Shown here: positions 1 to 64,000 of the stretch, piece after piece
How positions within the stretch are numbered: position 1 is the stretch's first letter
How the letters are laid out: each line of letters begins with the position of its first letter
Assembly: GCA_965223155.1 (NCBI GenBank)
Contig: CBDCVR010000013.1
Location: forward strand, 768,001-832,000
Reading direction: 5' to 3'
DNA from: Candidatus Multivoradales bacterium
Lineage (GTDB): Bacteria > Acidobacteriota > Thermoanaerobaculia > Multivoradales > JAHEKO01
DNA length: 64,000 nucleotides
Made by a program: the position numbers and the translations under genes
Notes under the pieces: model-generated
The model's input: only the letters and a program-made list of their open reading frames with translations
Database searches by the model: none
Told to the model about the DNA's origin: nothing

Positions 1-1779
1 CTGGTCGACATTCTGGAGCGAGAGCTCTCCCGGGAGGCGGTGGAGTCAGACATCCAGCGCAAGGTCCAGTCCAGCCTCGAGGAGAAGCGGCGCGAGCAGG
101 TGCTGCGCGAGCAGCTCAAAGTGATCCGCGACAGCCTGGGCGAGAACAGTGGCCCCAAGACCGAAGCCGAGCAGTACGAGGCCTTGATCGAAGGCCTGCC
201 CCTGGACGACGACTCCAAGCGAACGCTCGAGCGCGAATGTAGCCGGCTGGCGATGATGTCCGAACAGTCTGCCGAGTATCCGGTGCAGAGCAGCTACCTG
301 GATACCGTGTTCCGCCTGCCCTGGTGGGAGCGCACCGACGACACGCTGGATCTCGAGAGGGCCGAGAAGCTCCTGGCCAAACACCACCACGGCGTCGATG
401 AAGTCAAGGAGCGGCTGGTGGAGTTTCTGTCGGTGCTCAAACTCAAGGGCACGGTGGGCGGCTCGATTCTCTGCCTGGTGGGCCCGCCCGGCACTGGCAA
501 GACCTCCCTTGGGCGCTCGATCGCCGAAGCCATGGGCCGCAAGTTCGAACGCATAAGCCTGGGCGGAATCTCGGATGAGAGCGAGATCCGCGGGCACCGC
601 AAGACCTACGTCGGGGCCATGCCCGGCAAGCTCCTGGCCGCCTACGACACGGCCGGATCCCGCAACCCCGTGATCCTCTTGGACGAGATCGACAAGCTGG
701 GCAAGGGGTTGCGCGGAGATCCCTCGGCGGCCCTGCTGGAAGTTCTGGATCCGGAACAGAACCGGACCTTTACCGACCACTACATCGGCGTACCCTTCGA
801 TCTGTCCGAGACCCTGTTCGTGGCCACCGCCAACGTGCTCGAGGAGATTCCGGCTCCTCTCCGGGACCGGCTCGAAGTCCTGCGCATAGCCGGCTACACC
901 GAGGCCGAGAAGGTCACCATCACCAAGAAGTTCATGCTACCCAAGCAGCTCGAGGCTCACGGCCTGGACCGCGGTGCCATCGGCATCTCGAAGGGCGCGA
1001 TCGAGCACCTGATCGGCGCCTACACCTCGGAGGCCGGCCTGCGCGATCTGGAGCGTCAGCTAGCCACCATCTGCCGCAAGGTCGCCCGCCGCCGAGCCCA
1101 GGGCCAAGGATCGGAAACGATCCGGATCCGCAAGTCGGACGTCGCTTCCTATCTGGGCCCAGTGCGCTTCGAGCAGGAGTTCGCCGGCCGCCGCCCCGAG
1201 GTCGGGCTGGCCACGGGTCTAGCTTGGACCGGTGCCGGCGGCGCCATCCTCTTCATCGAGGCCACTCGGATGGAGGGCGACGGCCGGATCCGGGTCACCG
1301 GACAGCTCGGCGACGTCATGCGCGAGTCGGTCGAGACCGCCTTCTCCTACGTGAGGGCCCACGCCGAAGAGCTGGACATTCCGGCCGACCGGGCTCGTTC
1401 GAGCGACATCCACATTCACTTCCCCGCCGGCGCTATTCCCAAGGATGGTCCGTCGGCCGGGGTCGCCGCCGCCACCTGCCTGGCATCGCTGCTTTCCGGC
1501 CGGCCGGTTCGGCACGACGTGGCGATGAGCGGTGAGATCACGCTCCGGGGCAAGATCCTCTCGGTCGGAGGGATCAAGGAAAAGGTCCTGGCCGCGCACC
1601 GAGCGAGGATTCGCAAGGTGCTGCTGCCCATCGGCAATCGCAAGGACCTCGGCACCGTTCCGGACGATGTCCTCGAAGACGTGGAAGTGGCCTTCGTGGA
1701 CCGCGTCGAGGACGCCTGGCGCGAAGCGCTCGTGCCCCTGCTGACCGCCACCGAGGCCGATCTCGAACGCCTGTCCTGA
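1..1779 (+). CDS. lon: ATP-dependent Lon protease (5'-truncated by window edge)
   Basis: Open frame from base 1; Walker A GPPGTGKTS, RGHRKTYVGAMPG, Walker B LLDEIDK, catalytic PKDGPSAG and downstream Lys (VGGIKEK). Confidence 0.97.
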   Translation: MVDILERELSREAVESDIQRKVQSSLEEKRREQVLREQLKVIRDSLGENSGPKTEAEQYEALIEGLPLDDDSKRTLERECSRLAMMSEQSAEYPVQSSYLDTVFRLPWWERTDDTLDLERAEKLLAKHHHGVDEVKERLVEFLSVLKLKGTVGGSILCLVGPPGTGKTSLGRSIAEAMGRKFERISLGGISDESEIRGHRKTYVGAMPGKLLAAYDTAGSRNPVILLDEIDKLGKGLRGDPSAALLEVLDPEQNRTFTDHYIGVPFDLSETLFVATANVLEEIPAPLRDRLEVLRIAGYTEAEKVTITKKFMLPKQLEAHGLDRGAIGISKGAIEHLIGAYTSEAGLRDLERQLATICRKVARRRAQGQGSETIRIRKSDVASYLGPVRFEQEFAGRRPEVGLATGLAWTGAGGAILFIEATRMEGDGRIRVTGQLGDVMRESVETAFSYVRAHAEELDIPADRARSSDIHIHFPAGAIPKDGPSAGVAAATCLASLLSGRPVRHDVAMSGEITLRGKILSVGGIKEKVLAAHRARIRKVLLPIGNRKDLGTVPDDVLEDVEVAFVDRVEDAWREALVPLLTATEADLERLS

Positions 1780-1826
1780 GACCGCTCCGCCTCGGCCTGG
1801 ACCGGGCCCAAGGCGGCCCCGAGCCC

Positions 1827-3506
1827 CTAGCGATAGGGCTTGTGCTCGCGGGAGAAGTACTCCCGAGCCATCGCCACCGTAGGTCCAGCCAGCAGCACCA
1901 GCGCCAGCAGGTTCGGGAACGACATCAGCCCCAGAGCCACGTCGCCGAAGGTCCACACCGCCTGTAGCGGCAGGATCGCCCCCAGAAAGAAGAAGCCGAC
2001 GTAGATCCAGCGGTAGATCGGAATCCAGCGCGATCCGAAGAGGTACTCCGTGGCCCGGTCCCCGTAGTAGGACCAGGAGATCGCAGTGGAGATCGCGAAC
2101 AAGAGAACCGCCAGAGTGACGATCATGTCGCCCTGGGTCCCGGGTAGGGCCTTGCTGAAACCGTGCGCGGTCAGCGGCGCTCCGGTCAAGAGCGCCCGGC
2201 CACGGATCTGAGCTGGCGGCCCGTCCACGATCGACAGAACGCCGTCGCCAGAGACCGCCACCTTGCCGTTCCAGGGCTTGCCGGACTCATCGACCAGGAG
2301 GACGTCGTCCACCGTGGCGCCCAGGTGGGAGAACGAGACCCGGCCCGGAGCGCCGCCCACGATCTCGAGCGGCTGAGTCGAGTCGGCCGGAAGGTTGCCG
2401 AAGGCGGCCACACTCGCCGCCGCGCCGTCCAGAGGGAGGCTGGTCTCCACCTTGTCCCGCCAGGCGCCGGACATCAGGATGACCAGGCCGGTCATGGTGC
2501 AGATCACGAGCGTGTCGATGAACGGCCCCAGGGACGCCACCAGTCCCTCGCGCACGGGCTCTTTGGTCTTGGCGGTGGCGTGGGCGATGGGCGCGCTCCC
2601 CTGCCCGGCCTCGTTACTGAAGAGGCCGCGCCGTATTCCCCACATCAACGTCATCAGGAAGGACCCGGCCGCGCCGCCGGCCAGAGACGTGGGCGCGAAG
2701 GCCTCGCTGATGATGGTCGCGAAGGTGCCCGGAATCTGGCCGAAGTTGAGCGCCAGCACCAGCAGCGCACCGCCGACGTAGAGTGCGGCCATGCCCGGAG
2801 CCAGCACCGCTGTGACCTTGCCGATCCGCCGGATGCCGCCGATGATGACCATTCCCACGATCGCCGCCGCGATCAGTGCGGTCCAAATCGTGGGCACGCC
2901 GAAGCGGGCCTGAACCGCGTCGGCCAGGGTGTTCGACTGGTTCATGTTGCCGCTGCCGAACGAACAGATCACCGCGAAGGCGGCGAACGTCGTGGCCATC
3001 CACTTCCATTTCGGCCCCAGCCCTAGCTCGATGTAGTACATCGGGCCGCCCGAGACCGAACCGTCCTTGTGGACCTTCCGGTAGCGCAGCGCGAGCGTGC
3101 ACTCGACGAACTTGAGTGCCATGCCGAAGAACGCCGTCACCCACATCCAGAAGAGCGCTCCGGGGCCGCCCATGCGGATGGCGATGGCCACGCCGGCGAT
3201 GTTGCCGATACCGACGGTCGCCGACAGAGCGGTGGTCAGAGCCTGGTAGTGCTTCAGGTCTCCCTCGTCTTCGGGGTCGTCGTACTTGCCCGAAGCGATC
3301 GCCACTGCGTGGGTAAAGCCGCGGACCTGGATGAAGCCTAGACGCAAGGTCACGAAGAGCCCGGTGCCGAGCAGGACGATGGCCAGAAGCGGCGCCTGCT
3401 CGGGCCAATTCCAGACATATCCCTCGAGGAAGCTGGCAACCGGACCCAGCCACTCTGTGACCGCACCGGAGACGGACTGCGAAAGCGATTCGATGAACTC
3501 AAGCAT
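1827..3506 (-). CDS. Alanine/glycine:cation symporter (AGCS family)
   Basis: ATVGIGNIAGVA, GGPGALFWMW, GGPMYYI, RGLFSNEAGQGSAPIAHA signatures; many TM segments. Confidence 0.95.
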   Translation of the reverse strand: MLEFIESLSQSVSGAVTEWLGPVASFLEGYVWNWPEQAPLLAIVLLGTGLFVTLRLGFIQVRGFTHAVAIASGKYDDPEDEGDLKHYQALTTALSATVGIGNIAGVAIAIRMGGPGALFWMWVTAFFGMALKFVECTLALRYRKVHKDGSVSGGPMYYIELGLGPKWKWMATTFAAFAVICSFGSGNMNQSNTLADAVQARFGVPTIWTALIAAAIVGMVIIGGIRRIGKVTAVLAPGMAALYVGGALLVLALNFGQIPGTFATIISEAFAPTSLAGGAAGSFLMTLMWGIRRGLFSNEAGQGSAPIAHATAKTKEPVREGLVASLGPFIDTLVICTMTGLVILMSGAWRDKVETSLPLDGAAASVAAFGNLPADSTQPLEIVGGAPGRVSFSHLGATVDDVLLVDESGKPWNGKVAVSGDGVLSIVDGPPAQIRGRALLTGAPLTAHGFSKALPGTQGDMIVTLAVLLFAISTAISWSYYGDRATEYLFGSRWIPIYRWIYVGFFFLGAILPLQAVWTFGDVALGLMSFPNLLALVLLAGPTVAMAREYFSREHKPYR

Positions 3507-3675
3507 GGAAATCCCCCGAGGGTCGAATGGAAGAGCCGTGTGGAGAGCGGGCGCAGTGTAGCACGCAGTTTCGACGCGCCTGGAGCCCTCGAGGGCCCGG
3601 CCGCCTGCCCGCTCACGAGCCCGATTTCGGCGCCCGCGGCCGACGCCACTTCGACCCGGCCGCGTCTGCTTGAGC

Positions 3676-4227
3676 CTAGGCGAGCAAGGCGCGGAGTGCT
3701 CCGGAATCCGATGCCGGCCGCACCAGTCCGGCCAGCCCGCGCGCCGCGACCGCCGCGGCGATCTCGGCCAGGGTCTGTCCCGTCTCGGGATGCACGCGGT
3801 CCGGTTCTACGTCCGCAAGCGGCACCGCCACGTGGGCGGCGCTCAGGATCTCCGGGTCCGGAATCACGATGGCCAGGGGCTCGCAGTCCAGGATCGCGTC
3901 GCCGTAGAGGCCGACGTCCAGATCGATCGGCCGCGGCGCGTTGCGATCGGCGCTCCGGCGCCGGCCCAGGCCAGCCTCCACCGCGCGCAGTACCCGGTAC
4001 TTGAGCACCGCCGGACTGAGCTCGCTGCGCACCGCCACCGCCGCGTTGTGAAACGGCGGCGTTCCCGCCGTGCCCGCCGGCCCTACCGCATCACTCTCGA
4101 AGACGGTCGACGCCGCGACGACCTCGACTTCATGGGCAAGCCGTCGGACCGCTTCGACCAGGTTGCGCTCGGGGTCCACGTTGGAACCCATCGACACCAG
4201 TACCGACCGCGCCCTCGGCGCCGACAT
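3676..4227 (-). CDS. folK: 2-amino-4-hydroxy-6-hydroxymethyldihydropteridine diphosphokinase
   Basis: SMGSN, FHNAAV, PRPIDLDV motifs; ATG overlaps upstream TGA (TGATG). Confidence 0.92.
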   Translation of the reverse strand: MSAPRARSVLVSMGSNVDPERNLVEAVRRLAHEVEVVAASTVFESDAVGPAGTAGTPPFHNAAVAVRSELSPAVLKYRVLRAVEAGLGRRRSADRNAPRPIDLDVGLYGDAILDCEPLAIVIPDPEILSAAHVAVPLADVEPDRVHPETGQTLAEIAAAVAARGLAGLVRPASDSGALRALLA

Positions 4228-4634
4228 CAACCCGAGCTTCCGGATTCCTGAGGCTCGGCGGCCGGGAACTCGGAACGGCCGCGCTCGATCTCCACACCCA
4301 CCGAATCCGCGAACCGCAAGGCGCCGGGCTTCTCGACCCGGACCCGCACCCGGGAAGCGCCGAAATCCACCACCACGATCCGGGCGATCTCGGCCGCCAG
4401 CGCCTCGACCAGGTAGTAGCTGGAGGACTCCACCAGGGCGATGACGGCCTTGGTCACCGAGCGATAGTTGAGCGTGTCGGCCACGTCGTCGCTGCCACCC
4501 GAGGCGCTGAGGTCAGCCGCGATCTCCAAGTTGACCAGAATGTCCTGGCGTTTCTCGCGCTCCCAGTCGTTGAGACCCAGAATGCCCCGCAGCCGTAGGT
4601 TCCGAATCAGAATGCGGTCGCCGTTCGTCGTCAT
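4227..4634 (-). CDS. folB: Dihydroneopterin aldolase/epimerase (FolB/FolX family)
   Basis: D-x-I-x-IRNLRL..IG..DWER..RQ, TLNYRSVTK, YLVEALA, EKPGALRFADSVGVEIERG. Confidence 0.88.
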   Translation of the reverse strand: MTTNGDRILIRNLRLRGILGLNDWEREKRQDILVNLEIAADLSASGGSDDVADTLNYRSVTKAVIALVESSSYYLVEALAAEIARIVVVDFGASRVRVRVEKPGALRFADSVGVEIERGRSEFPAAEPQESGSSG

Positions 4635-4647
4635 GATCCAGGTCCTT

Positions 4648-5397
4648 TCATCGGGCCACCGCCAGGTGGGCGCCGCCGTCCACCGGCAGTACCGCTCCGG
4701 TGATGTATTCGTGCCTGGCCAGAAACAGGATCGCCCGAGCCACGTCTTCGGGCCTGCCGGTGCGACCCAGCGGAATGCCGTCTCCCCGCCGCGTCCACTC
4801 GGGGTCGCGCTCGCTCGTACCCGGAGGCGGCAGGATCGCGCCCGGCACCACGCAACTGACCCGGATCTCGGGTCCCAGCTCGCGCGCCGCCGAGCGCGTC
4901 AGGTGAATCAGGCCGGCCTTCGCGGTCGCGTGCTGCGCAAATCCGTCCCAAGGCATCAAGCCGCTCAAGTCAGAGATGTTGACGATCGCCCCGGTTCCCG
5001 AGGTCTCCAGAATCCAGCGCGCTCCTTCCTGAATGCACAAGAAGGGAGCGCGCAGGTTGACGGCCAGGGCGACATCCCAGGAGGCCGCCGAGATCTCCAG
5101 CAGGGGCCCCCGTTCGAAATTGGCGGCGCTGTTGACGAGCAAATCCAACGAGGGCACTCGCGGCCGCAGCCCGGCAAAGAGCGCACGCACTTCCTCTTCG
5201 TCGGCGAGGTCCGCCCCCGCCGTCCAGGCCTCGACGCCCAGCGCTCGAATCTCCTCCGCCGTGGCGTCGGCTCGTTCCCGGGAGCGGCCGAAATGCACGA
5301 TCACCGAAACACCTTCGCCCGCCAGGGCCAACGCCACAGCCTTGCCCAGACGATGTGCCGCTCCGGTAACCAGAGCCGTCTTGCCCGCCAGATCCAT
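4648..5397 (-). CDS. SDR family pteridine reductase (FolM/PTR1-like)
   Basis: TGAAHRLG (TGxxxRxG pteridine-reductase variant), LVNSA, ITGAVLPVDGG; first gene of the folB-folK unit; start moved to MDLAGK ATG at 5397. Confidence 0.85.
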   Translation of the reverse strand: MDLAGKTALVTGAAHRLGKAVALALAGEGVSVIVHFGRSRERADATAEEIRALGVEAWTAGADLADEEEVRALFAGLRPRVPSLDLLVNSAANFERGPLLEISAASWDVALAVNLRAPFLCIQEGARWILETSGTGAIVNISDLSGLMPWDGFAQHATAKAGLIHLTRSAARELGPEIRVSCVVPGAILPPPGTSERDPEWTRRGDGIPLGRTGRPEDVARAILFLARHEYITGAVLPVDGGAHLAVAR

Positions 5398-5599
5398 CAC
5401 GATCGATGATGGGCAAAAGGTCGGGCGAGTGTCAACCGGACCACGACGCCGCTGATAGATTCGGCCGCAAACCCTAACTCCTGGGAGGCCCCTCTGCAGC
5501 ACGCCATCTCTCCGGCTCCGGCCGCCCCCCGATTACGCAAGCCGCCGGCTCCAGCCGCCGCAGGCCAGCACCGTTTCGCTGGCGTCCGCTCGCGGCGGC

Positions 5600-5878
5600 C
5601 CTGGCGGTGGCCTGCTCGCGTTTCAGAGCACCCGCCGAGATGGCAAGTCCAACGACGTCTGGGTCCTGGATCCCGACGAGCCCGACTCCGCGCGATTGGT
5701 CTTCGAGGCTCCCGGCGGTAGCTGGTACGCGGCCGCCGATTGGAGCGCCGGCGGTAGCCAGCTCCTGGTCATGCAGTACGTCAGCATCACCGACTCCCGG
5801 ATCCACCTGCTGAACCTCGAGACCGGAGAATCGCGCCGCATCGCCGTGGTCGGAGAGGCACCCTTGCAGCCGAGGTAG
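5600..5878 (+). pseudogene. Start-less fragment resembling the beta-propeller region of an S9 (prolyl oligopeptidase-like) peptidase
   Basis: Reads LLAFQSTRRDGKSNDVWVLDP..ARLVFEAPGGSWYAAADWSAGGSQLLVMQYVSITDSRIHLLNLETG; in-frame stops at 5453-5458, no ATG/GTG ahead of the homologous part, no catalytic domain. Confidence 0.55.
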
Positions 5879-5992
5879 GAGTCCAGGTGGTCGGGCCGCT
5901 TGGCGCTTTCGGCTGTGGGCTAGTCCGCGCCGAAAAGTCGAGAGTTCGGCTATACTTACGACCCTTCGAGCCCCTGCGGCAGCCCTTTTCCC

Positions 5993-7255
5993 ATGACCAA
6001 CGCTAGCAACCGCCAGGCGTCGATCGACTCGCGGCGAATCGACCTCGAACGGGAAATCTCGATCCGAGTTCCCCGCTTCGATACCTTTGTCACCGAGTAC
6101 TCCCAGAACATCTCGACTACCGGGATGTTCATCGTCTCCGAGCAGCCACAGCCTCCCGGCACCACGTTCTCGTTCGAATTCAGCGTCGCCGACGACTGGA
6201 AGCTGATTCGCGGCAAGGCCCAGGTCGTCTGGACCCGGTACCGGAGCGAGGGCCCCGAGCGCCCGGCCGGCATGGGCGTGCGCTTCGTCGAACTGGACGC
6301 CCAAAGCCGGCGGCTGATCCGATGGATCGTTGAAAAGCATATCCGGGAAGGCGGAACGCCCTTCGAGCTGGACGATCTTCGTAACGTCATCGACGAGGCC
6401 CTCGAGGAAGTCGAGCCCTTTGACACCCCGGCCGGCTCGACCGCCGCGTTGCGTCCACCGGCCCCGACGCGCCCCAAGCCCGAGGCCCGGCCCCGGCCGA
6501 CCACAATGGCGAAACCGGCGACCACCGCCAAGCGCCCTCCGGCCAAGGCCGGGACGGGCAATGACCGAAACATGGTGCCCCTTCTGGCCACGGCCGGAGC
6601 CGTCGTCCTGGCCCTCGCGCTGCTCTTCTGGCTGACCGAGTGGATCCCCAAGATCGGGGCCGAGACAGCCAGCGAGGAGTCGTCCGTCGCGGGTACTCCT
6701 GACGACGCCGAGTCCACGCCGGGCGAGCAGGACGCAGCCGACAGCTCGAACCCGGTACTTTCCGCGGCCGCCCGCTCAGGAGAGCCCAGCGCCGAGATCA
6801 ACACCGAACCGACCGCCGAAGTCCCAGCCACCCCGGAGGAGGGTCCCTCCGGGGTGGAGGTGGCGACGGCAGTGCCCGAAGCGCCAGCTTCGGTCGCGAT
6901 GCCGCCCCTGGGATCAGCCTACCCCGGCGTACGCGACACGGTTACCTCCTGGGCCGACGCCTGGTCCGCCCAGGACGCGGATCGGTACCTGGAGCACTAC
7001 TCCGAGGCCTTCGAGCCCGGCGGGGCGCTCAGCCTGCCGGCCTGGAGGAGCCAGCGGCGCCAGCGGCTGGTCGCCCCTGAGTTCATCAACGTGTCCGTCT
7101 CCCAGCTCGACATGCAGCGAGTGGACGACGCTCGGGTCCAGGTCACCTTCTTCCAGGCCTACCGCTCGAACCGCTTCAGCGACGAGGTGCAGAAGACCTT
7201 GGATCTGGTCTGGGAGCGCGGCGCCTGGAAGATCTGGCGCGAAGTCAGTCGATAA
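5993..7255 (+). CDS. TIGR02266-like (PilZ-type) membrane protein with C-terminal Csd6-like NTF2 domain
   Basis: YSQNISTTGMFI...GMGVRF N-domain; Pro-rich linker; TM LLATAGAVVLALALLFWL; C-term WADAWSAQDADRYLEHYS...FFQAYRS...K.LDLVWERGAWKI. Confidence 0.8.
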   Translation: MTNASNRQASIDSRRIDLEREISIRVPRFDTFVTEYSQNISTTGMFIVSEQPQPPGTTFSFEFSVADDWKLIRGKAQVVWTRYRSEGPERPAGMGVRFVELDAQSRRLIRWIVEKHIREGGTPFELDDLRNVIDEALEEVEPFDTPAGSTAALRPPAPTRPKPEARPRPTTMAKPATTAKRPPAKAGTGNDRNMVPLLATAGAVVLALALLFWLTEWIPKIGAETASEESSVAGTPDDAESTPGEQDAADSSNPVLSAAARSGEPSAEINTEPTAEVPATPEEGPSGVEVATAVPEAPASVAMPPLGSAYPGVRDTVTSWADAWSAQDADRYLEHYSEAFEPGGALSLPAWRSQRRQRLVAPEFINVSVSQLDMQRVDDARVQVTFFQAYRSNRFSDEVQKTLDLVWERGAWKIWREVSR

Positions 7256-9536
7256 CCGGCTCCGGCTCCCGCCCGAAGAGGAACCCGCCGCGTGGCGGCT
7301 CGTGGCCGTCGCGAAAGATCTCCCGGTAGGCACCGCGCCGGAACGAACGAACCCGCCGGCCGGTGGCCGGATCGATCCAGCGCTCGACGAGCCCACGCGG
7401 GCCTGCGGCGGTGGCGGCCGGTACCGCCGGGGCCAGCGGAGCAACCGCCTCGGCGAAGGCTCTCCAGATGGGAGCCGCGGCTTGGGCCCCGCTCGAGCCC
7501 AAGGGATGGCCGTCATCGTGCCCCACCCAGACGACCACGACCACCGAGCCGACGGTACCGGCGAACCAGGCGTCACGCCGTCCGGATGAGGTCCCGGTCT
7601 TCCCCACCACCCGGCGGCCCGCCACGCGCGACCGGCCGAGGCTTCGCTCCGAGGCTTCACGCAAGAGGTCCCGCACCAGGTAGGCCGACGCCGCCCGAGC
7701 CACCCGCCCGCGCCGGGAGCGCTCGCGGCCGAGCGTTCTGCCCGAAGGTGTGGTCACGCGCTGGAGCGCGACGGGCTCACGCGCCCAACCCAGGTCCACG
7801 AAGGCGGTGTAGGCCTGCGCCAGCTCCAGCGGCGAGGTTTCGAGCGCGCCCAGCACGAATGAAGGCGGCGGAGACTTGGCCACCGACAAGCCGGCCTTGC
7901 GGAAGCGCTCGGCCGTGGCCTCCCAGCCGCAGTGCCGAGCGATGCGAACCAGAGGCACGTTCAGGGACTGGACGACCGCGGTCCGCAGGCTGACCACGTC
8001 CCCATACCGGCCATCGGAGTTCTCCGGCCGCCAGGAGCCAGCTGGCAGCTTGAGCTCAAAGGGACGGTCCACGATCCGCCGCGCAGCGTGCAGGGCCTCG
8101 CGGCTACCGCAGCGTTCGAGTGCTTCGAGCACGACAAACGGTTTGACGGTCGAGCCGGGCTGGCGGCGCGCCAGGGTTACGCGGTCGAGCTCCCCTCCTC
8201 CCCGAGGATCGCCACCGACGGCGGCCAGCACCCGACCCGAAACGCCATCGACCGCGATCAAAGCCGCTTCGGGCCGACGCCCACGTCGCGCCAGCCGGTC
8301 GAGCCCAGCCCGAACCGCCGCCTCGGCGGCCCGCTGCATCGAGGGCTCGAGCGTCGTTTCGAGCACCATGCCGGTGCCGTCCTCTGATCGGCGCGGCGCC
8401 AACTCGGAGACCTCCCGCCGCAGGAACGCCAGCATGGACTGCGCCAGCTCGGGCGCGGGGCGGCGGGCCGGAGCGCTGGGAAGCGCCCGCCCGCGGGCCC
8501 GGGTCGCGGCACTCTCGTCGGCCCAGCCCAGCTCCTCGAGGCGGCTCAACACCAGATCCCGGCGTTCCCGGGCGCGCTCAGCGTGCCGGAAGGGGGCCAG
8601 CCGGTTGGGTCCCTGGATCAGAGCGGCGAGCAGCGCCCCTTCAGCCAGATCCAGCTCGGCCACCTCGTGCCCGAAGAAGGCCCGAGCCGCGGTTGCCAGG
8701 CCGTAGATGGCGACACCGTCGAGGTGCCCCATGTAGACCGAATTGAGATAGGCCTCGAGGATGTCTTCCTTCGCATGCTCGGCCTCGAGGGCAAGGGCGC
8801 GGGCCGCCTCGGAGACCTTCCGGCCCAGAGTCCTCTTGGGGCTGAGGTCGCGGATCTTGATCAACTGCTGGGTGATCGTGCTGCCGCCCTGAGTCACCCG
8901 CCCGGCGCGCGCGTTTCGGACCAGGGCACGGGCCACCGACCTGGGATCCACTCCGGAATGCTCGAAGAAGCGGGCGTCCTCGATCGCCAGCACCGCGCGC
9001 CAGACATGCTCCGGATAGCCCTCCAGGTTCGCCCAAATTCGCTTCGCCCGGGGGCCCGCGAGGCTCTCGGCCAACACCACCGGTGCCAGCTCGACCTCGC
9101 TTCGCTCCCTCGGTCCGCCGTCGTGTGCCCGGATGGCCAGAACCCGCGCCGAGCTCCGCTCCAACAGGATTTCCAGAAGCGGCGAGTCGCCGGTTCTGGC
9201 GGCGTCCTCCGCGCTCAGGTGGATCCAGAAGCGCTCGTGCCCCCAGAAGAAACCGCCGGGCGCCGCTGGCTTGCCGCGAAGCCGCGAATATCCCTGCCGG
9301 GTGAGACGCTCGGCGAGGGCCGCGGCCGCCAGGTCCTCGCCCACTCGGATGCGTACCGGCGCCGACAGCACGCGCACATCGTTCCGCCCGAGCTGGCCCC
9401 GGAGGGACCCCGCCTCGGCCAACGCCGGGACCAGACCGGCCAGGGCCAAGACCAAGACGAGCAGCCTACGGACTGGCCCCAACGAGACCGTCCGCCGAGC
9501 GGCGAACGAAAGGTTTCTGGCAACGTTTCGAGCCAC
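7245..9536 (-). CDS. Class A penicillin-binding protein (PBP1B-like transglycosylase/transpeptidase)
   Basis: GT51 motifs EDARFFEHSGVD, GGSTITQQL, KEDILEAYLN; TP motifs STVK, SLN, KTGT; UB2H-like segment after the TM. Confidence 0.93.
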   Translation of the reverse strand: MARNVARNLSFAARRTVSLGPVRRLLVLVLALAGLVPALAEAGSLRGQLGRNDVRVLSAPVRIRVGEDLAAAALAERLTRQGYSRLRGKPAAPGGFFWGHERFWIHLSAEDAARTGDSPLLEILLERSSARVLAIRAHDGGPRERSEVELAPVVLAESLAGPRAKRIWANLEGYPEHVWRAVLAIEDARFFEHSGVDPRSVARALVRNARAGRVTQGGSTITQQLIKIRDLSPKRTLGRKVSEAARALALEAEHAKEDILEAYLNSVYMGHLDGVAIYGLATAARAFFGHEVAELDLAEGALLAALIQGPNRLAPFRHAERARERRDLVLSRLEELGWADESAATRARGRALPSAPARRPAPELAQSMLAFLRREVSELAPRRSEDGTGMVLETTLEPSMQRAAEAAVRAGLDRLARRGRRPEAALIAVDGVSGRVLAAVGGDPRGGGELDRVTLARRQPGSTVKPFVVLEALERCGSREALHAARRIVDRPFELKLPAGSWRPENSDGRYGDVVSLRTAVVQSLNVPLVRIARHCGWEATAERFRKAGLSVAKSPPPSFVLGALETSPLELAQAYTAFVDLGWAREPVALQRVTTPSGRTLGRERSRRGRVARAASAYLVRDLLREASERSLGRSRVAGRRVVGKTGTSSGRRDAWFAGTVGSVVVVVWVGHDDGHPLGSSGAQAAAPIWRAFAEAVAPLAPAVPAATAAGPRGLVERWIDPATGRRVRSFRRGAYREIFRDGHEPPRGGFLFGREPEPVID

Positions 9537-9556
9537 GACCGTTGTTCAGGCAACCA

Positions 9557-10318
9557 TCATGCCAGGGGCAACTTGTAGAAGCGGCACGCGGTCTCGAAAG
9601 TCGTCTCGGCCACCTCTTCGACGGACAAACCCTTGAGCTCGGCCACCGCGGCCGCCGCCCGAGCCACCTGGGCGGGCTCGTTGCGGGCATCCACCTCCAC
9701 TCCCAGCACGGGACTGTCGGTTTCGAGCATCAGGTGGGAAAGCGGTAGGCGCCGAGCCAGCTTCTGCTTCTGGGCTGAGCGCACGACCGACGGCGGGACC
9801 GAAAACACGAACCCAGCCTCCACCGCCCGCTCGGCGTGCACCGCCTTGCCGTCGAAGGCATGCATGTGCACCCGTTCGGAGCCGTGCTCGAGCAGGAAGT
9901 CGATGGTGTGGTGCCCGGCCGAGCGCGAGTGCACGTTGAGGGGCAGGTCCAGCTCACGGGCCAGCGCCACGAAACCCGCCAGGATCTCTCGCTGTAGCTC
10001 GCGGTCGGCGGCGTCCTGCACCTTCCAGTAGTCCAGCCCGACCTCCCCGATCGCGACCAGGCGCCCGGCGTGGCCCCGCACGAAGGTCTCCATCTCTTTT
10101 GCCGCCCGCCGGTCCAGGATCGTGGGAAAGAGCCCGGCGGCGGGCAAGATCGCCGGGCGCCCCTCGGAGAGCTCGAGGTTGCGGCGCGCGTCCGCCAGGG
10201 TTTCGGAAACCGCCACGACGCCGCGAACGCCGGCCTCAGCCGCTCGCTGCAGAACCTCGTCCAGATCCGGCACGAACGCCGGATCACACAGATGAGCGTG
10301 GGTATCGAGAAAACGCAC
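9557..10318 (-). CDS. tatD: TatD family hydrolase
   Basis: DTHAH, IGEVGLDY, LNVHSR, LETDSP. Confidence 0.93.
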   Translation of the reverse strand: MRFLDTHAHLCDPAFVPDLDEVLQRAAEAGVRGVVAVSETLADARRNLELSEGRPAILPAAGLFPTILDRRAAKEMETFVRGHAGRLVAIGEVGLDYWKVQDAADRELQREILAGFVALARELDLPLNVHSRSAGHHTIDFLLEHGSERVHMHAFDGKAVHAERAVEAGFVFSVPPSVVRSAQKQKLARRLPLSHLMLETDSPVLGVEVDARNEPAQVARAAAAVAELKGLSVEEVAETTFETACRFYKLPLA

Positions 10319-10361
10319 GGGCTTTCGGCTCCAGCCGGGAGGCAGCGGATTCCAGTCTCCG

Positions 10362-11252
10362 CTACAGACCCCGCACTCGCTCCGAGCCCGTATACACGTT
10401 GAAGCGACCGTCGCGCAGAAAACCGACCAGAATAAGTCCGCAAGCGGCCGCGGTCTCGATCGCCAGGCTGCTCGGCGCGCTCACCGATAGGAGCGCTTCC
10501 GCCCCGGCCCGGACGGCCTTCTGGACGAGCTCGAAGCCGGCCCGGCCGCTCACCACCAGCATCCGGTCACTCGCCGGAATCTCGCCGGCCAGCAAAAGGT
10601 TGCCCACGACCTTGTCAACCGCGTTGTGGCGACCCACATCCTCGCGCAGGACCTCCAGATACCCGGATGCGTCAAAGACCCCGCAGGCATGGAGCCCACC
10701 TGTGCGGGCGAAGACTCCCTGCGTCTCGAGCAACCGCTCGGGCAACGCGTGCAGCAGGGCGCCGTCCAGCTCGAAGCCGGACTCTCCGGCGAGAGGCCGC
10801 GGTTCGACTCCGCGCAGAACCTGCTCGATGGACTCCTTGGCGCAGACGCCGCAACTCGAGGACGAGATTGCGTTGCGGCGGTGCTCGGCGGAATCAAAGG
10901 CGACACCGGGCCGAAGATGCACGTCAACGACGTTGCCCGGATGAAGCGTCTCCGAGCAGTGGTCGATACGCCAGATCTCATCGGCGGTCTCGACGATGCC
11001 TTCAGCAAGGACGAAGCCGGCAGCCAGCTCCAGGTCGTGTCCCGGCGAACGCATGGTCACTACCAGCCGGTCGGTACTCGGAGCGCCCGCCTGCTCCGAG
11101 ACAATGCGGATCTCCAGTGGCTCCTCCACCGCCACCAGGTCGTCACGCTCTTGGGCGTCCTCGGCAACGGCCACCAGCCGGACCCGCCGGCTGGCGCCGG
11201 CGGCCGCCGGCGTGACCCGAGGAGCATGCCGTGACTCTGGATCGCGGCTCAT
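10362..11252 (-). CDS. fdhD: Formate dehydrogenase accessory sulfurtransferase
   Basis: VEEPLEI, TMRSPG, SSCGVC, TGGLHA, REDVGRHNAVDK, SAPSSLA. Confidence 0.95.
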   Translation of the reverse strand: MSRDPESRHAPRVTPAAAGASRRVRLVAVAEDAQERDDLVAVEEPLEIRIVSEQAGAPSTDRLVVTMRSPGHDLELAAGFVLAEGIVETADEIWRIDHCSETLHPGNVVDVHLRPGVAFDSAEHRRNAISSSSCGVCAKESIEQVLRGVEPRPLAGESGFELDGALLHALPERLLETQGVFARTGGLHACGVFDASGYLEVLREDVGRHNAVDKVVGNLLLAGEIPASDRMLVVSGRAGFELVQKAVRAGAEALLSVSAPSSLAIETAAACGLILVGFLRDGRFNVYTGSERVRGL

Positions 11253-11953
11253 CGCACCCGCTCGGCGCTCAAACGCTCCTCGCCGTCGCGCCGGGAAATC
11301 CCGGGACTCCCATTCCGTTCACTGTCGGGATTCTCCAGCAGGTCTTCCGCCAAATCTTCCGGCGCGTTCACGTTCTGGAGAAGGCGCGGATGGTACAGAG
11401 GCGCGCCAGGCTCGACATCGAGCCAGAGGACTCCCAACTCGTCGAGAGCGGCCGCCACGGCCAACCGGTTGCCATCCAAGCAGGCTCGCACCACGGGCAG
11501 GCAGCTCACGGCGTAGAGACCGCAAAGGGGCTGGATGCGGCCTCCGGACCGAAGCACGATGGCGTCGGCAAGCGAGCTCGTATCGGACGAAGGTCCCGCC
11601 GACGGCAGCTCCCGATGGCGCTCGACCAGGGCCTCAAGCACCTCGATCGTCATCCCAGGAAGATCGCAGGCCAGCACCAAAGCCGGACCTCCCTCGCCGG
11701 CCTGGAGCCCCGCTTCGAGACCCGCTAGCGGCCCCCGGTCCGGCAACCGGTCGGAAACGGCCGAAACTCCGGGCGGCAGCGCCAGGCGCCTCGACCCGAC
11801 CGAGACCACGACGCGGCCGCAGACCGCGGCCAGCTTCTCGACCCCCGATTCCAGAAGCGTCTTTCCAGCCAAGCGGACAAGAGCCTTGTCCCGACCCAAG
11901 CGGCGGCTGGAGCCGCCCGCCAGCAGAACGCCTGTCACCTCGGGAGCGGTCAT
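11249..11953 (-). CDS. mobA: Molybdenum cofactor guanylyltransferase
   Basis: LLAGGSSRRLGRDKA, GPLAG, ACDLP, NVNAPEDL; start at MTAPE (or 11962); stop overlaps fdhD start. Confidence 0.92.
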   Translation of the reverse strand: MTAPEVTGVLLAGGSSRRLGRDKALVRLAGKTLLESGVEKLAAVCGRVVVSVGSRRLALPPGVSAVSDRLPDRGPLAGLEAGLQAGEGGPALVLACDLPGMTIEVLEALVERHRELPSAGPSSDTSSLADAIVLRSGGRIQPLCGLYAVSCLPVVRACLDGNRLAVAAALDELGVLWLDVEPGAPLYHPRLLQNVNAPEDLAEDLLENPDSERNGSPGISRRDGEERLSAERVR

Positions 11954-12055
11954 GGACATCATGCTAGCAAGGCGGATCGCGCGCGATCTGGCCCGGGAGC
12001 CCAGGCGGCGGGTGGTACGATCGGGCGGGTTGGCTATAAGGTAGATGGTGATTCC

Positions 12056-12424
12056 ATGACAACGGTTCTTCTGGTCGATGACGAGAAACACGTCCTCAAC
12101 GTCGTCGGCGCGATGCTGGCAAAGCGCGGCCTGCGCGTGCTCTCAGCGCCCAGCGGAGAGGAGGCCCTGGAACTGCTCGAGCACGAAACTCCCGATCTCG
12201 CGCTCCTCGACATCGTGCTGCCGGGCATCGACGGCGCCACGCTGGCCCAACGAATTCAGGACCGGCCCGAGACCCGTCATGTACCGGTCGTTTTCTTGAC
12301 CGGGCTGATCAACAGCAACGAGATCCATCGTGACGGGAATCAGATTGGGGGACGCTACTTCCTGGCGAAACCCTTTGACGCGAACCAGCTCTTCGAGGTC
12401 ATCGAGCTGGCCTTCGGCGGCTAG
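12056..12424 (+). CDS. Single-domain response regulator (CheY-like)
   Basis: LLVDDE, LLDIVLPGIDG, FLT, AKPF. Confidence 0.93.
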   Translation: MTTVLLVDDEKHVLNVVGAMLAKRGLRVLSAPSGEEALELLEHETPDLALLDIVLPGIDGATLAQRIQDRPETRHVPVVFLTGLINSNEIHRDGNQIGGRYFLAKPFDANQLFEVIELAFGG

Positions 12425-14042
12425 GTCTCCGCACGGCTCCGCTCCGAGCCCCGCGCTCCGGGAACGGCGTCCGACGCAGAGGCTGCCGCCGAGCCGCGAG
12501 TCCGTCCGCACCCGGCGTCGCGTCCCGGCCCTCCTGCTCGGCCTCTCGCTCAGCCTCTGGGGGCTGACGGCGCCCCTCGGCGGCGCCGGTCCAATCGCCC
12601 CGCCGGAACCGGTGCCCGTCCAGGAGCTGGCGCTCGCCAACGGCATGCGCTTCTTGCTGGTCGATCGACCGGAGCTGGCCGTGGTGCATGCGGGCTGGGT
12701 CCTGGAGGTCGGCTCGGCGGACGACCCGCGTGACGGCCGCGGTTTGGGGCATCTGCTGGAGCACGTGCTCTTTCAAGGAACCGAAACCATCGGGACGCGT
12801 TCCTGGACCCTGGAGCAACCGCTTCGGGAGCGCTTCGAAGAGCTCCAGGAACGGCAGCGCAAGGCACGCGAGGCCAGGCCCGGTTCCCGGGCGGCGCGCA
12901 AGCTCCCGGAGTTGGCACGCGAGCTTCAGGCGGTCCAGGCCGAACTGGACGTCCTGCTCCGTCGTGGCGAGCTCTCGCTCCTGTACTCCGAAGCCGGCGG
13001 CACCGGTCTCAACGCCCACGCCTTCAAGGACTTCACCATGCACTTCGTGAGCGTTCCGGCCGAGAAGCTGGAGCTCTGGTTCTGGCTCGAATCGGACCGG
13101 CTGCTGGCTCCGGTGGTCCGAGAGGTCGAACGCGAGGTGCGGGTCGTCCGGCAAGAGTACCGGCAGCGGGTCGAGTCGGTTCCGACCGGCCTCGCCGACC
13201 TTGCCGTGGAAGCCCGATACTGGGGCAACTCCCCGTACGCTCACAAGCCCCTCGGCAATCCGGACGAGGTCAGCGCCTTGAGCCCGGCGCGGATCCGGTC
13301 GTTCCTGAGTCGCGAGTACCGTCCCGGGCGCCTGACCGCCGTCCTGGTCGGCCCGGTCGGCAAGCATGACGTCGCCGGCCTGGCCGAGACCTACTTCGGC
13401 CGGCTCGGTGGCTCGCCGGCCACGACCGAAAACGCCGACAACGCCGGCGAGCCAGCCAGCCATCCCACCGGCACCTTCGAGGTGCCCTGCCCGTGCCCGG
13501 ACCAAGTTCGCATCTTCTACCCGACGGTAGCGCTATCCGATCCGGACACCGCCGCGCTCCAGGTCCTGGCGGGCGTTCTCAACGGCCGCTCCGGACGCCT
13601 CTTTCGCCATCTGGTCGAGCCCGGCATCGCCTTCCGAGCCGCGGCCCAGCAGCAACCGTACCGGCACGCGGGCTTCTTCCTCTACTCGGCCGAGACCACG
13701 GCCGACAGCACCGTCGAAGACCTGATCGCCTCCTGGGACGCCGAGGTCGCGGCACTCCAAGCCGCGCCGCCCGCCGACGACGAGCTGGAACGCGTCCGCA
13801 ATCAGCTCGCGGCCAACGCCTACCGCCGACTCCAAGACCCGTCGAAGCTGCGCACGCAACTCCTGGTCTACGCCGGCTTGGGCCGCTGGCAGACACTTCA
13901 TCTGGGACCGGCCCGGCTCCTCGCGGTCCAGGCCGGAGACGTCCGGCGCGCCGCCGTCCGGTATCTGGCCGCCGAGCGCCGCTTCGTCGGCGTCTACCGC
14001 GACTCGCGGCAACCAGCCGGAGCCATCGATGCCGAGCGCTAA
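12330..14042 (+). CDS. M16 family zinc metallopeptidase, catalytic subunit (start uncertain, probably downstream of 12424)
   Basis: HLLEH inverted zinc motif, LANGMRFLL, LESDRL, signal-peptide-like RRRVPALLLGLSLSLWG. Confidence 0.88.
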   Translation: MTGIRLGDATSWRNPLTRTSSSRSSSWPSAARSPHGSAPSPALRERRPTQRLPPSRESVRTRRRVPALLLGLSLSLWGLTAPLGGAGPIAPPEPVPVQELALANGMRFLLVDRPELAVVHAGWVLEVGSADDPRDGRGLGHLLEHVLFQGTETIGTRSWTLEQPLRERFEELQERQRKAREARPGSRAARKLPELARELQAVQAELDVLLRRGELSLLYSEAGGTGLNAHAFKDFTMHFVSVPAEKLELWFWLESDRLLAPVVREVEREVRVVRQEYRQRVESVPTGLADLAVEARYWGNSPYAHKPLGNPDEVSALSPARIRSFLSREYRPGRLTAVLVGPVGKHDVAGLAETYFGRLGGSPATTENADNAGEPASHPTGTFEVPCPCPDQVRIFYPTVALSDPDTAALQVLAGVLNGRSGRLFRHLVEPGIAFRAAAQQQPYRHAGFFLYSAETTADSTVEDLIASWDAEVAALQAAPPADDELERVRNQLAANAYRRLQDPSKLRTQLLVYAGLGRWQTLHLGPARLLAVQAGDVRRAAVRYLAAERRFVGVYRDSRQPAGAIDAER

Positions 14043-15645
14043 GGCCTGCAACGCCGCCTTGGTGCTGGCGGCCACCTTGGCGGCCACGGTGCCGGCGGCG
14101 CGGGTCTCGGCCCAGGATCCAATCCAGATTCCGCCGCGGCATCCAAGCCAGCTCCGCTACCCGACCACGGACTGGAGTCCGCCGGCCCCGGCCGCCGCGG
14201 CCCTCGAAGGCTTCGGCACCCGCTCGGCATTCTTGGCCCAGGACGAGCTCCTGCCCCTGGCCGAGATCACCCTTGCCTTTCCGTCGGGCAGCGCCGACGA
14301 TCCCCCGAACGCTGCCGGGCTCGCGGTCCTGACCGGCGAAGCCATTCGCCGCGGCGGCAGCGCCGACTTGGCCCACGACGTTCTGGATCGGAAGATCGAG
14401 AGCGCCGGCGCCCGGCTGCGGATCGCGACCCGGTCGCACCGAACGGTGGTCCACTTGAGCGCCCCCGTCTGGTCCCTGGACGACGCCGTGGCCTGGACCC
14501 TAGACCTGGTCAGCAGACCGGCCTTCGCGCCGGCCCAGGTCGAACGCACCCGCCGCTTCCTTCTGGACAGCCTCGAGCGCCGCAACGACGACCCCCTGGA
14601 CGTGCTCGAACGCGAGTGGTTCTGGTGGACCTTCGGCCGGGATCACGCGGCGGGCCGGGCGCCCACCGCCGGCGACCTGGCCGGCCTCCGGATTCCGGAT
14701 CTGCGCAGCTTCCATCGCTGCCACTGGAATCTGGAGCGGGCCGTGATCGCGCTCTCGGGCAACTGGCCCCAGCCGTCCCTGGAGCGGCTTCGCGGCCGCC
14801 TGGCCACCGAATTGGACGAACGCTCCGGGAGCTCCTCCCCCGGCGCTGCCGCCATCGGGGCCCCATGTCCCGAACCGCCACCGGCCAACCCTCATCCGCC
14901 CGCGCGAGAGATCGCCGTCGTCGAGCTGGCGCGGCCAAGAGGGCCGTCCTCCGGACAGGCCTCGATCCTGATCGGCCGCCACCTCGGCGACGCCGGCGAA
15001 CTCGCCGAGACCGAGCGCTGGGCGCTCGAGGTCGCGGCCGAGATCTTGGGCGGGCGGGGCGCGGTCTCCCGCATCAACGGTCGGCTGCGCACGAAAGAAG
15101 GACTCGCCTACCGCGCCAACACCGACCTCGACCTGGCGACCGTGGGACAGGAAGAGTTTCGCGCCTTCCTCGAAGTGCGGCCAGCCATGGCGGCCCAGGC
15201 CGTCCGCATGGCCTTCGAAGAAGTCGGGCGCCTGGGCCGCGAGCCGCCGCACGAGCGCGAGTTGGCCGTCGTCAAGGCCACCCTCCAAGGGCGGCTCCAG
15301 AGCCGGTTCGACACCGCCGAAGAAACCGCAGGATACCTGGCCGAAAACGTCCTCTTCGGTCGCTCACCCGACTACTGGACCCGGTACCGTGACGGCATTC
15401 TGGCGGTGACCGCCGAGGCTGTCCGGCAAGCGGCGGCAAAGCACCTGGATCCACGCCTCCTGACGGTGCTGGCCGTTACCCCGGATGCCGGCGCCATGGA
15501 GCGCCTGCCCGCCTTGATCCAGGACTCCGGCGCCCGTTCCGTGACCATCCTGCCAGCGCGAGACCCGGCGACCCTCGAGCCGCTCCGGCCCTCGGAGCCC
15601 ACGGAGCCCTCGGAGCCCTCGGAGCCCTCGGAGCCAGGACCCTAG
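14029..15645 (+). CDS. M16 family peptidase-like partner subunit (no zinc motif)
   Basis: Signal peptide; GSADDP..AGLA..T; RLRTKEGLAY R/Y pair; lacks HxxEH; overlaps catalytic subunit gene. Confidence 0.85.
   Translation: MPSAKACNAALVLAATLAATVPAARVSAQDPIQIPPRHPSQLRYPTTDWSPPAPAAAALEGFGTRSAFLAQDELLPLAEITLAFPSGSADDPPNAAGLAVLTGEAIRRGGSADLAHDVLDRKIESAGARLRIATRSHRTVVHLSAPVWSLDDAVAWTLDLVSRPAFAPAQVERTRRFLLDSLERRNDDPLDVLEREWFWWTFGRDHAAGRAPTAGDLAGLRIPDLRSFHRCHWNLERAVIALSGNWPQPSLERLRGRLATELDERSGSSSPGAAAIGAPCPEPPPANPHPPAREIAVVELARPRGPSSGQASILIGRHLGDAGELAETERWALEVAAEILGGRGAVSRINGRLRTKEGLAYRANTDLDLATVGQEEFRAFLEVRPAMAAQAVRMAFEEVGRLGREPPHERELAVVKATLQGRLQSRFDTAEETAGYLAENVLFGRSPDYWTRYRDGILAVTAEAVRQAAAKHLDPRLLTVLAVTPDAGAMERLPALIQDSGARSVTILPARDPATLEPLRPSEPTEPSEPSEPSEPGP
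15589..15633 (+). repeat. Five tandem 9-bp units CCC(T/A)CGGAG encoding P(S/T)E tail
   Basis: ccctcggag cccacggag ccctcggag ccctcggag ccctcggag read directly. Confidence 0.9.
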
Positions 15646-15715
15646 CCGGACCGAGAGCCGTGGCGCCTAGCCTGAGCGGCTGACCAGCTCGGACGAAACC
15701 GGTACGAGCCGCGGG

Positions 15716-18112
<2,397 letters not shown>

Positions 18113-18178
18113 GCGTTTCCGAAGTATAGAGCGGCGCCCGCCGCTCCGGGGCGCTCCGGGGAGCGGGCGCGCCGGCCC

Positions 18179-19402
18179 TCAGTCCACCAACCGGCGCTCG
18201 ATACGGGGGCCCAGACGGGTCAAGATCTCGTAGGGAATGGTGCCGGCGGCCCGAGCCACGGCCTCGACCGCGTTGGCGGCCTCGGGGTCCGGATCCAGCA
18301 CCACGACCTCGTCGCCCACCGACGCCTCTGGCACCTCGCTCAGATCGACGACGAGCTGGTCCATGGAGATCGCGCCCCGAACCGGTGCCATCCGGCCGCG
18401 AACGCGCACCGCGAGGGCCGGGGCCAGCGAGCGGGACAAGCCGTCGGCGTACCCGAGCGGCACCACGCCCACCCGAGAGTCGCTTCGAAAGACATGGTCG
18501 CGGCCGTAGCCGGTACTCTCGCCCGCGCGCACCTCCTTGATGAGGAGCAGGCGCGACACTAATCGGAGTGCCGGGCGGAGTACCGGGCCCAGCGCCGGAC
18601 GAAGTGCCGGCCGTGGCGAGACGTCTCCGGACTCGCCCGCGTCTGCGGACTCCGGCAGGCGCCCCAGCTCCGGTGCCGGCAGGTAGCCGTAGGTGGCGAG
18701 CCCCGGCCGCACCAGGTCCAGATGGGCGTCGCCGAAGGCCAGGACCCCGGCCGAGTTGGCCATGTGCCGCGCGACGCCGTCCCAGGGACCGTGGGCCTCG
18801 AGCCAGGAGCGAAACCGCCCGAGCTGCTCGCGCGCGAAGACGGGATCGGTATCGGCGGTAGCAAAGTGGCTGGCGATCCCAGTCAGATCGATCCCGGGCT
18901 CGGCGCGAAGCCGCTCCAGCAGCTCCGCAGCGCCTTCGAGCCGCACGCCGCCCCGGTTCATGCCGGTGTCCACCAGCAAGTGCAGCCGGATCCCCGCGCC
19001 ATCCGCAGCGTCCGGGCCGCCAACGTCCCGGCCGGCTTCGACCAGCACCGCCACGTCGTCCCAGGACGACACCATCAGCTCGAGCCGCCGGCGTACGAGC
19101 GCACCGGCGATCCCCGACCGCTCCGGCTCGGCGAGGCCGGTGGGCGGCATCAGCACGAGAGCCGGGCCCGCGTACCCCCATGCCCGCAGCTCCAACGCCT
19201 CGGCAGCGGTCGCCACGCACAGCCCGTCCGAGCTCTCCGCCAGAAGCGGCCAGAGGCGCTCGAGCCCCAGCCCGTACGCGTCGGCCTTGACCACCGGCCA
19301 CAGGGCGGTCCCAGGACCGATCCAGCTCCTTAGAGCGGCCAGGTTGCTCTCGAGCGCGCTGGTCGAGATCTCGGCGACAGCCTGGGCTCCTCCGGCAAGC
19401 AT
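18179..19402 (-). CDS. alr: Alanine racemase
   Basis: VVKADAYG (PLP Lys), DTGMNRGG, SHFATAD, NSAG, VRPGLATYG, GYADG, SMDQ, TIPYE. Confidence 0.95.
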   Translation of the reverse strand: MLAGGAQAVAEISTSALESNLAALRSWIGPGTALWPVVKADAYGLGLERLWPLLAESSDGLCVATAAEALELRAWGYAGPALVLMPPTGLAEPERSGIAGALVRRRLELMVSSWDDVAVLVEAGRDVGGPDAADGAGIRLHLLVDTGMNRGGVRLEGAAELLERLRAEPGIDLTGIASHFATADTDPVFAREQLGRFRSWLEAHGPWDGVARHMANSAGVLAFGDAHLDLVRPGLATYGYLPAPELGRLPESADAGESGDVSPRPALRPALGPVLRPALRLVSRLLLIKEVRAGESTGYGRDHVFRSDSRVGVVPLGYADGLSRSLAPALAVRVRGRMAPVRGAISMDQLVVDLSEVPEASVGDEVVVLDPDPEAANAVEAVARAAGTIPYEILTRLGPRIERRLVD

Positions 19403-19525
19403 CGAACGCGATGATAGCCCGGATCCTGGCGGTCGCCCTGGCCGCAGGCCGCCGGCGGCGGCCGCCTACGGACGGCGTGCCGGTTGATTCGAAGCAGGCC
19501 CAGAGCAGGCCAAGCAGCAGGCGCG

Positions 19526-22500
19526 CTAGGCCGAGGCCACGGGATCCTCGACGCTCACCGCCGAGCCCTTGCCGACGCTTTCCGAGGCTCGCCAGATCCT
19601 CTTGAGCCAGGCCACGAAGCTCTCGATCAGCACGTTGACGTAGGGCAGCACCAGCAGGGTCAGGAAGGCCGAGGACATAAGGCCGCCGATCACCGTGCGC
19701 GCCAGCGGGTAGTAGAAGATACCGCTCGTCGCCGGCCCTCGCACCGCCAGTGGCAGCAGGCCGATGATGGTCGTGGCCGCGGTCATCAGAATCGGCCGCA
19801 GGCGCTCCCGGCCGGCTTGGATGATGGCCTCGTCTGGCTCCAGTCCGGTCTTGCGCAATTGGTTGACGTGGTCCAGGAGCACGATGCCGTTGTTGACCAC
19901 GATCCCCATCAGGATGAGCAGGCCGATCTGAGCCATCAGATTGAACTCCGTGCCCGTGATCGCCAGCAGCCAGGCAACACCCGGGATCGCGCACAAGATC
20001 GAGAACAGGATGGCAAACGGCTGCGCCAGGGACTCGAAAAGCGAGGCCATGACCAGGTAGACGAGAACCAGAGCCAACAGGAAGTTGACCCCCATCTGCG
20101 CGCTCTGCTCGCTCTGCTCGATGATGCGGTCGTTCCAGGACCAGGAATAGCCCGGGGGCAGATCAAAGGCGTCCATGAGCGCGGCGATCTCGTCCTGGGT
20201 GTCCTTCCAGTCGTCACCCTCATAGGTGCCGCGCACCGCCACCCGCACCTTCCGGTTCTCCCGCTCGATCTGGCGCGCCCGTGGCACGATCTCGAAGGCT
20301 GCGATGTCGCCGAGATAGATCGGCGTACCGTTGGCGCCGCCCCCGACCTGGAGCTTCTTGAGATCGTCCAGATTCTCCCGGTCCTCGATCCGGAGCGCTA
20401 GCCACGTCTCCACCTCGCGCTCGCCAGCGTTGAAGCGAGGCAGGCGCATGGCGCCCAGGGTGAACGAGAAGATGTCGGCCATGTCCTGAGCGTCGAGACC
20501 GTTCCGCGCCGCCTTCTCCCGGTCGATCTTGACCCGCACCTCGCGCTGGGTGTCCCGAAAGGAGGTACGGAGATCCTGCATGCCGTCCAGGGTCTCGATC
20601 CGGCGCAGCGCCTCGGTGGCGTAGCGCTCCAGGAGCGAGCTGTCCTGGCCGAAGAGCTTGACCGCGAAGAAAGTGTTGTCGCCGCCGGTGTCGGCGTCGT
20701 CGTCGAAGTACAGACGGACGCCGGCCAGCTCGGGCAGCTCTTCCCGGACCTTCTTCTGCAACTCCTTGACCTCGTCGTCGGTCATGTTCTTCCGCGCCAG
20801 CACCATGGTGGTCTCGGCCCGGTTCTCCATGTAGAAGCTGTAGAGCGAAGCCACCTCGAAGTCTTCCTTCCTGTCCCACAGGAAGGGCTCGACGTATTCG
20901 ACCGCCTCGCGGGCCTCCGACTTGTAGGTATGGTCGGCGAACTCGTAACGTAGCACCAGCCGCTCGTTGATGGTGCCCGAGAAGATCGCGCTCTTGATCA
21001 TGCCGGTCGCGAACGGCACGATCCCCAGTCCGATGACCAGCAAGAGCAAGGCTCCGGTCTTCCAGCGGTGCTTGAGGGTCCAGGCCAGGGTCGCCGCGTA
21101 CTTGCCCTCGAGCCAAGCGATGGACTTGATCTCCTTGGCCTTCTTCCGGCCCAGGAAGTGCGCCGACATGAGCGGGATCAAGGTCAGCGACGAGAACAGC
21201 GAACAGGCCAGCGCGATGGTGATCGCGATCCCGATCTCCTTGAGCCAGGTGGTCAGATCGGTGCGGGCACCGATGATGAGCGGCAGAAAGACGATGAGCG
21301 TCGTCAGGGTCGAGGCGCTGACCGCCACCGCCACCGAACGGGCGCCTTCGAGCGCCGACTTCTCGCGATTCGACTCGGTCCGGTGCAGGCGATCGATCGA
21401 CTCCAGGACGACGACGGCGTTGTCCACCAGCATACCGACCGCCAGCATCAACCCCATCATCGACAAAACGTTGAGCGACTTGCCCAAGAAGTACATGACG
21501 CCGCAGGCCGCCAGGATCGAGAACGGAATCGAGAGCGAGACGATGAAGGTGGAATCGATACGGCGCAGGAAGAAGTACAGGCTGAAGATCGCCAGGAACG
21601 CGCCGATCACTCCCGCGGTCAAGAGACCGGTGAGGCCGCCCATGATCTCCTTACCCTGGTCCTCCCACACGAACAGGCTGACTCCCGCCAGCAGCGGATC
21701 GTTGTTGATGTCGTCCTGGATCACCGCCATCACGTTTCGCACCACGTCCACTGTGTTGGCGGTCGATTCCTTGAACACGTCGAGGCCGACCGCGAACTGA
21801 CGGTCCAGGAAGCGCCCGTGCGGAATCGGCGGCTCTTCGTAGGTGACTTCGGCGATGTCGCGAAGCCGCAGCCCGCGCTCGTCGATAACCAGGTTCTCGA
21901 CCTCGGCCACCGATTGGAACTGGCCCACAGCTCGAGCCGTAAAACGCAGGCCACCCTGATCGACCTGGCCGAGCACCAGGTTCGACGAGGCGCCTTGAAG
22001 CTGCTGGATAAGCCCGCCCACGTCGACGCTGTGCTCGCGCACCCGGCTCAGGATCAGATCGATCGAGATCTCCCGCGGCGCCACCCCGTCCAGAGTCACA
22101 CGGGCCACTCCTGGCACCCGGCGCAGGCGATTCAGAATCCGGGCCTCGATCAGGTCGTAGGACTCGGAAAGGTCCACGCCCTTGGCCGAGACCCGCGCCT
22201 GGACCACCGGGATGTCGTTGGTATTGAACGAAAAGATCACGATCTCGCCGATCCCGGCCGGCAGTTCGCCCTTGACCTGATCGATCTTCTCGCTGACCTG
22301 CATGCGGACGATGTCCAGCTCCTTACCCCACTCGAACTCGAGAAAGATCTGCGCCTGGTCGGGATCGGCCTGGCCGTTGAGCGTCTTGACGCCTGGGATG
22401 GTCGCCAGGACCTCCTCGACGGGCTTGACGATCTCCTTTTCGATCTGCAGGGGATTCGAGTTCGGGAACGGAATCTGGACGCCGATGAAGGGCGCGTCCA

Positions 22501-22618
22501 CCTCGGGGAGATAGGCCAGCGGCAGGCGGGCGAGCGCGATCCCGCCCACCACCAGGATGCTGATCAGGATCATCGCGGTCGTGATCGGCCGCGTGACCGC
22601 GAGCTTGGGTAGCTGCAT
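19526..22618 (-). CDS. RND efflux permease subunit
   Basis: 1030 aa; GMLVDNAVVVLE, GIVVNNGIVL, RLRPILMT. Confidence 0.95.
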   Translation of the reverse strand: MQLPKLAVTRPITTAMILISILVVGGIALARLPLAYLPEVDAPFIGVQIPFPNSNPLQIEKEIVKPVEEVLATIPGVKTLNGQADPDQAQIFLEFEWGKELDIVRMQVSEKIDQVKGELPAGIGEIVIFSFNTNDIPVVQARVSAKGVDLSESYDLIEARILNRLRRVPGVARVTLDGVAPREISIDLILSRVREHSVDVGGLIQQLQGASSNLVLGQVDQGGLRFTARAVGQFQSVAEVENLVIDERGLRLRDIAEVTYEEPPIPHGRFLDRQFAVGLDVFKESTANTVDVVRNVMAVIQDDINNDPLLAGVSLFVWEDQGKEIMGGLTGLLTAGVIGAFLAIFSLYFFLRRIDSTFIVSLSIPFSILAACGVMYFLGKSLNVLSMMGLMLAVGMLVDNAVVVLESIDRLHRTESNREKSALEGARSVAVAVSASTLTTLIVFLPLIIGARTDLTTWLKEIGIAITIALACSLFSSLTLIPLMSAHFLGRKKAKEIKSIAWLEGKYAATLAWTLKHRWKTGALLLLVIGLGIVPFATGMIKSAIFSGTINERLVLRYEFADHTYKSEAREAVEYVEPFLWDRKEDFEVASLYSFYMENRAETTMVLARKNMTDDEVKELQKKVREELPELAGVRLYFDDDADTGGDNTFFAVKLFGQDSSLLERYATEALRRIETLDGMQDLRTSFRDTQREVRVKIDREKAARNGLDAQDMADIFSFTLGAMRLPRFNAGEREVETWLALRIEDRENLDDLKKLQVGGGANGTPIYLGDIAAFEIVPRARQIERENRKVRVAVRGTYEGDDWKDTQDEIAALMDAFDLPPGYSWSWNDRIIEQSEQSAQMGVNFLLALVLVYLVMASLFESLAQPFAILFSILCAIPGVAWLLAITGTEFNLMAQIGLLILMGIVVNNGIVLLDHVNQLRKTGLEPDEAIIQAGRERLRPILMTAATTIIGLLPLAVRGPATSGIFYYPLARTVIGGLMSSAFLTLLVLPYVNVLIESFVAWLKRIWRASESVGKGSAVSVEDPVASA

Positions 22619-25867
<3,249 letters not shown>

Positions 25868-25872
25868 CGACG

Positions 25873-27060
25873 CTAGCTCGCTTCCGCGTCGGCGTCGGTG
25901 GCCGCATCGGCGGCCTGGTCCCCGACCAGCTTGACCGGAGCGCCGTCCTTCAAGCCGCCCTGTCCGGCCACGATCACCTGCTCGCCCGGAGCGACCCCGG
26001 AGCTAGCCTGGACCCAAAGGCCCTCCTCGAGTCCGAGTTGGATCTCTTGCTTCCGCGCTTGCCCGTCCTCGAACAGGAAGACGTGCGCGCTCTGGAGCTC
26101 GCGCAGCACCGCCTCGCGCGGCAGCAGGATGGCATCCGTCCGGGTCTCACGCACGATGTCGATGGTGACGAAGCTCCCCGGCCGCACGCCCTCGGGAGGC
26201 GCCACCGCCTCGATGGTCAGCTTGATCGTGCCCGTCGCGGTGTCGACCACCGGACTGACCTGCCGGATCGAGCCGGCAAAGCGAGTCTCCTCGTCGGCGT
26301 TGAGGGTAATGCGCACGGGAGCGTCCGAATTGAGACCGAGCACGTCCCGCTCGGGCAGGAAGATGCGCGCCACCAGCGGATCCAGATCGGTGATCTGAAA
26401 CAGCTCGTCCGAGGGCCGGACGTTCTGGCCCACCTGAATCATGCGCTCGCTGATCTGGCCGGTGAACGGGGCGCGGATCGTCGTCTTCTCGAGCATCCAG
26501 CGCGCCTCGGCCAGCTCCTGGCGGGCGATCTCGTAGTCCATGGTGAACTTATCGAACTCCTCGCGGCTGATGAGCTCCTTACCGATCAAGTCCTCGCCGC
26601 GCTCGTACGCGAGCCGGGCATTGGTCTCTTTGAGCCCGGCCTTGGTCACCGCGATCTGCTCGTCGTCCCGGACCAGGGTTGCCAGTACCTGGCCCCGCCG
26701 CACGAAGTCCCCTTCTTCGACCAGGAGCCGGCCCACCCGGCCCTCGACCTCGCTCAGCATGCGTACCTGGTTCTCGGCGACCAGGTTCGCCGTCGAGGAC
26801 AGATAGGCCGAGATCTCACCGGCGGCGACCTCGGCGACCTCCACCGGGACCGGAGCCTTCTCTCCCTCCCCGCCTTCACCTCCCGCCTCGCCCTCACCCG
26901 CCGCGGCTCCGTTCTCGCCATTCTCCGCGGACTCGGCGGCCTCGCCTTCCTTGCCGGCACCGTTCGCTTTGGCGGCGCTCAGGTTCATAAACACCAGGCC
27001 CGCCACCACCGCTACGATCACCGCGGCTACCAGCCATACGAAACGCTTTTTCTTGCTCAT
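25873..27060 (-). CDS. RND membrane fusion protein (periplasmic adaptor)
   Basis: N-terminal TM, lipoyl-like VEEGDFVRRGQ, helical hairpin, IRAPFTG, SPVVDTATGT. Confidence 0.95.
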   Translation of the reverse strand: MSKKKRFVWLVAAVIVAVVAGLVFMNLSAAKANGAGKEGEAAESAENGENGAAAGEGEAGGEGGEGEKAPVPVEVAEVAAGEISAYLSSTANLVAENQVRMLSEVEGRVGRLLVEEGDFVRRGQVLATLVRDDEQIAVTKAGLKETNARLAYERGEDLIGKELISREEFDKFTMDYEIARQELAEARWMLEKTTIRAPFTGQISERMIQVGQNVRPSDELFQITDLDPLVARIFLPERDVLGLNSDAPVRITLNADEETRFAGSIRQVSPVVDTATGTIKLTIEAVAPPEGVRPGSFVTIDIVRETRTDAILLPREAVLRELQSAHVFLFEDGQARKQEIQLGLEEGLWVQASSGVAPGEQVIVAGQGGLKDGAPVKLVGDQAADAATDADAEAS

Positions 27061-27153
27061 CTCGACGTCGCCTCCCTCGGCACGCGATATTCAATTGTCT
27101 TGGTCCGGCTTGAAGCGGCTCTCGTCGATGACGCTGCCGCACTTAGGTAGGAA

Positions 27154-27180
27154 TACGCATCGGCGCGAAGGAGTGTTTCA
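27154..27180 (-). promoter_or_regulatory. Candidate ECF-sigma promoter TGAAAC-N17-CGTA for the RND operon
   Basis: Minus strand TGAAAC actccttcgcgccgatg CGTA about 94 bp upstream of the MFP ATG; resembles the SigW-type consensus. Confidence 0.45.
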
Positions 27181-27280
27181 GCGTTTCTCTCGTTTCTGGA
27201 CGGCCGATTCCCGCCCGGAGCGCGTGCTAACATTTTTCGCGCCCCCCCGCCGACGCGCTCTCGCCAAAGCCCGGTAGCCA

Positions 27281-30202
27281 ATGATCGAGACGACGGAACT
27301 TCTCACGTCCTACGTCCGCGGAGTTCGTCGGCTGAGTGGGGCCGAGGCGGTAACCCTGTACCTGCCGGCCGCGGTCACTGGGCTGACGCGCCCTCTTCTG
27401 GTCCACGACGGCGGCGCCGACCCGCCCGAAGAGCTGGCCACGGTCGAGCAAGCCGCGGCCTTCGCCGACGAGCCAGTCCCGGCCGCCGAGGAATTTCGAA
27501 CCGGCACGGAGGCCGGTTGCCTGCTGGTGCCGCTGGACTTCGAGGGCGGAGCGACGGAGGGCGCGCCCCGGCGCCGAAGCACCGACGCCGCCGGCTCCAC
27601 GACGACGCCGCCGGCTTGGCTGGGTCTTCGCTTCCCGGAGCCGGCCGCAGCCGAGGCTCCCGAACGCTTCCTGAGCGATCGCCGGATCTTCGAGACCGCC
27701 ACCGAAGACGCCCCCCGCTGGTGGCGCTGGCTGTTTTCGCTGGGCGGAGCCCTGGCCAGCCATGCATCGCAGATCGCCTCGGTGCTACGCGATCCGGTCA
27801 CCGGGCTTCCCGACCGCACCGCCTTCCAGGCAATCCTGGACGAAGAGGTCGACAGGGCACGGAGAGACGGGGCGGTCCTGAGCCTCATCCTGATCAATCC
27901 CGACGAGTTCGCCATCATCAACGAGCGTTTCGGACGGGAGGCGGGCGACCAGGTCGTGCGCGAGATCAGCCACCGTCTGCGCTCCGGCTTGCGCAGCTCG
28001 GACCCCCTGTCGCGCTACGGCGGCGTGATCTTCTCCGCGGTGCTCCCTGGAGCCGATGCCGCAACCAGCCGCAGCGTAGGCGAGAAGCTGCTCTCGGCGC
28101 TGCGTGAGGCTTCGTTCCTGGACGGCGCGGTCCGGCTCGGCTTCTCGATCGGAATCGCCTCATGTTCGATCGACGAGCTGGAAGCGGTGCCTCCGATCGA
28201 GATCGTGCGGCGCGCCGACCAGGCCCTCAACGCCGCCAAACGGCTGGGCGGCGGCTGCATCGTGGACTGGAGCGAGCGGGCCGGCATCGAAGAGTCGGGC
28301 GCGTTCGACCGCCTGAGCGGCATCTTCACGGGCAACATGGCCAAGGACTACCGCAACATGGTGTTGTTGTGGGACGTCATCGACACGATCGCCACCAATC
28401 ACGACTTCGAAGGGCTGTCCCGCGAAGCGCTGGACAAGCTCTACTCCACCTTCAAGCCCAACCGAATCGGACTATTTCGTGCCCAGGACGACGGCACCCT
28501 GGCGCTGGTTCACGGCTTCACCCGTACCGCGGGCGGCGGCGAGCTTCAGCGCCGGATGGAGACCGTGGAGCCGGCCCTCGAAGAGACCAACCTGATGCGT
28601 CTGGCCATCGCCGCGGGGACGCCGCGCGAGCTGGCGCCGCCCGATCGCGAGGAACTGGGTTGGCCGGCGTACGCGGTGCCCCTGCGCACCAGCGGCTCGG
28701 CCCTGGGGGCGTTGCTTCTGGCCGACCCCCACGAAGGCCAAAGCCTTGACTCCGCGGATCTGGTCTTTCTGCACGCTCTCGGCAGGCAGCTCGCCGTGGC
28801 TCTGGATCTGGCCCGACTCGCCGCCTTGAACCACGAGCGGCAAGAGGGCGAGAAGCGCAAGCTGATGGCCGAGCTCAACCAGCTACGCCAGGCCCTGCAG
28901 CAATCGAAGCTCCTCTACCGCTCGCCCGAGATGGACGGCATCGTCGCCACCGCGCGGCGGGTGGCGCCCACCGACGCCACGGTTCTCATCACCGGCGAGA
29001 GCGGTACCGGCAAGGAGCTCCTGGCGCGAACGGTCCACGAGCTGAGCGACCGGCGCGACCGGCCCTTCGTCGTGGTGGACTGCGGCTCGATCGCAACCAC
29101 CTTGATCGAGAGCGAGCTCTTTGGACACGAGAAGGGTGCCTACACGGGAGCCGAGGGCCGGCGCAGCGGCCGCCTGGCCGAGGCCGACACCGGCACCGTG
29201 TTCCTGGACGAGATTGGAGAGCTGCCGCTGGAAGTCCAGAGCAAGCTCCTCCGCTTCGTCCAGGAAAAGCAATTCGCTCCCATCGGTGGTGGCAAGAACC
29301 GGCGCGTGGACGTCCGCATCGTCGCGGCCACCAACCGCAACCTGGCCGCCGAGGTTACGGCCGGGCACTTCCGGGAAGACCTCTATTACCGCCTCAACGT
29401 GGTCCGGCTCGAGGTGCCTCCGCTCAGGGAGCGCCCGGACGACGTGCTGCACCTGGCCCAGCACTTTCTCGAATCCTTCGCCGTGCAGTACCAGAAGAGC
29501 GTCCGCCGATTTTCCGAGCGCGCCGAGCAGGAGCTCACCCGGTACGGTTGGCCCGGCAACGTTCGCGAGCTCCAGAATCGCATCATGCAAGCGGTCATCC
29601 TCTGCGATCGAGACGAGCTCGACGCGGACGGCCTGAGCCTGCCGCTCGAACCCGCGGCGGCCGAAGCGCTGCCGCCCTCCTGGCCTGGAGGCGAAGCGCC
29701 GGCACCGGCACCGGCGCCCGCGATCGCCGGGCCCGAGATCTCGGGAGACAGCTGGGAGCGCCTGCGGGTCGCCCTGGGCCGCGAGCTGGACGTCGCCCTC
29801 GCCGGCGAGCGCGATTTCCTGCATCCATTAGGCACCTGGATTCGCGAGGATCTGATCTTGGAAGCCGATCGCCTCGCGGGCGGCGTGGCCCGCCAGGCCG
29901 CGCAATCGGTCGGTATTCCCGAGACCACGTTTCGACGCCGCCTGGCCAAGGCCGTCCGGCAGCGGAAAGCCGGGCTGCTGGCCCGTTCCGGCCGCTGGAA
30001 TGAGGTGCAGGCGGTCCTGGCCGAAGTCATCCGTGCCGGCGCCGACGGCGGCGCCGACGGCGGCAAAGACCTCGTTCGACGCGCTCTGCGCGTCTTGCTC
30101 GGCGAGATTCTGGAGCGGCTCCCGGACGACGTGCCGACCGGATCGCAGCTCCTGGGCGTCACGCCGCCGACGTTTCGAGCCCGCATTCGCGAGCTGGTCT
30201 AG
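27281..30202 (+). CDS. Sigma54-dependent activator with degenerate GGDEF and GAF domains
   Basis: [23 protein letters not shown]; GAF; [46 protein letters not shown]; two HTH-like C-terminal segments. Confidence 0.92.
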
Positions 30203-30293
30203 GCATGCCGACCGTCCGGCTCGGACGCAGCGTCGAGGGTCGCAACTGTTGAAATGCCATTGACTTTGCAGCGCCGGAGCGTAGGCTGGCTCG

Positions 30294-32459
30294 GTGACTC
30301 GTCCCTCCGCAGGAAGGCCGCCGAGCCCGTACGTGGGCGAAGCCTCGTCGGCCGCGCCCGCGCCCACGGTTCTCTTCGTCGAGGACGATGAGAACCTGCG
30401 CCTCCTGGGACGCCGGCGGCTCGAAGCCATCGGTCTGAACGTGGTCGAAGCCGGCGATGCCGCCGGCGCTCTGGAGCTCTACATCCAGCAGCCACCGGCG
30501 CTCGTCCTCCTGGATGTGGGCCTGCCTGATCGCAGCGGCCTCGAGGTCTGCGGCACGATCCGCGCAATGCCCGATGGCGAGGAGATCCCGATCCTGATGC
30601 TGACTGGTCTCGGCGATTCGGAGACGATCGCCGAGGCCTACCAAGCCGGAGCCACCGATTTCGCGGTCAAGCCGGCCAACTGGACCGTGCTGGCGAATCG
30701 CATTCAGTACATGGTCAGCGCCGGACTGGACCGGCAGCGCTTGCTGGCGAGCCGGAGCAAGCTTGCCAAGACCGAGCGCATCGCGCACCTGGGCACCTGG
30801 GAGCTCGAGTTGGGCCGGCGCAGGTTGAGCTGGTCGGCTGAGACCGGCCGCATCCTGGGCCTTCCCGAAAGCGGCACCGCCGCGCTCGAAGAGCTCATCG
30901 AGCGCGTCCATCCCTTGGATCGCGCCCGCGTGACCGAAGCCTTCGACACCGCCGTCACAGGGCAGACCGAGATCGACGTGGATCACCGCCTCCTGTGCAG
31001 CGACGGCAGCATCCGCATGGTCCACCACCGCGCCGAGATACGCCGTGACCAGGGCGGCCGGGCAGTCGCCATCCACGGCGTCACCCGCGACGTGACCGAC
31101 CGGCGGCGGACCGAGGAACGGGTCAAGCAGCTGGCCAACTACGATCTCTTGACCGGCCTGCCCAACCGGCACATGTTCCTGGAGCTGCTGCGCAGTACCC
31201 TGGCCCGGGGCGAGCGGAACGACTCGCTCTCGGCCGTCGTCTACCTCGACCTGGATCGGTTCAAGACCATCAACGACACGCTCGGCCCGGAGGCCGGTGA
31301 TGAGCTCTTGACCAGCGTCGCCGACCGGTTGCGAGTCTCGCTGCGCCGCAGCGACTACATCGTGCGCGAGCCGGGACCGACGGTGGCACGCTGGGGCGGC
31401 GACAAGTTCCTGATCCTGGTGAGCGACCTGGAAAGCGTGCGCGGCGCCGCGCGCGCCACCCAGCGGCTGCTGAATCAACTGTCGATACCGTTTACCCTGC
31501 GCGGTGAAGAGACGTTCCTGACCGCCAGCGCCGGCATCGCCGTCCACCCACCGGACGCCCAGAGCGCCTTCGACCTGCTCCAGCACGCCGAGTCCGCTAT
31601 GTACCACGCCAAGGAAGCGGGCAGGAACCGTTTCCAGTTCTACAGCGAGTGGATGAACTCGACTTCGACTCGCAAGATGGAGATCGAGCGGCACCTGCAT
31701 CGGGCCGTCGAGCTAAACGAGCTGAGCCTGGCCTTCCAGCCTCTGCTGTCCTGCGCCGATCTAGAGGTCGTGGGCGCCGAAGCCCTGGTCCGCTGGACCA
31801 ACGCCAAGCTAGGGCTGGTGCCGCCCGACGAGTTCATCCCCATCGCCGAGGAAATCGGCGTGATCGAGGAGATCGGAGAGTGGGTCCTGCGGACCGCCTG
31901 CGCTAGAGCCGTGAGCTGGGCCGGACTGACCGGTTTCCCCGAACGGCTGGCGGTCAACGTCTCCACTCATCAGCTCCGGGAGCGCAACTTTGTCGGCTTG
32001 GTCGAGCGCATTCTGGACGAGACCGGACTCGATCCGGAGCGCCTGGATCTCGAGCTCACCGAGCGCGGTGTCACGCTGGACGACGCCCGCTCGGCGGCAC
32101 ACCTCCAACAGCTCCGGACCCGGGGCGTCCGGATCGCTATCGACGATTTCGGTACCGGCAATTCAGCGCTGTCCTACCTCAAGGCGTTTCCGCTCGACCT
32201 CTTGAAGATCGACCGGTCGTTCGTGCGCGGCATCCAGTCCGGTGGCACCGACGCAGCGATCATCTCGGCGGTGATCGCAATGGCGCACCGGTTGGGCTTC
32301 GAGGTGGTGGCCGAGGGGCTCGAATCCGAGGCCCAGCTTCGGTTTCTGGCCGCCGAGCGCTGTGACTACGTCCAGGGTTTTCTCTTCGCCAAACCGCTGC
32401 CGGCTGAGGAATTCAGTAGGATGTGCCGGAGCGGCGGTTTCTCGACCCTCCGCCGCTAG
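30294..32459 (+). CDS. REC-PAS-GGDEF(degenerate GGDKF)-EAL protein, probable c-di-GMP phosphodiesterase
   Basis: FVEDD/LLDVGLP REC; PAS/PAC; RWGGDKF; EAL, VNVS, ELTE, DDFGTG, KIDRSF, EG.E, QGF. Confidence 0.92.
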   Translation: MTRPSAGRPPSPYVGEASSAAPAPTVLFVEDDENLRLLGRRRLEAIGLNVVEAGDAAGALELYIQQPPALVLLDVGLPDRSGLEVCGTIRAMPDGEEIPILMLTGLGDSETIAEAYQAGATDFAVKPANWTVLANRIQYMVSAGLDRQRLLASRSKLAKTERIAHLGTWELELGRRRLSWSAETGRILGLPESGTAALEELIERVHPLDRARVTEAFDTAVTGQTEIDVDHRLLCSDGSIRMVHHRAEIRRDQGGRAVAIHGVTRDVTDRRRTEERVKQLANYDLLTGLPNRHMFLELLRSTLARGERNDSLSAVVYLDLDRFKTINDTLGPEAGDELLTSVADRLRVSLRRSDYIVREPGPTVARWGGDKFLILVSDLESVRGAARATQRLLNQLSIPFTLRGEETFLTASAGIAVHPPDAQSAFDLLQHAESAMYHAKEAGRNRFQFYSEWMNSTSTRKMEIERHLHRAVELNELSLAFQPLLSCADLEVVGAEALVRWTNAKLGLVPPDEFIPIAEEIGVIEEIGEWVLRTACARAVSWAGLTGFPERLAVNVSTHQLRERNFVGLVERILDETGLDPERLDLELTERGVTLDDARSAAHLQQLRTRGVRIAIDDFGTGNSALSYLKAFPLDLLKIDRSFVRGIQSGGTDAAIISAVIAMAHRLGFEVVAEGLESEAQLRFLAAERCDYVQGFLFAKPLPAEEFSRMCRSGGFSTLRR

Positions 32460-32473
32460 CCTCTAGGAACCTC

Positions 32474-35400
32474 ATGCCTCGACACCTACGCTGGAGCCGC
32501 TGGGCGGCGACGCTCGTCCTCCTGGCCCTGGCGACCGCCGCCAGCGCCCAGGAACGGAGGATTCCATTCGACCACGTTGGCCTGCAGGAGGGGCTGCCTC
32601 ACAGCACCGTCAACGCCATCGTCCAGGACGATCTCGGCTTTGTCTGGTTGGGGACCCAGGACGGCCTCGTGCACTGGGACGGCAACGCGTTCACCGCCTA
32701 CCGCCACGAGCCGGGCAACCAGGGATCGCTTTCCAATAACTGGGTCTGGACCATCCTCAAGGACAGCACGGGCCGCCTCTGGATCGGCACCAATGAAGGC
32801 GGCCTCAATCTCTGGGAGCCGGCGACTCGCAGCTTCGTCCAGTACCGAAACGACGAGATGGACCCCGCTTCGCTCTCCAACAACCGGGTCCGGGCCCTAC
32901 TGGAGGACCGAAATGGGCGCATCTGGGTCGGGACCGAATCCGGCCTCAACGTCTTCGATCCGATAGCCGGCCGTTTCGACCGCTATTTCCACGATCCGTC
33001 GAATCCGGACAGCCTGTCGCACAATCAGATCCGCACGATCTTCCAGGACCGCCGCGGCTCGATCTGGGTCGGCACCAACGGAGGCGGCCTGGATCGCTTG
33101 GATGACGCCGGTGGCGTCTTTACGCACTTCCGGCACGATCCGGACGATCCGGCCAGCCTGAGCCGCGACCGAGTCCGGGTGGTCTTCGAGGACCGGTCCG
33201 ACCAGCTCTGGGTCGGAACCTATGAAGGCGGCCTCAACCGCTTCGACCCCGCAACCGGCGCCTTCACTCGCTTCGCCGAGGAGCCGGGCCGGAGCGGCAG
33301 CCTGCTGGGCAACCGGGTGACTTCGATTCACCAGGACTCGAACGGCGTCCTCTGGGTCGGCACCTTCAGCGGCCTCAACGAATGGCTCCCCGAGCGTCAG
33401 GCGTTCACCCGCTACGCTCACAACCCGGCCGATCCCGCCAGCCTGAGCGACAACCGGGTCATGACCATCTTTCAAGATCGGGGCGGCGTGCTCTGGGTCG
33501 GCACTCAGGGCGGGATCAGCAAGTGGAACGCCGTAACCGGATCGTTTTCCGGCTTCCGGCACGACCCGGCTGCCCCCGATCGCAGCCTGATCAGCAACAC
33601 GGTCAACGCCCTGGCCGAAGACGCTCAAGGCCGGCTTTGGATCGGCACCTACGAGGGCCTGGACGTTCTCGATCGCGGCACCGGCACCGTGACCCACCAC
33701 CTGCGCGACGACGCCGTGCCCGGAAGGCTGCGCGACGACCGGGTCATGTCGCTCCACGTCGATCGCGGAGGCACGCTCTGGGTCGGCACCTTCGAAGGGG
33801 GATTGCACCGGCGACGAGCGGACGGCCGTTTCCGCAACTACCGGCACGATCCCGACGACCCAGCCAGCCTCAGCCGGGACGCGGTAACCGCGATCTTGGA
33901 AGATAGTCAGGGGGTGGTCTGGGCCGGCACCTACGGCGGCGGCCTCAACCGAGTCAAGGCAGACGGCTCAGGATTCATCCGCTACCGCAACGATCCCGAC
34001 AACGTCACGAGCATCGGCAACGACAAGGTGCTGGCTCTCCTCGAGGCCAGCGACGGGGCCCTCTGGGTCGGCACGGACGGCGGCGGACTCAGCCGGCTGG
34101 ACCGGCGCCAGGGCACCTTCACCCGGTACCGCAGCAACTCGGATGCGGAGTCCTCCCTGGGGGCCGACACGATCTTCTCGCTCGCGGAGAGCTCAGACGG
34201 GACCCTGTGGATCGGCACCCAGGGCGGCGGCCTCAGCCGGTGGCTCAAGCAGGACCGCATCGCAAACCGGGTCCGTTTCAAGACCTACACCACCAGCGAC
34301 GGTCTGCCCAACGACGTCGTCTACGCGATCCTGGAGGACGAGAGCGGCTCGCTCTGGCTGAGCACCAACGACGGCCTGGCCCGTTTTGACCCCGCCACCG
34401 AGACCTTCCGCAAGTACGGCACGACCCACGGGCTGCTCAGCACCGAGTTCAACTTCGGCGCCTTTCTCAAGACTCGTGACGGCGAGATGCTCTTCGGCAG
34501 CGACCAGGGCGTGAACTTCTTCCAGCCGTCCCGGATCCACGCCAACGACCACGCTCCTCCGGTGGTCCTGACCTCGTTTCTCAAGTTCAACCAGGAGGAA
34601 CGGCTCGAGATCCCGACGCCCGAGCTGCGCGAGCTCTACCTGACCCACAAGGACTACGTCGTGTCCTTCGAGTTCGCCGCCCTCGATTTCTCGGCTCCCG
34701 AGCGCAACAGCTACGCCTACATGCTGGAGGGGTTTGATACCGGTTGGAACGAAGTCGGGAACCTGAACCGCGCCACCTACACCAATCTGGACCCCGGCAG
34801 GTACACCTTCCGGGTCAAGGCCAGCAACAACGACGATCTCTGGAACGAGAACGGGGTGGCGCTGGCGATCAACGTGGCACCCCCTCCGTGGCGAGCCTGG
34901 TGGGCCTATCTGGCCTACCTGGCCGCGGCCCTGGCGGTCCTGCTGGCCGTGGTTCGCCGGCAGTCCGCGATCCGTGTGCGTGAAATCCAGCAACGCCGTG
35001 AGCTGGAGGACCAGGTCGCCCTGCGCACCACTGAGCTCGCCGAGCGAAACCAGGAGTTGGAAAGCGCCATCGACCGGCTCGAGCACGCCAGCGTCACCGA
35101 CGCGCTGACCGGGCTCCGCAATCGCCGCTACCTGGTCAACAACATCGACGCCGATCTGGCGCTGGTGGACCGGCACCACGAGAACCTGAAGCGCCGGCCC
35201 AAGGTCGCGGCTGAGGGACCGCCACCGGACTTTCTCTTCCTGCTGTTCGACCTGGATGGATTCAAGCAGGTCAACGACACCTACGGGCACGCCGCCGGCG
35301 ATCTCATCCTGCTCCAAGTGACCGAGATCCTGCGCGGCGCCTGCCGCGACGCCGACACCGTCATCCGTTGGGGCGGAGACGAATTCCTGATCGTCGCGCG

Positions 35401-35785
35401 CAACGCCACTCCCAAGACCGCCGAAGACCTGGCCGAGCGGATCCGCGCCGGCATCGCCGGCCATCGTTTCGAGCTGGGTCCCGAGACCTCGGTCGAGCTG
35501 AGCTGCTCGATCGGCTTCGCCTCGTATCCCTTTCTGCGAAAGTTCCCGCGTGCGTTCACCTGGGAACAGGTGGTTGCCGTCGCCGACCGCGGTTTGTACT
35601 TCGCCAAGAAAAGCTGCCGCAATGCTTGGGCCGGAATCTCCGAGAACCACCGGGTGGACACCGTCCACCCGTCCTCGCTGCTCCACCAGATTAACCACGA
35701 GTTGGAGCAGTTGGTCCAGCTCGAAGTCGTCGAGCTCAGGACCTCGATCGAAGACGAGGCGGAGCTCGTCTGGGGCTGGACCTAG
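32474..35785 (+). CDS. Periplasmic beta-propeller (Reg_prop)/Y_Y_Y sensor diguanylate cyclase
   Basis: Signal peptide; many D..G.LWVGT..GGL repeats; YAYMLEG..W...ATYTNLDPGRYTF; TM; RDAD I-site and RWGGDEF. Confidence 0.93.
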   Translation: MPRHLRWSRWAATLVLLALATAASAQERRIPFDHVGLQEGLPHSTVNAIVQDDLGFVWLGTQDGLVHWDGNAFTAYRHEPGNQGSLSNNWVWTILKDSTGRLWIGTNEGGLNLWEPATRSFVQYRNDEMDPASLSNNRVRALLEDRNGRIWVGTESGLNVFDPIAGRFDRYFHDPSNPDSLSHNQIRTIFQDRRGSIWVGTNGGGLDRLDDAGGVFTHFRHDPDDPASLSRDRVRVVFEDRSDQLWVGTYEGGLNRFDPATGAFTRFAEEPGRSGSLLGNRVTSIHQDSNGVLWVGTFSGLNEWLPERQAFTRYAHNPADPASLSDNRVMTIFQDRGGVLWVGTQGGISKWNAVTGSFSGFRHDPAAPDRSLISNTVNALAEDAQGRLWIGTYEGLDVLDRGTGTVTHHLRDDAVPGRLRDDRVMSLHVDRGGTLWVGTFEGGLHRRRADGRFRNYRHDPDDPASLSRDAVTAILEDSQGVVWAGTYGGGLNRVKADGSGFIRYRNDPDNVTSIGNDKVLALLEASDGALWVGTDGGGLSRLDRRQGTFTRYRSNSDAESSLGADTIFSLAESSDGTLWIGTQGGGLSRWLKQDRIANRVRFKTYTTSDGLPNDVVYAILEDESGSLWLSTNDGLARFDPATETFRKYGTTHGLLSTEFNFGAFLKTRDGEMLFGSDQGVNFFQPSRIHANDHAPPVVLTSFLKFNQEERLEIPTPELRELYLTHKDYVVSFEFAALDFSAPERNSYAYMLEGFDTGWNEVGNLNRATYTNLDPGRYTFRVKASNNDDLWNENGVALAINVAPPPWRAWWAYLAYLAAALAVLLAVVRRQSAIRVREIQQRRELEDQVALRTTELAERNQELESAIDRLEHASVTDALTGLRNRRYLVNNIDADLALVDRHHENLKRRPKVAAEGPPPDFLFLLFDLDGFKQVNDTYGHAAGDLILLQVTEILRGACRDADTVIRWGGDEFLIVARNATPKTAEDLAERIRAGIAGHRFELGPETSVELSCSIGFASYPFLRKFPRAFTWEQVVAVADRGLYFAKKSCRNAWAGISENHRVDTVHPSSLLHQINHELEQLVQLEVVELRTSIEDEAELVWGWT

Positions 35786-36708
35786 CCCCCGGTCTCTTTA
35801 CCGCCAATCCGGTCGACAATGGCTCCGACCGCCTCGGGCAGCGCGTCGAGACTGTCGGGCAGCACGAGCTCCACGGCGTCAACGGCGGGGGCGGCTCCAG
35901 TGAAGAGATCGAAGGCCGCCGCCCTGAGCCATTGGGCAAAGAGACTCGATGCCGTGAGGTTGGCGAGAATCCGGGTCACGGCCTCACTTGGCGCCAGCGG
36001 CCGGACCGTGGGCGCCGACACGTCGGGCCTGCGTCGCGGAAAGACGATCGCGCCGAGCGGCGCGCTGGCCGGTTCGAGCGGCTGCTGGTCCGGCCCCATC
36101 TTGAGCTGGGGAAATCGCGGCAAGACCTTCAGCCCCGGCCCGGCCCCCGCCAGAATCACCTGATCGTCGGCCAACCTCGTGTGCCCCGCAGCTTCGGCAA
36201 CACGCGCGAATGTGGACTTCCCCGCCCCGCTCTCGCCGGCTGCGGCGACCACCCGATCCCCGATCTGAAAGGCCGAGGCGTGGAGGCTCCAGCGCCCACA
36301 GGCGGCCAGGGCCAGGGTCAGACCGGGGCCGAGCGCGGCGTACCGAGCCTGATCCTCGGACCGGGGGCCCTCGATCGTGAGATCCACCGCAGGAGCCGAG
36401 AAGCGGCATCGGAGCCACTGCCGACCCTCGAGCTCCAGCCTGGCCCCCTCGTCGCCTGTGTGGATCAGGTACCGGGTCCTCCGGCCGGCCAGCCAGTTAC
36501 GCCCCGCGAGGGTCTCCAGCATGGACCGGTGCTTCCCCGCCGGAGCGTCCGGCTTCGAAAACTCGACGCCGAACAGCGTGAACGGCGTCAGCTCGCGCAC
36601 CGTGCCTGTGGCGCTCACGGTCAGTCCGGCCAGGCCGTAGTGGCGCCAGCGCGGCTCTCCGTCTTCCTGAAACCAGAGACGTACCGTCTCTCCGTCCGGC
36701 ACCTTCAT
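35782..36708 (-). CDS. HPr kinase-like P-loop protein (lasso-cluster kinase type)
   Basis: LHASA, GESGAGKST, LADD, PRFPQLK; ATG at 36708 overlaps cyclase TGA (TGATG). Confidence 0.8.
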   Translation of the reverse strand: MKVPDGETVRLWFQEDGEPRWRHYGLAGLTVSATGTVRELTPFTLFGVEFSKPDAPAGKHRSMLETLAGRNWLAGRRTRYLIHTGDEGARLELEGRQWLRCRFSAPAVDLTIEGPRSEDQARYAALGPGLTLALAACGRWSLHASAFQIGDRVVAAAGESGAGKSTFARVAEAAGHTRLADDQVILAGAGPGLKVLPRFPQLKMGPDQQPLEPASAPLGAIVFPRRRPDVSAPTVRPLAPSEAVTRILANLTASSLFAQWLRAAAFDLFTGAAPAVDAVELVLPDSLDALPEAVGAIVDRIGGKETGG

Positions 36709-38378
36709 CAAGCCAGCTCCCAACCGTGACGGCCGCGCCAGAGCTCGAAGGACGCGCATCGCCAGAGCAGCGCCTTTTCCGCCTCCGACGAACGGGGCCC
36801 AACGGCCTCGACGGCTTCAGGGCGGACGAACTCCGGCCAAACCGCCCGCCTCCGGCCCAGCAGCTCGGCAATCGGTCCGGACTCGCGTTCGAAGACTCCC
36901 CGATCGAAGAGCGGCGAAAGATTGGCGGTGGTCTGGTTCCGGACCACCGCGTCCGGCAAGCGGCTGGTCATCGCCCGGCGCATCAGATCCTTGGCGCAAC
37001 CTGGCCTGGCGATCAGAAAGCTGGGGAGCGCCAGCAGGAGCTCGACGAGATCCGGGTCGAGATACGGCGAGACTACACGGACCCCGGCGTGGGACGCGTG
37101 CACCGCCTCGATCGGAAGTCCCCTACGCTCGAGATCCAGATAGGGCCGCACCAAGCGCGCGCGCGCGCCGGTGTCCTGCCCATCCTCCGGTGCCCGAGCC
37201 GATCCCGAGCTCGCGGCCACCCCCGGGCGGAGCCAAGCCCGGCTCGCGCGCGATGCAACCCGAGCCATGCGCCCGGCCGGACTTCCGATGCGGCCGATGG
37301 CTCCCAGCGCCTGACGCGGCCCCCGGCCACGGGCGATCTGGAGGATCGCGGCGGCGGCGCGGGCGAAGTGTCCGTGGCGCACGAGGTCCCGTACCAGGAG
37401 CTGCTGTACGCCGCGGTAGAGAGCGTCGGCCGGTCCCCCGTTCCAAAGCACGCCGACGCCCGCTTCGGCCGCCCTCCGGTACAGGCGCTGCTTGAGGCCC
37501 CGATAGGGATTCTCCTCGGGATGGCCCGGTTCGAGGCCGTAGGCGTCGGGGTCGGCAAGGGGCCAGCAGTCATCTCCGGAGACGCGCACGGCCGTGAGCC
37601 TAAGGCTCTCCACGACCGCGTCGATACGCTCCCTTTCGTCGCACGTCCTCAGCTCGTCGAAGATCCAGGAAGCAGCCACCGGCCGGCGCCCGGCCTGCTC
37701 AGCGTACTCGGCGGGCGCGGCAGGTTCGAACCGGGCCGCGGCGGCCGCCGCCAGGGCTCCTGAGTCGATTCCCCCGCTCAGCATCAGGCCAAGCTCACCG
37801 TCCGGCGGCGTCCAGCGCGCCGCCGCCGACTCGAGGGCCTTCCAGAGGCGCTCGGCGGCCTCTTCCGGCGAAAGGTCGCTCAGCGCGGCCGAGTCGGGCG
37901 GCTGGCCGCACGTCTCCAGCCGGCCGGGCTCGTCCGCCAGACCGCTCGGATCCGGCCGTGGGCCAGGCGGCGATCCGACGGGAAGCCGCACCCGGCAGCC
38001 GGCCGGCACCTCGAAGACTCCTCGGAAATGCGTCCGGCCCACCGTGGGGCTCTCGAGCGCGAAGAAACGAGCGAGCTGACCTCGATCCAAACCCGGCCGC
38101 ACCGGCAGGGTCGCCAGCAAGTCACTCAGGACCGACGACGAATAGAGCCGGCCCCCGGCCCGCGCGTAGTAGAGCCCCTCGGCACCGCTAGCGCCTCGCG
38201 CCAGGGTAACTCCTTCACCGTCCGGGTCCAGCCGAGTCCCGGTTTCGGAAAGAGCGCCGGGTTCCCGAAGCCGCCGCCGCCCGGGATGCGGCTCGGAGGC
38301 GGACGTGTCGACCCCGAAGCCATTCCTGGCCTGCATCCGGGTACCGGTGGCGAGGTCGAACACCGCCGAGCGCGACAT
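36708..38378 (-). CDS. Asparagine-synthetase-like protein, probable lasso peptide macrolactam cyclase
   Basis: LMLSGGIDSG PP-loop, WNGGPAD, SPYLDPDLVE..LALP, KDLMRRAM..RLP; no N-terminal catalytic Cys; directly after the precursor. Confidence 0.8.
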   Translation of the reverse strand: MSRSAVFDLATGTRMQARNGFGVDTSASEPHPGRRRLREPGALSETGTRLDPDGEGVTLARGASGAEGLYYARAGGRLYSSSVLSDLLATLPVRPGLDRGQLARFFALESPTVGRTHFRGVFEVPAGCRVRLPVGSPPGPRPDPSGLADEPGRLETCGQPPDSAALSDLSPEEAAERLWKALESAAARWTPPDGELGLMLSGGIDSGALAAAAAARFEPAAPAEYAEQAGRRPVAASWIFDELRTCDERERIDAVVESLRLTAVRVSGDDCWPLADPDAYGLEPGHPEENPYRGLKQRLYRRAAEAGVGVLWNGGPADALYRGVQQLLVRDLVRHGHFARAAAAILQIARGRGPRQALGAIGRIGSPAGRMARVASRASRAWLRPGVAASSGSARAPEDGQDTGARARLVRPYLDLERRGLPIEAVHASHAGVRVVSPYLDPDLVELLLALPSFLIARPGCAKDLMRRAMTSRLPDAVVRNQTTANLSPLFDRGVFERESGPIAELLGRRRAVWPEFVRPEAVEAVGPRSSEAEKALLWRCASFELWRGRHGWELA

Positions 38379-38437
38379 CGTGCCCGAGCCTACCTTGCGC
38401 CTAGGTCCGACCGGACCTGTCGCGACCTGCCAGCCCG

Positions 38438-38644
38438 CTAGCCCTGGAACGGAGGGTTGAAGGCAAACGGATTGCCCGAGTCACCGACGCCGGGAGAGCC
38501 GCCCAAGGTCAGGCTGGCCAGCGAGCCGTAGCGCACGAGAGTCGGCTGGCGATAGGGCCTGCGGCCTTCGAGCGGCCGAAGTTCCGCCCCAGTCCGGTGA
38601 GCCGATTGCCGGCGCACCCGCGAACGCTCGCTGGCCTTGTCCAT
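38438..38644 (-). CDS. Lasso peptide precursor (68 aa; predicted core GGSPGVGDSGNPFAFNPPFQG)
   Basis: MDKASE...PYRQPTLVRYGSLASLTL|GGSPGVGD...; YxxPxL leader motif, Thr at -2, Gly1, Asp8; ATG overlaps the giant gene's TGA. Confidence 0.85.
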   Translation of the reverse strand: MDKASERSRVRRQSAHRTGAELRPLEGRRPYRQPTLVRYGSLASLTLGGSPGVGDSGNPFAFNPPFQG

Positions 38645-41600
38645 CAGGGCACGATTGTCATCGTCGGGTCGCCGAGAAGCGTCCATCCGAGAATAACATC
38701 CAAGCGACCCGGATCGCTCTCGGCCAGATCGCGCTTGGCCTCGACCACCGCGCCGCCAAGGCGAGCACCGGGGCTCGCCAGGCGGTCGAACACGCGACGT
38801 CCCAAACGCTGCTCGGAGAGGGCCTCGGTCAAGGTCGCGGCACCCAAAACCGCCGCCGCGCCCGTATCGGCCTCCAGCAGAAGCCGGTTGCCCAAGGTCT
38901 CGTAGGTCGGCAGCACGTGGTAGGTGTTCCAGCAGCCCCACTGGGTCACGACGGTCGGCTTGCCGCGGTTCTCGAGCCGATCGACGTCCGACGAGCGGAA
39001 GAGGCCGCTGAAGCTCCAGACGGTCAGGCCGGAGTGCCCAAAGTAGCTGGTGATTGCCGGGCCCTGGCCGATCTCGCGCACGAGCGCCTCGCGGGCATCT
39101 GTAAGCGGCATCTCGTCCAGATAGACCCGCTCGAGGGACCAATCGGAACCCAGGAGCGCCCCCATGGCGTCGCTCTTCTGTCCGAACGAGAACCCAGTCG
39201 GCGCGTCCCGCTTGTCCGCGGCTAGAACCGCGGTCAGCTCGCCGCCGTCGTAGAGCAGCGTCTTGTCGATCACCGCGGCCAGCTCGTCGAGAGTCCGCAC
39301 CGGCCAGCGGCCCACGGCCACCTCGGGGATGAGGTCCCCGTCCACGTCGCCGTACAGGGGATCCACCGGCGCGTAGCGGACGATCGCGTCGGTCTGGAGA
39401 TACGGAGTCGGGACGAAGCTCATCGAGCCGACACCCAGATGATCGAAGTAGTCGTAGGTGTCGCCGCCCACCAGCAGCAGATACCGTGTCCCGAGGCTCT
39501 TGTACGCGTCGCGGACGTAGCTTCGAATCGCCTCCGGATCCACAATGCCATTACTGTAGGCAGCGTAGACGTCGTCCACGTCGACGGTCCGGACCGCCAA
39601 GCCTTCACCGCGGCGACGGCTCTCCCAGCGGCCCAGGCCGTCCAGGAAGTCGGCGTGCGCGATCACGAGCACGTCGGCGGGCGCGTCGCCGAGATCGCTG
39701 GCGGCGCGAGCGGCCTCGATCGCCGGAACGCGGATCGAGCCGGCTCCGACCGTCCAGTACTCGGCATCGGCGGCACCCAGTCCCGAGAACGCAGCAGCGT
39801 AGCCTCCCAAACCGTCGGCCACCGTCGCCGCCTCGAGACGCGCCAGCGTGCCGGCGGTTCGTCCGTAGGCCACGACGTCGGTCGAAGCAAAGCCGCGCAC
39901 CAGGAAACTCCGGCCGCCGGACGCGAAGCTCAAAGCGTCGGCCCGGGCCACGAAGTCTCTCGGGTACCTGACCGTCAGGTGGTCGTAGTTAACAAGATCG
40001 AACTGGGCGCCCGTGTCATGCGGCAATAGCAGCCTCATCGTGTTGCCGGCCGGCGCCAGGAGGGCGTCGCTCAAGACCGCCGAGATCTCGGGTTGGTAGA
40101 GCCCGTCGAACCATTCCTCGGCAACCAGGCCGCCGTTGACCTCGACGACCAGATGGTGGTCGGGTGCCTGCGGCAGGTTCGTGACGCCGTAGGCCGACAC
40201 CTCGAGGGCCACGTCGGCGGCTCCGGGCAGCCAGTTGTCGAGGTCAAACGTCACCGACGTCTCGACAGGCTTCGTAGTCGCGAGCAGGCGCCGGTCGTAC
40301 CACGGATCACCGGTCGGCGAGGCGAAGTTGTACTGGCGCTCGACCTCGACCTTGTGGGTCTCGAGGTAGTAGGGCTCAGCGGCGCCCGCGCCGGAGTACG
40401 GCTCGATCTCCGCCCGCAGCGCCCGGTCCCGATTCACGCTCAGTCGATAGACGTTGGTCCGGGTGTAGAGGCTGTCGTCGACCGGCTCGCCCACGAACTC
40501 GAGAGACGAGCCGGGACCGAACGGACCCTCTCCGGACACCCAGAAGGGGACCGGCTCACCGCCGCTGGCCAGGCTCAGCCAGTCTCCTCGAATTCCCTGG
40601 AGGCGCACTCCCGCGGCTGCCAGATCTTCGTAGGTGACCCGGTAGATACCCGCCTCGGAAACCTTGAAAGTCGCCAGCTCGTCACCACGGCCCGGCCGGC
40701 CCGAATTCGAGCCACTCGAGCCTCCGTTCGAGCGCAACGCCCTGCCGCCGAACTCGATCGCGCCTCCGAGATCGGCCGAACCGGCCTCGGGCAGCACGCC
40801 GGCGTTCCGCCGCGCGGCCTTGCCCGCTTTCCGGCGCGCCTTGGCGTCCCGGATCTTGGCCCAGGCAACAGGTTGCGCGGAAACCACCTCCGACCCGGCG
40901 GCTTCATCCGCGTAGAACGGACCGTGGTGTCGAATGACGCCGTTGATATCCACGTCCTCCAGAAGGAAGGTATCGCCTGCGACTCCGGCGGCCGAGAACT
41001 CGTACACCTGCGGCTCGAGCGAGTCCACGACGTGGGACGGGATGAGCTCGTCGTTCAAGCGGCGCAAGCCGTCATCTTCGAGCGCGTAAAGATTGAAGCC
41101 GAGATTCCCGACCTCGGTCGAGGTCATCCAGCGGAAGTCCACCGATCCGCGTCCGTGGGCTTCGAAGTAGGCCAGAGTCACCGGCGTCGTGGTCACGCCC
41201 CCGTTCCAGAAGCCGAAGTCCTGATCGGTGACGTTCGAAGAGACCAGAGTCACCGGCTGGACCCCGCCGGTCCCGGCTTGGGTGGTCTGGACGAAGCCGT
41301 CGACCAAGGTGCCCTCGCTGTCGGCGTACACCAGATAGTCGCCCGGCGGCAGGTTGTCGAAGCTGTAGGTACCGTCGATCGCGGTCACGGTGGTCGCGAC
41401 CAGGGGATCGTCCGGATCGATGACTCCGTCGCCGTCCAGATCCTGATAGAGGTACACGGTTACCGAGGGCACCACCGGCTCGAGTCCGGTTCCCGCGAAG
41501 GAACCGTTGGCATCGCCGTCCTCGAACACGGTTCCGGAGATCGAGAGCGCGCCGGTCGGAAGGACGAAGCCGAAGTCCGCGGTGAAGTTGGACGAGTTCA

Positions 41601-44600
41601 AGGTCAGGGCGTACGGGTTGGTCTGATTGTTGTCGTCCTGGCCGGGGTTCGGACCCAGAACGGTAGCGGTCAGGCCAGCAGTCACGCCGTATTCATCGGT
41701 GAGCCGCGCGATGTAGTCGCCGGAGGGAATGCCCTCGCAGTAGTACTCGCCGGCCTCATCCGTCGTCTCGGTCCGGATCAGGTTGTCGGTACCGTCGATA
41801 TCCAGGATGCCGTTGCCGTTGACATCGTGCCAGCATTCCAGTGTCACGCCCGAGATCGGCGGCTCGCCAACCTGATAGACGCCGTCCAGATTGGTATCGA
41901 ACCACACCAGATTGCCAATCGAGCCCAGCCCGGCCTCGGGGCCGTAGCCAAAGTCGGCGGTTGCCGTAGAGCCCCCAGCGACCGAGACCGAGGTTTCCTC
42001 GTCGCAAGTCGAGCAGGTCCCGGACTCGTCGGGATCGCCCGTCTGCTGCAAGCCCACCAGAACGCTGTCGACGTCGGTGACCTCTACGGTGTAGGTGCCG
42101 TCGGGCACGCCGGTGAACTCGTAGTCGCCGTTTGCATCGGTGGTCGTCGTGGCGATGATGTTGCCCGAGCCATCGACCAGGTTGACGGTCACGCCGACGA
42201 TGCCGCCCTCGCTTCCACCTTCGACGCCGTCGTTGTCGCCATCGTTCCAGATCGTGCCCTCGATCGTATTGACGACGCCCCCGTCGTAGCCGAAGTCCAG
42301 CGTCGGCACCACGTCGCCATCGGCCAGGGTCAGTAGGTAGGTATCGTCACCGCCGTTGTTGGTCGGCGTGGTCGTGTAGCCGAGCGCGGCAATGCCGGCC
42401 GAGTCCACGGTCACGATGTAGTCGCCGGGCAGGAGGCCCGTGGCCAGCCAGGTCCCATCCGGGTTGGTGGTCACCGTGCAACCGGTCGGACACGACGGAC
42501 CCTGGATCAAGATGTCGATGCCGCCGATACCGACCTCGCCTTCGTCCTGGATGCCATCGCCGTCGGCGTCGTACCAGACGGTGTCGCCGATGGTGGCCGT
42601 GCCCGCCGTCGGCACGTAGCCGAAGTCGGCGTCGTTGTAGTCCTCGCCGTCCGAAAGCGCAATCGCTGTCGTCGTGTCGCCGCCGGTCGAGGAGGTCAGG
42701 CCGGTGGGCGCGGTCGGAACGTCCACGTAGTAGATGCCCGAGTCCAGCCCGCCAAAATCGTACTGACCGTTGGCGTTGGTGGTCGTCGAGCCCACGAAGA
42801 CGTCATCGGCGGTGCCGACGATGCCGTCCGGACCGGCGTCATAAAGATCCACCTGCACCCCGGAGATACCGCTCTCGTCGGGGCCCTGGACGCCGTCGCC
42901 ATTGGTGTCCAGAAAGACCGTGTCGCCGATCGAGGCCGTGCCGGTGTCCTGGACATAGCCGAAGTCCACGTCGTCAATGTCGGAGCCGGCCAGGGTCACG
43001 TCCAGCGCGTCGAGTCCGCTGGTCAAGGTGTAGCCGTCGAGCACGTTGTCGGTATCGGTCACCACCACCGTGTAGTCACCGTCGGGAAGATCCGGAAAGC
43101 TGTAGTCCCCGTTCGAATCGGTGACAGTGGTCGCGATGACCGCGCCGGTGTCGTCCAGGAGCTCGAGGGTGACGCCGCCGATTCCGGCTTCGGTGCCGTC
43201 CTGGATCCCGTCGGTGTCGGTATCGTTGAACACGGTTCCGAAAACGTCGGCAAGAGACGTGTCCTGGTAGCCGTACTCGATTCCGGTCACGCTCTCGCCC
43301 GCGTTCAGGGTGACCGCAGTCGTGGTCGTACCGTCGCAGACCGTGCAGGTTCCAGACTCGTCGGGGTCGCCGGTCTGGGAGCCGCTGGGCGCCGCGCCCA
43401 CCGTCACCACGTAGTTGTCGGGAGCCAGGTCACCGAAGGAGTAGCTGCCATCAGCCGCGGTAGTGGTCTGGGCCACAAAGTTGGGGCTCGACGGATCGCA
43501 GGGACTCGCGGGATCCGTACAGAGATAGATCGGCACGCCCTCGATTCCCGCCTCTTCCGGGTCGTGGACGCCATCGCCGTCGGCGTCGCTCCACACGGTT
43601 CCGGACAGAGTGTCCGGCTCGTTGTAGCCGAAGCTGGGCGTGCCGCCGTCGGACGGAGCGTTGAGGACGTCTCCGCCCGAGACCACGACGTCCTCGACGC
43701 CTCCGGTCGCGGTGGTCTCGGTAAAGCCGTCGAGCTCGCTCGCCGTATCCGTGACCTGAAGCTGGTAGACGCCGTCGGTCACGCCGGTGAACGACACTTC
43801 ACCGTTCTCATCCGTGATCGCGGTCGCGATCGTGGTGTCGTCGGCAGCGTTGGCCCCACCGCAAATGCCGTCGGCGCCGCAGTCGACCAGATCCACGGTG
43901 ACACCCGGGATCATCTCTTCGCCGGGATCCAGCACGCCGTCTCCATCCGCGTCATACCAGACCGCGTCGCTGACCTCGTAGCTCGTTGACGTATCGAAGC
44001 CAAAGTCGACGTCACTGATGATGTCGTTCTCCAGTACCGAGATCGGATCGCTCTGAGTAGGACTGGTCTCGCAGCCGGCTACCGGGTCGGGACTGCAAAA
44101 CGCCACCAGCTCGGGGTCGGTCGTGTCTACGACGACGATGTACTCACCGGGCGGCACGTCGGTCAGAAGATAGGAGCCGTCCGGTCCGGTGACCGCGGTG
44201 ATCGGCTGCCCGCCGGAGTCAAGGACCGGCGTGCCGTCGGGATTCAAGAGCTGCACGGTTACACCGGCGATGCCCACCTCTCCGGGATCCTGAATCCCAT
44301 CCTGATCGGCGTCGCTCCACACGGTCCCTTCGATGACCGCGGTACCTGAATCCGGGACGTACCCGAAGTCTGCCGTTTCCGTTTCTCCGGCCGCCAGCGT
44401 CAGGGTGCCCGAGTTGCCCGCCACGTTGCCCGGCGATTCTTCCAAGCCATCCAGGTCGCCACCGGTCAGTTCGGCCGGTTCGACCTGGGTCTGATAGTCG
44501 CCCGCCGACAGATCCGGGAAGCTGTAGTCGCCGGCGGCGTCGGTCACCGCGGTGGCAATGGCGGTCGAGGCGTCGCAGACGGGCTCGGAAGCCTCACAGA

Positions 44601-46908
44601 GATAGACCGTAACGCCATCGATCCCGGGCTCGCCGATGTCATGGACACCGTCACCGTCGGTATCGAGCCAGACGGTCCCTTCGATCGCCGAACACGTGCT
44701 GCCGCCATTGCCGATCGTGTCCAGATTGTTGCCAGGATTCGGATCGTTGTTGTCGGCCGTGACATACGCCACGTTGTCAAATTCGCAAGCCCGCGCCACC
44801 GGATTGCCGGCGACGTCCCCGTCCGAGTCACTGTTGTTGGACGTATCCTGATCCGCCTCATCGGCGCTCACGGTGACCACATTGTCGAACGGTCCCGAGG
44901 CATCGATCGTCGCAATCACAGTGATCACTTCGCTAGCGCCGGACGCAAGGCTGGGAATCGTACAGGGCAAGGCACCGCAACTCGCGCTCGAGACGCTGGT
45001 GATCGTGAGATTGCTCGCGACGTCGGTGACCAGCACGTTCGTGGCCAGAGAGGGACCGTTGTTGGTCACCACCATCGAGTAGGTCACGGTCTGGCCGGAA
45101 ACGTAGGGGCCGGCGGTGATCAGGGTCTTGGTAACCGCGACGTCGGCCCCGACCGGATTGACGGCGTCGTCCGAGATCGGGTCAATCCCGGTCGCCGAGG
45201 CCTCGGCCGTGTTGGTCAGCTCGGTGATCGCCGGGTCCAGCGGATCGTCTACCAGAACCTGAAACGTCACGGTCAGAGTCTCGCCTGGAGCCAGCGTGAA
45301 ACCGTCTCCCGACTCGACCAGGCTCGGCGGTGTGCCGTCCACCAGGTCCATGTTCGTCCCACCCGGTACGTTGTCTTTGGTCGTCGTGCCCGAAGCACCG
45401 TGGGCTTCGATGACGATGTTGTCGAAGTAGACGTCTTCCGAAGAGCTGGTCGTACCCGACCGCAAGCGGATCACGGTGCTCGCATTCCCGGCCGTGATCG
45501 ACACCGACTCCGTCCCCGACTGGTTGTCGTCCTCCTCTGGACACACCTGGGTCCCGTCACGGCTGAACACCGTCGAGAACGTCCCTCCTCCATTGGTCGA
45601 GACCTGGACGTCCAGAAAATCGCTCGACTCCCAGCCGCTGCTGGTGTCGTTGCACTCCCAGGTGAAAGACAACGTGGCGCTGGTGTAGGCGCTCAGGTCT
45701 GCCGACCTGGAAGCCGTGCCTGACGAGCCACCGTTCATGAACACCGCATTGGACAGACCTCCGGGAGAGGTCGTCTCGATGCTCGAGCTATTGAACGTCC
45801 AGTTGCCCGACCAGCCGGTTCCTCCAGTGCCGTCGCCGCTCGAGAAGTCGTCGCTGATGGTGGCCGAGCTGTCCACCGGACCCGTCGCCGCCGTGCTCTG
45901 CGCCACGTAGGTGACCCCGGTCGGCAGCGTGTCGGTCACCACCACGTCGTTGACGTTACCGGGACCGCTGTTGGTCACCTCGATCGTGTAGGTGATCGTC
46001 TCCCCAGGCTGAACCGAACCACTTGGACTCGCCGTCTTGACGATCGACAGGGCCGGTGGGACGTCCTCGACGCAAAGCGCGAACCCGGACAGACGAACCG
46101 CGTGTCCGTTGCTCTCCCCCGTACCGCTCTCGTTGGTCGCATCGTCCGGACCGTTGTTGTATGTGAAGTTGAGCGTGTCGAACGCCGCACCGCTGGACAC
46201 GGTCAACGTTCCGGCCGCATCCCCTGGAGAGAGGTTCCCATTGACGCCGGGCGCCACAATCGCCGTCGCCGTCTGACCCGAAACGGTCATGTTGCTGCCG
46301 CCGCTCAAGGTCAGGGGAACATTGCTGCCCCCGTCCGAGGCCGAAAAGGTCAGCTGATCCTGAAACGACTCTTCGGGCTCCGGCGCCTGAGCCCCGAACC
46401 CGACGTCATCGATGTCACCAAGCGAGAAGTCGTTCAGGATCACCGACTTCGAGAACGTGAAATCGAACCCGATGGTGTCGCTCACCGAGTTGACGCTGGC
46501 CATCTTCACAGTCAGGAAGCCCGAACCGAACGCCCCGTTGGTCTCGGTCTTCGTCGTCGTCGGATTGTCGCAGCCATTCGATAGCGCCGCCGGACACGAG
46601 AAGTTGTCGTCGTAGTTCATCCCGTCCGGATCCTGCAGCGTCACCGTCACGTCCAGCGTGTTCGGGTTGCCGTAGGCGTCCGTGTAGGCGACGGTGTAGA
46701 TCTCCGACGCCCCAGTCGTGTTGTTAGCGATCGTCCACTCGTTGCCCGTACCCGGAGACGTTGACCAGTCGAAGGTCGCCGCCGCCGTCCCCGACGGGCA
46801 GCTCTGGGCTACCGCTTGGGCCGGAGCCAGCAACCAGCCGAGAGCAAGAGCCGGCGCCAGGCGCAGCGCCAGGCCCGGCCATCGCCTCATCGACCAAAGG
46901 TCCGTCAT
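38644..46908 (-). CDS. Giant secreted surface protein: N-terminal domain, DUF11 repeats, 10 SdrD-B-like repeats, C-terminal C25 (gingipain/PorU-like) cysteine peptidase
   Basis: Signal peptide (AQAVA); DUF11 motifs; ten G.VW.D.D.DG..D..E.GI.GV repeats; TPVTLAYF; LLLVGGD, VAVGRWP, YFGHSG, WGCWN, LLGDP. Confidence 0.9.
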   Translation of the reverse strand: MTDLWSMRRWPGLALRLAPALALGWLLAPAQAVAQSCPSGTAAATFDWSTSPGTGNEWTIANNTTGASEIYTVAYTDAYGNPNTLDVTVTLQDPDGMNYDDNFSCPAALSNGCDNPTTTKTETNGAFGSGFLTVKMASVNSVSDTIGFDFTFSKSVILNDFSLGDIDDVGFGAQAPEPEESFQDQLTFSASDGGSNVPLTLSGGSNMTVSGQTATAIVAPGVNGNLSPGDAAGTLTVSSGAAFDTLNFTYNNGPDDATNESGTGESNGHAVRLSGFALCVEDVPPALSIVKTASPSGSVQPGETITYTIEVTNSGPGNVNDVVVTDTLPTGVTYVAQSTAATGPVDSSATISDDFSSGDGTGGTGWSGNWTFNSSSIETTSPGGLSNAVFMNGGSSGTASRSADLSAYTSATLSFTWECNDTSSGWESSDFLDVQVSTNGGGTFSTVFSRDGTQVCPEEDDNQSGTESVSITAGNASTVIRLRSGTTSSSEDVYFDNIVIEAHGASGTTTKDNVPGGTNMDLVDGTPPSLVESGDGFTLAPGETLTVTFQVLVDDPLDPAITELTNTAEASATGIDPISDDAVNPVGADVAVTKTLITAGPYVSGQTVTYSMVVTNNGPSLATNVLVTDVASNLTITSVSSASCGALPCTIPSLASGASEVITVIATIDASGPFDNVVTVSADEADQDTSNNSDSDGDVAGNPVARACEFDNVAYVTADNNDPNPGNNLDTIGNGGSTCSAIEGTVWLDTDGDGVHDIGEPGIDGVTVYLCEASEPVCDASTAIATAVTDAAGDYSFPDLSAGDYQTQVEPAELTGGDLDGLEESPGNVAGNSGTLTLAAGETETADFGYVPDSGTAVIEGTVWSDADQDGIQDPGEVGIAGVTVQLLNPDGTPVLDSGGQPITAVTGPDGSYLLTDVPPGEYIVVVDTTDPELVAFCSPDPVAGCETSPTQSDPISVLENDIISDVDFGFDTSTSYEVSDAVWYDADGDGVLDPGEEMIPGVTVDLVDCGADGICGGANAADDTTIATAITDENGEVSFTGVTDGVYQLQVTDTASELDGFTETTATGGVEDVVVSGGDVLNAPSDGGTPSFGYNEPDTLSGTVWSDADGDGVHDPEEAGIEGVPIYLCTDPASPCDPSSPNFVAQTTTAADGSYSFGDLAPDNYVVTVGAAPSGSQTGDPDESGTCTVCDGTTTTAVTLNAGESVTGIEYGYQDTSLADVFGTVFNDTDTDGIQDGTEAGIGGVTLELLDDTGAVIATTVTDSNGDYSFPDLPDGDYTVVVTDTDNVLDGYTLTSGLDALDVTLAGSDIDDVDFGYVQDTGTASIGDTVFLDTNGDGVQGPDESGISGVQVDLYDAGPDGIVGTADDVFVGSTTTNANGQYDFGGLDSGIYYVDVPTAPTGLTSSTGGDTTTAIALSDGEDYNDADFGYVPTAGTATIGDTVWYDADGDGIQDEGEVGIGGIDILIQGPSCPTGCTVTTNPDGTWLATGLLPGDYIVTVDSAGIAALGYTTTPTNNGGDDTYLLTLADGDVVPTLDFGYDGGVVNTIEGTIWNDGDNDGVEGGSEGGIVGVTVNLVDGSGNIIATTTTDANGDYEFTGVPDGTYTVEVTDVDSVLVGLQQTGDPDESGTCSTCDEETSVSVAGGSTATADFGYGPEAGLGSIGNLVWFDTNLDGVYQVGEPPISGVTLECWHDVNGNGILDIDGTDNLIRTETTDEAGEYYCEGIPSGDYIARLTDEYGVTAGLTATVLGPNPGQDDNNQTNPYALTLNSSNFTADFGFVLPTGALSISGTVFEDGDANGSFAGTGLEPVVPSVTVYLYQDLDGDGVIDPDDPLVATTVTAIDGTYSFDNLPPGDYLVYADSEGTLVDGFVQTTQAGTGGVQPVTLVSSNVTDQDFGFWNGGVTTTPVTLAYFEAHGRGSVDFRWMTSTEVGNLGFNLYALEDDGLRRLNDELIPSHVVDSLEPQVYEFSAAGVAGDTFLLEDVDINGVIRHHGPFYADEAAGSEVVSAQPVAWAKIRDAKARRKAGKAARRNAGVLPEAGSADLGGAIEFGGRALRSNGGSSGSNSGRPGRGDELATFKVSEAGIYRVTYEDLAAAGVRLQGIRGDWLSLASGGEPVPFWVSGEGPFGPGSSLEFVGEPVDDSLYTRTNVYRLSVNRDRALRAEIEPYSGAGAAEPYYLETHKVEVERQYNFASPTGDPWYDRRLLATTKPVETSVTFDLDNWLPGAADVALEVSAYGVTNLPQAPDHHLVVEVNGGLVAEEWFDGLYQPEISAVLSDALLAPAGNTMRLLLPHDTGAQFDLVNYDHLTVRYPRDFVARADALSFASGGRSFLVRGFASTDVVAYGRTAGTLARLEAATVADGLGGYAAAFSGLGAADAEYWTVGAGSIRVPAIEAARAASDLGDAPADVLVIAHADFLDGLGRWESRRRGEGLAVRTVDVDDVYAAYSNGIVDPEAIRSYVRDAYKSLGTRYLLLVGGDTYDYFDHLGVGSMSFVPTPYLQTDAIVRYAPVDPLYGDVDGDLIPEVAVGRWPVRTLDELAAVIDKTLLYDGGELTAVLAADKRDAPTGFSFGQKSDAMGALLGSDWSLERVYLDEMPLTDAREALVREIGQGPAITSYFGHSGLTVWSFSGLFRSSDVDRLENRGKPTVVTQWGCWNTYHVLPTYETLGNRLLLEADTGAAAVLGAATLTEALSEQRLGRRVFDRLASPGARLGGAVVEAKRDLAESDPGRLDVILGWTLLGDPTMTIVP
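45152..45960. repeat. Copy 1 of a near-identical direct repeat (partner at about 47164-47972, offset 2012 bp)
   Basis: By-eye alignment shows about ten substitutions across the central ~750 bp. Confidence 0.9.
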
Positions 46909-48944
46909 TGGATAGTCGCCGTCACAGTGAGAACGACGGTCGCTCCGGCACTAAGATTCGGGATCACACAAGGAAGGCTGGCGCAGCCTCCGCCCGACAC
47001 CGAGTCGATCGTGAGGTTGGTCGGAGCGTCATAAACGGTCACGTTGGTCGCGTCCGCCGGGCCGGCGTTACTGACAATCAACTCGTAGGTAATCGTCTGG
47101 CTTGAGGAATAGGGCCCGGCCGTAACGAGGTTCTTGACGACGCTGACGTCGGCATCCGTCGCCACCGGATTGACGGCATCGTCGGAGATCGGATCGATCC
47201 CGGTCGCCGAGGCCTCGGCCGTGTTGGTCAGCTCGGTGATCGCCGGGTCCAGCGGATCGTCTACCAGGACCTGAAACGTCACGGTCAGAGTCTCGCCGGG
47301 AGCCAGCGCGAAATCGTCTCCCGACTCGACCAGGCTCGGCGGTGTGCCGTCCACCAGGTCCGCGTTCGTCCCACCCGGTACGTTGTCCTTGGTCGTCGTG
47401 CCCGAAGCACCGTGGGCTTCGATGACGATGTTGTCGAAGTAGACGTCTTCCGAAGAGCTGGTCGTACCCGACCGCAAGCGGATCACGGTGCTCGCATTCC
47501 CGGCCGAGATCGACACCGACTCCGTCCCCGACTGGTTGTCGTCCTCCTCTGGACACACCTGGGTCCCGTCACGGCTGAACACCGTCGAGAACGTCCCTCC
47601 TCCATTGGTCGAGACCTGGACGTCCAGAAAATCGCTCGACTCCCAGCCGCTGCTGGTGTCGTTGCACTCCCAGGTGAAAGACAACGTGGCGCTCGTGTAG
47701 GCGCTCAGGTCTGCCGACCTGGAAGCCGTGCCTGACGAGCCACCGTTCATGAACACCGCATTGGACAGACCTCCGGGAGAGGTCGTCTCGATGCTCGAGC
47801 TATTGAACGTCCAGTTGCCCGACCAGCCGGTTCCTCCAGTGCCGTCGCCGCTCGAGAAGTCGTCGCTGATGGTGGCCGAGCTGTCCACCGGACCCGTCGC
47901 CACCGTGCTCTGCGCCACGTAGGTGACCCCGGTCGGCAGCGTGTCGGTCACCACTACGTCGTTGACGTTGCCGGGGCCGCTGTTGATTACCTCGATCGTG
48001 TACGTGATCGTCTCACCAGGCTGAACCAAACCGCTCGGACCCGCCGTCTTGACGATCGATAGGGCCGGTGGGGTGTCCTGGACGCAAAGCACCTGAAACC
48101 CGGAGATGCGGACCGCGTGCCCGTTACTCTCCCCCGTGCCGCTCGAGTCCGCCGTGTCGTCCGGACCATTCGAATACTCGAAGCTGAACGTGTCGAAAAG
48201 GCCCGTCGATGACGCCGTCAGTGTGCCCGCGGCGTCGTCGGGAGTCAGGTTGCCATTGACCCCCGCCACCACGATCGCCGTCGCCGTCTGTCCCGAGAGC
48301 GATATGTTCGAGCCGCCCGAAAGGGTCAAAGGAACGTTCGCACCACCGGCCGAGGCCGTCAGTGTTACCTGATCCTGAAAGGACTCCTCTGGCTCTGGCG
48401 CCTGCGCGCCGACGCCCACGTCGTCGATGTCTCCGATCGTGAAGTCGCTCATCGACACCAGCTTCGAGAAGGAGAAGTCGAAACCTACCGTGTCCGTCAC
48501 CGAGTTCACACTCGCCATGCCCACGGTCAAAAAGCCCGAACCGTACGACCCGTTTGTCTGGGTGTCAAAGCCTGGGTCGCAGCCGTTCGACAAGGCCGCC
48601 GGACACGCGAAGTTGGTGTCGAAATTCATCGCATCCGGATCCTGGAGCGCCACCGTGACGTCCAGCGTGTTCGGATTGCCGTAGGCGTCGGTGTAGCCGA
48701 TCGAATAGACCTGCGAGTTGCCGTCCGTATCGTTACTCGACAGCCACTCGTTGCCCGTACCAGGGGTACTCGACCAGTCGAACGTCGCCGCCGCCGTGCC
48801 CGACGGGCAGCCTTGGGCTACGACATCTGAGCCCGGGACCAGTCCTAGTACGGCCCCAAGCAGGAGGCTCGAGACCACACGCCGCCGCCGGCCCGAGGAG
48901 CCGGGCGGATTCTTGGGAGGTACACCGGGGGAAAGTTCGTTCAT
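46905..48944 (-). CDS. Secreted DUF11 protein (679 aa), paralog of the N-terminal region of the giant protein
   Basis: Signal peptide ending VVAQ; same N-domain and DUF11 with insert; last DUF11 truncated at ATIQ*; ATGA overlap with the giant gene; start MNELS fits the upstream promoter. Confidence 0.88.
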   Translation of the reverse strand: MNELSPGVPPKNPPGSSGRRRRVVSSLLLGAVLGLVPGSDVVAQGCPSGTAAATFDWSSTPGTGNEWLSSNDTDGNSQVYSIGYTDAYGNPNTLDVTVALQDPDAMNFDTNFACPAALSNGCDPGFDTQTNGSYGSGFLTVGMASVNSVTDTVGFDFSFSKLVSMSDFTIGDIDDVGVGAQAPEPEESFQDQVTLTASAGGANVPLTLSGGSNISLSGQTATAIVVAGVNGNLTPDDAAGTLTASSTGLFDTFSFEYSNGPDDTADSSGTGESNGHAVRISGFQVLCVQDTPPALSIVKTAGPSGLVQPGETITYTIEVINSGPGNVNDVVVTDTLPTGVTYVAQSTVATGPVDSSATISDDFSSGDGTGGTGWSGNWTFNSSSIETTSPGGLSNAVFMNGGSSGTASRSADLSAYTSATLSFTWECNDTSSGWESSDFLDVQVSTNGGGTFSTVFSRDGTQVCPEEDDNQSGTESVSISAGNASTVIRLRSGTTSSSEDVYFDNIVIEAHGASGTTTKDNVPGGTNADLVDGTPPSLVESGDDFALAPGETLTVTFQVLVDDPLDPAITELTNTAEASATGIDPISDDAVNPVATDADVSVVKNLVTAGPYSSSQTITYELIVSNAGPADATNVTVYDAPTNLTIDSVSGGGCASLPCVIPNLSAGATVVLTVTATIQ
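47164..47972. repeat. Copy 2 of the near-identical direct repeat
   Basis: Matches 45152-45960. Confidence 0.9.
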
Positions 48945-48999
48945 CGGAGATCGCCTGGGTCGGCTTATGGTCGGGCCGACCGAACTATACCTGTAATCA

Positions 49000-49015
49000 T
49001 GCACCTCAAGTGCCA
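49000..49015 (-). promoter_or_regulatory. Candidate sigma54 (-24/-12) promoter TGGCACTTGAGGTGCA
   Basis: GG-N10-GC spacing with TGGCAC and TGCA, 56 bp upstream of the ATG at 48944. Confidence 0.65.
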
Positions 49016-49102
49016 CTCGGGCCCGCAACGTCAAGCTCTTCTATTGCAAGAGTTGCTGCGCAACCCGGGTCGGCCCCGCTACGCCGGCCGGCACTCAGCG
49101 CC

Positions 49103-49130
49103 CGTCACCTGCCAAAATTCGTCACCTACC
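49103..49130. promoter_or_regulatory. Direct repeat CGTCACCT(G/A)CC-N6, candidate upstream activator site
   Basis: cgtcacctgcc aaaatt cgtcacctacc, about 90-115 bp upstream of the -24 element. Confidence 0.35.
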
Positions 49131-49280
49131 GGCGGCCGCCCGGGCTCGCCGCACCGGACATGCTTCCCGATCCGCTCGTCTCCGGACCCGGGTAACTTTC
49201 CCTACGGAAGCCGACCCGAGCGCCTGGGATGCTACCGGCCTCTGGCGCCGGTCCGCGGCTCGTGGGCGGCTAGTGGGCTG

Positions 49281-50477
49281 CTAGAGGCCTTCTTCGTAGA
49301 AGATGCGCCAGCGTCCGCCTTCCTGGCGCCAGTACTGGTGCTTGCGGCGCTGGGCGCGAAAATTGTCGGACTCGTAGCGCTGGACGAAGTCCACCAGGAC
49401 CAAATCGCTTTCGCCGGGATACCGATACATGCCGACCTCGGCCAGCTCGACTCGGATGTAGCGCTTGGAGCTGTTGACGCGGCGCTTGTGGTTGGCGAAA
49501 GCGGTTCGGCTCATGCCGGGCGTGCGGAACTCGCGAGAGTAGTGACTGAGATAGCGGTCCGGATCGCGACTCTCCCAATCCCGCCGCCACGTTTCGAGCG
49601 CCTGCTCGAGGTTCCGGCGAGCGACGCCGTGCTCATCCTGCCGGACCCAATCGATGGTCCGCGCCACGATCACCGGGGTTCGATCCACTCGAACGTGCCT
49701 CTCAAGCAGTTCGAAGTCTCGATTGCTCAGAGTCACACAGCCCCGGCTCGAAAGCGGCGGCCGGCTATAGCTCGTGAACTCGGTGCCGTGAATCCAGATG
49801 CCGCTGCCGGTGCGACCCTGGAGCCGGTCCCACGCATTGGGATAGTTGATCGGGAACGCACCGACTCCGTAGAGGTCGGGCAACTCCTTCTCGGGCAGGT
49901 AGTCGTTGACGAGATAGACCCCGACCGGCGTTTTCTCGTCTCCTTCGCGCCGCTTGTCGCTGCCGCCTTTGCCGATCGAAACGTAGAAGTCCCGGGTGCG
50001 CACGAAGCGGTGGTCGCGCTGCTCGAAGAGGAACAGCCGATAGCCTTCCAGGTCGATGACGATGGCCGCGGGGGTGCCCGCCGGCAAACGTAGTAGCTCT
50101 GCCGGCACCGCGTCGGGCGGAGGGGACTCCAGATAGCGCTGCAGTCGAGCGCGCGCTTCGTCGAGGTGCTCGGTAACCCGGCCGCCCGCCTTACCGTTGC
50201 CGGGTCCGGACAGGATCTGCGCGTGCGCGCTCAGGAGATCCGCGTAAAGCAACTGCGCCAATCGGAAGTCAGGCTGCTCGCGAACCAGAAACGACACGTT
50301 GCGCAGCGCCTCCTGGATGCGTCCCTGCCGCAAATCGAAGAGGCTCTGCATCAGCCGGCGCTCTTCGAGCGTCGTCGGGCTGCGGTCGGCCGCCGGGGCG
50401 AATCCGGCCCCCCAGGCGGCGGACGCAATCGTCCCGGCTACCCCGAGAGTAGCGACCCATGAAGCTCGCTTGCACAT
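49281..50477 (-). CDS. L,D-transpeptidase/carboxypeptidase (YkuD) with C-terminal NTF2-like domain, Csd6-like
   Basis: KRREGDEKTPVG, YPNAWD, GSGIWIHG...SRGCV; C-term WRRDWES...YLSHYS...QRYES. Confidence 0.88.
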   Translation of the reverse strand: MCKRASWVATLGVAGTIASAAWGAGFAPAADRSPTTLEERRLMQSLFDLRQGRIQEALRNVSFLVREQPDFRLAQLLYADLLSAHAQILSGPGNGKAGGRVTEHLDEARARLQRYLESPPPDAVPAELLRLPAGTPAAIVIDLEGYRLFLFEQRDHRFVRTRDFYVSIGKGGSDKRREGDEKTPVGVYLVNDYLPEKELPDLYGVGAFPINYPNAWDRLQGRTGSGIWIHGTEFTSYSRPPLSSRGCVTLSNRDFELLERHVRVDRTPVIVARTIDWVRQDEHGVARRNLEQALETWRRDWESRDPDRYLSHYSREFRTPGMSRTAFANHKRRVNSSKRYIRVELAEVGMYRYPGESDLVLVDFVQRYESDNFRAQRRKHQYWRQEGGRWRIFYEEGL

Positions 50478-50499
50478 CAGCTCTCTGAGATCGGGCCGC

Positions 50500-51696
50500 T
50501 CAGGACTCGACGGTCTCCGCAACGATCTTCCACTCGCCACCCTCCCGCGCCAGCTCCAGGGCCTTGGTGACCACGTCGCTGAAGGTGTTGGACTCGTAGG
50601 ACTGGTTGAAACGCACCACCGCCCGATCCTCCTCGTCCAGCTCGAAATCCAGAAACGCCACCGAGACCTCGATGTACTCGGGCGCGGTCAAGCGCTGCCG
50701 CCGGAGAGACTCCCACGCCTCCCGGCTGGAGCCATCGGTGGGCACGAAGTCGCTGGAGTAGAGATAGAGGTAGTCATCGACCCGCTGGTCGGACCAGGCC
50801 TTGGCCCAGGCTTCGACCACAGCAGCCAGATCCGCCGGATTGGGCAAGAGGGTCTCAGACTCCACCGGGATCTCTTGGACGACCGGTTCACGCACCGTTC
50901 CGAGCATTGGCTCGGTTGGAGCCTCTTCCTCGACGACTTCCCCGGCGGCCTCCCGCTCGGCCCGGGCTCGGGCCAGGGCTTCGGCGATCGCCTCCTCCGG
51001 CGACGTGATTGGCGGGCCTTCGTCGGCCGGCTCGCCCCCGTCGTCGTGGGGCTCGCCGCCTGCTTGCGTCTCCTCGACCGGAGGACCCACCGGATCGCCC
51101 GCCTCTTCCTCGAGACGTGCGGCTTCCGAGCTAGCTACTTTGTCGGGCCTGTCCTCCGAAGCCTTCGCCGCCGCCAGCACCGCCATCTCGGTCTCCGGCA
51201 GGATCATCTCGCTCAGCATGACCAGTTCCACCGCGGACCGATCCCGCACCTGGTCCACGTTGAGCGCCCTGCCATAGGCCTCGCTTGCGAGCTGGCCGTA
51301 GATCTTGGTCAGATTCTCGTACACCGTGCGATAGGCGGGATCGGTGCGCAGGGCTTCCTTGAGGGTCTCGACCGCCAGCTCGTAGTCCCCGGCCGCGGCC
51401 TGCAGGACCGCCAGGTTGTTGTACGGTTCAGGACGGTCCGGCCGCAGCTCGGAAAGCTCTTCGTAGACCCCCTGGGCCTCTCCCTCCTTGCGCGACTCCG
51501 CCAGCATCAGGCCCCGCAGAAACAAGGCGTGCGGATCGTGCGGATTGTCCCGAAGATGCTCCGCTACGAGCCCCAGCGCTTGGTTCACCTTGCCCCGCTG
51601 GGCCAGGTCGCGGGCCTCTTCCAGGTCCGCCAAGGCCGGAGCCGACAATGCTCCGGCAAGCACAACAGTGAGAATCGCCTGGCGACAGCGCTGCAT
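50500..51696 (-). CDS. Secreted TPR protein with C-terminal Csd6-like NTF2 domain
   Basis: Signal peptide; PEPYNNLAVL..A.G.Y..A TPRs; acidic linker; WAKAWSDQRVDDYL..YS...FNQSYES...WKIVAE. Confidence 0.85.
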   Translation of the reverse strand: MQRCRQAILTVVLAGALSAPALADLEEARDLAQRGKVNQALGLVAEHLRDNPHDPHALFLRGLMLAESRKEGEAQGVYEELSELRPDRPEPYNNLAVLQAAAGDYELAVETLKEALRTDPAYRTVYENLTKIYGQLASEAYGRALNVDQVRDRSAVELVMLSEMILPETEMAVLAAAKASEDRPDKVASSEAARLEEEAGDPVGPPVEETQAGGEPHDDGGEPADEGPPITSPEEAIAEALARARAEREAAGEVVEEEAPTEPMLGTVREPVVQEIPVESETLLPNPADLAAVVEAWAKAWSDQRVDDYLYLYSSDFVPTDGSSREAWESLRRQRLTAPEYIEVSVAFLDFELDEEDRAVVRFNQSYESNTFSDVVTKALELAREGGEWKIVAETVES

Positions 51697-51843
51697 CCGA
51701 GCTACTCCTTGGTCCGGTATCGAGATCCGGGCATTCCGGTCGGTTTGGAAGACATTTCGGCGTTGGACCGTCGAGACCGAACCTCCGGCTCCCGATCCCC
51801 CGCTTCGCCAAAAATCCTAACATGGCCGGCCGGCCCTGGCCCA

Positions 51844-51859
51844 ATGCCCCTAGGGGCAT
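51844..51859. promoter_or_regulatory. Perfect 16-bp palindrome ATGCCCCTAGGGGCAT in divergent promoter region
   Basis: Read directly; lies between divergent TPR and ECF genes. Confidence 0.4.
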
Positions 51860-51878
51860 CAAGAGTCCGCACTACGAT

Positions 51879-51903
51879 GGAACTTTGTGCGCCGCCAAGC
51901 GTT
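51879..51903 (+). promoter_or_regulatory. Candidate autoregulatory ECF promoter GGAAC-N17-GTT
   Basis: ggaac tttgtgcgccgccaagc gtt upstream of the ECF sigma gene. Confidence 0.45.
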
Positions 51904-51965
51904 GTAGACCATAGGTACGGAGAGCCCTGTCCGTGTATGCCACCCTCGAAGCGCCCCAGCCGACG

Positions 51966-52547
51966 ATGACCACCAGCGACGGCGAGCTCTTCGAGCGATC
52001 TCGGGAGGGCAGCGAAGCCGCCTTCACCGCCCTTGTCGAGCGCCACAAGGATGGCTTGGTCGGCTATCTGTTTCGGCTGGTAGGCGATCGCGAGCGGGCC
52101 GAGGACTTCGCCCAGGAGGCCTTCTTGAGGCTGTACCACCGAAGCGGCTCGTACCGGGAGCAGGGCCAACTCAAGGCCTACCTCTTCCGGATCGCCACGA
52201 ATCTCGTGCGCTCCGAAGGGCGCCGGTCCCAGCGCTGGCTCGCGGTCCGGTCCTTGCTCGGCGGCGCCGAGATCGCCCCCGATCCGAGTCCGTTCGATCG
52301 AACCGCTCGTGCCGAGCTCCGGCAGGCGCTCGAGAACGCGCTGGTCGAGCTGCCCTTGCGATACAAGGCCCCAATCGTGTTGCGCGAGCTTCGCGATTGG
52401 TCCTACCAGGAAATCGCCGAAGCTCTGGACTGCTCCATCGGCACCGTCAAGTCCCGCCTGCATCGCGCCCGCCGCATACTGCGGGAGCGCTTGGAGTCCG
52501 ATTGGCCCGGCAACCGCGGCGCAGGAAACTCCGGCAGCCTGTCATGA
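51966..52547 (+). CDS. ECF RNA polymerase sigma factor
   Basis: AEDFAQEAFL, YLFRIATN, SYQEIAEAL..SIGTVKSRLHRAR. Confidence 0.95.
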   Translation: MTTSDGELFERSREGSEAAFTALVERHKDGLVGYLFRLVGDRERAEDFAQEAFLRLYHRSGSYREQGQLKAYLFRIATNLVRSEGRRSQRWLAVRSLLGGAEIAPDPSPFDRTARAELRQALENALVELPLRYKAPIVLRELRDWSYQEIAEALDCSIGTVKSRLHRARRILRERLESDWPGNRGAGNSGSLS

Positions 52548-52981
52548 GCTCGGACCGCGACTTTCTGAAGCCTCTGCTCGACGAGCTGGATGACGTCGGT
52601 GCCTCTCCCGGGTTCGCCGAACGGACGCTGTCTGCGGCCCGCAAGCGGGACCGCGCCGGCCGCGTCGGACGCCGGCTGGTGCCGGCAGTGGCCGCCGCCC
52701 TCGTCTTCGGCACGTTCGCTCTCGTGGTCTCGAGTCAGCGCAGCCAGCGCCAGAGCCTGGTCGAGGAGGCCCGCTCGCTTCGATCCCAGCACCGCGAGCT
52801 GGAGCGCGAGCTTTCGGAGCTCCGAGCCCGCACCGTGGACGTCCTGCCCGTGGTTTCCCTGGGTTCTCATGACCGGGTGGAGTACGTCCTGGACTTGACG
52901 CCTTCGATCGACCCAGCGCTCGGAGGCGCGGAGAACCTCCAGATCGTACCGGCGGCCAACGCTTCGCTCGCGACCTACTGA
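52544..52981 (+). CDS. Putative membrane anti-sigma factor
   Basis: ATGA overlap with ECF gene; short cytoplasmic part, one TM, coiled coil. Confidence 0.65.
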   Translation: MSSDRDFLKPLLDELDDVGASPGFAERTLSAARKRDRAGRVGRRLVPAVAAALVFGTFALVVSSQRSQRQSLVEEARSLRSQHRELERELSELRARTVDVLPVVSLGSHDRVEYVLDLTPSIDPALGGAENLQIVPAANASLATY

Positions 52982-53010
52982 CCTGTCACTCTGACCCAGC
53001 ACTTCACGAA

Positions 53011-53817
53011 ATGAACTCCCGTCTGGAGCCGAGGACCGACACCATGCCTTGCCGAATCACAGCAATCGCTCTTATCGTCGCCAGCGCGCTCCTGCCGGCC
53101 GTCGTCCGTGCCCAGGATCCTCAGCACGAGCGGCACGTTCTCCGGGTTGTGACCTCGGACGGGAAAACCACGTCCAGCCAACGCTATGTCGTCATGGATA
53201 GCGATGGGCCCGGAACCCGCGTCCTGGCGGCACCCGGACTGGCCTTCTACTCCCGGGGCTTTCTCGGCGTCCAGGTGCTCGACCTCACCTCCGAGTTGAG
53301 GACCCATTTCGGAGCGCCCACCGATCGGGGCGTCCTAGTGGCCTCGGTGACGACCAACGGACCGGCGCGCAAGGCGGGAGTCGAGGTCGCCGACGTCCTG
53401 ACCGCGATCGACGGCAGCCCGGTCTCGAGAACGCTCGACATTCCCATCCGCTTGGCCCGGCTGGACGAAGGCACCGGCGTTGCGCTCGAAATCTGGCGCG
53501 ACCACGAGCCCCAAGTGCTGCACGCCAAGATCCAGTACCGGCCCGGCCCCCCAGGGGGAGGACCCGGTACTCACCTGCGGCGGCGGCAGGTCGTCGTGAG
53601 CGAGAGGGAGGGCGGCACCGTGCGGGTTTTGGACATCGATCCGGAAGCCATCGACCGGACCGTGCGCGAGTTCGAGCAGAAGTTCCAGCGCGGCGAAATC
53701 CGGGACCGCCTCCACGCGATCGGCGCCGATCGCCGGGCTCTCTTGGAGCGCATCGAGGAGCTGGAGACTCGCCTACGCCAGCTCGAGGCGCAGCTCGACC
53801 GGCTGCCCGAGCGCTAG
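53011..53817 (+). CDS. Secreted PDZ-domain protein
   Basis: Signal peptide; RGFLGVQV..LT, GVLVASV...GPA.KAG....DV; C-terminal coiled coil; no protease domain. Confidence 0.85.
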   Translation: MNSRLEPRTDTMPCRITAIALIVASALLPAVVRAQDPQHERHVLRVVTSDGKTTSSQRYVVMDSDGPGTRVLAAPGLAFYSRGFLGVQVLDLTSELRTHFGAPTDRGVLVASVTTNGPARKAGVEVADVLTAIDGSPVSRTLDIPIRLARLDEGTGVALEIWRDHEPQVLHAKIQYRPGPPGGGPGTHLRRRQVVVSEREGGTVRVLDIDPEAIDRTVREFEQKFQRGEIRDRLHAIGADRRALLERIEELETRLRQLEAQLDRLPER

Positions 53818-54755
53818 CCCGACTCCAGATCGGCCCTCGGACCTGTCCCCGGACCCGTCTTCGAACCCTGCCGATATCCGGCCCGTCGCCCGACTCGGCG
53901 CTCGGCCCGGCGTTCGAGTGCGGCCGCGATGTCGGCCCCGACGAAAACCGAGGCGGCCGATAGGTAGAGCCAGAGCATCCACACCAGGATGCCTCCCAGG
54001 ACACCGTAGACCAGCGTCAGTCCCGTGGCCCGCTCCAAGTAGTAGCGAAACAGCAGCGTACCCACGACCCAGAGCACGGTTCCCGCGGCCGAGCCGAGCG
54101 CGATCGCCCGCAGCGAACGAGGATGCTTCGGTACCGGCAGCACGTAGTACAGGATGCCCAGCTCGATCCCCATGCCGATCCAAACCAGGGGCCAGCGCAG
54201 GCTTCCGGCCAGGGCCTCGAGGCCCAGCGCGACCGCCAGCCTGGGTCCAGCCAGGACCAACACCGCGCCGACGATCAGGAAGGCGGAGTTGCCTACGAGC
54301 AGCAGCAGCGCCAGCGCCTTCTTGCGCCACCAGGGCCGCGGACGCCGGGCGCGGTAGGCGCGGTTGATGCCGTGCGCCAATGAGTCGATGACGTTCGAAG
54401 CGCCCCAGAGGCTCAGGAGCGCCGAGAAGGACAGGAAGCCGGCGCTCGAAGCGGTCTTGATCTCCTGAATTAGAGCGGTCACGACGGTCCGGGCCTGGGG
54501 CGGCAGCTCGTCGGCGACCGAATGAACGAACCCTTCCAGGGCCTCCTGGCTGCCGACGAGCCCCGCAAACGAGAAGACGACCATCAGCGCCGGAACCGTC
54601 GACAGCGACAGGTAGAAGGCGGCGCGAGCCGATTCGGCCGAGCCCAAGCCCTTCTCGGCCGCCACCGCCACGATCCGCACCGCGTCGCGAAGCGGGACCA
54701 GGAACCGGCCGGCAGAGCCGTTTCGAGGAGCCACCGGCGGTTCGGTCGCGGTCAT
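53814..54755 (-). CDS. YihY/BrkB family membrane protein
   Basis: AFY..LS..P, LWGAS, INRAY, YGVLGG..VWMLWLY. Confidence 0.88.
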   Translation of the reverse strand: MTATEPPVAPRNGSAGRFLVPLRDAVRIVAVAAEKGLGSAESARAAFYLSLSTVPALMVVFSFAGLVGSQEALEGFVHSVADELPPQARTVVTALIQEIKTASSAGFLSFSALLSLWGASNVIDSLAHGINRAYRARRPRPWWRKKALALLLLVGNSAFLIVGAVLVLAGPRLAVALGLEALAGSLRWPLVWIGMGIELGILYYVLPVPKHPRSLRAIALGSAAGTVLWVVGTLLFRYYLERATGLTLVYGVLGGILVWMLWLYLSAASVFVGADIAAALERRAERRVGRRAGYRQGSKTGPGTGPRADLESG

Positions 54756-54840
54756 GGTCCGATAGGATACAGGGCCCTGAGCGCCCCTTGGGGCAACGCT
54801 GCAAGCCGCGCCGCCCATAGGCACCACGCTCCCGACCAAA

Positions 54841-56100
54841 ATGAGAATTTACCCCTTTCAAGGCGTTCGCTACTCGGGTTCCGAGCCCGGACGCCACGCC
54901 GCGCCTCCCTACGACCAGATCAACGACGCGCTGCGGGACCAGCTGCACGCCGACGAGCTGAGCTTCGCCCAACTCACGCGCCCGGCGGCCACGAACCGAT
55001 CCGAGGGGCACGCCCGCGCCGCGCGGACCCACGCCGACTGGCTCGCCTCCGGAGTGATCGCGGTCGACGACGAACCCGGGCTTTACCCCTATCGCATCGA
55101 GCTCGCCGGCGGCGGCGAACGGTTTGGCCTGGTGGCTCTCGTCGGCATCGAGCCGCCCGACTCTCTGGTCATCCGCCGCCACGAACACACGATCTCGAAG
55201 ACCGTTGACGAGCGCTTGGAGCTGGTGCGCACGCTGCGCGCCGACCTGGGACCGGTTCTGCTCTTGAGCGAGGACGACGGCAGTCTGGACGAGCTGCTGG
55301 CCGCGGATTGCGCCGACGCCCCCCTGGCGGAGCATCAGGACGCCGACGGCAACCGCCACTTCCTCTTCCGCGTCGCCGACAGCGCCCGTCTCGAAGCCTA
55401 CCGCCAAGCCCTCAGAGAGGCTCCGGGCCTTATCGCCGACGGCCACCACCGCTACAAGGTCGGTGGCCTGTTCGCGCGCGAGGCCGGCGCGAAGCCGGGC
55501 GAGGCCGCGGCCGCGAAGCTGGCCGTAGTGACCAGCCTGCGCTCTCGCGCGCTCACCATCGACCCGATTCACCGGGCCTTGCCGGTGCCGGTGCCGCTCG
55601 CCGGCTCCCAGCTCGAAGGCCTGGTGCTCGAGGAACGCCCCACCGAAGCGTCCAGTGGCAGCGCTCTGGCGGCCGCGGTGGCCGAGGCCGGCCAGCCGGC
55701 CCTTGGCATTCTCGACGCACAGGGCGGGCGAATCTTCCGCTTGGAGGCCGGACACGGACCGAACGACCTGCCGGCGGCGGCCTCAGAGCTCTCGGTGGTC
55801 CTCCTCCATCACGCGCTTCTGCCCCGGCTCGGTTTCGCGCCCGGGGCCGCTACAGACGGCACGATCCTCTACCGCTCGGATCCCGACGAGCTTTGGAGCC
55901 TGATCCGCCAGGCCACCGATGGCAACGCCGGTATCGCTGACGGAGCGCCACGAACCGGTATCTTCCTGCCGCCCATGAGTGCCGAGGGCTTTGCCGGTGC
56001 CATCGCCGACGGAGACATCTTGCCGCCCAAGTCGACTCGCTTCCTGCCCAAGGTGGTGAGCGGCTTGGTGTGGTCCACTCACGAGTCGCGGCTCGGCTAG
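54841..56100 (+). CDS. DUF1015 family protein
   Basis: PFQGVRY, APPYD, RHEHT, IADGHHR, PPKSTRFLPK. Confidence 0.9.
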   Translation: MRIYPFQGVRYSGSEPGRHAAPPYDQINDALRDQLHADELSFAQLTRPAATNRSEGHARAARTHADWLASGVIAVDDEPGLYPYRIELAGGGERFGLVALVGIEPPDSLVIRRHEHTISKTVDERLELVRTLRADLGPVLLLSEDDGSLDELLAADCADAPLAEHQDADGNRHFLFRVADSARLEAYRQALREAPGLIADGHHRYKVGGLFAREAGAKPGEAAAAKLAVVTSLRSRALTIDPIHRALPVPVPLAGSQLEGLVLEERPTEASSGSALAAAVAEAGQPALGILDAQGGRIFRLEAGHGPNDLPAAASELSVVLLHHALLPRLGFAPGAATDGTILYRSDPDELWSLIRQATDGNAGIADGAPRTGIFLPPMSAEGFAGAIADGDILPPKSTRFLPKVVSGLVWSTHESRLG

Positions 56101-56152
56101 ACGGCCGAGCGCGTTTTCGACAACGACCCGGTCCGAGCCCGAGAAGCCTCTG

Positions 56153-56545
56153 ATGCCGACGTTCAAGCGGCCCGACGGCAAGCCGCAGGTTCACTTCGAC
56201 CCGGCTCTGGAGATCACTCCGTTCACGCTCTACCGGCGCTTGCGCGACGGCCGCGCGCCCGTCCTCGTCGACGCTCGGTCTGAGCCGGCGACCCCGCGCA
56301 GCCTCGCCGGAGCCCTGCACCGGCCTGACGCGGGCTGGCGTCCGGCCGGCAAGGACGTGGACGTGGTCGTCTTCGACGAGGACGGCTCGGAAGCGATGGA
56401 CTGGGTTCTGGAACTCCAGCACGAAGGCTACAGCCGGGTGCGCCTGCTCTTCGGTGGACTCGACCTCTACGAATTCTCGCTCGATCCCGAGGTGGTGGGC
56501 GACGAAACCTTCCTGAATGGCACTGGCCTGATCGACACTGGCTAG
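56153..56545 (+). CDS. Rhodanese-like domain protein (no catalytic Cys)
   Basis: LVDARS, LAGA, VVVFDEDG, L.GG fold signature. Confidence 0.75.
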   Translation: MPTFKRPDGKPQVHFDPALEITPFTLYRRLRDGRAPVLVDARSEPATPRSLAGALHRPDAGWRPAGKDVDVVVFDEDGSEAMDWVLELQHEGYSRVRLLFGGLDLYEFSLDPEVVGDETFLNGTGLIDTG

Positions 56546-56572
56546 GCCGCAACGCCGACTGAGCGCCGGCGC

Positions 56573-57602
<1,030 letters not shown>

Positions 57603-57613
<11 letters not shown>

Positions 57614-59483
57614 CTTCGTCTCCTTGGAGGATCGTCCGGATGCGGTCGTATAGCTCGCTCCGGAAGAAGGGCTTGCCTTCGACCTTGGTGTACGAGTGGA
57701 CGTCCTTCAGGAACGTGCCGCGTAGCACGAAGGCAAGCTGGCCCATGTTCATCTCGGGTACCAGGACGCGCGGGTAGCGCTCCAGCAGAGCACCCAGATT
57801 CCGGGGAAAGGGGTTCAGATGGCGCAAATGGGCACGGGCGACCTTGAAGCCGTCCTTGCGGGCCAGATTGACGGCGCCGGTGATGGCTCCGAGGGTACTG
57901 CCCCAACCCAGCACCAGCAGCTCCGCGTCGGCGTCGCCGGCCACCTCCAACTCGGGAAGATTATCGGCGATCCGCGCGACCTTCTCGGCCCGCAGGTCGG
58001 TCATGAGCTGATGGTTGGCCGGATCGTAGGACACGTTGCCGGTCAGGTTCTCCTTCTCGAGGCCGCCGATGCGGTGCTCGAGTCCCGGAGTACCCGGAAT
58101 GGCCCAGGGACGTGCCAGCGTGTCCTCGTCACGCGAGTACGGCTGGTAGTTCTCGGGATCTTGGTGAAAATCCCGGCGCAGGTCGGGGAGATCCTCGATC
58201 TTGGGCAGCATCCAGGGCTCCGAACCATTGGCGATGTAGCCATCCGAGAGCAGCATCACCGGCACCATGTACTTGAGCGCGATACGGCAGGCTTCGATGG
58301 TGGCCTCGAAGGCGTCGCCTGGAGTCGCGGCGGCCACGACCGGCAGCGGGCACTCACCGTTACGGCCGTAGAGGGCCTGCAACAGGTCGGACTGCTCGGT
58401 CTTGGTGGGCAATCCGGTCGAGGGTCCGCCGCGCTGGATGTTGCAGACCACCAGGGGCAGCTCGACCATAACCGCCAGCCCCAGAGCCTCGCCCTTGAGG
58501 GCCAGGCCGGGACCACTGGTCGTCGTCACCGCCAGGGCGCCGCCGAAGGCCGCGCCCACCGTCGAACAGACAGCGGCGATCTCATCCTCGGCCTGAAACG
58601 TGGTTACTCCGAAGGACTTGTACCGCGACAGCTCGTGCAGGATGTCGCTGGCTGGGGTGATCGGATAGGACCCGAGAAAGAGCGGCAAACCGCTCCTGCG
58701 GCTGGCCGCCACCAGTCCTAGCGCCACTGCGCTGTTGCCCATGACGTTGCGGTAGGTGCCCGGGGGCAGGGTCGCTGGATCCACCTCGTAACGCGTCTGA
58801 AACGCCTGGGTGATGTCGCAGTAGTTGTAGCCGGCCTTCATCGCCAGGATGTTGGCCTCGGCGATCTCGGGACGCTTGGCGAACTTCTTGCGCAGCCAGT
58901 CGATCGAGGTGTCCAGCGGCCGGCTGAACAGCCAGTAAACCATCCCCAGGGCCAGAAAGTTCTTGCACCGGTTCTTGGTGCGACCGTCGAGGTCGACTTC
59001 CTCGAGCGCGCGCATGGTCATCTTGGTGATTCCGGCCGTATAGACCCGGTACTGCGCCAGTGAGTCGCCTTCGAGCGGACTGGTCTCGTACCCGGCCTTC
59101 TTCAGATTCCCGGCCTTGAACTCGTCGGTGTTGACGATCAGGATGCCGTTGGGCTTCAAATCCCCGATCGATTTCTTGAGAGCCGCCGGATTCATCGCCA
59201 CCAAGACATCCGGACGGTCCCCCGGCGTGTGGATGTCGTAGTCCGCGATCCGGACCTGAAAGGCCGAAACCCCGGGCAGAGTGCCCGCTGGGGCGCGAAT
59301 CTCCGCCGGGAAGTCCGGCAAGGTGGCCAGATCGTTGCCAACCAGTGCGGAGGTGCTGGTGAACTGGCTCCCGGTCAACTGCATGCCGTCGCCGGAGTCT
59401 CCGGCAAACCGGACGACGACGTCGTCTAGCCGCTCGGCGACGACGTTTCTCGGGGTCGACTCTTCGGCACTCGTCTCTGTCAT
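57603..59483 (-). CDS. korA: 2-oxoacid:ferredoxin oxidoreductase alpha subunit (fused gamma-alpha)
   Basis: AGDSGDG, YPITPAS, QAEDEIAA, TSGPG, QRGGPSTGLPT. Confidence 0.95.
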
Positions 59484-59515
59484 GAAAGTCCTCGGATGCT
59501 CGTTCCGAGCCGGCG

Positions 59516-60139
59516 TCAGGCCGCCGGGCTCTGTTGGTCGCCCTGGCGGCGCCTGGCCTCGGCGACAAGGTCGATGATGCCTTCACGGATCAGGGCGCGT
59601 TGCGCTTCTTCCTCGGGATAGCGCGGGCGGTAGCCGAGCTGGCTCGGGTCATAGGTGTAGGGCTTTTGCAGCTCTTCTTTGGTGGCGATCGATTGGTCGC
59701 GGCTGAAATAGGCCATGTCGTAGTTGTTGCTCATGATGATGGCTTCTTCTGGGCAAGCGTCGACGCAGTACCCGCAGAAGACGCAACGCAGCATGTCGAT
59801 GTCGTAGACAATTGGATACTTCTCCACGTTGACGTCGGGATGTTCCCCGGCCTCGATGTGAATGCATTCGGCCGGGCAGGCGGTCGCGCACAGAAAGCAG
59901 GCCACGCAGCGAAGCGAGCCGTCCGGCCTGGTGGTCAGGATGTGGTGGCCGCGAAAGCGGTGGGAGTACGCCCGGCGCTCTTCCGGGTAGTGAATGGTGT
60001 AGCTCCGTCCCCGGCCCAGGAGGTTGCGGACGAAGTGGCGCATGGTGATCCACAACCCCTTGACCAGGGGCAGGTACAGCCTCTCGGCCAGTGTATAGCG
60101 GTACGGGCGGGTCGCGGTCGGATGAGGCGAGCCGGTCAT
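59516..60139 (-). CDS. nuoI: NADH-quinone oxidoreductase subunit I
   Basis: YPEE, RFRG.H, CVACFLCATACP and CVFCGYCVDACP; ATGA overlap with nuoCD. Confidence 0.93.
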   Translation of the reverse strand: MTGSPHPTATRPYRYTLAERLYLPLVKGLWITMRHFVRNLLGRGRSYTIHYPEERRAYSHRFRGHHILTTRPDGSLRCVACFLCATACPAECIHIEAGEHPDVNVEKYPIVYDIDMLRCVFCGYCVDACPEEAIIMSNNYDMAYFSRDQSIATKEELQKPYTYDPSQLGYRPRYPEEEAQRALIREGIIDLVAEARRRQGDQQSPAA

Positions 60140-61842
60140 CGTTCCAGCTCCCCGGCAATAACGTTGAGACCGCCAAGAGAGACAACCGCATCGGAGATCG
60201 TGCCCCCTTCGATCAGACTCGAAAACGTCGAGAAGATCGGGAAACACGGCGGCCGCACCTTCAAGCGATAGGGCTTGCCGGAGCCGTCCGAGACGGCGTA
60301 GAAGCCCAGCTCGCCGTTGGCGCCCTCCACCATCGAGTAGAGCTCGCCGGGAGGTACCTGAATGCCGTCCATGATGAGCTTGAAGTGATAGATCATCGAC
60401 TCCATGTGGGTGTAGGCCCGGTCCTTGGGCGGCAGCGCCACATGGGGATCGTCGACGATGTGGGGCCCTTCGGGCATGCCCCGGTCCAGAAGCTGGCGGA
60501 TGATCTTGAGGGACTCGCGAGCTTCGGCCATGCGCACGCGGTAGCGGTCGTGAACGTCGCCACCGTGGAGCACCGGAACGCTCCAATCCACGGTGTCGTA
60601 GAGATCGTAGGGATGGTCCCGCCGGACGTCGTAGTCGACCCCTGAGGCCCGTAGACACGGGCCCGTCCAGCCCCAGTTGACGGCGTCCTCGCCGCAGATC
60701 GCGGCCACGCCCACCGCGCGGTCGAGCCAGATCCGGTTGCGGGTGATGAGGCCCTCGACGTCGTCCAGAAAGGCCGGGATGGTCTCCAGGAGACGCCGGC
60801 TGCGCGCTTCGAAATCTGGCGGCAGGTCGTTGGCGAGCCCACCGATGCGGCAATAGGAAACCGTGAGCCGCGCCCCGGCGCAGGCCTCGAGTAGGCCGTA
60901 AATCTCCTCCCGCGGTTGAAACAGATACCAGAAATTGGTCAAGGCACCGGCGTCAACCAGGGTCGATCCGTTGCACACACAGTGGTCCATGATCCGGGAG
61001 AACTCGGACAGAATGGTCCGCGCCCAAGCCGCCTTGGGCGGCGCCTCGATGCCGAGGAGCTTCTCGACCGTTCGGCAGTAGGCAACGTTGTTGATCAATG
61101 ACGAGCAGTAGTTGAGGCGGTCGGTGTACGGGATCACCTGCTGCCAGGTATGGGTCTCGGCCATCTTCTCGAAGCAGCGGTGCAGGTAGCCGATCTCGAC
61201 TTCGCTGGCGGTGATGATCTCCCCGTCCAGGTTGGCCACCACGCGGAAGGTCCCGTGCATCGCCGGATGCGAGGGACCGATATTGATGGTCATCTGCTCG
61301 AACATGTCGTCCGGGCTCTTGACCTCAGGCTCGGGCAGGGGCCGGTAGACCTTGTCGTCGGTCAGGATCCAGCGCCGGGCCGGGTCGTAGTCCTTGCGTA
61401 GCGGGTGGCCCTGAAAGGCATCGTGGGTCAGGATCCGGCGCAGGTTCGGATGCCCGTCGAAGCGGAGGCCGAACATGTCCCAGGCCTCGCGCTCGAACCA
61501 GTCGGCGGCTTTCCAGACTTCCGTGAGCGACGGCAGCACCGGATCCTCTTCGGGCACCGGAACCTTGAGGCGCAAGCGCTCGTGGCGGCTCACCGAATAG
61601 AGGTGGTAGACGGCTTCGAAGCGGTCTTCCCCGCTCCCCGCGCGCTCGGGATAGTCGACCCCGCACAGGTCCAGCAGCAAATCGAAGCCACGCTCCCGGT
61701 CGGCCTGGAGGGCGCGGGCGACGCCGGCCAGAGCCTCGCGCCGGACGATCCAGGTCGGCTGGTCCAGGCCTTCGAGCTGGGTGACGCCGTCGCTGGCGAC
61801 GCCGTCAAGCAGCGGCGCTGGAGCCGTTTCCGTTACCGGCAC
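60136..61842 (-). CDS. nuoCD: Fused NADH-quinone oxidoreductase subunit C/D
   Basis: [22 protein letters not shown] (NuoC); [23 protein letters not shown] (NuoD); no NiFe CxxC motifs. Confidence 0.93.
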
Positions 61843-62317
61843 TTGGACTCTTGGCTTTCCTCGAGCGCTTCCGGTCGCGTTCGATCTTCTGTTTGAGCTG
61901 GAGAATGCCGTGAATCAGCCCCTCCGGCGTGGGCGGGCAGCCGGGGACGTAGACGTCCACGGGCACGATCTCGTCGATGCCCTGCATGACGTGGTACGCC
62001 CGGTAGAAACCTCCCGAGCACGCGCAGGCTCCCATCGAGATAACCCACTTGGGATCCGGCATCTGGTCGTAGATCCGGCGCAGCACCGGTCCCATCTTGT
62101 CGGTGATGGTGCCGGCGACGATCATGACGTCGCTCTGCCGGGGCGAGAACCGGACGACCTCGTAGCCGAACCGGGACATGTCGTAGTGGCTCGACACCGT
62201 GCCCATGAACTCGATGGCGCAGCAAGCGGTGCCGAACGGCAGCGGCCAGAACGAGTTGTTGCGGCCCCAGTCTTCGAGCTTTTCGAGCGTGGTCGTTACC
62301 CAGGATTCGCCGATCAC
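61805..62317 (-). CDS. nuoB: NADH-quinone oxidoreductase subunit B
   Basis: [26 protein letters not shown]. Confidence 0.95.
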
Positions 62318-62459
62318 GGCCGCTCCTCTCGCGGGCAGCTTAGCGCATGTTCGTGGCGGTCACAAGCTAGCTCGCGGGCTGCCACGGACTCATAATAGCG
62401 TCCGTTTGGACCACCCTGAGAGGGCCCCGTACCGAGCTCGCTCCGGGTCTGCTCGAGGC

Positions 62460-63608
62460 TCAATCGGACGGATCTTGGGCAGCTCCGGACGCCGTCGCGA
62501 GGCGCTCCTCGAAGCGCCGAACCCTGGAGTTCTCGGGATCCTGCTCGAGAGCCCGGTCCAACCAAACCCGGGCGCGCTCGAGGTCTCCCCGAGCCGCGGC
62601 GACACCACCCAGCGCGACCATCAACTCGGGTTCTTTCTTGCCCAGGCGCCGGCCCCGCCGGTAGAAGCGCTCGGCTTCATCCAGGGCCCCGCGCTCGAAG
62701 CTCAGGTCGCCCAGCGCCAGGTACACGAAGGGGTTCTTGGTCTTGAACCGATCCAGGAGATCCAGGAGCTCGGTCGCCCCTTGCCGGTCGCCCCGAAGGT
62801 GGTAGAGAGCCGCCAGGTTCTGGTACGCGGGCAGGAAGTCGTCTTCGACCTCGATCGCGCGCCGGTACGCGGACTCGGCCCGATCCGGCTGGCCGAGCCG
62901 GCGCGCCGCTACTCCCAAGTTGACCCAGGCGTCGGGCAGCTCAGGCTCGAGCTCGACGGCGGCCTCGAGCCAGGGCAGCGCCCGCGCGGCGTCGCCATCC
63001 CGCAGCAACTCGGCGCCGCGGTTGCTGTGGTAATACGCACGCGCCATCGCGTCGGTGATGCGCTCGGCACGCCGGTAGTCGACATCCGGCCCGACTTGAA
63101 ATTCCAGAATGCGCCGGTCGGGGCCGTCATCGAAGCCCACCGTGACATGGCCGGCGACGATCACCAAGTCGCCCTCCTTGCGGTAGGTCTCGCGGTCGCT
63201 GACGTCCATGTAGAAAGCGTCGATCTCGAGCTCCCGCGCCAGGGCCACCACCAGGTGGCTGTAGGCAAGGCAGTTGATCCGCCCGTGCCCGAACGCTTCC
63301 TCGGCGGTCGCGGTATGACCCTCAACGTAACGGATGCGCGGACCGGTCGGGTCGTACTGAAGAGCCTTCAAGAGCAGAGCCAGCCGGTCGAAGCTCCTGA
63401 GACCTGAAGGCACCACTCCAGCCGCCCAGGCGCTCATCTCCGCCGTGACCATGTCCGGCCGGATGGGTAGCTCCGGCAGGCGAGCTTCCAGGCCGGAAGC
63501 GGTCGCGGGGGGGCTGTCGGCGGCCGGGACCGGCCAAGCGGGCATCGGCGGCACGCCCAAGAGGCACGCGCCGAGAACCGCCACGAGCCTCAGCTCAGTC
63601 GATGTCAC
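62460..63608 (-). CDS. Secreted transglutaminase-like/TPR protein
   Basis: Signal peptide; TATAEEAF..GRINCLAYS, GHV; NRGAE followed by several TPRs. Confidence 0.75.
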   Translation of the reverse strand: MTSTELRLVAVLGACLLGVPPMPAWPVPAADSPPATASGLEARLPELPIRPDMVTAEMSAWAAGVVPSGLRSFDRLALLLKALQYDPTGPRIRYVEGHTATAEEAFGHGRINCLAYSHLVVALARELEIDAFYMDVSDRETYRKEGDLVIVAGHVTVGFDDGPDRRILEFQVGPDVDYRRAERITDAMARAYYHSNRGAELLRDGDAARALPWLEAAVELEPELPDAWVNLGVAARRLGQPDRAESAYRRAIEVEDDFLPAYQNLAALYHLRGDRQGATELLDLLDRFKTKNPFVYLALGDLSFERGALDEAERFYRRGRRLGKKEPELMVALGGVAAARGDLERARVWLDRALEQDPENSRVRRFEERLATASGAAQDPSD

Positions 63609-63993
63609 CTCGCGCGCCCTGGAGACGCTGCTTGAGCTCGGCCAGAGACGCTACGTGCTTCTCCTGCTTTCCCACCACCGTCCGGAACACCTCCGCGGCC
63701 TCCTCCCCGTCCACGTCCCGAATCATCTTGGGATACAGAACCTGATTCTCGTAGCGCTCCTCGGCCAGGGCGTCGGCAATCGAGCGCTCGGCCGGGCGCA
63801 CCTGGCCCGCCGCCTCGAGCTGGCGGATGGCGAGAGCGTCCTTCTCGTGAGCCAGCTCGAGCCAGCGCTTCGAGAGATTCGCACGGCCCTCGCGCTCGGC
63901 GGCGCGGGCGTACGCTCGAAACTTGGCCGCGGCCGCGGCCTCACAGGCGAAACCGGTCTTCAGATGCTCTCTTGCTCGGGGTACTCGCGACAC
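63595..63993 (-). CDS. Rubrerythrin/ferritin-like protein with degenerate ligands
   Basis: E.....K...YA..AEREG, E.YE...LYP, QEKH four-helix pattern. Confidence 0.7.
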   Translation of the reverse strand: MSRVPRAREHLKTGFACEAAAAAKFRAYARAAEREGRANLSKRWLELAHEKDALAIRQLEAAGQVRPAERSIADALAEERYENQVLYPKMIRDVDGEEAAEVFRTVVGKQEKHVASLAELKQRLQGARGDID

Positions 63994-64000
63994 GCGTTGG

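Follow-up and report, generated by a model that had tools for sequence, protein, structure and literature searches.

A candidate cyclase-precursor-kinase lasso peptide cassette without neighboring B genes abuts a giant C25 peptidase gene in Candidatus Multivoradales

The window, by which we mean the whole stretch of 64,000 nucleotides analyzed here, carries five consecutive open reading frames (ORFs) on its minus strand. In the direction of transcription, these are a truncated tandem paralogue of the N-terminus of a giant protein (46905..48946), the putatively secreted giant repeat protein itself with its C-terminal peptidase C25 domain (38644..46908; 2754 aa), a lasso precursor, A (38438..38644; 68 aa), a divergent, putative Asn-synthetase-like lasso cyclase, C (36708..38378; 556 aa), and an HprK/PEPCK-fold peptide kinase, K (35782..36708; 308 aa from the ATG at 36708). 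Direct reading of the sequence revealed three start/stop overlaps and one gap: the paralogue stop and the giant start share ATGA (46908-46905), the giant stop and the precursor start share TGATG (38646-38642), the cyclase stop and the kinase ATG share TGATG (36710-36706), and 59 nt separate the precursor stop (38438) from the cyclase ATG (38378). The original prediction of five minus-strand genes joined in this way was therefore correct in its layout; its upstream limit at 49015 corresponds to no supported start. The overlaps suggest that translation may be coupled along the array.

The giant protein begins with a signal peptide, which is followed by the N-terminal module that is duplicated in the neighboring gene. 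Pfam matches include SdrD_B (467 bits in 10 stretches), DUF11 domains and, at residues 2414-2751, Peptidase_C25 (204 bits against a gathering score of 23). As in gingipains and the T9SS sortase PorU, the C-terminal domain covers the full length of PF01364 (profile positions 2-373 of 374). Unlike PorU, the giant protein scores far under the cutoff of the NCBIfam PorU equivalog NF033707 (127.6 bits, cutoff 420), and its C25 domain terminates a long DUF11/SdrD_B repeat protein. Sequence matches in the PDB to PorU (6za2) and Kgp (4rbm) were weak (E of approximately 5e-4), and in this weak alignment the catalytic His aligns with that of PorU and Kgp, with the Cys displaced by one column from that of PorU. 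These features suggest a Sec-exported, repeat-rich protein with a terminal C25 cysteine-peptidase (gingipain/PorU-like) domain, and, given the signal peptide, this protease domain is expected to work beyond the cytoplasm.

The first gene of the array had been taken for a DUF11 adhesin in its own right, which we ruled out. BLASTP aligned 646 aa of its product with residues 26-668 of the giant protein at 82% identity, which indicates a partial tandem copy of the N-terminal ~640 aa. The longest ORF (46905-49034) encodes 709 aa from a TTG at 49034, and the likely start is the in-frame ATG at 48944 (48944-48946), which precedes a signal-peptide-like stretch. The two copies form direct repeats at an offset of ~2012 nt, with an overall nucleotide identity of 84.7% (1899 aligned nucleotides) that is unevenly distributed, rising to 95-99% over ~750 nt in the middle and falling to 64-81% on either side. 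Because the first gene is a mere truncated copy, the idea of a single five-gene functional system gained no support, and two adjacent same-strand modules describe the array better, one consisting of the giant gene and its duplicate and the other of a minimal A-C-K lasso cassette.

The precursor of this cassette matches the NCBIfam lasso leader model NF033521 over residues 31-50 (22.6 bits, cutoff 19), and its ORF, which contains an alternative GTG start at 38617, encodes a 47-aa leader followed by a 21-aa core. Y31, P34, L36 and T46 of the leader occupy positions -17, -14, -12 and -2, and G48, S50 and D55 of the core occupy positions 1, 3 and 8. The precursor thus fits the lasso-precursor rules as laid out in a published account of the bsf cluster, i.e., YxxPxL at -17 to -12, Thr at -2, and Gly1 paired with Asp8 (PMC10368454). 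It likewise satisfies the wider requirement of lasso cores for Gly, Ala, Ser or Cys at position 1 and for Asp or Glu at one of positions 7-9. A composite of this leader/core motif matched once in the six frames of the window (38480-38554), and at least one match occurred in 3 of 200 shuffles. With the leader model above its cutoff and the leader and core residues in place, the identification of this gene as a lasso precursor was upheld. A word-indexed protein search returned no homologue other than the precursor itself, which leaves no sequence against which core conservation could be judged. The same account of the bsf cluster, which encodes BsfA and BsfK in Bradymonas sediminis, permits a direct comparison (Duan et al., 2023; PMC10368454): both leaders contain YxxPxL at -17 to -12, and both cores combine Gly1 and Asp8 for the ring with a hydroxyl side chain at position 3 and end in a residue other than Ser. 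The two precursors differ at position -2, which is Ile in bsf and Thr in the window.

The cyclase matches PF00733 (Pfam, 76 bits) with an intact PP-loop, SGGIDS, and its best NCBIfam match is the lasso cyclase NF033535, at 84.7 bits and thus far under the cutoff of 525. These matches agree with its earlier description as an Asn-synthetase-like cyclase. Only two of 15 matching relatives exceed 40% identity, and the closest, at 555 aa, equals the cyclase in length. The N-terminal domain is shorter than in relatives and lacks a Pfam GATase match, which the two closest relatives possess. An AF2 model built from 6 sequences was of low confidence (pLDDT 65) and poor at the N-terminal domain.

For the kinase, fold and catalytic motif both agree with the HPr-like kinase originally proposed. 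The longest ORF (35782-36759) encodes 325 aa from the first ATG, and the source annotation calls the gene from 36708, as the 308-aa form. An AF2 model (pLDDT 88.9, pTM 0.88) features an all-beta N-terminal domain without a winged helix, and Foldseek matched this model to PEP carboxykinase (E = 2.6e-6) and to HprK/P (3tqf and 1kkl, E of approximately 3e-5). The motif H-x14-G-x2-G-x-G-K-S-x15-D-D is present, and 54 sequences share H160, G178, G180, K181, S182, D198 and D199 without exception, with G175 conserved in nearly all. At the level of this motif (H...G..G.GKS...DD), the spacing equals that reported for BsfK, H148-G163-G166-G168-K169-S170-D186-D187 (PMC10368454). The kinase family comprises 4321 representatives at E ≤ 1e-3. 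No Pfam model, including PF07475, matched the kinase at E ≤ 0.01, and every curated cutoff was missed (TIGR04352, 17.1 bits; TIGR04355, 15.9 bits; cutoffs of 200). Despite these weak sequence matches, fold and motif support its assignment as a putative HprK-type lasso kinase. The HPr-kinase-superfamily enzymes of paeninodin- and pseudomycoidin-type phosphorylated lasso peptides (PadeK, ThcoK, SyanK and PsmK) act on the linear lasso precursor, as we propose here, and modify its C-terminal Ser (PMC8498205), whereas the window precursor ends in Gly, which makes a paeninodin-type reaction impossible. BsfK is reported to phosphorylate Ser3 where the C-terminal residue is not Ser (PMC10368454). The Ser at core position 3 of the window precursor fits such an acceptor.

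Lasso biosynthesis is taken to require leader removal by B1 and B2, and tools for genome mining build on this requirement. The original prediction had noted that B1, B2 and an ABC exporter are missing nearby, which Pfam, NCBIfam and custom profiles bore out: B1 (RRE/PqqD-like, PF05402), B2 (transglutaminase-like, PF13471) and an ABC exporter were found in no frame of the 64 kb. Pfam detected none of the three in 148 ORFs of at least 60 aa at 28-58 kb or in 150 ORFs of at least 72 aa from the remainder of the window, and NCBIfam detected none in 29 alternative-frame ORFs at 35.2-39.1 kb. With custom PqqD and B2 profiles searched against 972 six-frame segments of at least 30 aa, the best match (E = 0.012) fell inside an alanine racemase gene. 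When alignments of the kinase and of the cyclase were compared, profile against profile, with those of PqqD and B2, probabilities were at most 0.3%, which argues against a hidden B function in either protein. The all-beta N-terminal domain of the kinase, which is no winged helix, points the same way. The nucleotidyltransferase common in kinase-type clusters is also absent from the locus. In these respects, the cassette differs from the bsf cluster, which is described as having B1, B2, an ABC transporter and a nucleotidyltransferase (PMC10368454), and from paeninodin-type clusters, in which B1/B2 are present and D and N genes are usually found as well, as in two of the comparison loci (L002 and L004). 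B genes are common in the wider family: among relatives whose loci also contain an Asn-synthase gene, PqqD was present in four of four and B2 in two of the four.

Faced with this absence, the original prediction had offered either B proteins encoded in trans or a non-canonical route, which we consider the right pair of alternatives, and the leader motifs favor the former. [quoted passage not shown] Alternatively, the pathway could be independent of B proteins, such that a housekeeping protease trims the leader, or the cyclase takes what the cell provides, and cyclase and kinase suffice. The lack of B1/B2 in any frame of the window is consistent with this possibility, as is a quick tree that groups the kinase in an 11-row clade (SH-aLRT 97) separate from the kinases found in B-containing loci. 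Precedents come from work on pseudomycoidin, in which E. coli and B. subtilis both produced a lasso peptide when B1/B2 were absent, and from a cluster of Stanieria cyanosphaera PCC 7437 that consists of C, A and K (a PsmK homologue) and no B gene (Zyubko et al., 2019; PMC6993621). The window cassette has the same gene content, with cyclase, precursor and kinase together and B genes absent. The likeness to Stanieria is one of gene content, drawn from a remark that places a glycosyltransferase nearby and mentions no giant protease (PMC6993621). However, the pseudomycoidin cluster itself encodes B proteins, among which PsmB2 is named (PMC10368454), and natural B-independence is consequently established nowhere. 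Furthermore, the conservation of all four recognition residues would be unexpected in a leader that had long gone unread by a B protein. We consider a B-independent pathway unlikely, if credible enough to be weighed.

The same absences, which extend to the exporter and the nucleotidyltransferase, could also mark a cassette that is silent or in decay, which either outlasted the loss of B1, B2 and D or arrived incomplete behind the giant gene, and from which no mature peptide would arise. The reduced N-terminal domain of the cyclase, without the GATase match of its two closest relatives, and the orphan status of the precursor would fit such a history. However, the three cassette ORFs are intact and show tight start/stop overlaps, the PP-loop, kinase motif and leader/core motifs are preserved, and the closest cyclase relative is equally long. 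In addition, GC3 is 0.80-0.83 in the cassette, near the 0.84-0.87 of sampled flanking housekeeping genes. The cassette genes look live by these measures, and we regard decay as rather improbable.

The reading that we favor, with a probability tipped modestly toward it, is that the array comprises two modules and that the A-C-K cassette specifies a phosphorylated class-II-type lasso peptide with B proteins supplied in trans. In the proposed pathway, the 68-aa precursor, whose ORF is intact and carries the expected motifs, would be translated, and the HprK-like kinase would phosphorylate this linear precursor, most likely at core Ser3 as BsfK does. The 47-aa leader would then be cut off after Thr-2, most likely by a B1 of the PqqD type and a B2 of the transglutaminase type whose genes lie elsewhere in the genome. 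Finally, as its family membership suggests, the cyclase would adenylate Asp8 and close the Gly1-Asp8 isopeptide ring around the tail. Several observations run against this reading: the cyclase scores far under the lasso-cyclase cutoff and has a reduced N-terminal domain, the kinase misses every curated cutoff, and the precursor is an orphan. In addition, BsfK is reported to require its B1 for efficient phosphorylation (PMC10368454), yet neither B1 nor B2 was found within the window.

The locus adds a second, clear-cut case of the cyclase-precursor-kinase layout, which was already known in print for Stanieria, and B-less clusters have been described as systematically overlooked (Zyubko et al., 2019; PMC6993621). 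The combination of a Bsf-like core (Gly1, Ser3, Asp8) with a retained B1/B2 recognition code makes it a good test of whether B proteins act in trans or are dispensable. Its sequences are also very isolated, with two cyclase relatives above 40% identity and no precursor relative found.

We also considered whether the lasso peptide inhibits or regulates the C25 giant or is its substrate, and whether the C25 domain takes the place of B2 as leader peptidase. The cassette does abut the giant gene directly on the same strand, as originally described, with a one-base stop/start overlap between giant and precursor and no promoter-like site at 35.5-39.5 kb, in a scan limited to the sigma-70 consensus. 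Moreover, C25 is a cysteine peptidase family, and the catalytic His is in place. However, lasso cyclization is established as an intracellular reaction that depends on ATP and needs the core N-terminus to be free, and the signal peptide of the giant protein suggests an extracytoplasmic protease. A C25 gene occurred in none of seven kinase loci from other genomes, all of them distant relatives (124 ORFs scanned), and the one plasmid-borne C25 relative that we inspected has no lasso genes nearby. None of the papers searched combines the terms lasso peptide and peptidase C25. The functional coupling suggested by the original prediction thus gained nothing beyond adjacency; such a link between peptide and protease would be new if real, and we judge it very improbable. 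Still more improbable, in our view, is a pathway free of both RRE and leader peptidase, in which a reduced cyclase and the kinase, with its all-beta N-terminal domain handling the leader, would make a ring-phosphorylated peptide that serves as dedicated modulator of the co-transcribed C25 giant.

Under the two-module reading, adjacency to the giant gene would bear on expression. Because of the stop/start overlap and the lack of a promoter-like site in the sigma-70 scan, the cassette probably rides on the transcript of the giant gene, which would imply no functional dependence on the C25 protein. A weak terminator-like hairpin at 38719-38702, within the 3' end of the giant gene, is a point against co-transcription of the giant gene and the cassette.

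Read directly, the minus-strand interval 35782-49034 holds five successive ORFs: a 709-aa ORF counted from a TTG codon (46905-49034, the DUF11 protein), a 2754-aa giant with DUF11, SdrD_B and C25 regions (38644-46908), a 68-aa lasso precursor (A; 38438-38644), a 556-aa Asn-synthetase-like cyclase (C; 36708-38378) and an HprK-like kinase (K; 35782-36759), for which the longest ORF encodes 325 aa and the source's gene call, starting at 36708, encodes 308 aa. The sequence bears out the junctions of the original prediction, namely an ATGA joining the DUF11 protein stop to the giant start (46908-46905), TGATG overlaps between giant and precursor (38646-38642) and between cyclase and kinase (36710-36706), and a 59-nt gap from the precursor stop to the cyclase ATG. 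That prediction had also ended the array at 49015; an in-frame ATG at 48944, which is followed by an Arg-rich and then a hydrophobic stretch, appears more plausible as the start of the DUF11 protein than either 49015 or the TTG at 49034. The best-supported reading of genes A, C and K is a minimal set for a phosphorylated lasso peptide, which lies directly behind the gene of the giant exported C25 protease and is probably co-transcribed with it. A regulatory hairpin was looked for in the 59-nt gap, where folding equalled that of shuffled sequences (z = 0.08), and no RNA families were detected in the whole window. A compositional signal of horizontal transfer was looked for and rejected, as the GC3 of the cassette is just slightly below that of the flanks. 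Separately, a weak terminator-like hairpin (38702-38719, minus strand) lies within the last 80 nt of the giant gene, approximately 60 nt ahead of the precursor start, and the interval 35.5-39.5 kb holds seven terminator-like sites, compared with 1.6 expected from shuffles.

The precursor ORF (68 aa; MDKASERSRVRRQSAHRTGAELRPLEGRRPYRQPTLVRYGSLASLTLGGSPGVGDSGNPFAFNPPFQG) matched the NCBIfam lasso leader model over residues 31-50 at 22.6 bits, which exceeds the cutoff of 19. With the core assumed to start at Gly48, Tyr31, Pro34, Leu36 and Thr46 occupy leader positions -17, -14, -12 and -2, and Ser50 and Asp55 occupy core positions 3 and 8. Duan et al. (2023; PMC10368454) describe YxxPxL at leader positions -17 to -12 as residues required for recognition by the PqqD-like RRE protein B1, Thr-2 as the element normally recognised during processing, and a ring formed by Gly1 and Asp8. 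The composite leader/core motif has a single occurrence in the six frames of the window, and of 200 shuffled sequences, 3 contained it at least once. A word-indexed protein search for precursor homologues returned the precursor itself and nothing else. The cyclase contains PF00733 (76 bits) with an intact SGGIDS PP-loop, and its best NCBIfam match was the lasso cyclase model, at 84.7 bits far below the cutoff of 525. Only 2 of 15 matches exceeded 40% identity to the cyclase, and its N-terminal domain is shorter than those of its relatives; a model built from six sequences (pLDDT 65) is too uncertain to judge that domain. A less likely rival account of the cassette is that it represents a silent remnant.

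The 325-aa kinase had no Pfam match and barely touched the HprK-related models of NCBIfam (17 bits). An exhaustive HMMER search nonetheless recovered 4321 representatives at E<=1e-3, of which 494 reached E<=1e-10; most are approximately 300 aa long, and the best is 44% identical. An AlphaFold model from a 54-sequence alignment was confident (pLDDT 88.9, pTM 0.88), with an N-terminal domain that is all-beta and a C-terminal domain that has a P-loop. Foldseek matched the model to PEP carboxykinases (E = 2.6e-6) and also, at E ~3e-5 and TM <=0.57 on the target, to structures of HprK/P. In the same alignment, H160, G178, G180, K181, S182, D198 and D199 show no variation and G175 almost none, and their spacing equals that of H148-G163-G166-G168-K169-S170-D186-D187 in BsfK, the kinase of the phosphorylated-lasso system of Bradymonas sediminis, where mutagenesis demonstrated the importance of this motif (PMC10368454). 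Known lasso kinases target a C-terminal Ser (PMC8498205), whereas the BsfK substrate ends in Asp and is phosphorylated at core Ser3 instead (PMC10368454). Unlike paeninodin-type precursors, the window precursor does not end in Ser; it ends in Gly and carries Ser at core position 3. From these two features, our best guess by analogy is ring phosphorylation of the Bsf type, in which kinase K would phosphorylate Ser3.

The original prediction had noted that B1, the transglutaminase-like leader peptidase B2 and an ABC exporter are missing, and this held in the scans of the window. Domains for PqqD, Transglut_core3 and ABC transporters were absent by Pfam from 148 ORFs of at least 60 aa at 28-58 kb and from 150 ORFs of at least 72 aa in the rest of the window (where ORFs of 60-71 aa were left out), and by NCBIfam from 29 alternative-frame ORFs across the cassette. 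Custom PqqD and B2 profiles, built from proteins of related kinase loci, were compared with 972 six-frame segments of at least 30 aa and gave a best E of 0.012, within an alanine racemase gene. Concealment of an RRE or B2 within the kinase or cyclase was rejected on the basis of profile-profile comparison (hhalign probabilities <=0.3%) and of the kinase N-terminal domain, which is modeled as all-beta. One rival is that the lasso peptide matures independently of B proteins: Zyubko et al. (2019; PMC6993621) showed in vivo formation of pseudomycoidin in the absence of B1/B2 and mention a Stanieria cyanosphaera cluster of a cyclase, a precursor and a homologue of the pseudomycoidin kinase PsmK without B genes. 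Because of that mention, the B-less A-C-K layout, which the window cassette shares, is already in print as a remark. Literature searches, with supplements outside their scope, found just that paper and one cyanobacterial-plasmid paper on lasso peptides in Stanieria, no publication treating a lasso cyclase together with a leader peptidase encoded elsewhere, and none combining a lasso peptide with peptidase C25. We favor B1 and B2 being encoded elsewhere in the genome, which is probable because the precursor leader is still written for them.

Searching genome contigs with a 10-sequence kinase alignment yielded nine loci, of which L006 and L009 were rejected as false matches inside ABC ATPase genes, leaving seven true loci. 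From 650 ORFs of at least 60 aa within 8 kb of the kinase matches, 124 chosen greedily were scanned with Pfam, and extra small ORFs of L001 and L008 were scanned with NCBIfam. An Asn-synthase gene is present in four of the seven (L001, L002, L004 and L008), each of which also has a PqqD gene; two of these (L002 and L004) have a B2 gene, and L008 ends approximately 400 nt past its own PqqD gene. An NTP_transf_5 nucleotidyltransferase occurs in six of the seven, no Peptidase_C25 gene was found in any of them among the 124 scanned ORFs, and the candidate precursor of L002 has a C-terminal Ser. The kinases of these loci are distant from the window's kinase (37-50 bits, BLASTP) and fall outside its group in a quick tree, so the comparison covers the wider family and not the immediate lineage; in that tree the window's kinase belongs to a clade of 11 rows (SH-aLRT 97) made up of metagenomic representatives that come without gene context. 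Of the four kinase-type lasso loci in other genomes, three (L001, 5237-10192; L004, 8477-10771; L008, 9983-11737) hold a pair of HprK-like genes, with the second gene of L001 apparently split or truncated (184 aa). A plasmid collection returned four weak kinase and three weak C25 matches (H1-H7); inspection of the contexts of H7 and H3, with H1, H2 and H4-H6 left out, showed no annotated lasso genes near a Herpetosiphon C25-like gene or around a Tistrella HprK-like gene.

The giant begins with a signal-peptide-like N-terminus. Pfam assigns it two stretches of DUF11 and ten of SdrD_B (467 bits), and, at residues 2414-2751, a Peptidase_C25 domain over its full length (204 bits). It scored 127.6 bits against the PorU equivalog model, far below the cutoff of 420, and matched the solved PorU and Kgp structures weakly in sequence, with the catalytic His aligned and a Cys one column off that of PorU. 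Its N-terminal module gave just sub-0.9 Atlas leads, to streptococcal adhesin domains. True coupling of the lasso peptide to the C25 protein, as originally proposed, is an unlikely rival: the genes are adjacent, but nothing ties the two functionally. The protease is exported, whereas lasso cyclisation takes place in the cytoplasm, and the pairing is absent from every relative examined. Nor did the DUF11 protein stand as an independent partner: it is 82% identical to giant residues 26-668 over 646 residues, and two DNA copies of the N-terminal module lie approximately 2012 nt apart (44905-46812 and 46911-48821; 84.7% identity over 1899 aligned columns). The two proteins thus read as one family: the upstream gene is a truncated copy of the giant's N-terminus, and its stop happens to adjoin the giant's ATG. 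The central ~750 nt of the copies are 95-99% identical, compared with 64-81% in the flanks, and this mosaic suggests ongoing gene conversion between them. A 747-aa open frame (40093-42336, plus strand) with no Pfam match runs antisense to the SdrD_B repeats and is most likely an artefact of repetitive GC-rich coding sequence.

Several features of the surroundings were also observed. The window's only efflux system is an RND pump (19529-27060, minus strand) approximately 9 kb from the lasso cassette, with two tandem AcrB-type genes and one HlyD-type membrane-fusion protein gene. Cyclic-di-GMP signalling genes are densely packed at 27281-35785 on the plus strand, including a sigma-54 activator with GGDEF and GAF domains, a PAS-GGDEF-EAL response regulator and a Reg_prop/Y_Y_Y-GGDEF gene whose stop overlaps that of the kinase gene head-on (35782-35785); a PilZ protein gene lies farther away (5993-7252). 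A C-terminal Cds6_C NTF2-like domain is common to three proteins (5993-7252, 49284-50540 and 50503-51696) with differing N-terminal modules (PilZ, YkuD L,D-transpeptidase and TPR), and the latter two genes share the strand of the giant-gene array and immediately precede it.

Follow-up and report, generated by a model that had tools for sequence, protein, structure and literature searches.

A candidate natural catcher/tag pair encoded by two adjacent adhesin genes that divide a CLIPPER (DUF11) domain

Described split and locked domains

In the engineered split isopeptide pairs SpyTag/SpyCatcher, SnoopTag/SnoopCatcher and isopeptag, which are man-made from CnaB-type domains of Gram-positive proteins, a strand with one reactive residue is parted from a body that holds the catalytic acid along with the second reactive residue. 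In chaperone-usher and type V pili, an Ig-like fold without its C-terminal strand is filled in trans by the strand of the next subunit. This donor-strand complementation is non-covalent and polymerising, and needs a chaperone/usher or proteolytic priming.

Donor-strand exchange "and lock" has been described for the BsaA/TasA-like matrix fibre of Clostridium perfringens, which uses an N-E-K triad (bioRxiv 10.1101/2024.11.04.621531), and for the Sulfolobus thread Saci_0406, in which the N-terminal amine is bonded to an Asn (PMC9715654). As these two accounts present them, both are homopolymers in which one subunit carries the groove as well as the donor strand, the folds being TasA-like and that of the thread subunit. 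For the DUF11/CLIPPER domain (PF01345), a Lys-Asn isopeptide bond with a nearby Asp was shown by crystallography (PDB 9IFR, K715/D748/N806; Costa et al., Protein Sci 2025, PMC12617251). The Asp is catalytic, and the view of DUF11 as an isopeptide domain, which an earlier sequence-only reading of the present locus had cited as a proposal, thus has experimental backing in that paper. The CLIPPER domains described there have all strands and the whole triad in one chain and form the bond intramolecularly. The terms "split", "truncated" and "strand complementation" are absent from the main text of PMC12617251, and the literature searched yielded no account of a CLIPPER domain that is split in nature.

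The locus analysed here shares with the CLIPPER domains of PMC12617251 the Pfam family and the positions of Lys, Asp and Asn. As in the adhesins treated there, the domain belongs to the stalk of a long secreted Gram-negative adhesin and disulfides are common in it. It differs in that one chain stops after model position about 85 and the remainder of the domain is on a second gene product. Like the engineered pairs, it has the strand with one reactive residue on a separate polypeptide from the body, and a spontaneous covalent bond would be expected on reconstitution; unlike them, it is natural and CnaA-like, and its tag, rather than being short, linear and terminal, is a Cys-bracketed element of roughly 38 residues that can lie inside a protein. 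With the BsaA fibre and the Saci_0406 thread, as described in those accounts, it would share an incomplete beta-sandwich that is filled by the strand of another polypeptide and then closed by an intermolecular isopeptide bond that forms autocatalytically or without assistance. Here each of two different proteins holds only one half, which would give a 1:1 heterodimer of CLIPPER fold, branched or head-to-tail. The missing C-terminal strand of an Ig-like fold and its proposed completion in trans recall the chaperone-usher and type V pili; in contrast to these, no chaperone or usher gene was seen near the pair among 19 neighbouring ORFs. On balance we favour the reading that the two genes encode the halves of one CLIPPER isopeptide domain and form a natural hetero-bimolecular catcher/tag pair.

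Two genes and one divided domain

The window, a 64,000-nucleotide stretch of DNA from a Candidatus Multivoradales bacterium, encodes the two genes next to each other on its minus strand. The ORF and translation of the small "catcher" gene (46,905–48,944) give a protein of 679 aa, from MNELSPG to TVTATIQ. By Pfam and homologues, its signal peptide is followed by a head and then by a DUF11 domain that is truncated C-terminally. The signal peptide, likely of the Sec type (aa 1–44; 48,813–48,944), was recognised by reading the translation, in which an RRRR n-region, a hydrophobic core and a VVAQ end precede GCPSG. The head was made up, again by Pfam and homologues, of an N-terminal module and a CLIPPER_2/DUF7507 domain with a further domain inserted in it. 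The catcher domain itself (aa 596–679; 46,908–47,159) scored 70.0 bits against PF01345 (cut-off 24.6), which places it in the DUF11/CLIPPER family, and covered model positions 1–84 of 114. Its last residues, TVTATIQ, are followed immediately by the stop codon, so it is not a complete one-chain beta-sandwich: a DUF11 body is present without the C-terminal Asn-bearing part. The isopeptide lysine position is occupied by Lys604 (DVSVVK; 47,133–47,135) and the catalytic aspartate position by Asp639 (VTVYD; 47,028–47,030), both invariant in the six aligned catchers and also present in a seventh, that of locus L059. The catcher alone does not hold the full triad, as its Asn-bearing strand is absent and the corresponding residue, Asn712, is on the neighbouring protein.

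This neighbour is a giant adhesin (ORF at 38,644–46,908, minus strand; 2754 aa) with a signal peptide, a head paralogous to that of the small protein, a complete DUF11 domain, the tag, SdrD_B repeats (about 10 or more) and, at the C-terminus, a module with Peptidase_C25 (aa 2414–2751; 38,656–39,669; Pfam 204 bits). The C-terminal module resembles the T9SS sortase PorU at a score below the cut-off (NCBIfam T9SS_sortase, 127.6 bits against 420). The relative G022 encodes the same head joined straight to a C-terminal C25 module; the small protein has the head without such a module.

Alignment of the giant's complete DUF11/CLIPPER domain (aa 589–695; 44,824–45,144) covered Pfam positions 1–111 of 114 (97.0 bits, cut-off 24.6); the domain contains Lys and Asp and also has a last strand of its own that bears the Asn (GPFDNVVTV). 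It is followed by the tag (aa 702–739; 44,692–44,805), an orphan C-terminal DUF11 piece that reads NPVARA-C708-EFDN712-VAYVTADNNDPNPGNNLDTIGNGGST-C739, in which Asn712 (EFDN; 44,773–44,775) takes the isopeptide asparagine position and is invariant in 6/6 tags. The orphan piece alone matched Pfam DUF11 at positions 87–111 with an E value of 0.04, which is weak, as expected for 25 residues. The sequence-only reading had described it as a copy of one strand; this has to be amended, since the piece spans the whole C-terminal part of the domain from the Asn-bearing strand on. That reading's other sequence statements (the end of the small protein, the coordinates of Lys604, Asp639 and Asn712, and a complete DUF11 domain plus an orphan piece in the giant) were checked and confirmed, as was its division of the three reactive residues between two chains.

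The pieces were placed on a common model of 112 positions built from four complete domains. The window catcher occupied positions 5–87, finishing at the end of the ORF, and the window tag positions 89–112. Across loci, catchers stopped at 85–87, and all six tags began at 84–90 and reached 112. The two polypeptides therefore sum exactly to one domain, with Lys and Asp on one and Asn on the other. The same linker precedes both halves, as had been noticed from the sequence: the 12-mer AATCCGGTGGCG occurs twice in the window (47,160–47,171 and 44,794–44,805) against 0.03 occurrences expected, and showed no conservation at the DNA level in other loci.

Recurrence and gene linkage

The heads of the small protein and the giant are 82% identical (528/646 residues); the similarity covers the giant's first 668 residues and stops exactly at the small protein's stop codon. 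Within the heads, a tract of roughly 800 nt (47,154–47,963 in the small gene and 45,148–45,951 in the giant gene, minus strand) is 96–100% identical between the two genes, and this near-identity breaks off where DUF11 begins. In short-read assemblies the two tract copies were merged into one contig of about 1.6-fold depth. The gene arrangement is not a misassembly: a short-read contig (45,913–47,226) bridged the catcher, the stop codon and the start of the giant without a single difference in 3 runs from 2 samples of 1 study, although these runs may come from the source sample and so give no independent support for the junction.

Paralogous heads with a shared end point could also arise if the proteins were not partners at all, the small gene being the leftover of a partial tandem duplication, or an independent lectin stable with a short domain, and the orphan piece being the linker that remained of a deleted DUF11. 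The tract still undergoing homogenisation between both genes fits such an origin, and the identical 12-mer ahead of both pieces is what a duplication or deletion would give. The trait is also rare. A tag-model search found tags in 4/300 genomes of the order and, outside the order, none in a 401-genome sample of the phylum or a 401-genome sample of the class.

The distribution of the end point makes this origin very improbable. Recurrence of the complementary truncation in homologous loci had been set beforehand as a test by the sequence-only reading, and it was borne out by seven catchers with the same end and four catcher-then-tag pairs, one of them in an AT-rich organism. The truncation point was the same in 7/7 catcher proteins, one of them on an unrelated 45%-GC contig and the others of 37–59% identity to the query. 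Among the query and nine fetched hits, six shared the end point (TATIQ, TATVQ, TATVQ, TATVP, TATVP and AEVP) and, when aligned, showed 42–59% identity to the query protein; the terminal DUF11 of P0010 covered Pfam positions 2–84 of 114. In the G036 and G056 pairs, which have this end point, the giant's head differs from that of the catcher and the genes do not overlap. The two different tip domains that had been predicted for the assembled protein are therefore found in these two pairs and not in the window, where the heads are 82% identical.

The seventh catcher, with the same end point and an unrelated head, lies on L059, an AT-rich metagenome contig of an unrelated organism; this contig is a 1.9-kb fragment in which both genes are incomplete. 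In L059, as in L067, the tag directly follows the signal peptide and the same protein has no DUF11 body, so the L059 tag cannot be the remnant of a deletion. Purifying selection acts on the catcher domains (dN/dS about 0.18–0.20, dS 1.2–1.9, three GC-rich pairs), and their bodies form a clade of their own (support 89/73), separate from the complete domains of the giants, instead of each clustering with its own giant's domain. A decayed duplicate or pseudogene was likewise set aside, the end point and dN/dS being as given above and the frames being intact.

The 112 fetched loci gave 445 DUF11 domain hits; among these, a DUF11 domain ending at a stop codon at model positions 85–87 occurred at only 4 distinct loci, and in all four the next gene carried a tag. 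The catcher/tag arrangement is thus more than chance. These four (the window, G036, G056 and L059) are the catchers with downstream DNA, and the tag in the next gene was Cys-bracketed in each. In the window the stop codon of the small gene and the ATG of the giant overlap as ATGA (46,905–46,908, minus strand); an alternative start of the giant, M7 (MRRWPG...), lies 18 nt past the first ATG. The intergenic gaps of the four pairs were -4 (window), +11 (G036), +12 (G056) and about 64 nt (L059), and a GGAG-type ribosome-binding site was present at both the G036 and the G056 junction.

Catcher and tag might each act on other targets: the catcher could grab a tag-like strand of another cell or host protein, or catchers on cells nearby could be recruited by the tag, giving covalent adhesion between cells. 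A signal peptide and an adhesin-like head are present in both proteins, and the head of P0005 has a galactose-binding F5/8 type C insert. Additionally, tags without an adjoining catcher were seen in L067, where the 1.2 kb upstream of the tag contained none, and in G052, where a search of the whole genome with this query revealed no catcher. The G052 tag, on the other side, sits in a degraded gene, the giant there being frameshifted and missing its 5′-end. In 4/4 pairs the two genes lie side by side in a fixed order with translational coupling, and this tight linkage argues for 1:1 assembly of co-expressed products. The window genome also contains exactly one of each half: a search of its 4.0 Mb with our own model gave a single catcher-type domain, that of the small protein, and the tag model a single tag. 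We therefore give other targets little credence. A tag is absent from the catcher protein and a truncated domain from the giant, the genome having one catcher and one tag, and a donor-strand polymer of the chaperone-usher, type V, TasA/BsaA or archaeal thread kind was accordingly not retained as a description of the pair.

The lock and the proposed assembly

If catcher and tag are indeed partners, the nature of the lock has to be considered separately. Lys and Asp were present in 7/7 catchers and Asn in 6/6 tags, and this held across pairs with near-saturated synonymous sites. The K/[DE]/[ND] triad was also found in 218/272 ordinary full-length DUF11 domains of the fetched loci, so its conservation in catchers and tags is little above the ordinary DUF11 background.

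The tags form a distinct class, scoring 85–99 bits with the tag model against at most 51 for ordinary last strands; where the window tag was compared, it scored 97 bits and ordinary last strands at most 46. Two invariant cysteines bracket the orphan piece, a feature missed in the sequence-only reading: in 6/6 tags one Cys stands just ahead of the strand and a second follows 31 residues on. The first tag Cys occurred in 0/177 ordinary body-attached last strands. Such a gain is not expected of leftovers of a duplication or deletion, and it bears equally on the lock. Strand complementation may be real and the lock not an isopeptide bond, being instead non-covalent, as in chaperone-usher and type V pili, or made of disulfides through the tag cysteines. 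Such a lock would account equally well for the complementary split, for its recurrence and for the linkage of the genes; the feature specific to tags is the Cys pair and not a change in the triad; and with the triad in 80% of ordinary domains its retention could be inertia. In the preprint on BsaA, oligomers without the isopeptide bond are described as SDS-stable until 95 °C (bioRxiv 10.1101/2024.11.04.621531). Against this stand the retention of all three residues over the distances given above and the arrangement of the cysteines. Those of the catcher (C-x4-C) are shared with ordinary complete domains and look like an internal pair, not partners of the tag, and those of the tag lie at its opposite ends, which fits an intrachain staple. 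A lock other than the isopeptide bond consequently appears unlikely to us, though it keeps some weight.

For the isopeptide-locked pair that we favour, the following assembly is proposed from the sequences. The small gene would be co-transcribed and translationally coupled with the giant gene. Its product would be secreted as a CLIPPER body with the reactive Lys and the catalytic Asp, open where the C-terminal part of the fold is missing, and the giant would display that part as the roughly 38-residue element with the reactive Asn, probably stapled into a hairpin by the two cysteines at its base. After export of both proteins, we infer, the tag hairpin would slot into the small protein's open sandwich as the donor strand, and the Lys-Asn bond would then close autocatalytically, probably locking the pair, so that the small protein probably stays attached to the giant for good. 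It would then form a side branch on the giant's stalk and make a two-headed adhesin. The downstream protein of L059 has the tag at its mature N-terminus, and there a bond of this kind would connect the two proteins head-to-tail. An RND efflux system encoded in the window is the ground for calling the organism diderm here. The 19 neighbouring ORFs scanned contained no usher, chaperone or sortase family, and no chaperone to hold the incomplete fold was seen nearby; the giant itself has a gingipain/PorU-like C25 peptidase domain at its end.

More generally, the open CLIPPER catcher and the disulfide-stapled hairpin tag, placed internally or at the N-terminus, may constitute a natural and transferable protein-ligation module for extracytoplasmic adhesin architectures that extend beyond one gene; we hold the case for this wider view to be evenly balanced. 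The split system is rare. If the reading is true, the window, G036 and G056 would encode branched two-headed adhesins and L059 a head-to-tail extended fibre, and heads would be swappable as small-gene cassettes. SpyTag/SpyCatcher would then have its first natural heterotypic counterpart, one that would also be available ready-made as an orthogonal pair of CnaA-like fold.

Division of a DUF11 domain between two adjacent genes

The gene for the small protein (46905-48944, minus strand) encoded 679 amino acids, and the giant gene downstream of it (38644-46908, minus strand) encoded 2754 amino acids. The stop codon of the former and the start codon of the latter shared an ATGA overlap, and the translations suggest a signal peptide-like start on both proteins. 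Pfam analysis revealed the giant to have a head with a DUF7507 piece, a single complete DUF11 that spanned model positions 1-111 of 114 (amino acids 589-695), a total of ten SdrD_B stretches and, at its C-terminus, a Peptidase_C25. The small protein had the same type of head, followed by a terminal DUF11 limited to model positions 1-84 of 114. It showed 82% identity (528/646) to the first 668 residues of the giant, and this similarity stopped at its last residues. After its complete DUF11, the giant carried an orphan piece, NPVARACEFDNVAYVTADNNDPNPGNNLDTIGNGGSTC (amino acids 702-739; 44692-44805), which by itself aligned to DUF11 model positions 87-111. The Lys and Asp of the domain were located on the small protein and the Asn on the orphan piece of the giant. 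We have designated the truncated body the catcher and the orphan piece the tag. The sequence-only reading had proposed an isopeptide domain split between these proteins; on re-check it had placed Lys604, Asn712 and the shared 12-mer correctly.

Fusion of the two products by readthrough or frameshifting was rejected, as a second in-frame stop codon was present 15 nt past the first and the tag was 2.1 kb downstream. Promoter/terminator, Rfam and tRNA scans gave no matches, and a look-up of RNA runs listed none. Misassembly was ruled out by spanning contigs and by the same arrangement in the separate assemblies of two other genomes (G036 and G056) and a metagenome locus (L059). A Logan contig of 1303-1314 bp covered 45913-47226, running from the catcher domain across the stop codon and the giant start into the giant head, with no differences; these contigs came from three runs representing two samples of one study, possibly including the source sample. 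A 758 bp repeat was collapsed in the contigs, and its depth of ~1.6-fold matched the expectation for two copies.

Recurrence of the catcher and the tag

The same gene pair was found in G036 and G056, which belong to the same order as the window's genome and to other families. Their catcher proteins were 642 or 676 amino acids long, and a giant of ~3000 amino acids, preceded by a GGAG-type ribosome-binding site, began 11 or 12 nt on. The complete DUF11 of the giant was followed by the tag ...FACEFDNVAFVSAT...GGSAC in G036 and ...LDCQFDNIAFITAD...SGSTC in G056. The N-terminal head of the giant was unlike that of the catcher in both genomes, so that the junction of a fresh duplication does not suffice to explain the cut. 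When metagenomes were scanned with the giant segment, 56 loci were returned, two of which carried tags; the small-protein alignment returned no relatives. The upstream ORF of L059 (1884 bp, 45% GC) had a CshA-repeat/Big_9-type head and ended at ...TITVQATAP, inside a truncated DUF11; the next ORF consisted of a signal peptide, immediately followed by ...KACQFDNVAGVVADQIDPDISNNEDITGNNGDTC and then DUF7507 repeats. On the second locus, L067 (41% GC), the tag directly followed the signal peptide and no catcher ORF was present within 1.2 kb upstream. Among the tag-bearing genomes, G052 (96% complete) alone lacked a catcher. Its tag-bearing giant (L056, G052:C6, 1852-7713) lacked the signal peptide and the first ~170 head residues, began directly after the stop codon of an upstream PBP4-like gene and contained a frameshift near the C-terminus, and is likely a decaying copy.

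With the small protein as query, a collection of 5.8 billion proteins yielded 20 matches at E <= 1e-5. Nine were retrieved, and ten weaker ones (P0013-P0022, 6-19% query coverage) were left out. The same C-terminal end was present in six proteins including the query (...TVTATIQ, TVTATVQ, IVTATVQ, TVTATVP, TVTATVP and INVEAEVP). The six aligned catchers, across which Lys604 and Asp639 were invariant, had 42-59% identity to the query protein (BLASTP figures 37-55%), and the terminal DUF11 of P0010 spanned Pfam positions 2-84 of 114. Unlike these six, P0008, P0009, P0011 and P0012 had the head joined to other sequence. When a representative library was searched with the 90-amino-acid catcher domain, the best 150 of 4173 matches were mostly multi-repeat DUF11 giants and no best stretch among these 150 lay at a protein end, a result without bearing on further catchers. 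A scan for any terminal truncated DUF11 covered the window's own genome, where it found the one catcher, and G052, where it found none. Of 445 DUF11 domain matches in 112 loci, those cut off by a stop codon within model positions 85-87 came from the window, G036, G056 and L059 alone, apart from one row that was a masked-sequence artefact, and at all four loci the next gene encoded a tag. The six tags started at positions 84-90 of the same 112-position model, so that the two pieces abut. The complementary truncation thus recurs in homologous loci, as the same end in the six proteins and as a catcher-tag pair in G036, G056 and L059. Conservation of the Lys/Asp/Asn triad was dropped as a statistical argument, since 218/272 ordinary DUF11 domains keep it too.

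These results bear on two alternatives. The two pieces could be unrelated remnants; with the same end point recurring at other loci, we consider this very improbable. Catcher and tag could also act on other targets, and tags did occur without a catcher in G052 and L067; the tag was in the next gene at all four loci where a DUF11 terminated at the cut, and we give this alternative equally little credence.

The tag was further analysed with a model (A3) built from the six tags. In 300 genomes of the order it scored 93-99 bits in four, the next best score (43 bits) belonging to ordinary last strands. It matched the window's genome only in a 401-genome sample of the phylum, and the window's genome, G036 and G056 in a 401-genome sample of the class, where an extra 51-bit match was an ordinary tandem array. 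Scores across 155 loci were bimodal (85-93 bits and <=46 bits). The catcher/tag system is rare. When the tag region of the giant was used in a word-indexed search, the query alone was returned among 27 candidates; the tag alignment, searched in this way among longer proteins, returned nothing beyond the L067 protein, the giant of G052 and a pair of ordinary tandem-DUF11 proteins. Separately, an ordinary tandem DUF11 protein on locus L155 (G917:C786, 730-2106) had the C-terminus IPTVSEWGLILLTAMLAIAAMLKART, in which a sorting-signal-like motif precedes a membrane helix with a basic tail behind it.

Tags were set apart by the missing body and by two invariant cysteines, one located two residues ahead of the F of FDN and the other 31 residues further on. 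The first was present in 0/177 ordinary body-attached last strands. As ordinary domains of the same subfamily end ...GAFDN..V.A.E.DPD.SNN.DNTGNGGSAG, the tag corresponds to that C-terminal part with a Cys at each end. From this pattern we infer that the cysteine pair staples the tag into a hairpin, both ends of which would exit the catcher at the same pole; such a geometry would allow the stalk of the giant to continue.

Family history, the C25 module and neighbouring genes

The catcher domain was under purifying selection, with dN/dS of 0.18-0.20 at dS 1.2-1.9 in the three GC-rich pairs; comparisons with L059 were saturated. A tree built from the domain bodies placed the window, P0004, G056, G036 and P0007 catchers in one clade (support 89/73) separate from the complete domains of the giants, and did not resolve P0010 and L059. 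Nucleotides 982-1791 of the small gene were 96-100% identical to the giant gene, and the flanks 58-85%. This near-identical tract of ~800 nt (47154-47963 in the small gene and 45148-45951 in the giant gene) ended exactly at the start of the DUF11, where identity dropped to 58-66%. It looks like ongoing or recent gene conversion of the heads, including the inserted head domain, that spares the two DUF11 versions. Recombination between the tract copies would remove the catcher domain and the 5'-end of the giant gene, fusing the N-terminal head of the small protein to the giant. No convincing read joint of this kind was found in the contigs, and two weak joints with sides of 20-21 letters were disregarded. 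The head-inserted domain varied among catcher proteins, being a galactose-binding F5/8 type C (NedA-like) domain at amino acids 367-503 of P0005, the G056 catcher protein; this variation suggests that lectin-type modules can be exchanged as heads.

The C-terminal module of the giant (38656-40600, amino acids ~2080-2751) matched Peptidase_C25 with 204 bits and resembled the type IX secretion sortase PorU (127.6 bits, below the cut-off of 420). Its YFGHSG and QWGCWN motifs may represent the His/Cys dyad, and the module may serve in self-processing, anchoring or transpeptidation. The same module ended related giants and two paralogues of ~1400 amino acids in the relative G022 (L023, G022:C5, 1455-5744 and 12945-17153), in which the same head was fused directly to it; the small protein of the window lacked this module. 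Both G022 proteins were without DUF11, SdrD stalk and tag and represent a 'short' and unsplit form within this adhesin family.

The giant gene was directly followed, on its own strand, by an asparagine-synthase-family gene (36708-38378). Three large signalling genes (27281-35785), a short way downstream of the adhesin pair, encoded a sigma-54 activator with GGDEF and GAF, a PAS-GGDEF-EAL response regulator and a Reg_prop/Y_Y_Y-GGDEF protein, which possibly regulate surface adhesion through c-di-GMP. Two adjoining genes upstream of the small gene (49281-51696) each encoded a Cds6_C NTF2-like C-terminal domain, combined in one protein with a YkuD L,D-transpeptidase domain and in the other with TPR repeats. 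No chaperone for an incomplete fold was found among the 19 neighbouring ORFs scanned. RND efflux genes in the window point to a diderm organism.

A candidate natural catcher/tag pair

Autocatalytic isopeptide domains are known as staples inside single adhesin chains. The joining of two proteins by such domains is known from protein engineering, as in the engineered split pair SpyTag/SpyCatcher, and from a few homopolymeric fibres. The most economical reading of the two genes, and one we think probable, is that they encode a natural catcher/tag pair. The tag would complete the sandwich of the catcher in trans and a Lys-Asn bond would lock it once inserted. In the window, G036 and G056 the product would be a branched adhesin with two heads, and in L059 the two proteins would be joined head to tail. 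The rarity of the system, the triad kept by ordinary domains too and the lack of a chaperone among the neighbouring ORFs scanned weigh against this reading. A lock that is non-covalent or formed by a disulfide would also accommodate the split, and the tag does carry two invariant cysteines; with Lys and Asp invariant in the catchers and Asn in the tag, we hold such a lock to be unlikely. The split, its complementarity and recurrence, the linkage of the genes and the selection were shown directly; the covalent bond, the insertion of the tag in trans and the disulfide staple are putative features of the pair. The observation made in the sequence-only reading was confirmed, and its interpretation is largely supported, short of proof.

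A 2025 survey gave DUF11 the name "CLIPPER" and reported a crystal structure, 9IFR, with an intramolecular isopeptide bond from a first-strand Lys to an Asn near the C-terminus and an Asp nearby (K715, D748 and N806); the bond lifts the melting temperature from ~45 to ~80 C (PMC12617251). Neither the giant segment nor its alignment had a significant match in the PDB, and these sequence searches did not reach 9IFR. Donor-strand exchange locked by an intermolecular isopeptide is described for the BsaA homopolymer (bioRxiv 10.1101/2024.11.04.621531) and the Sulfolobus thread homopolymer (PMC9715654). In contrast to the intramolecular CLIPPER bond, the engineered pairs and these two fibres, the pair in the window is heterotypic, with one half per protein and the CLIPPER fold. 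The full texts searched, exclusive of supplementary files, described no natural split or intermolecular CLIPPER/DUF11.

If true, a natural two-gene split would mean that bacteria use catcher/tag chemistry to build heteromeric surface structures after export, among them branched structures that cannot be specified by a linear gene. Protein engineers would gain a pair already optimised by nature, in another fold and with a tag that tolerates an internal position. It would also be a new route of adhesin assembly, and other 'truncated' terminal Ig-like domains, usually dismissed as fragments, would be worth seeking.
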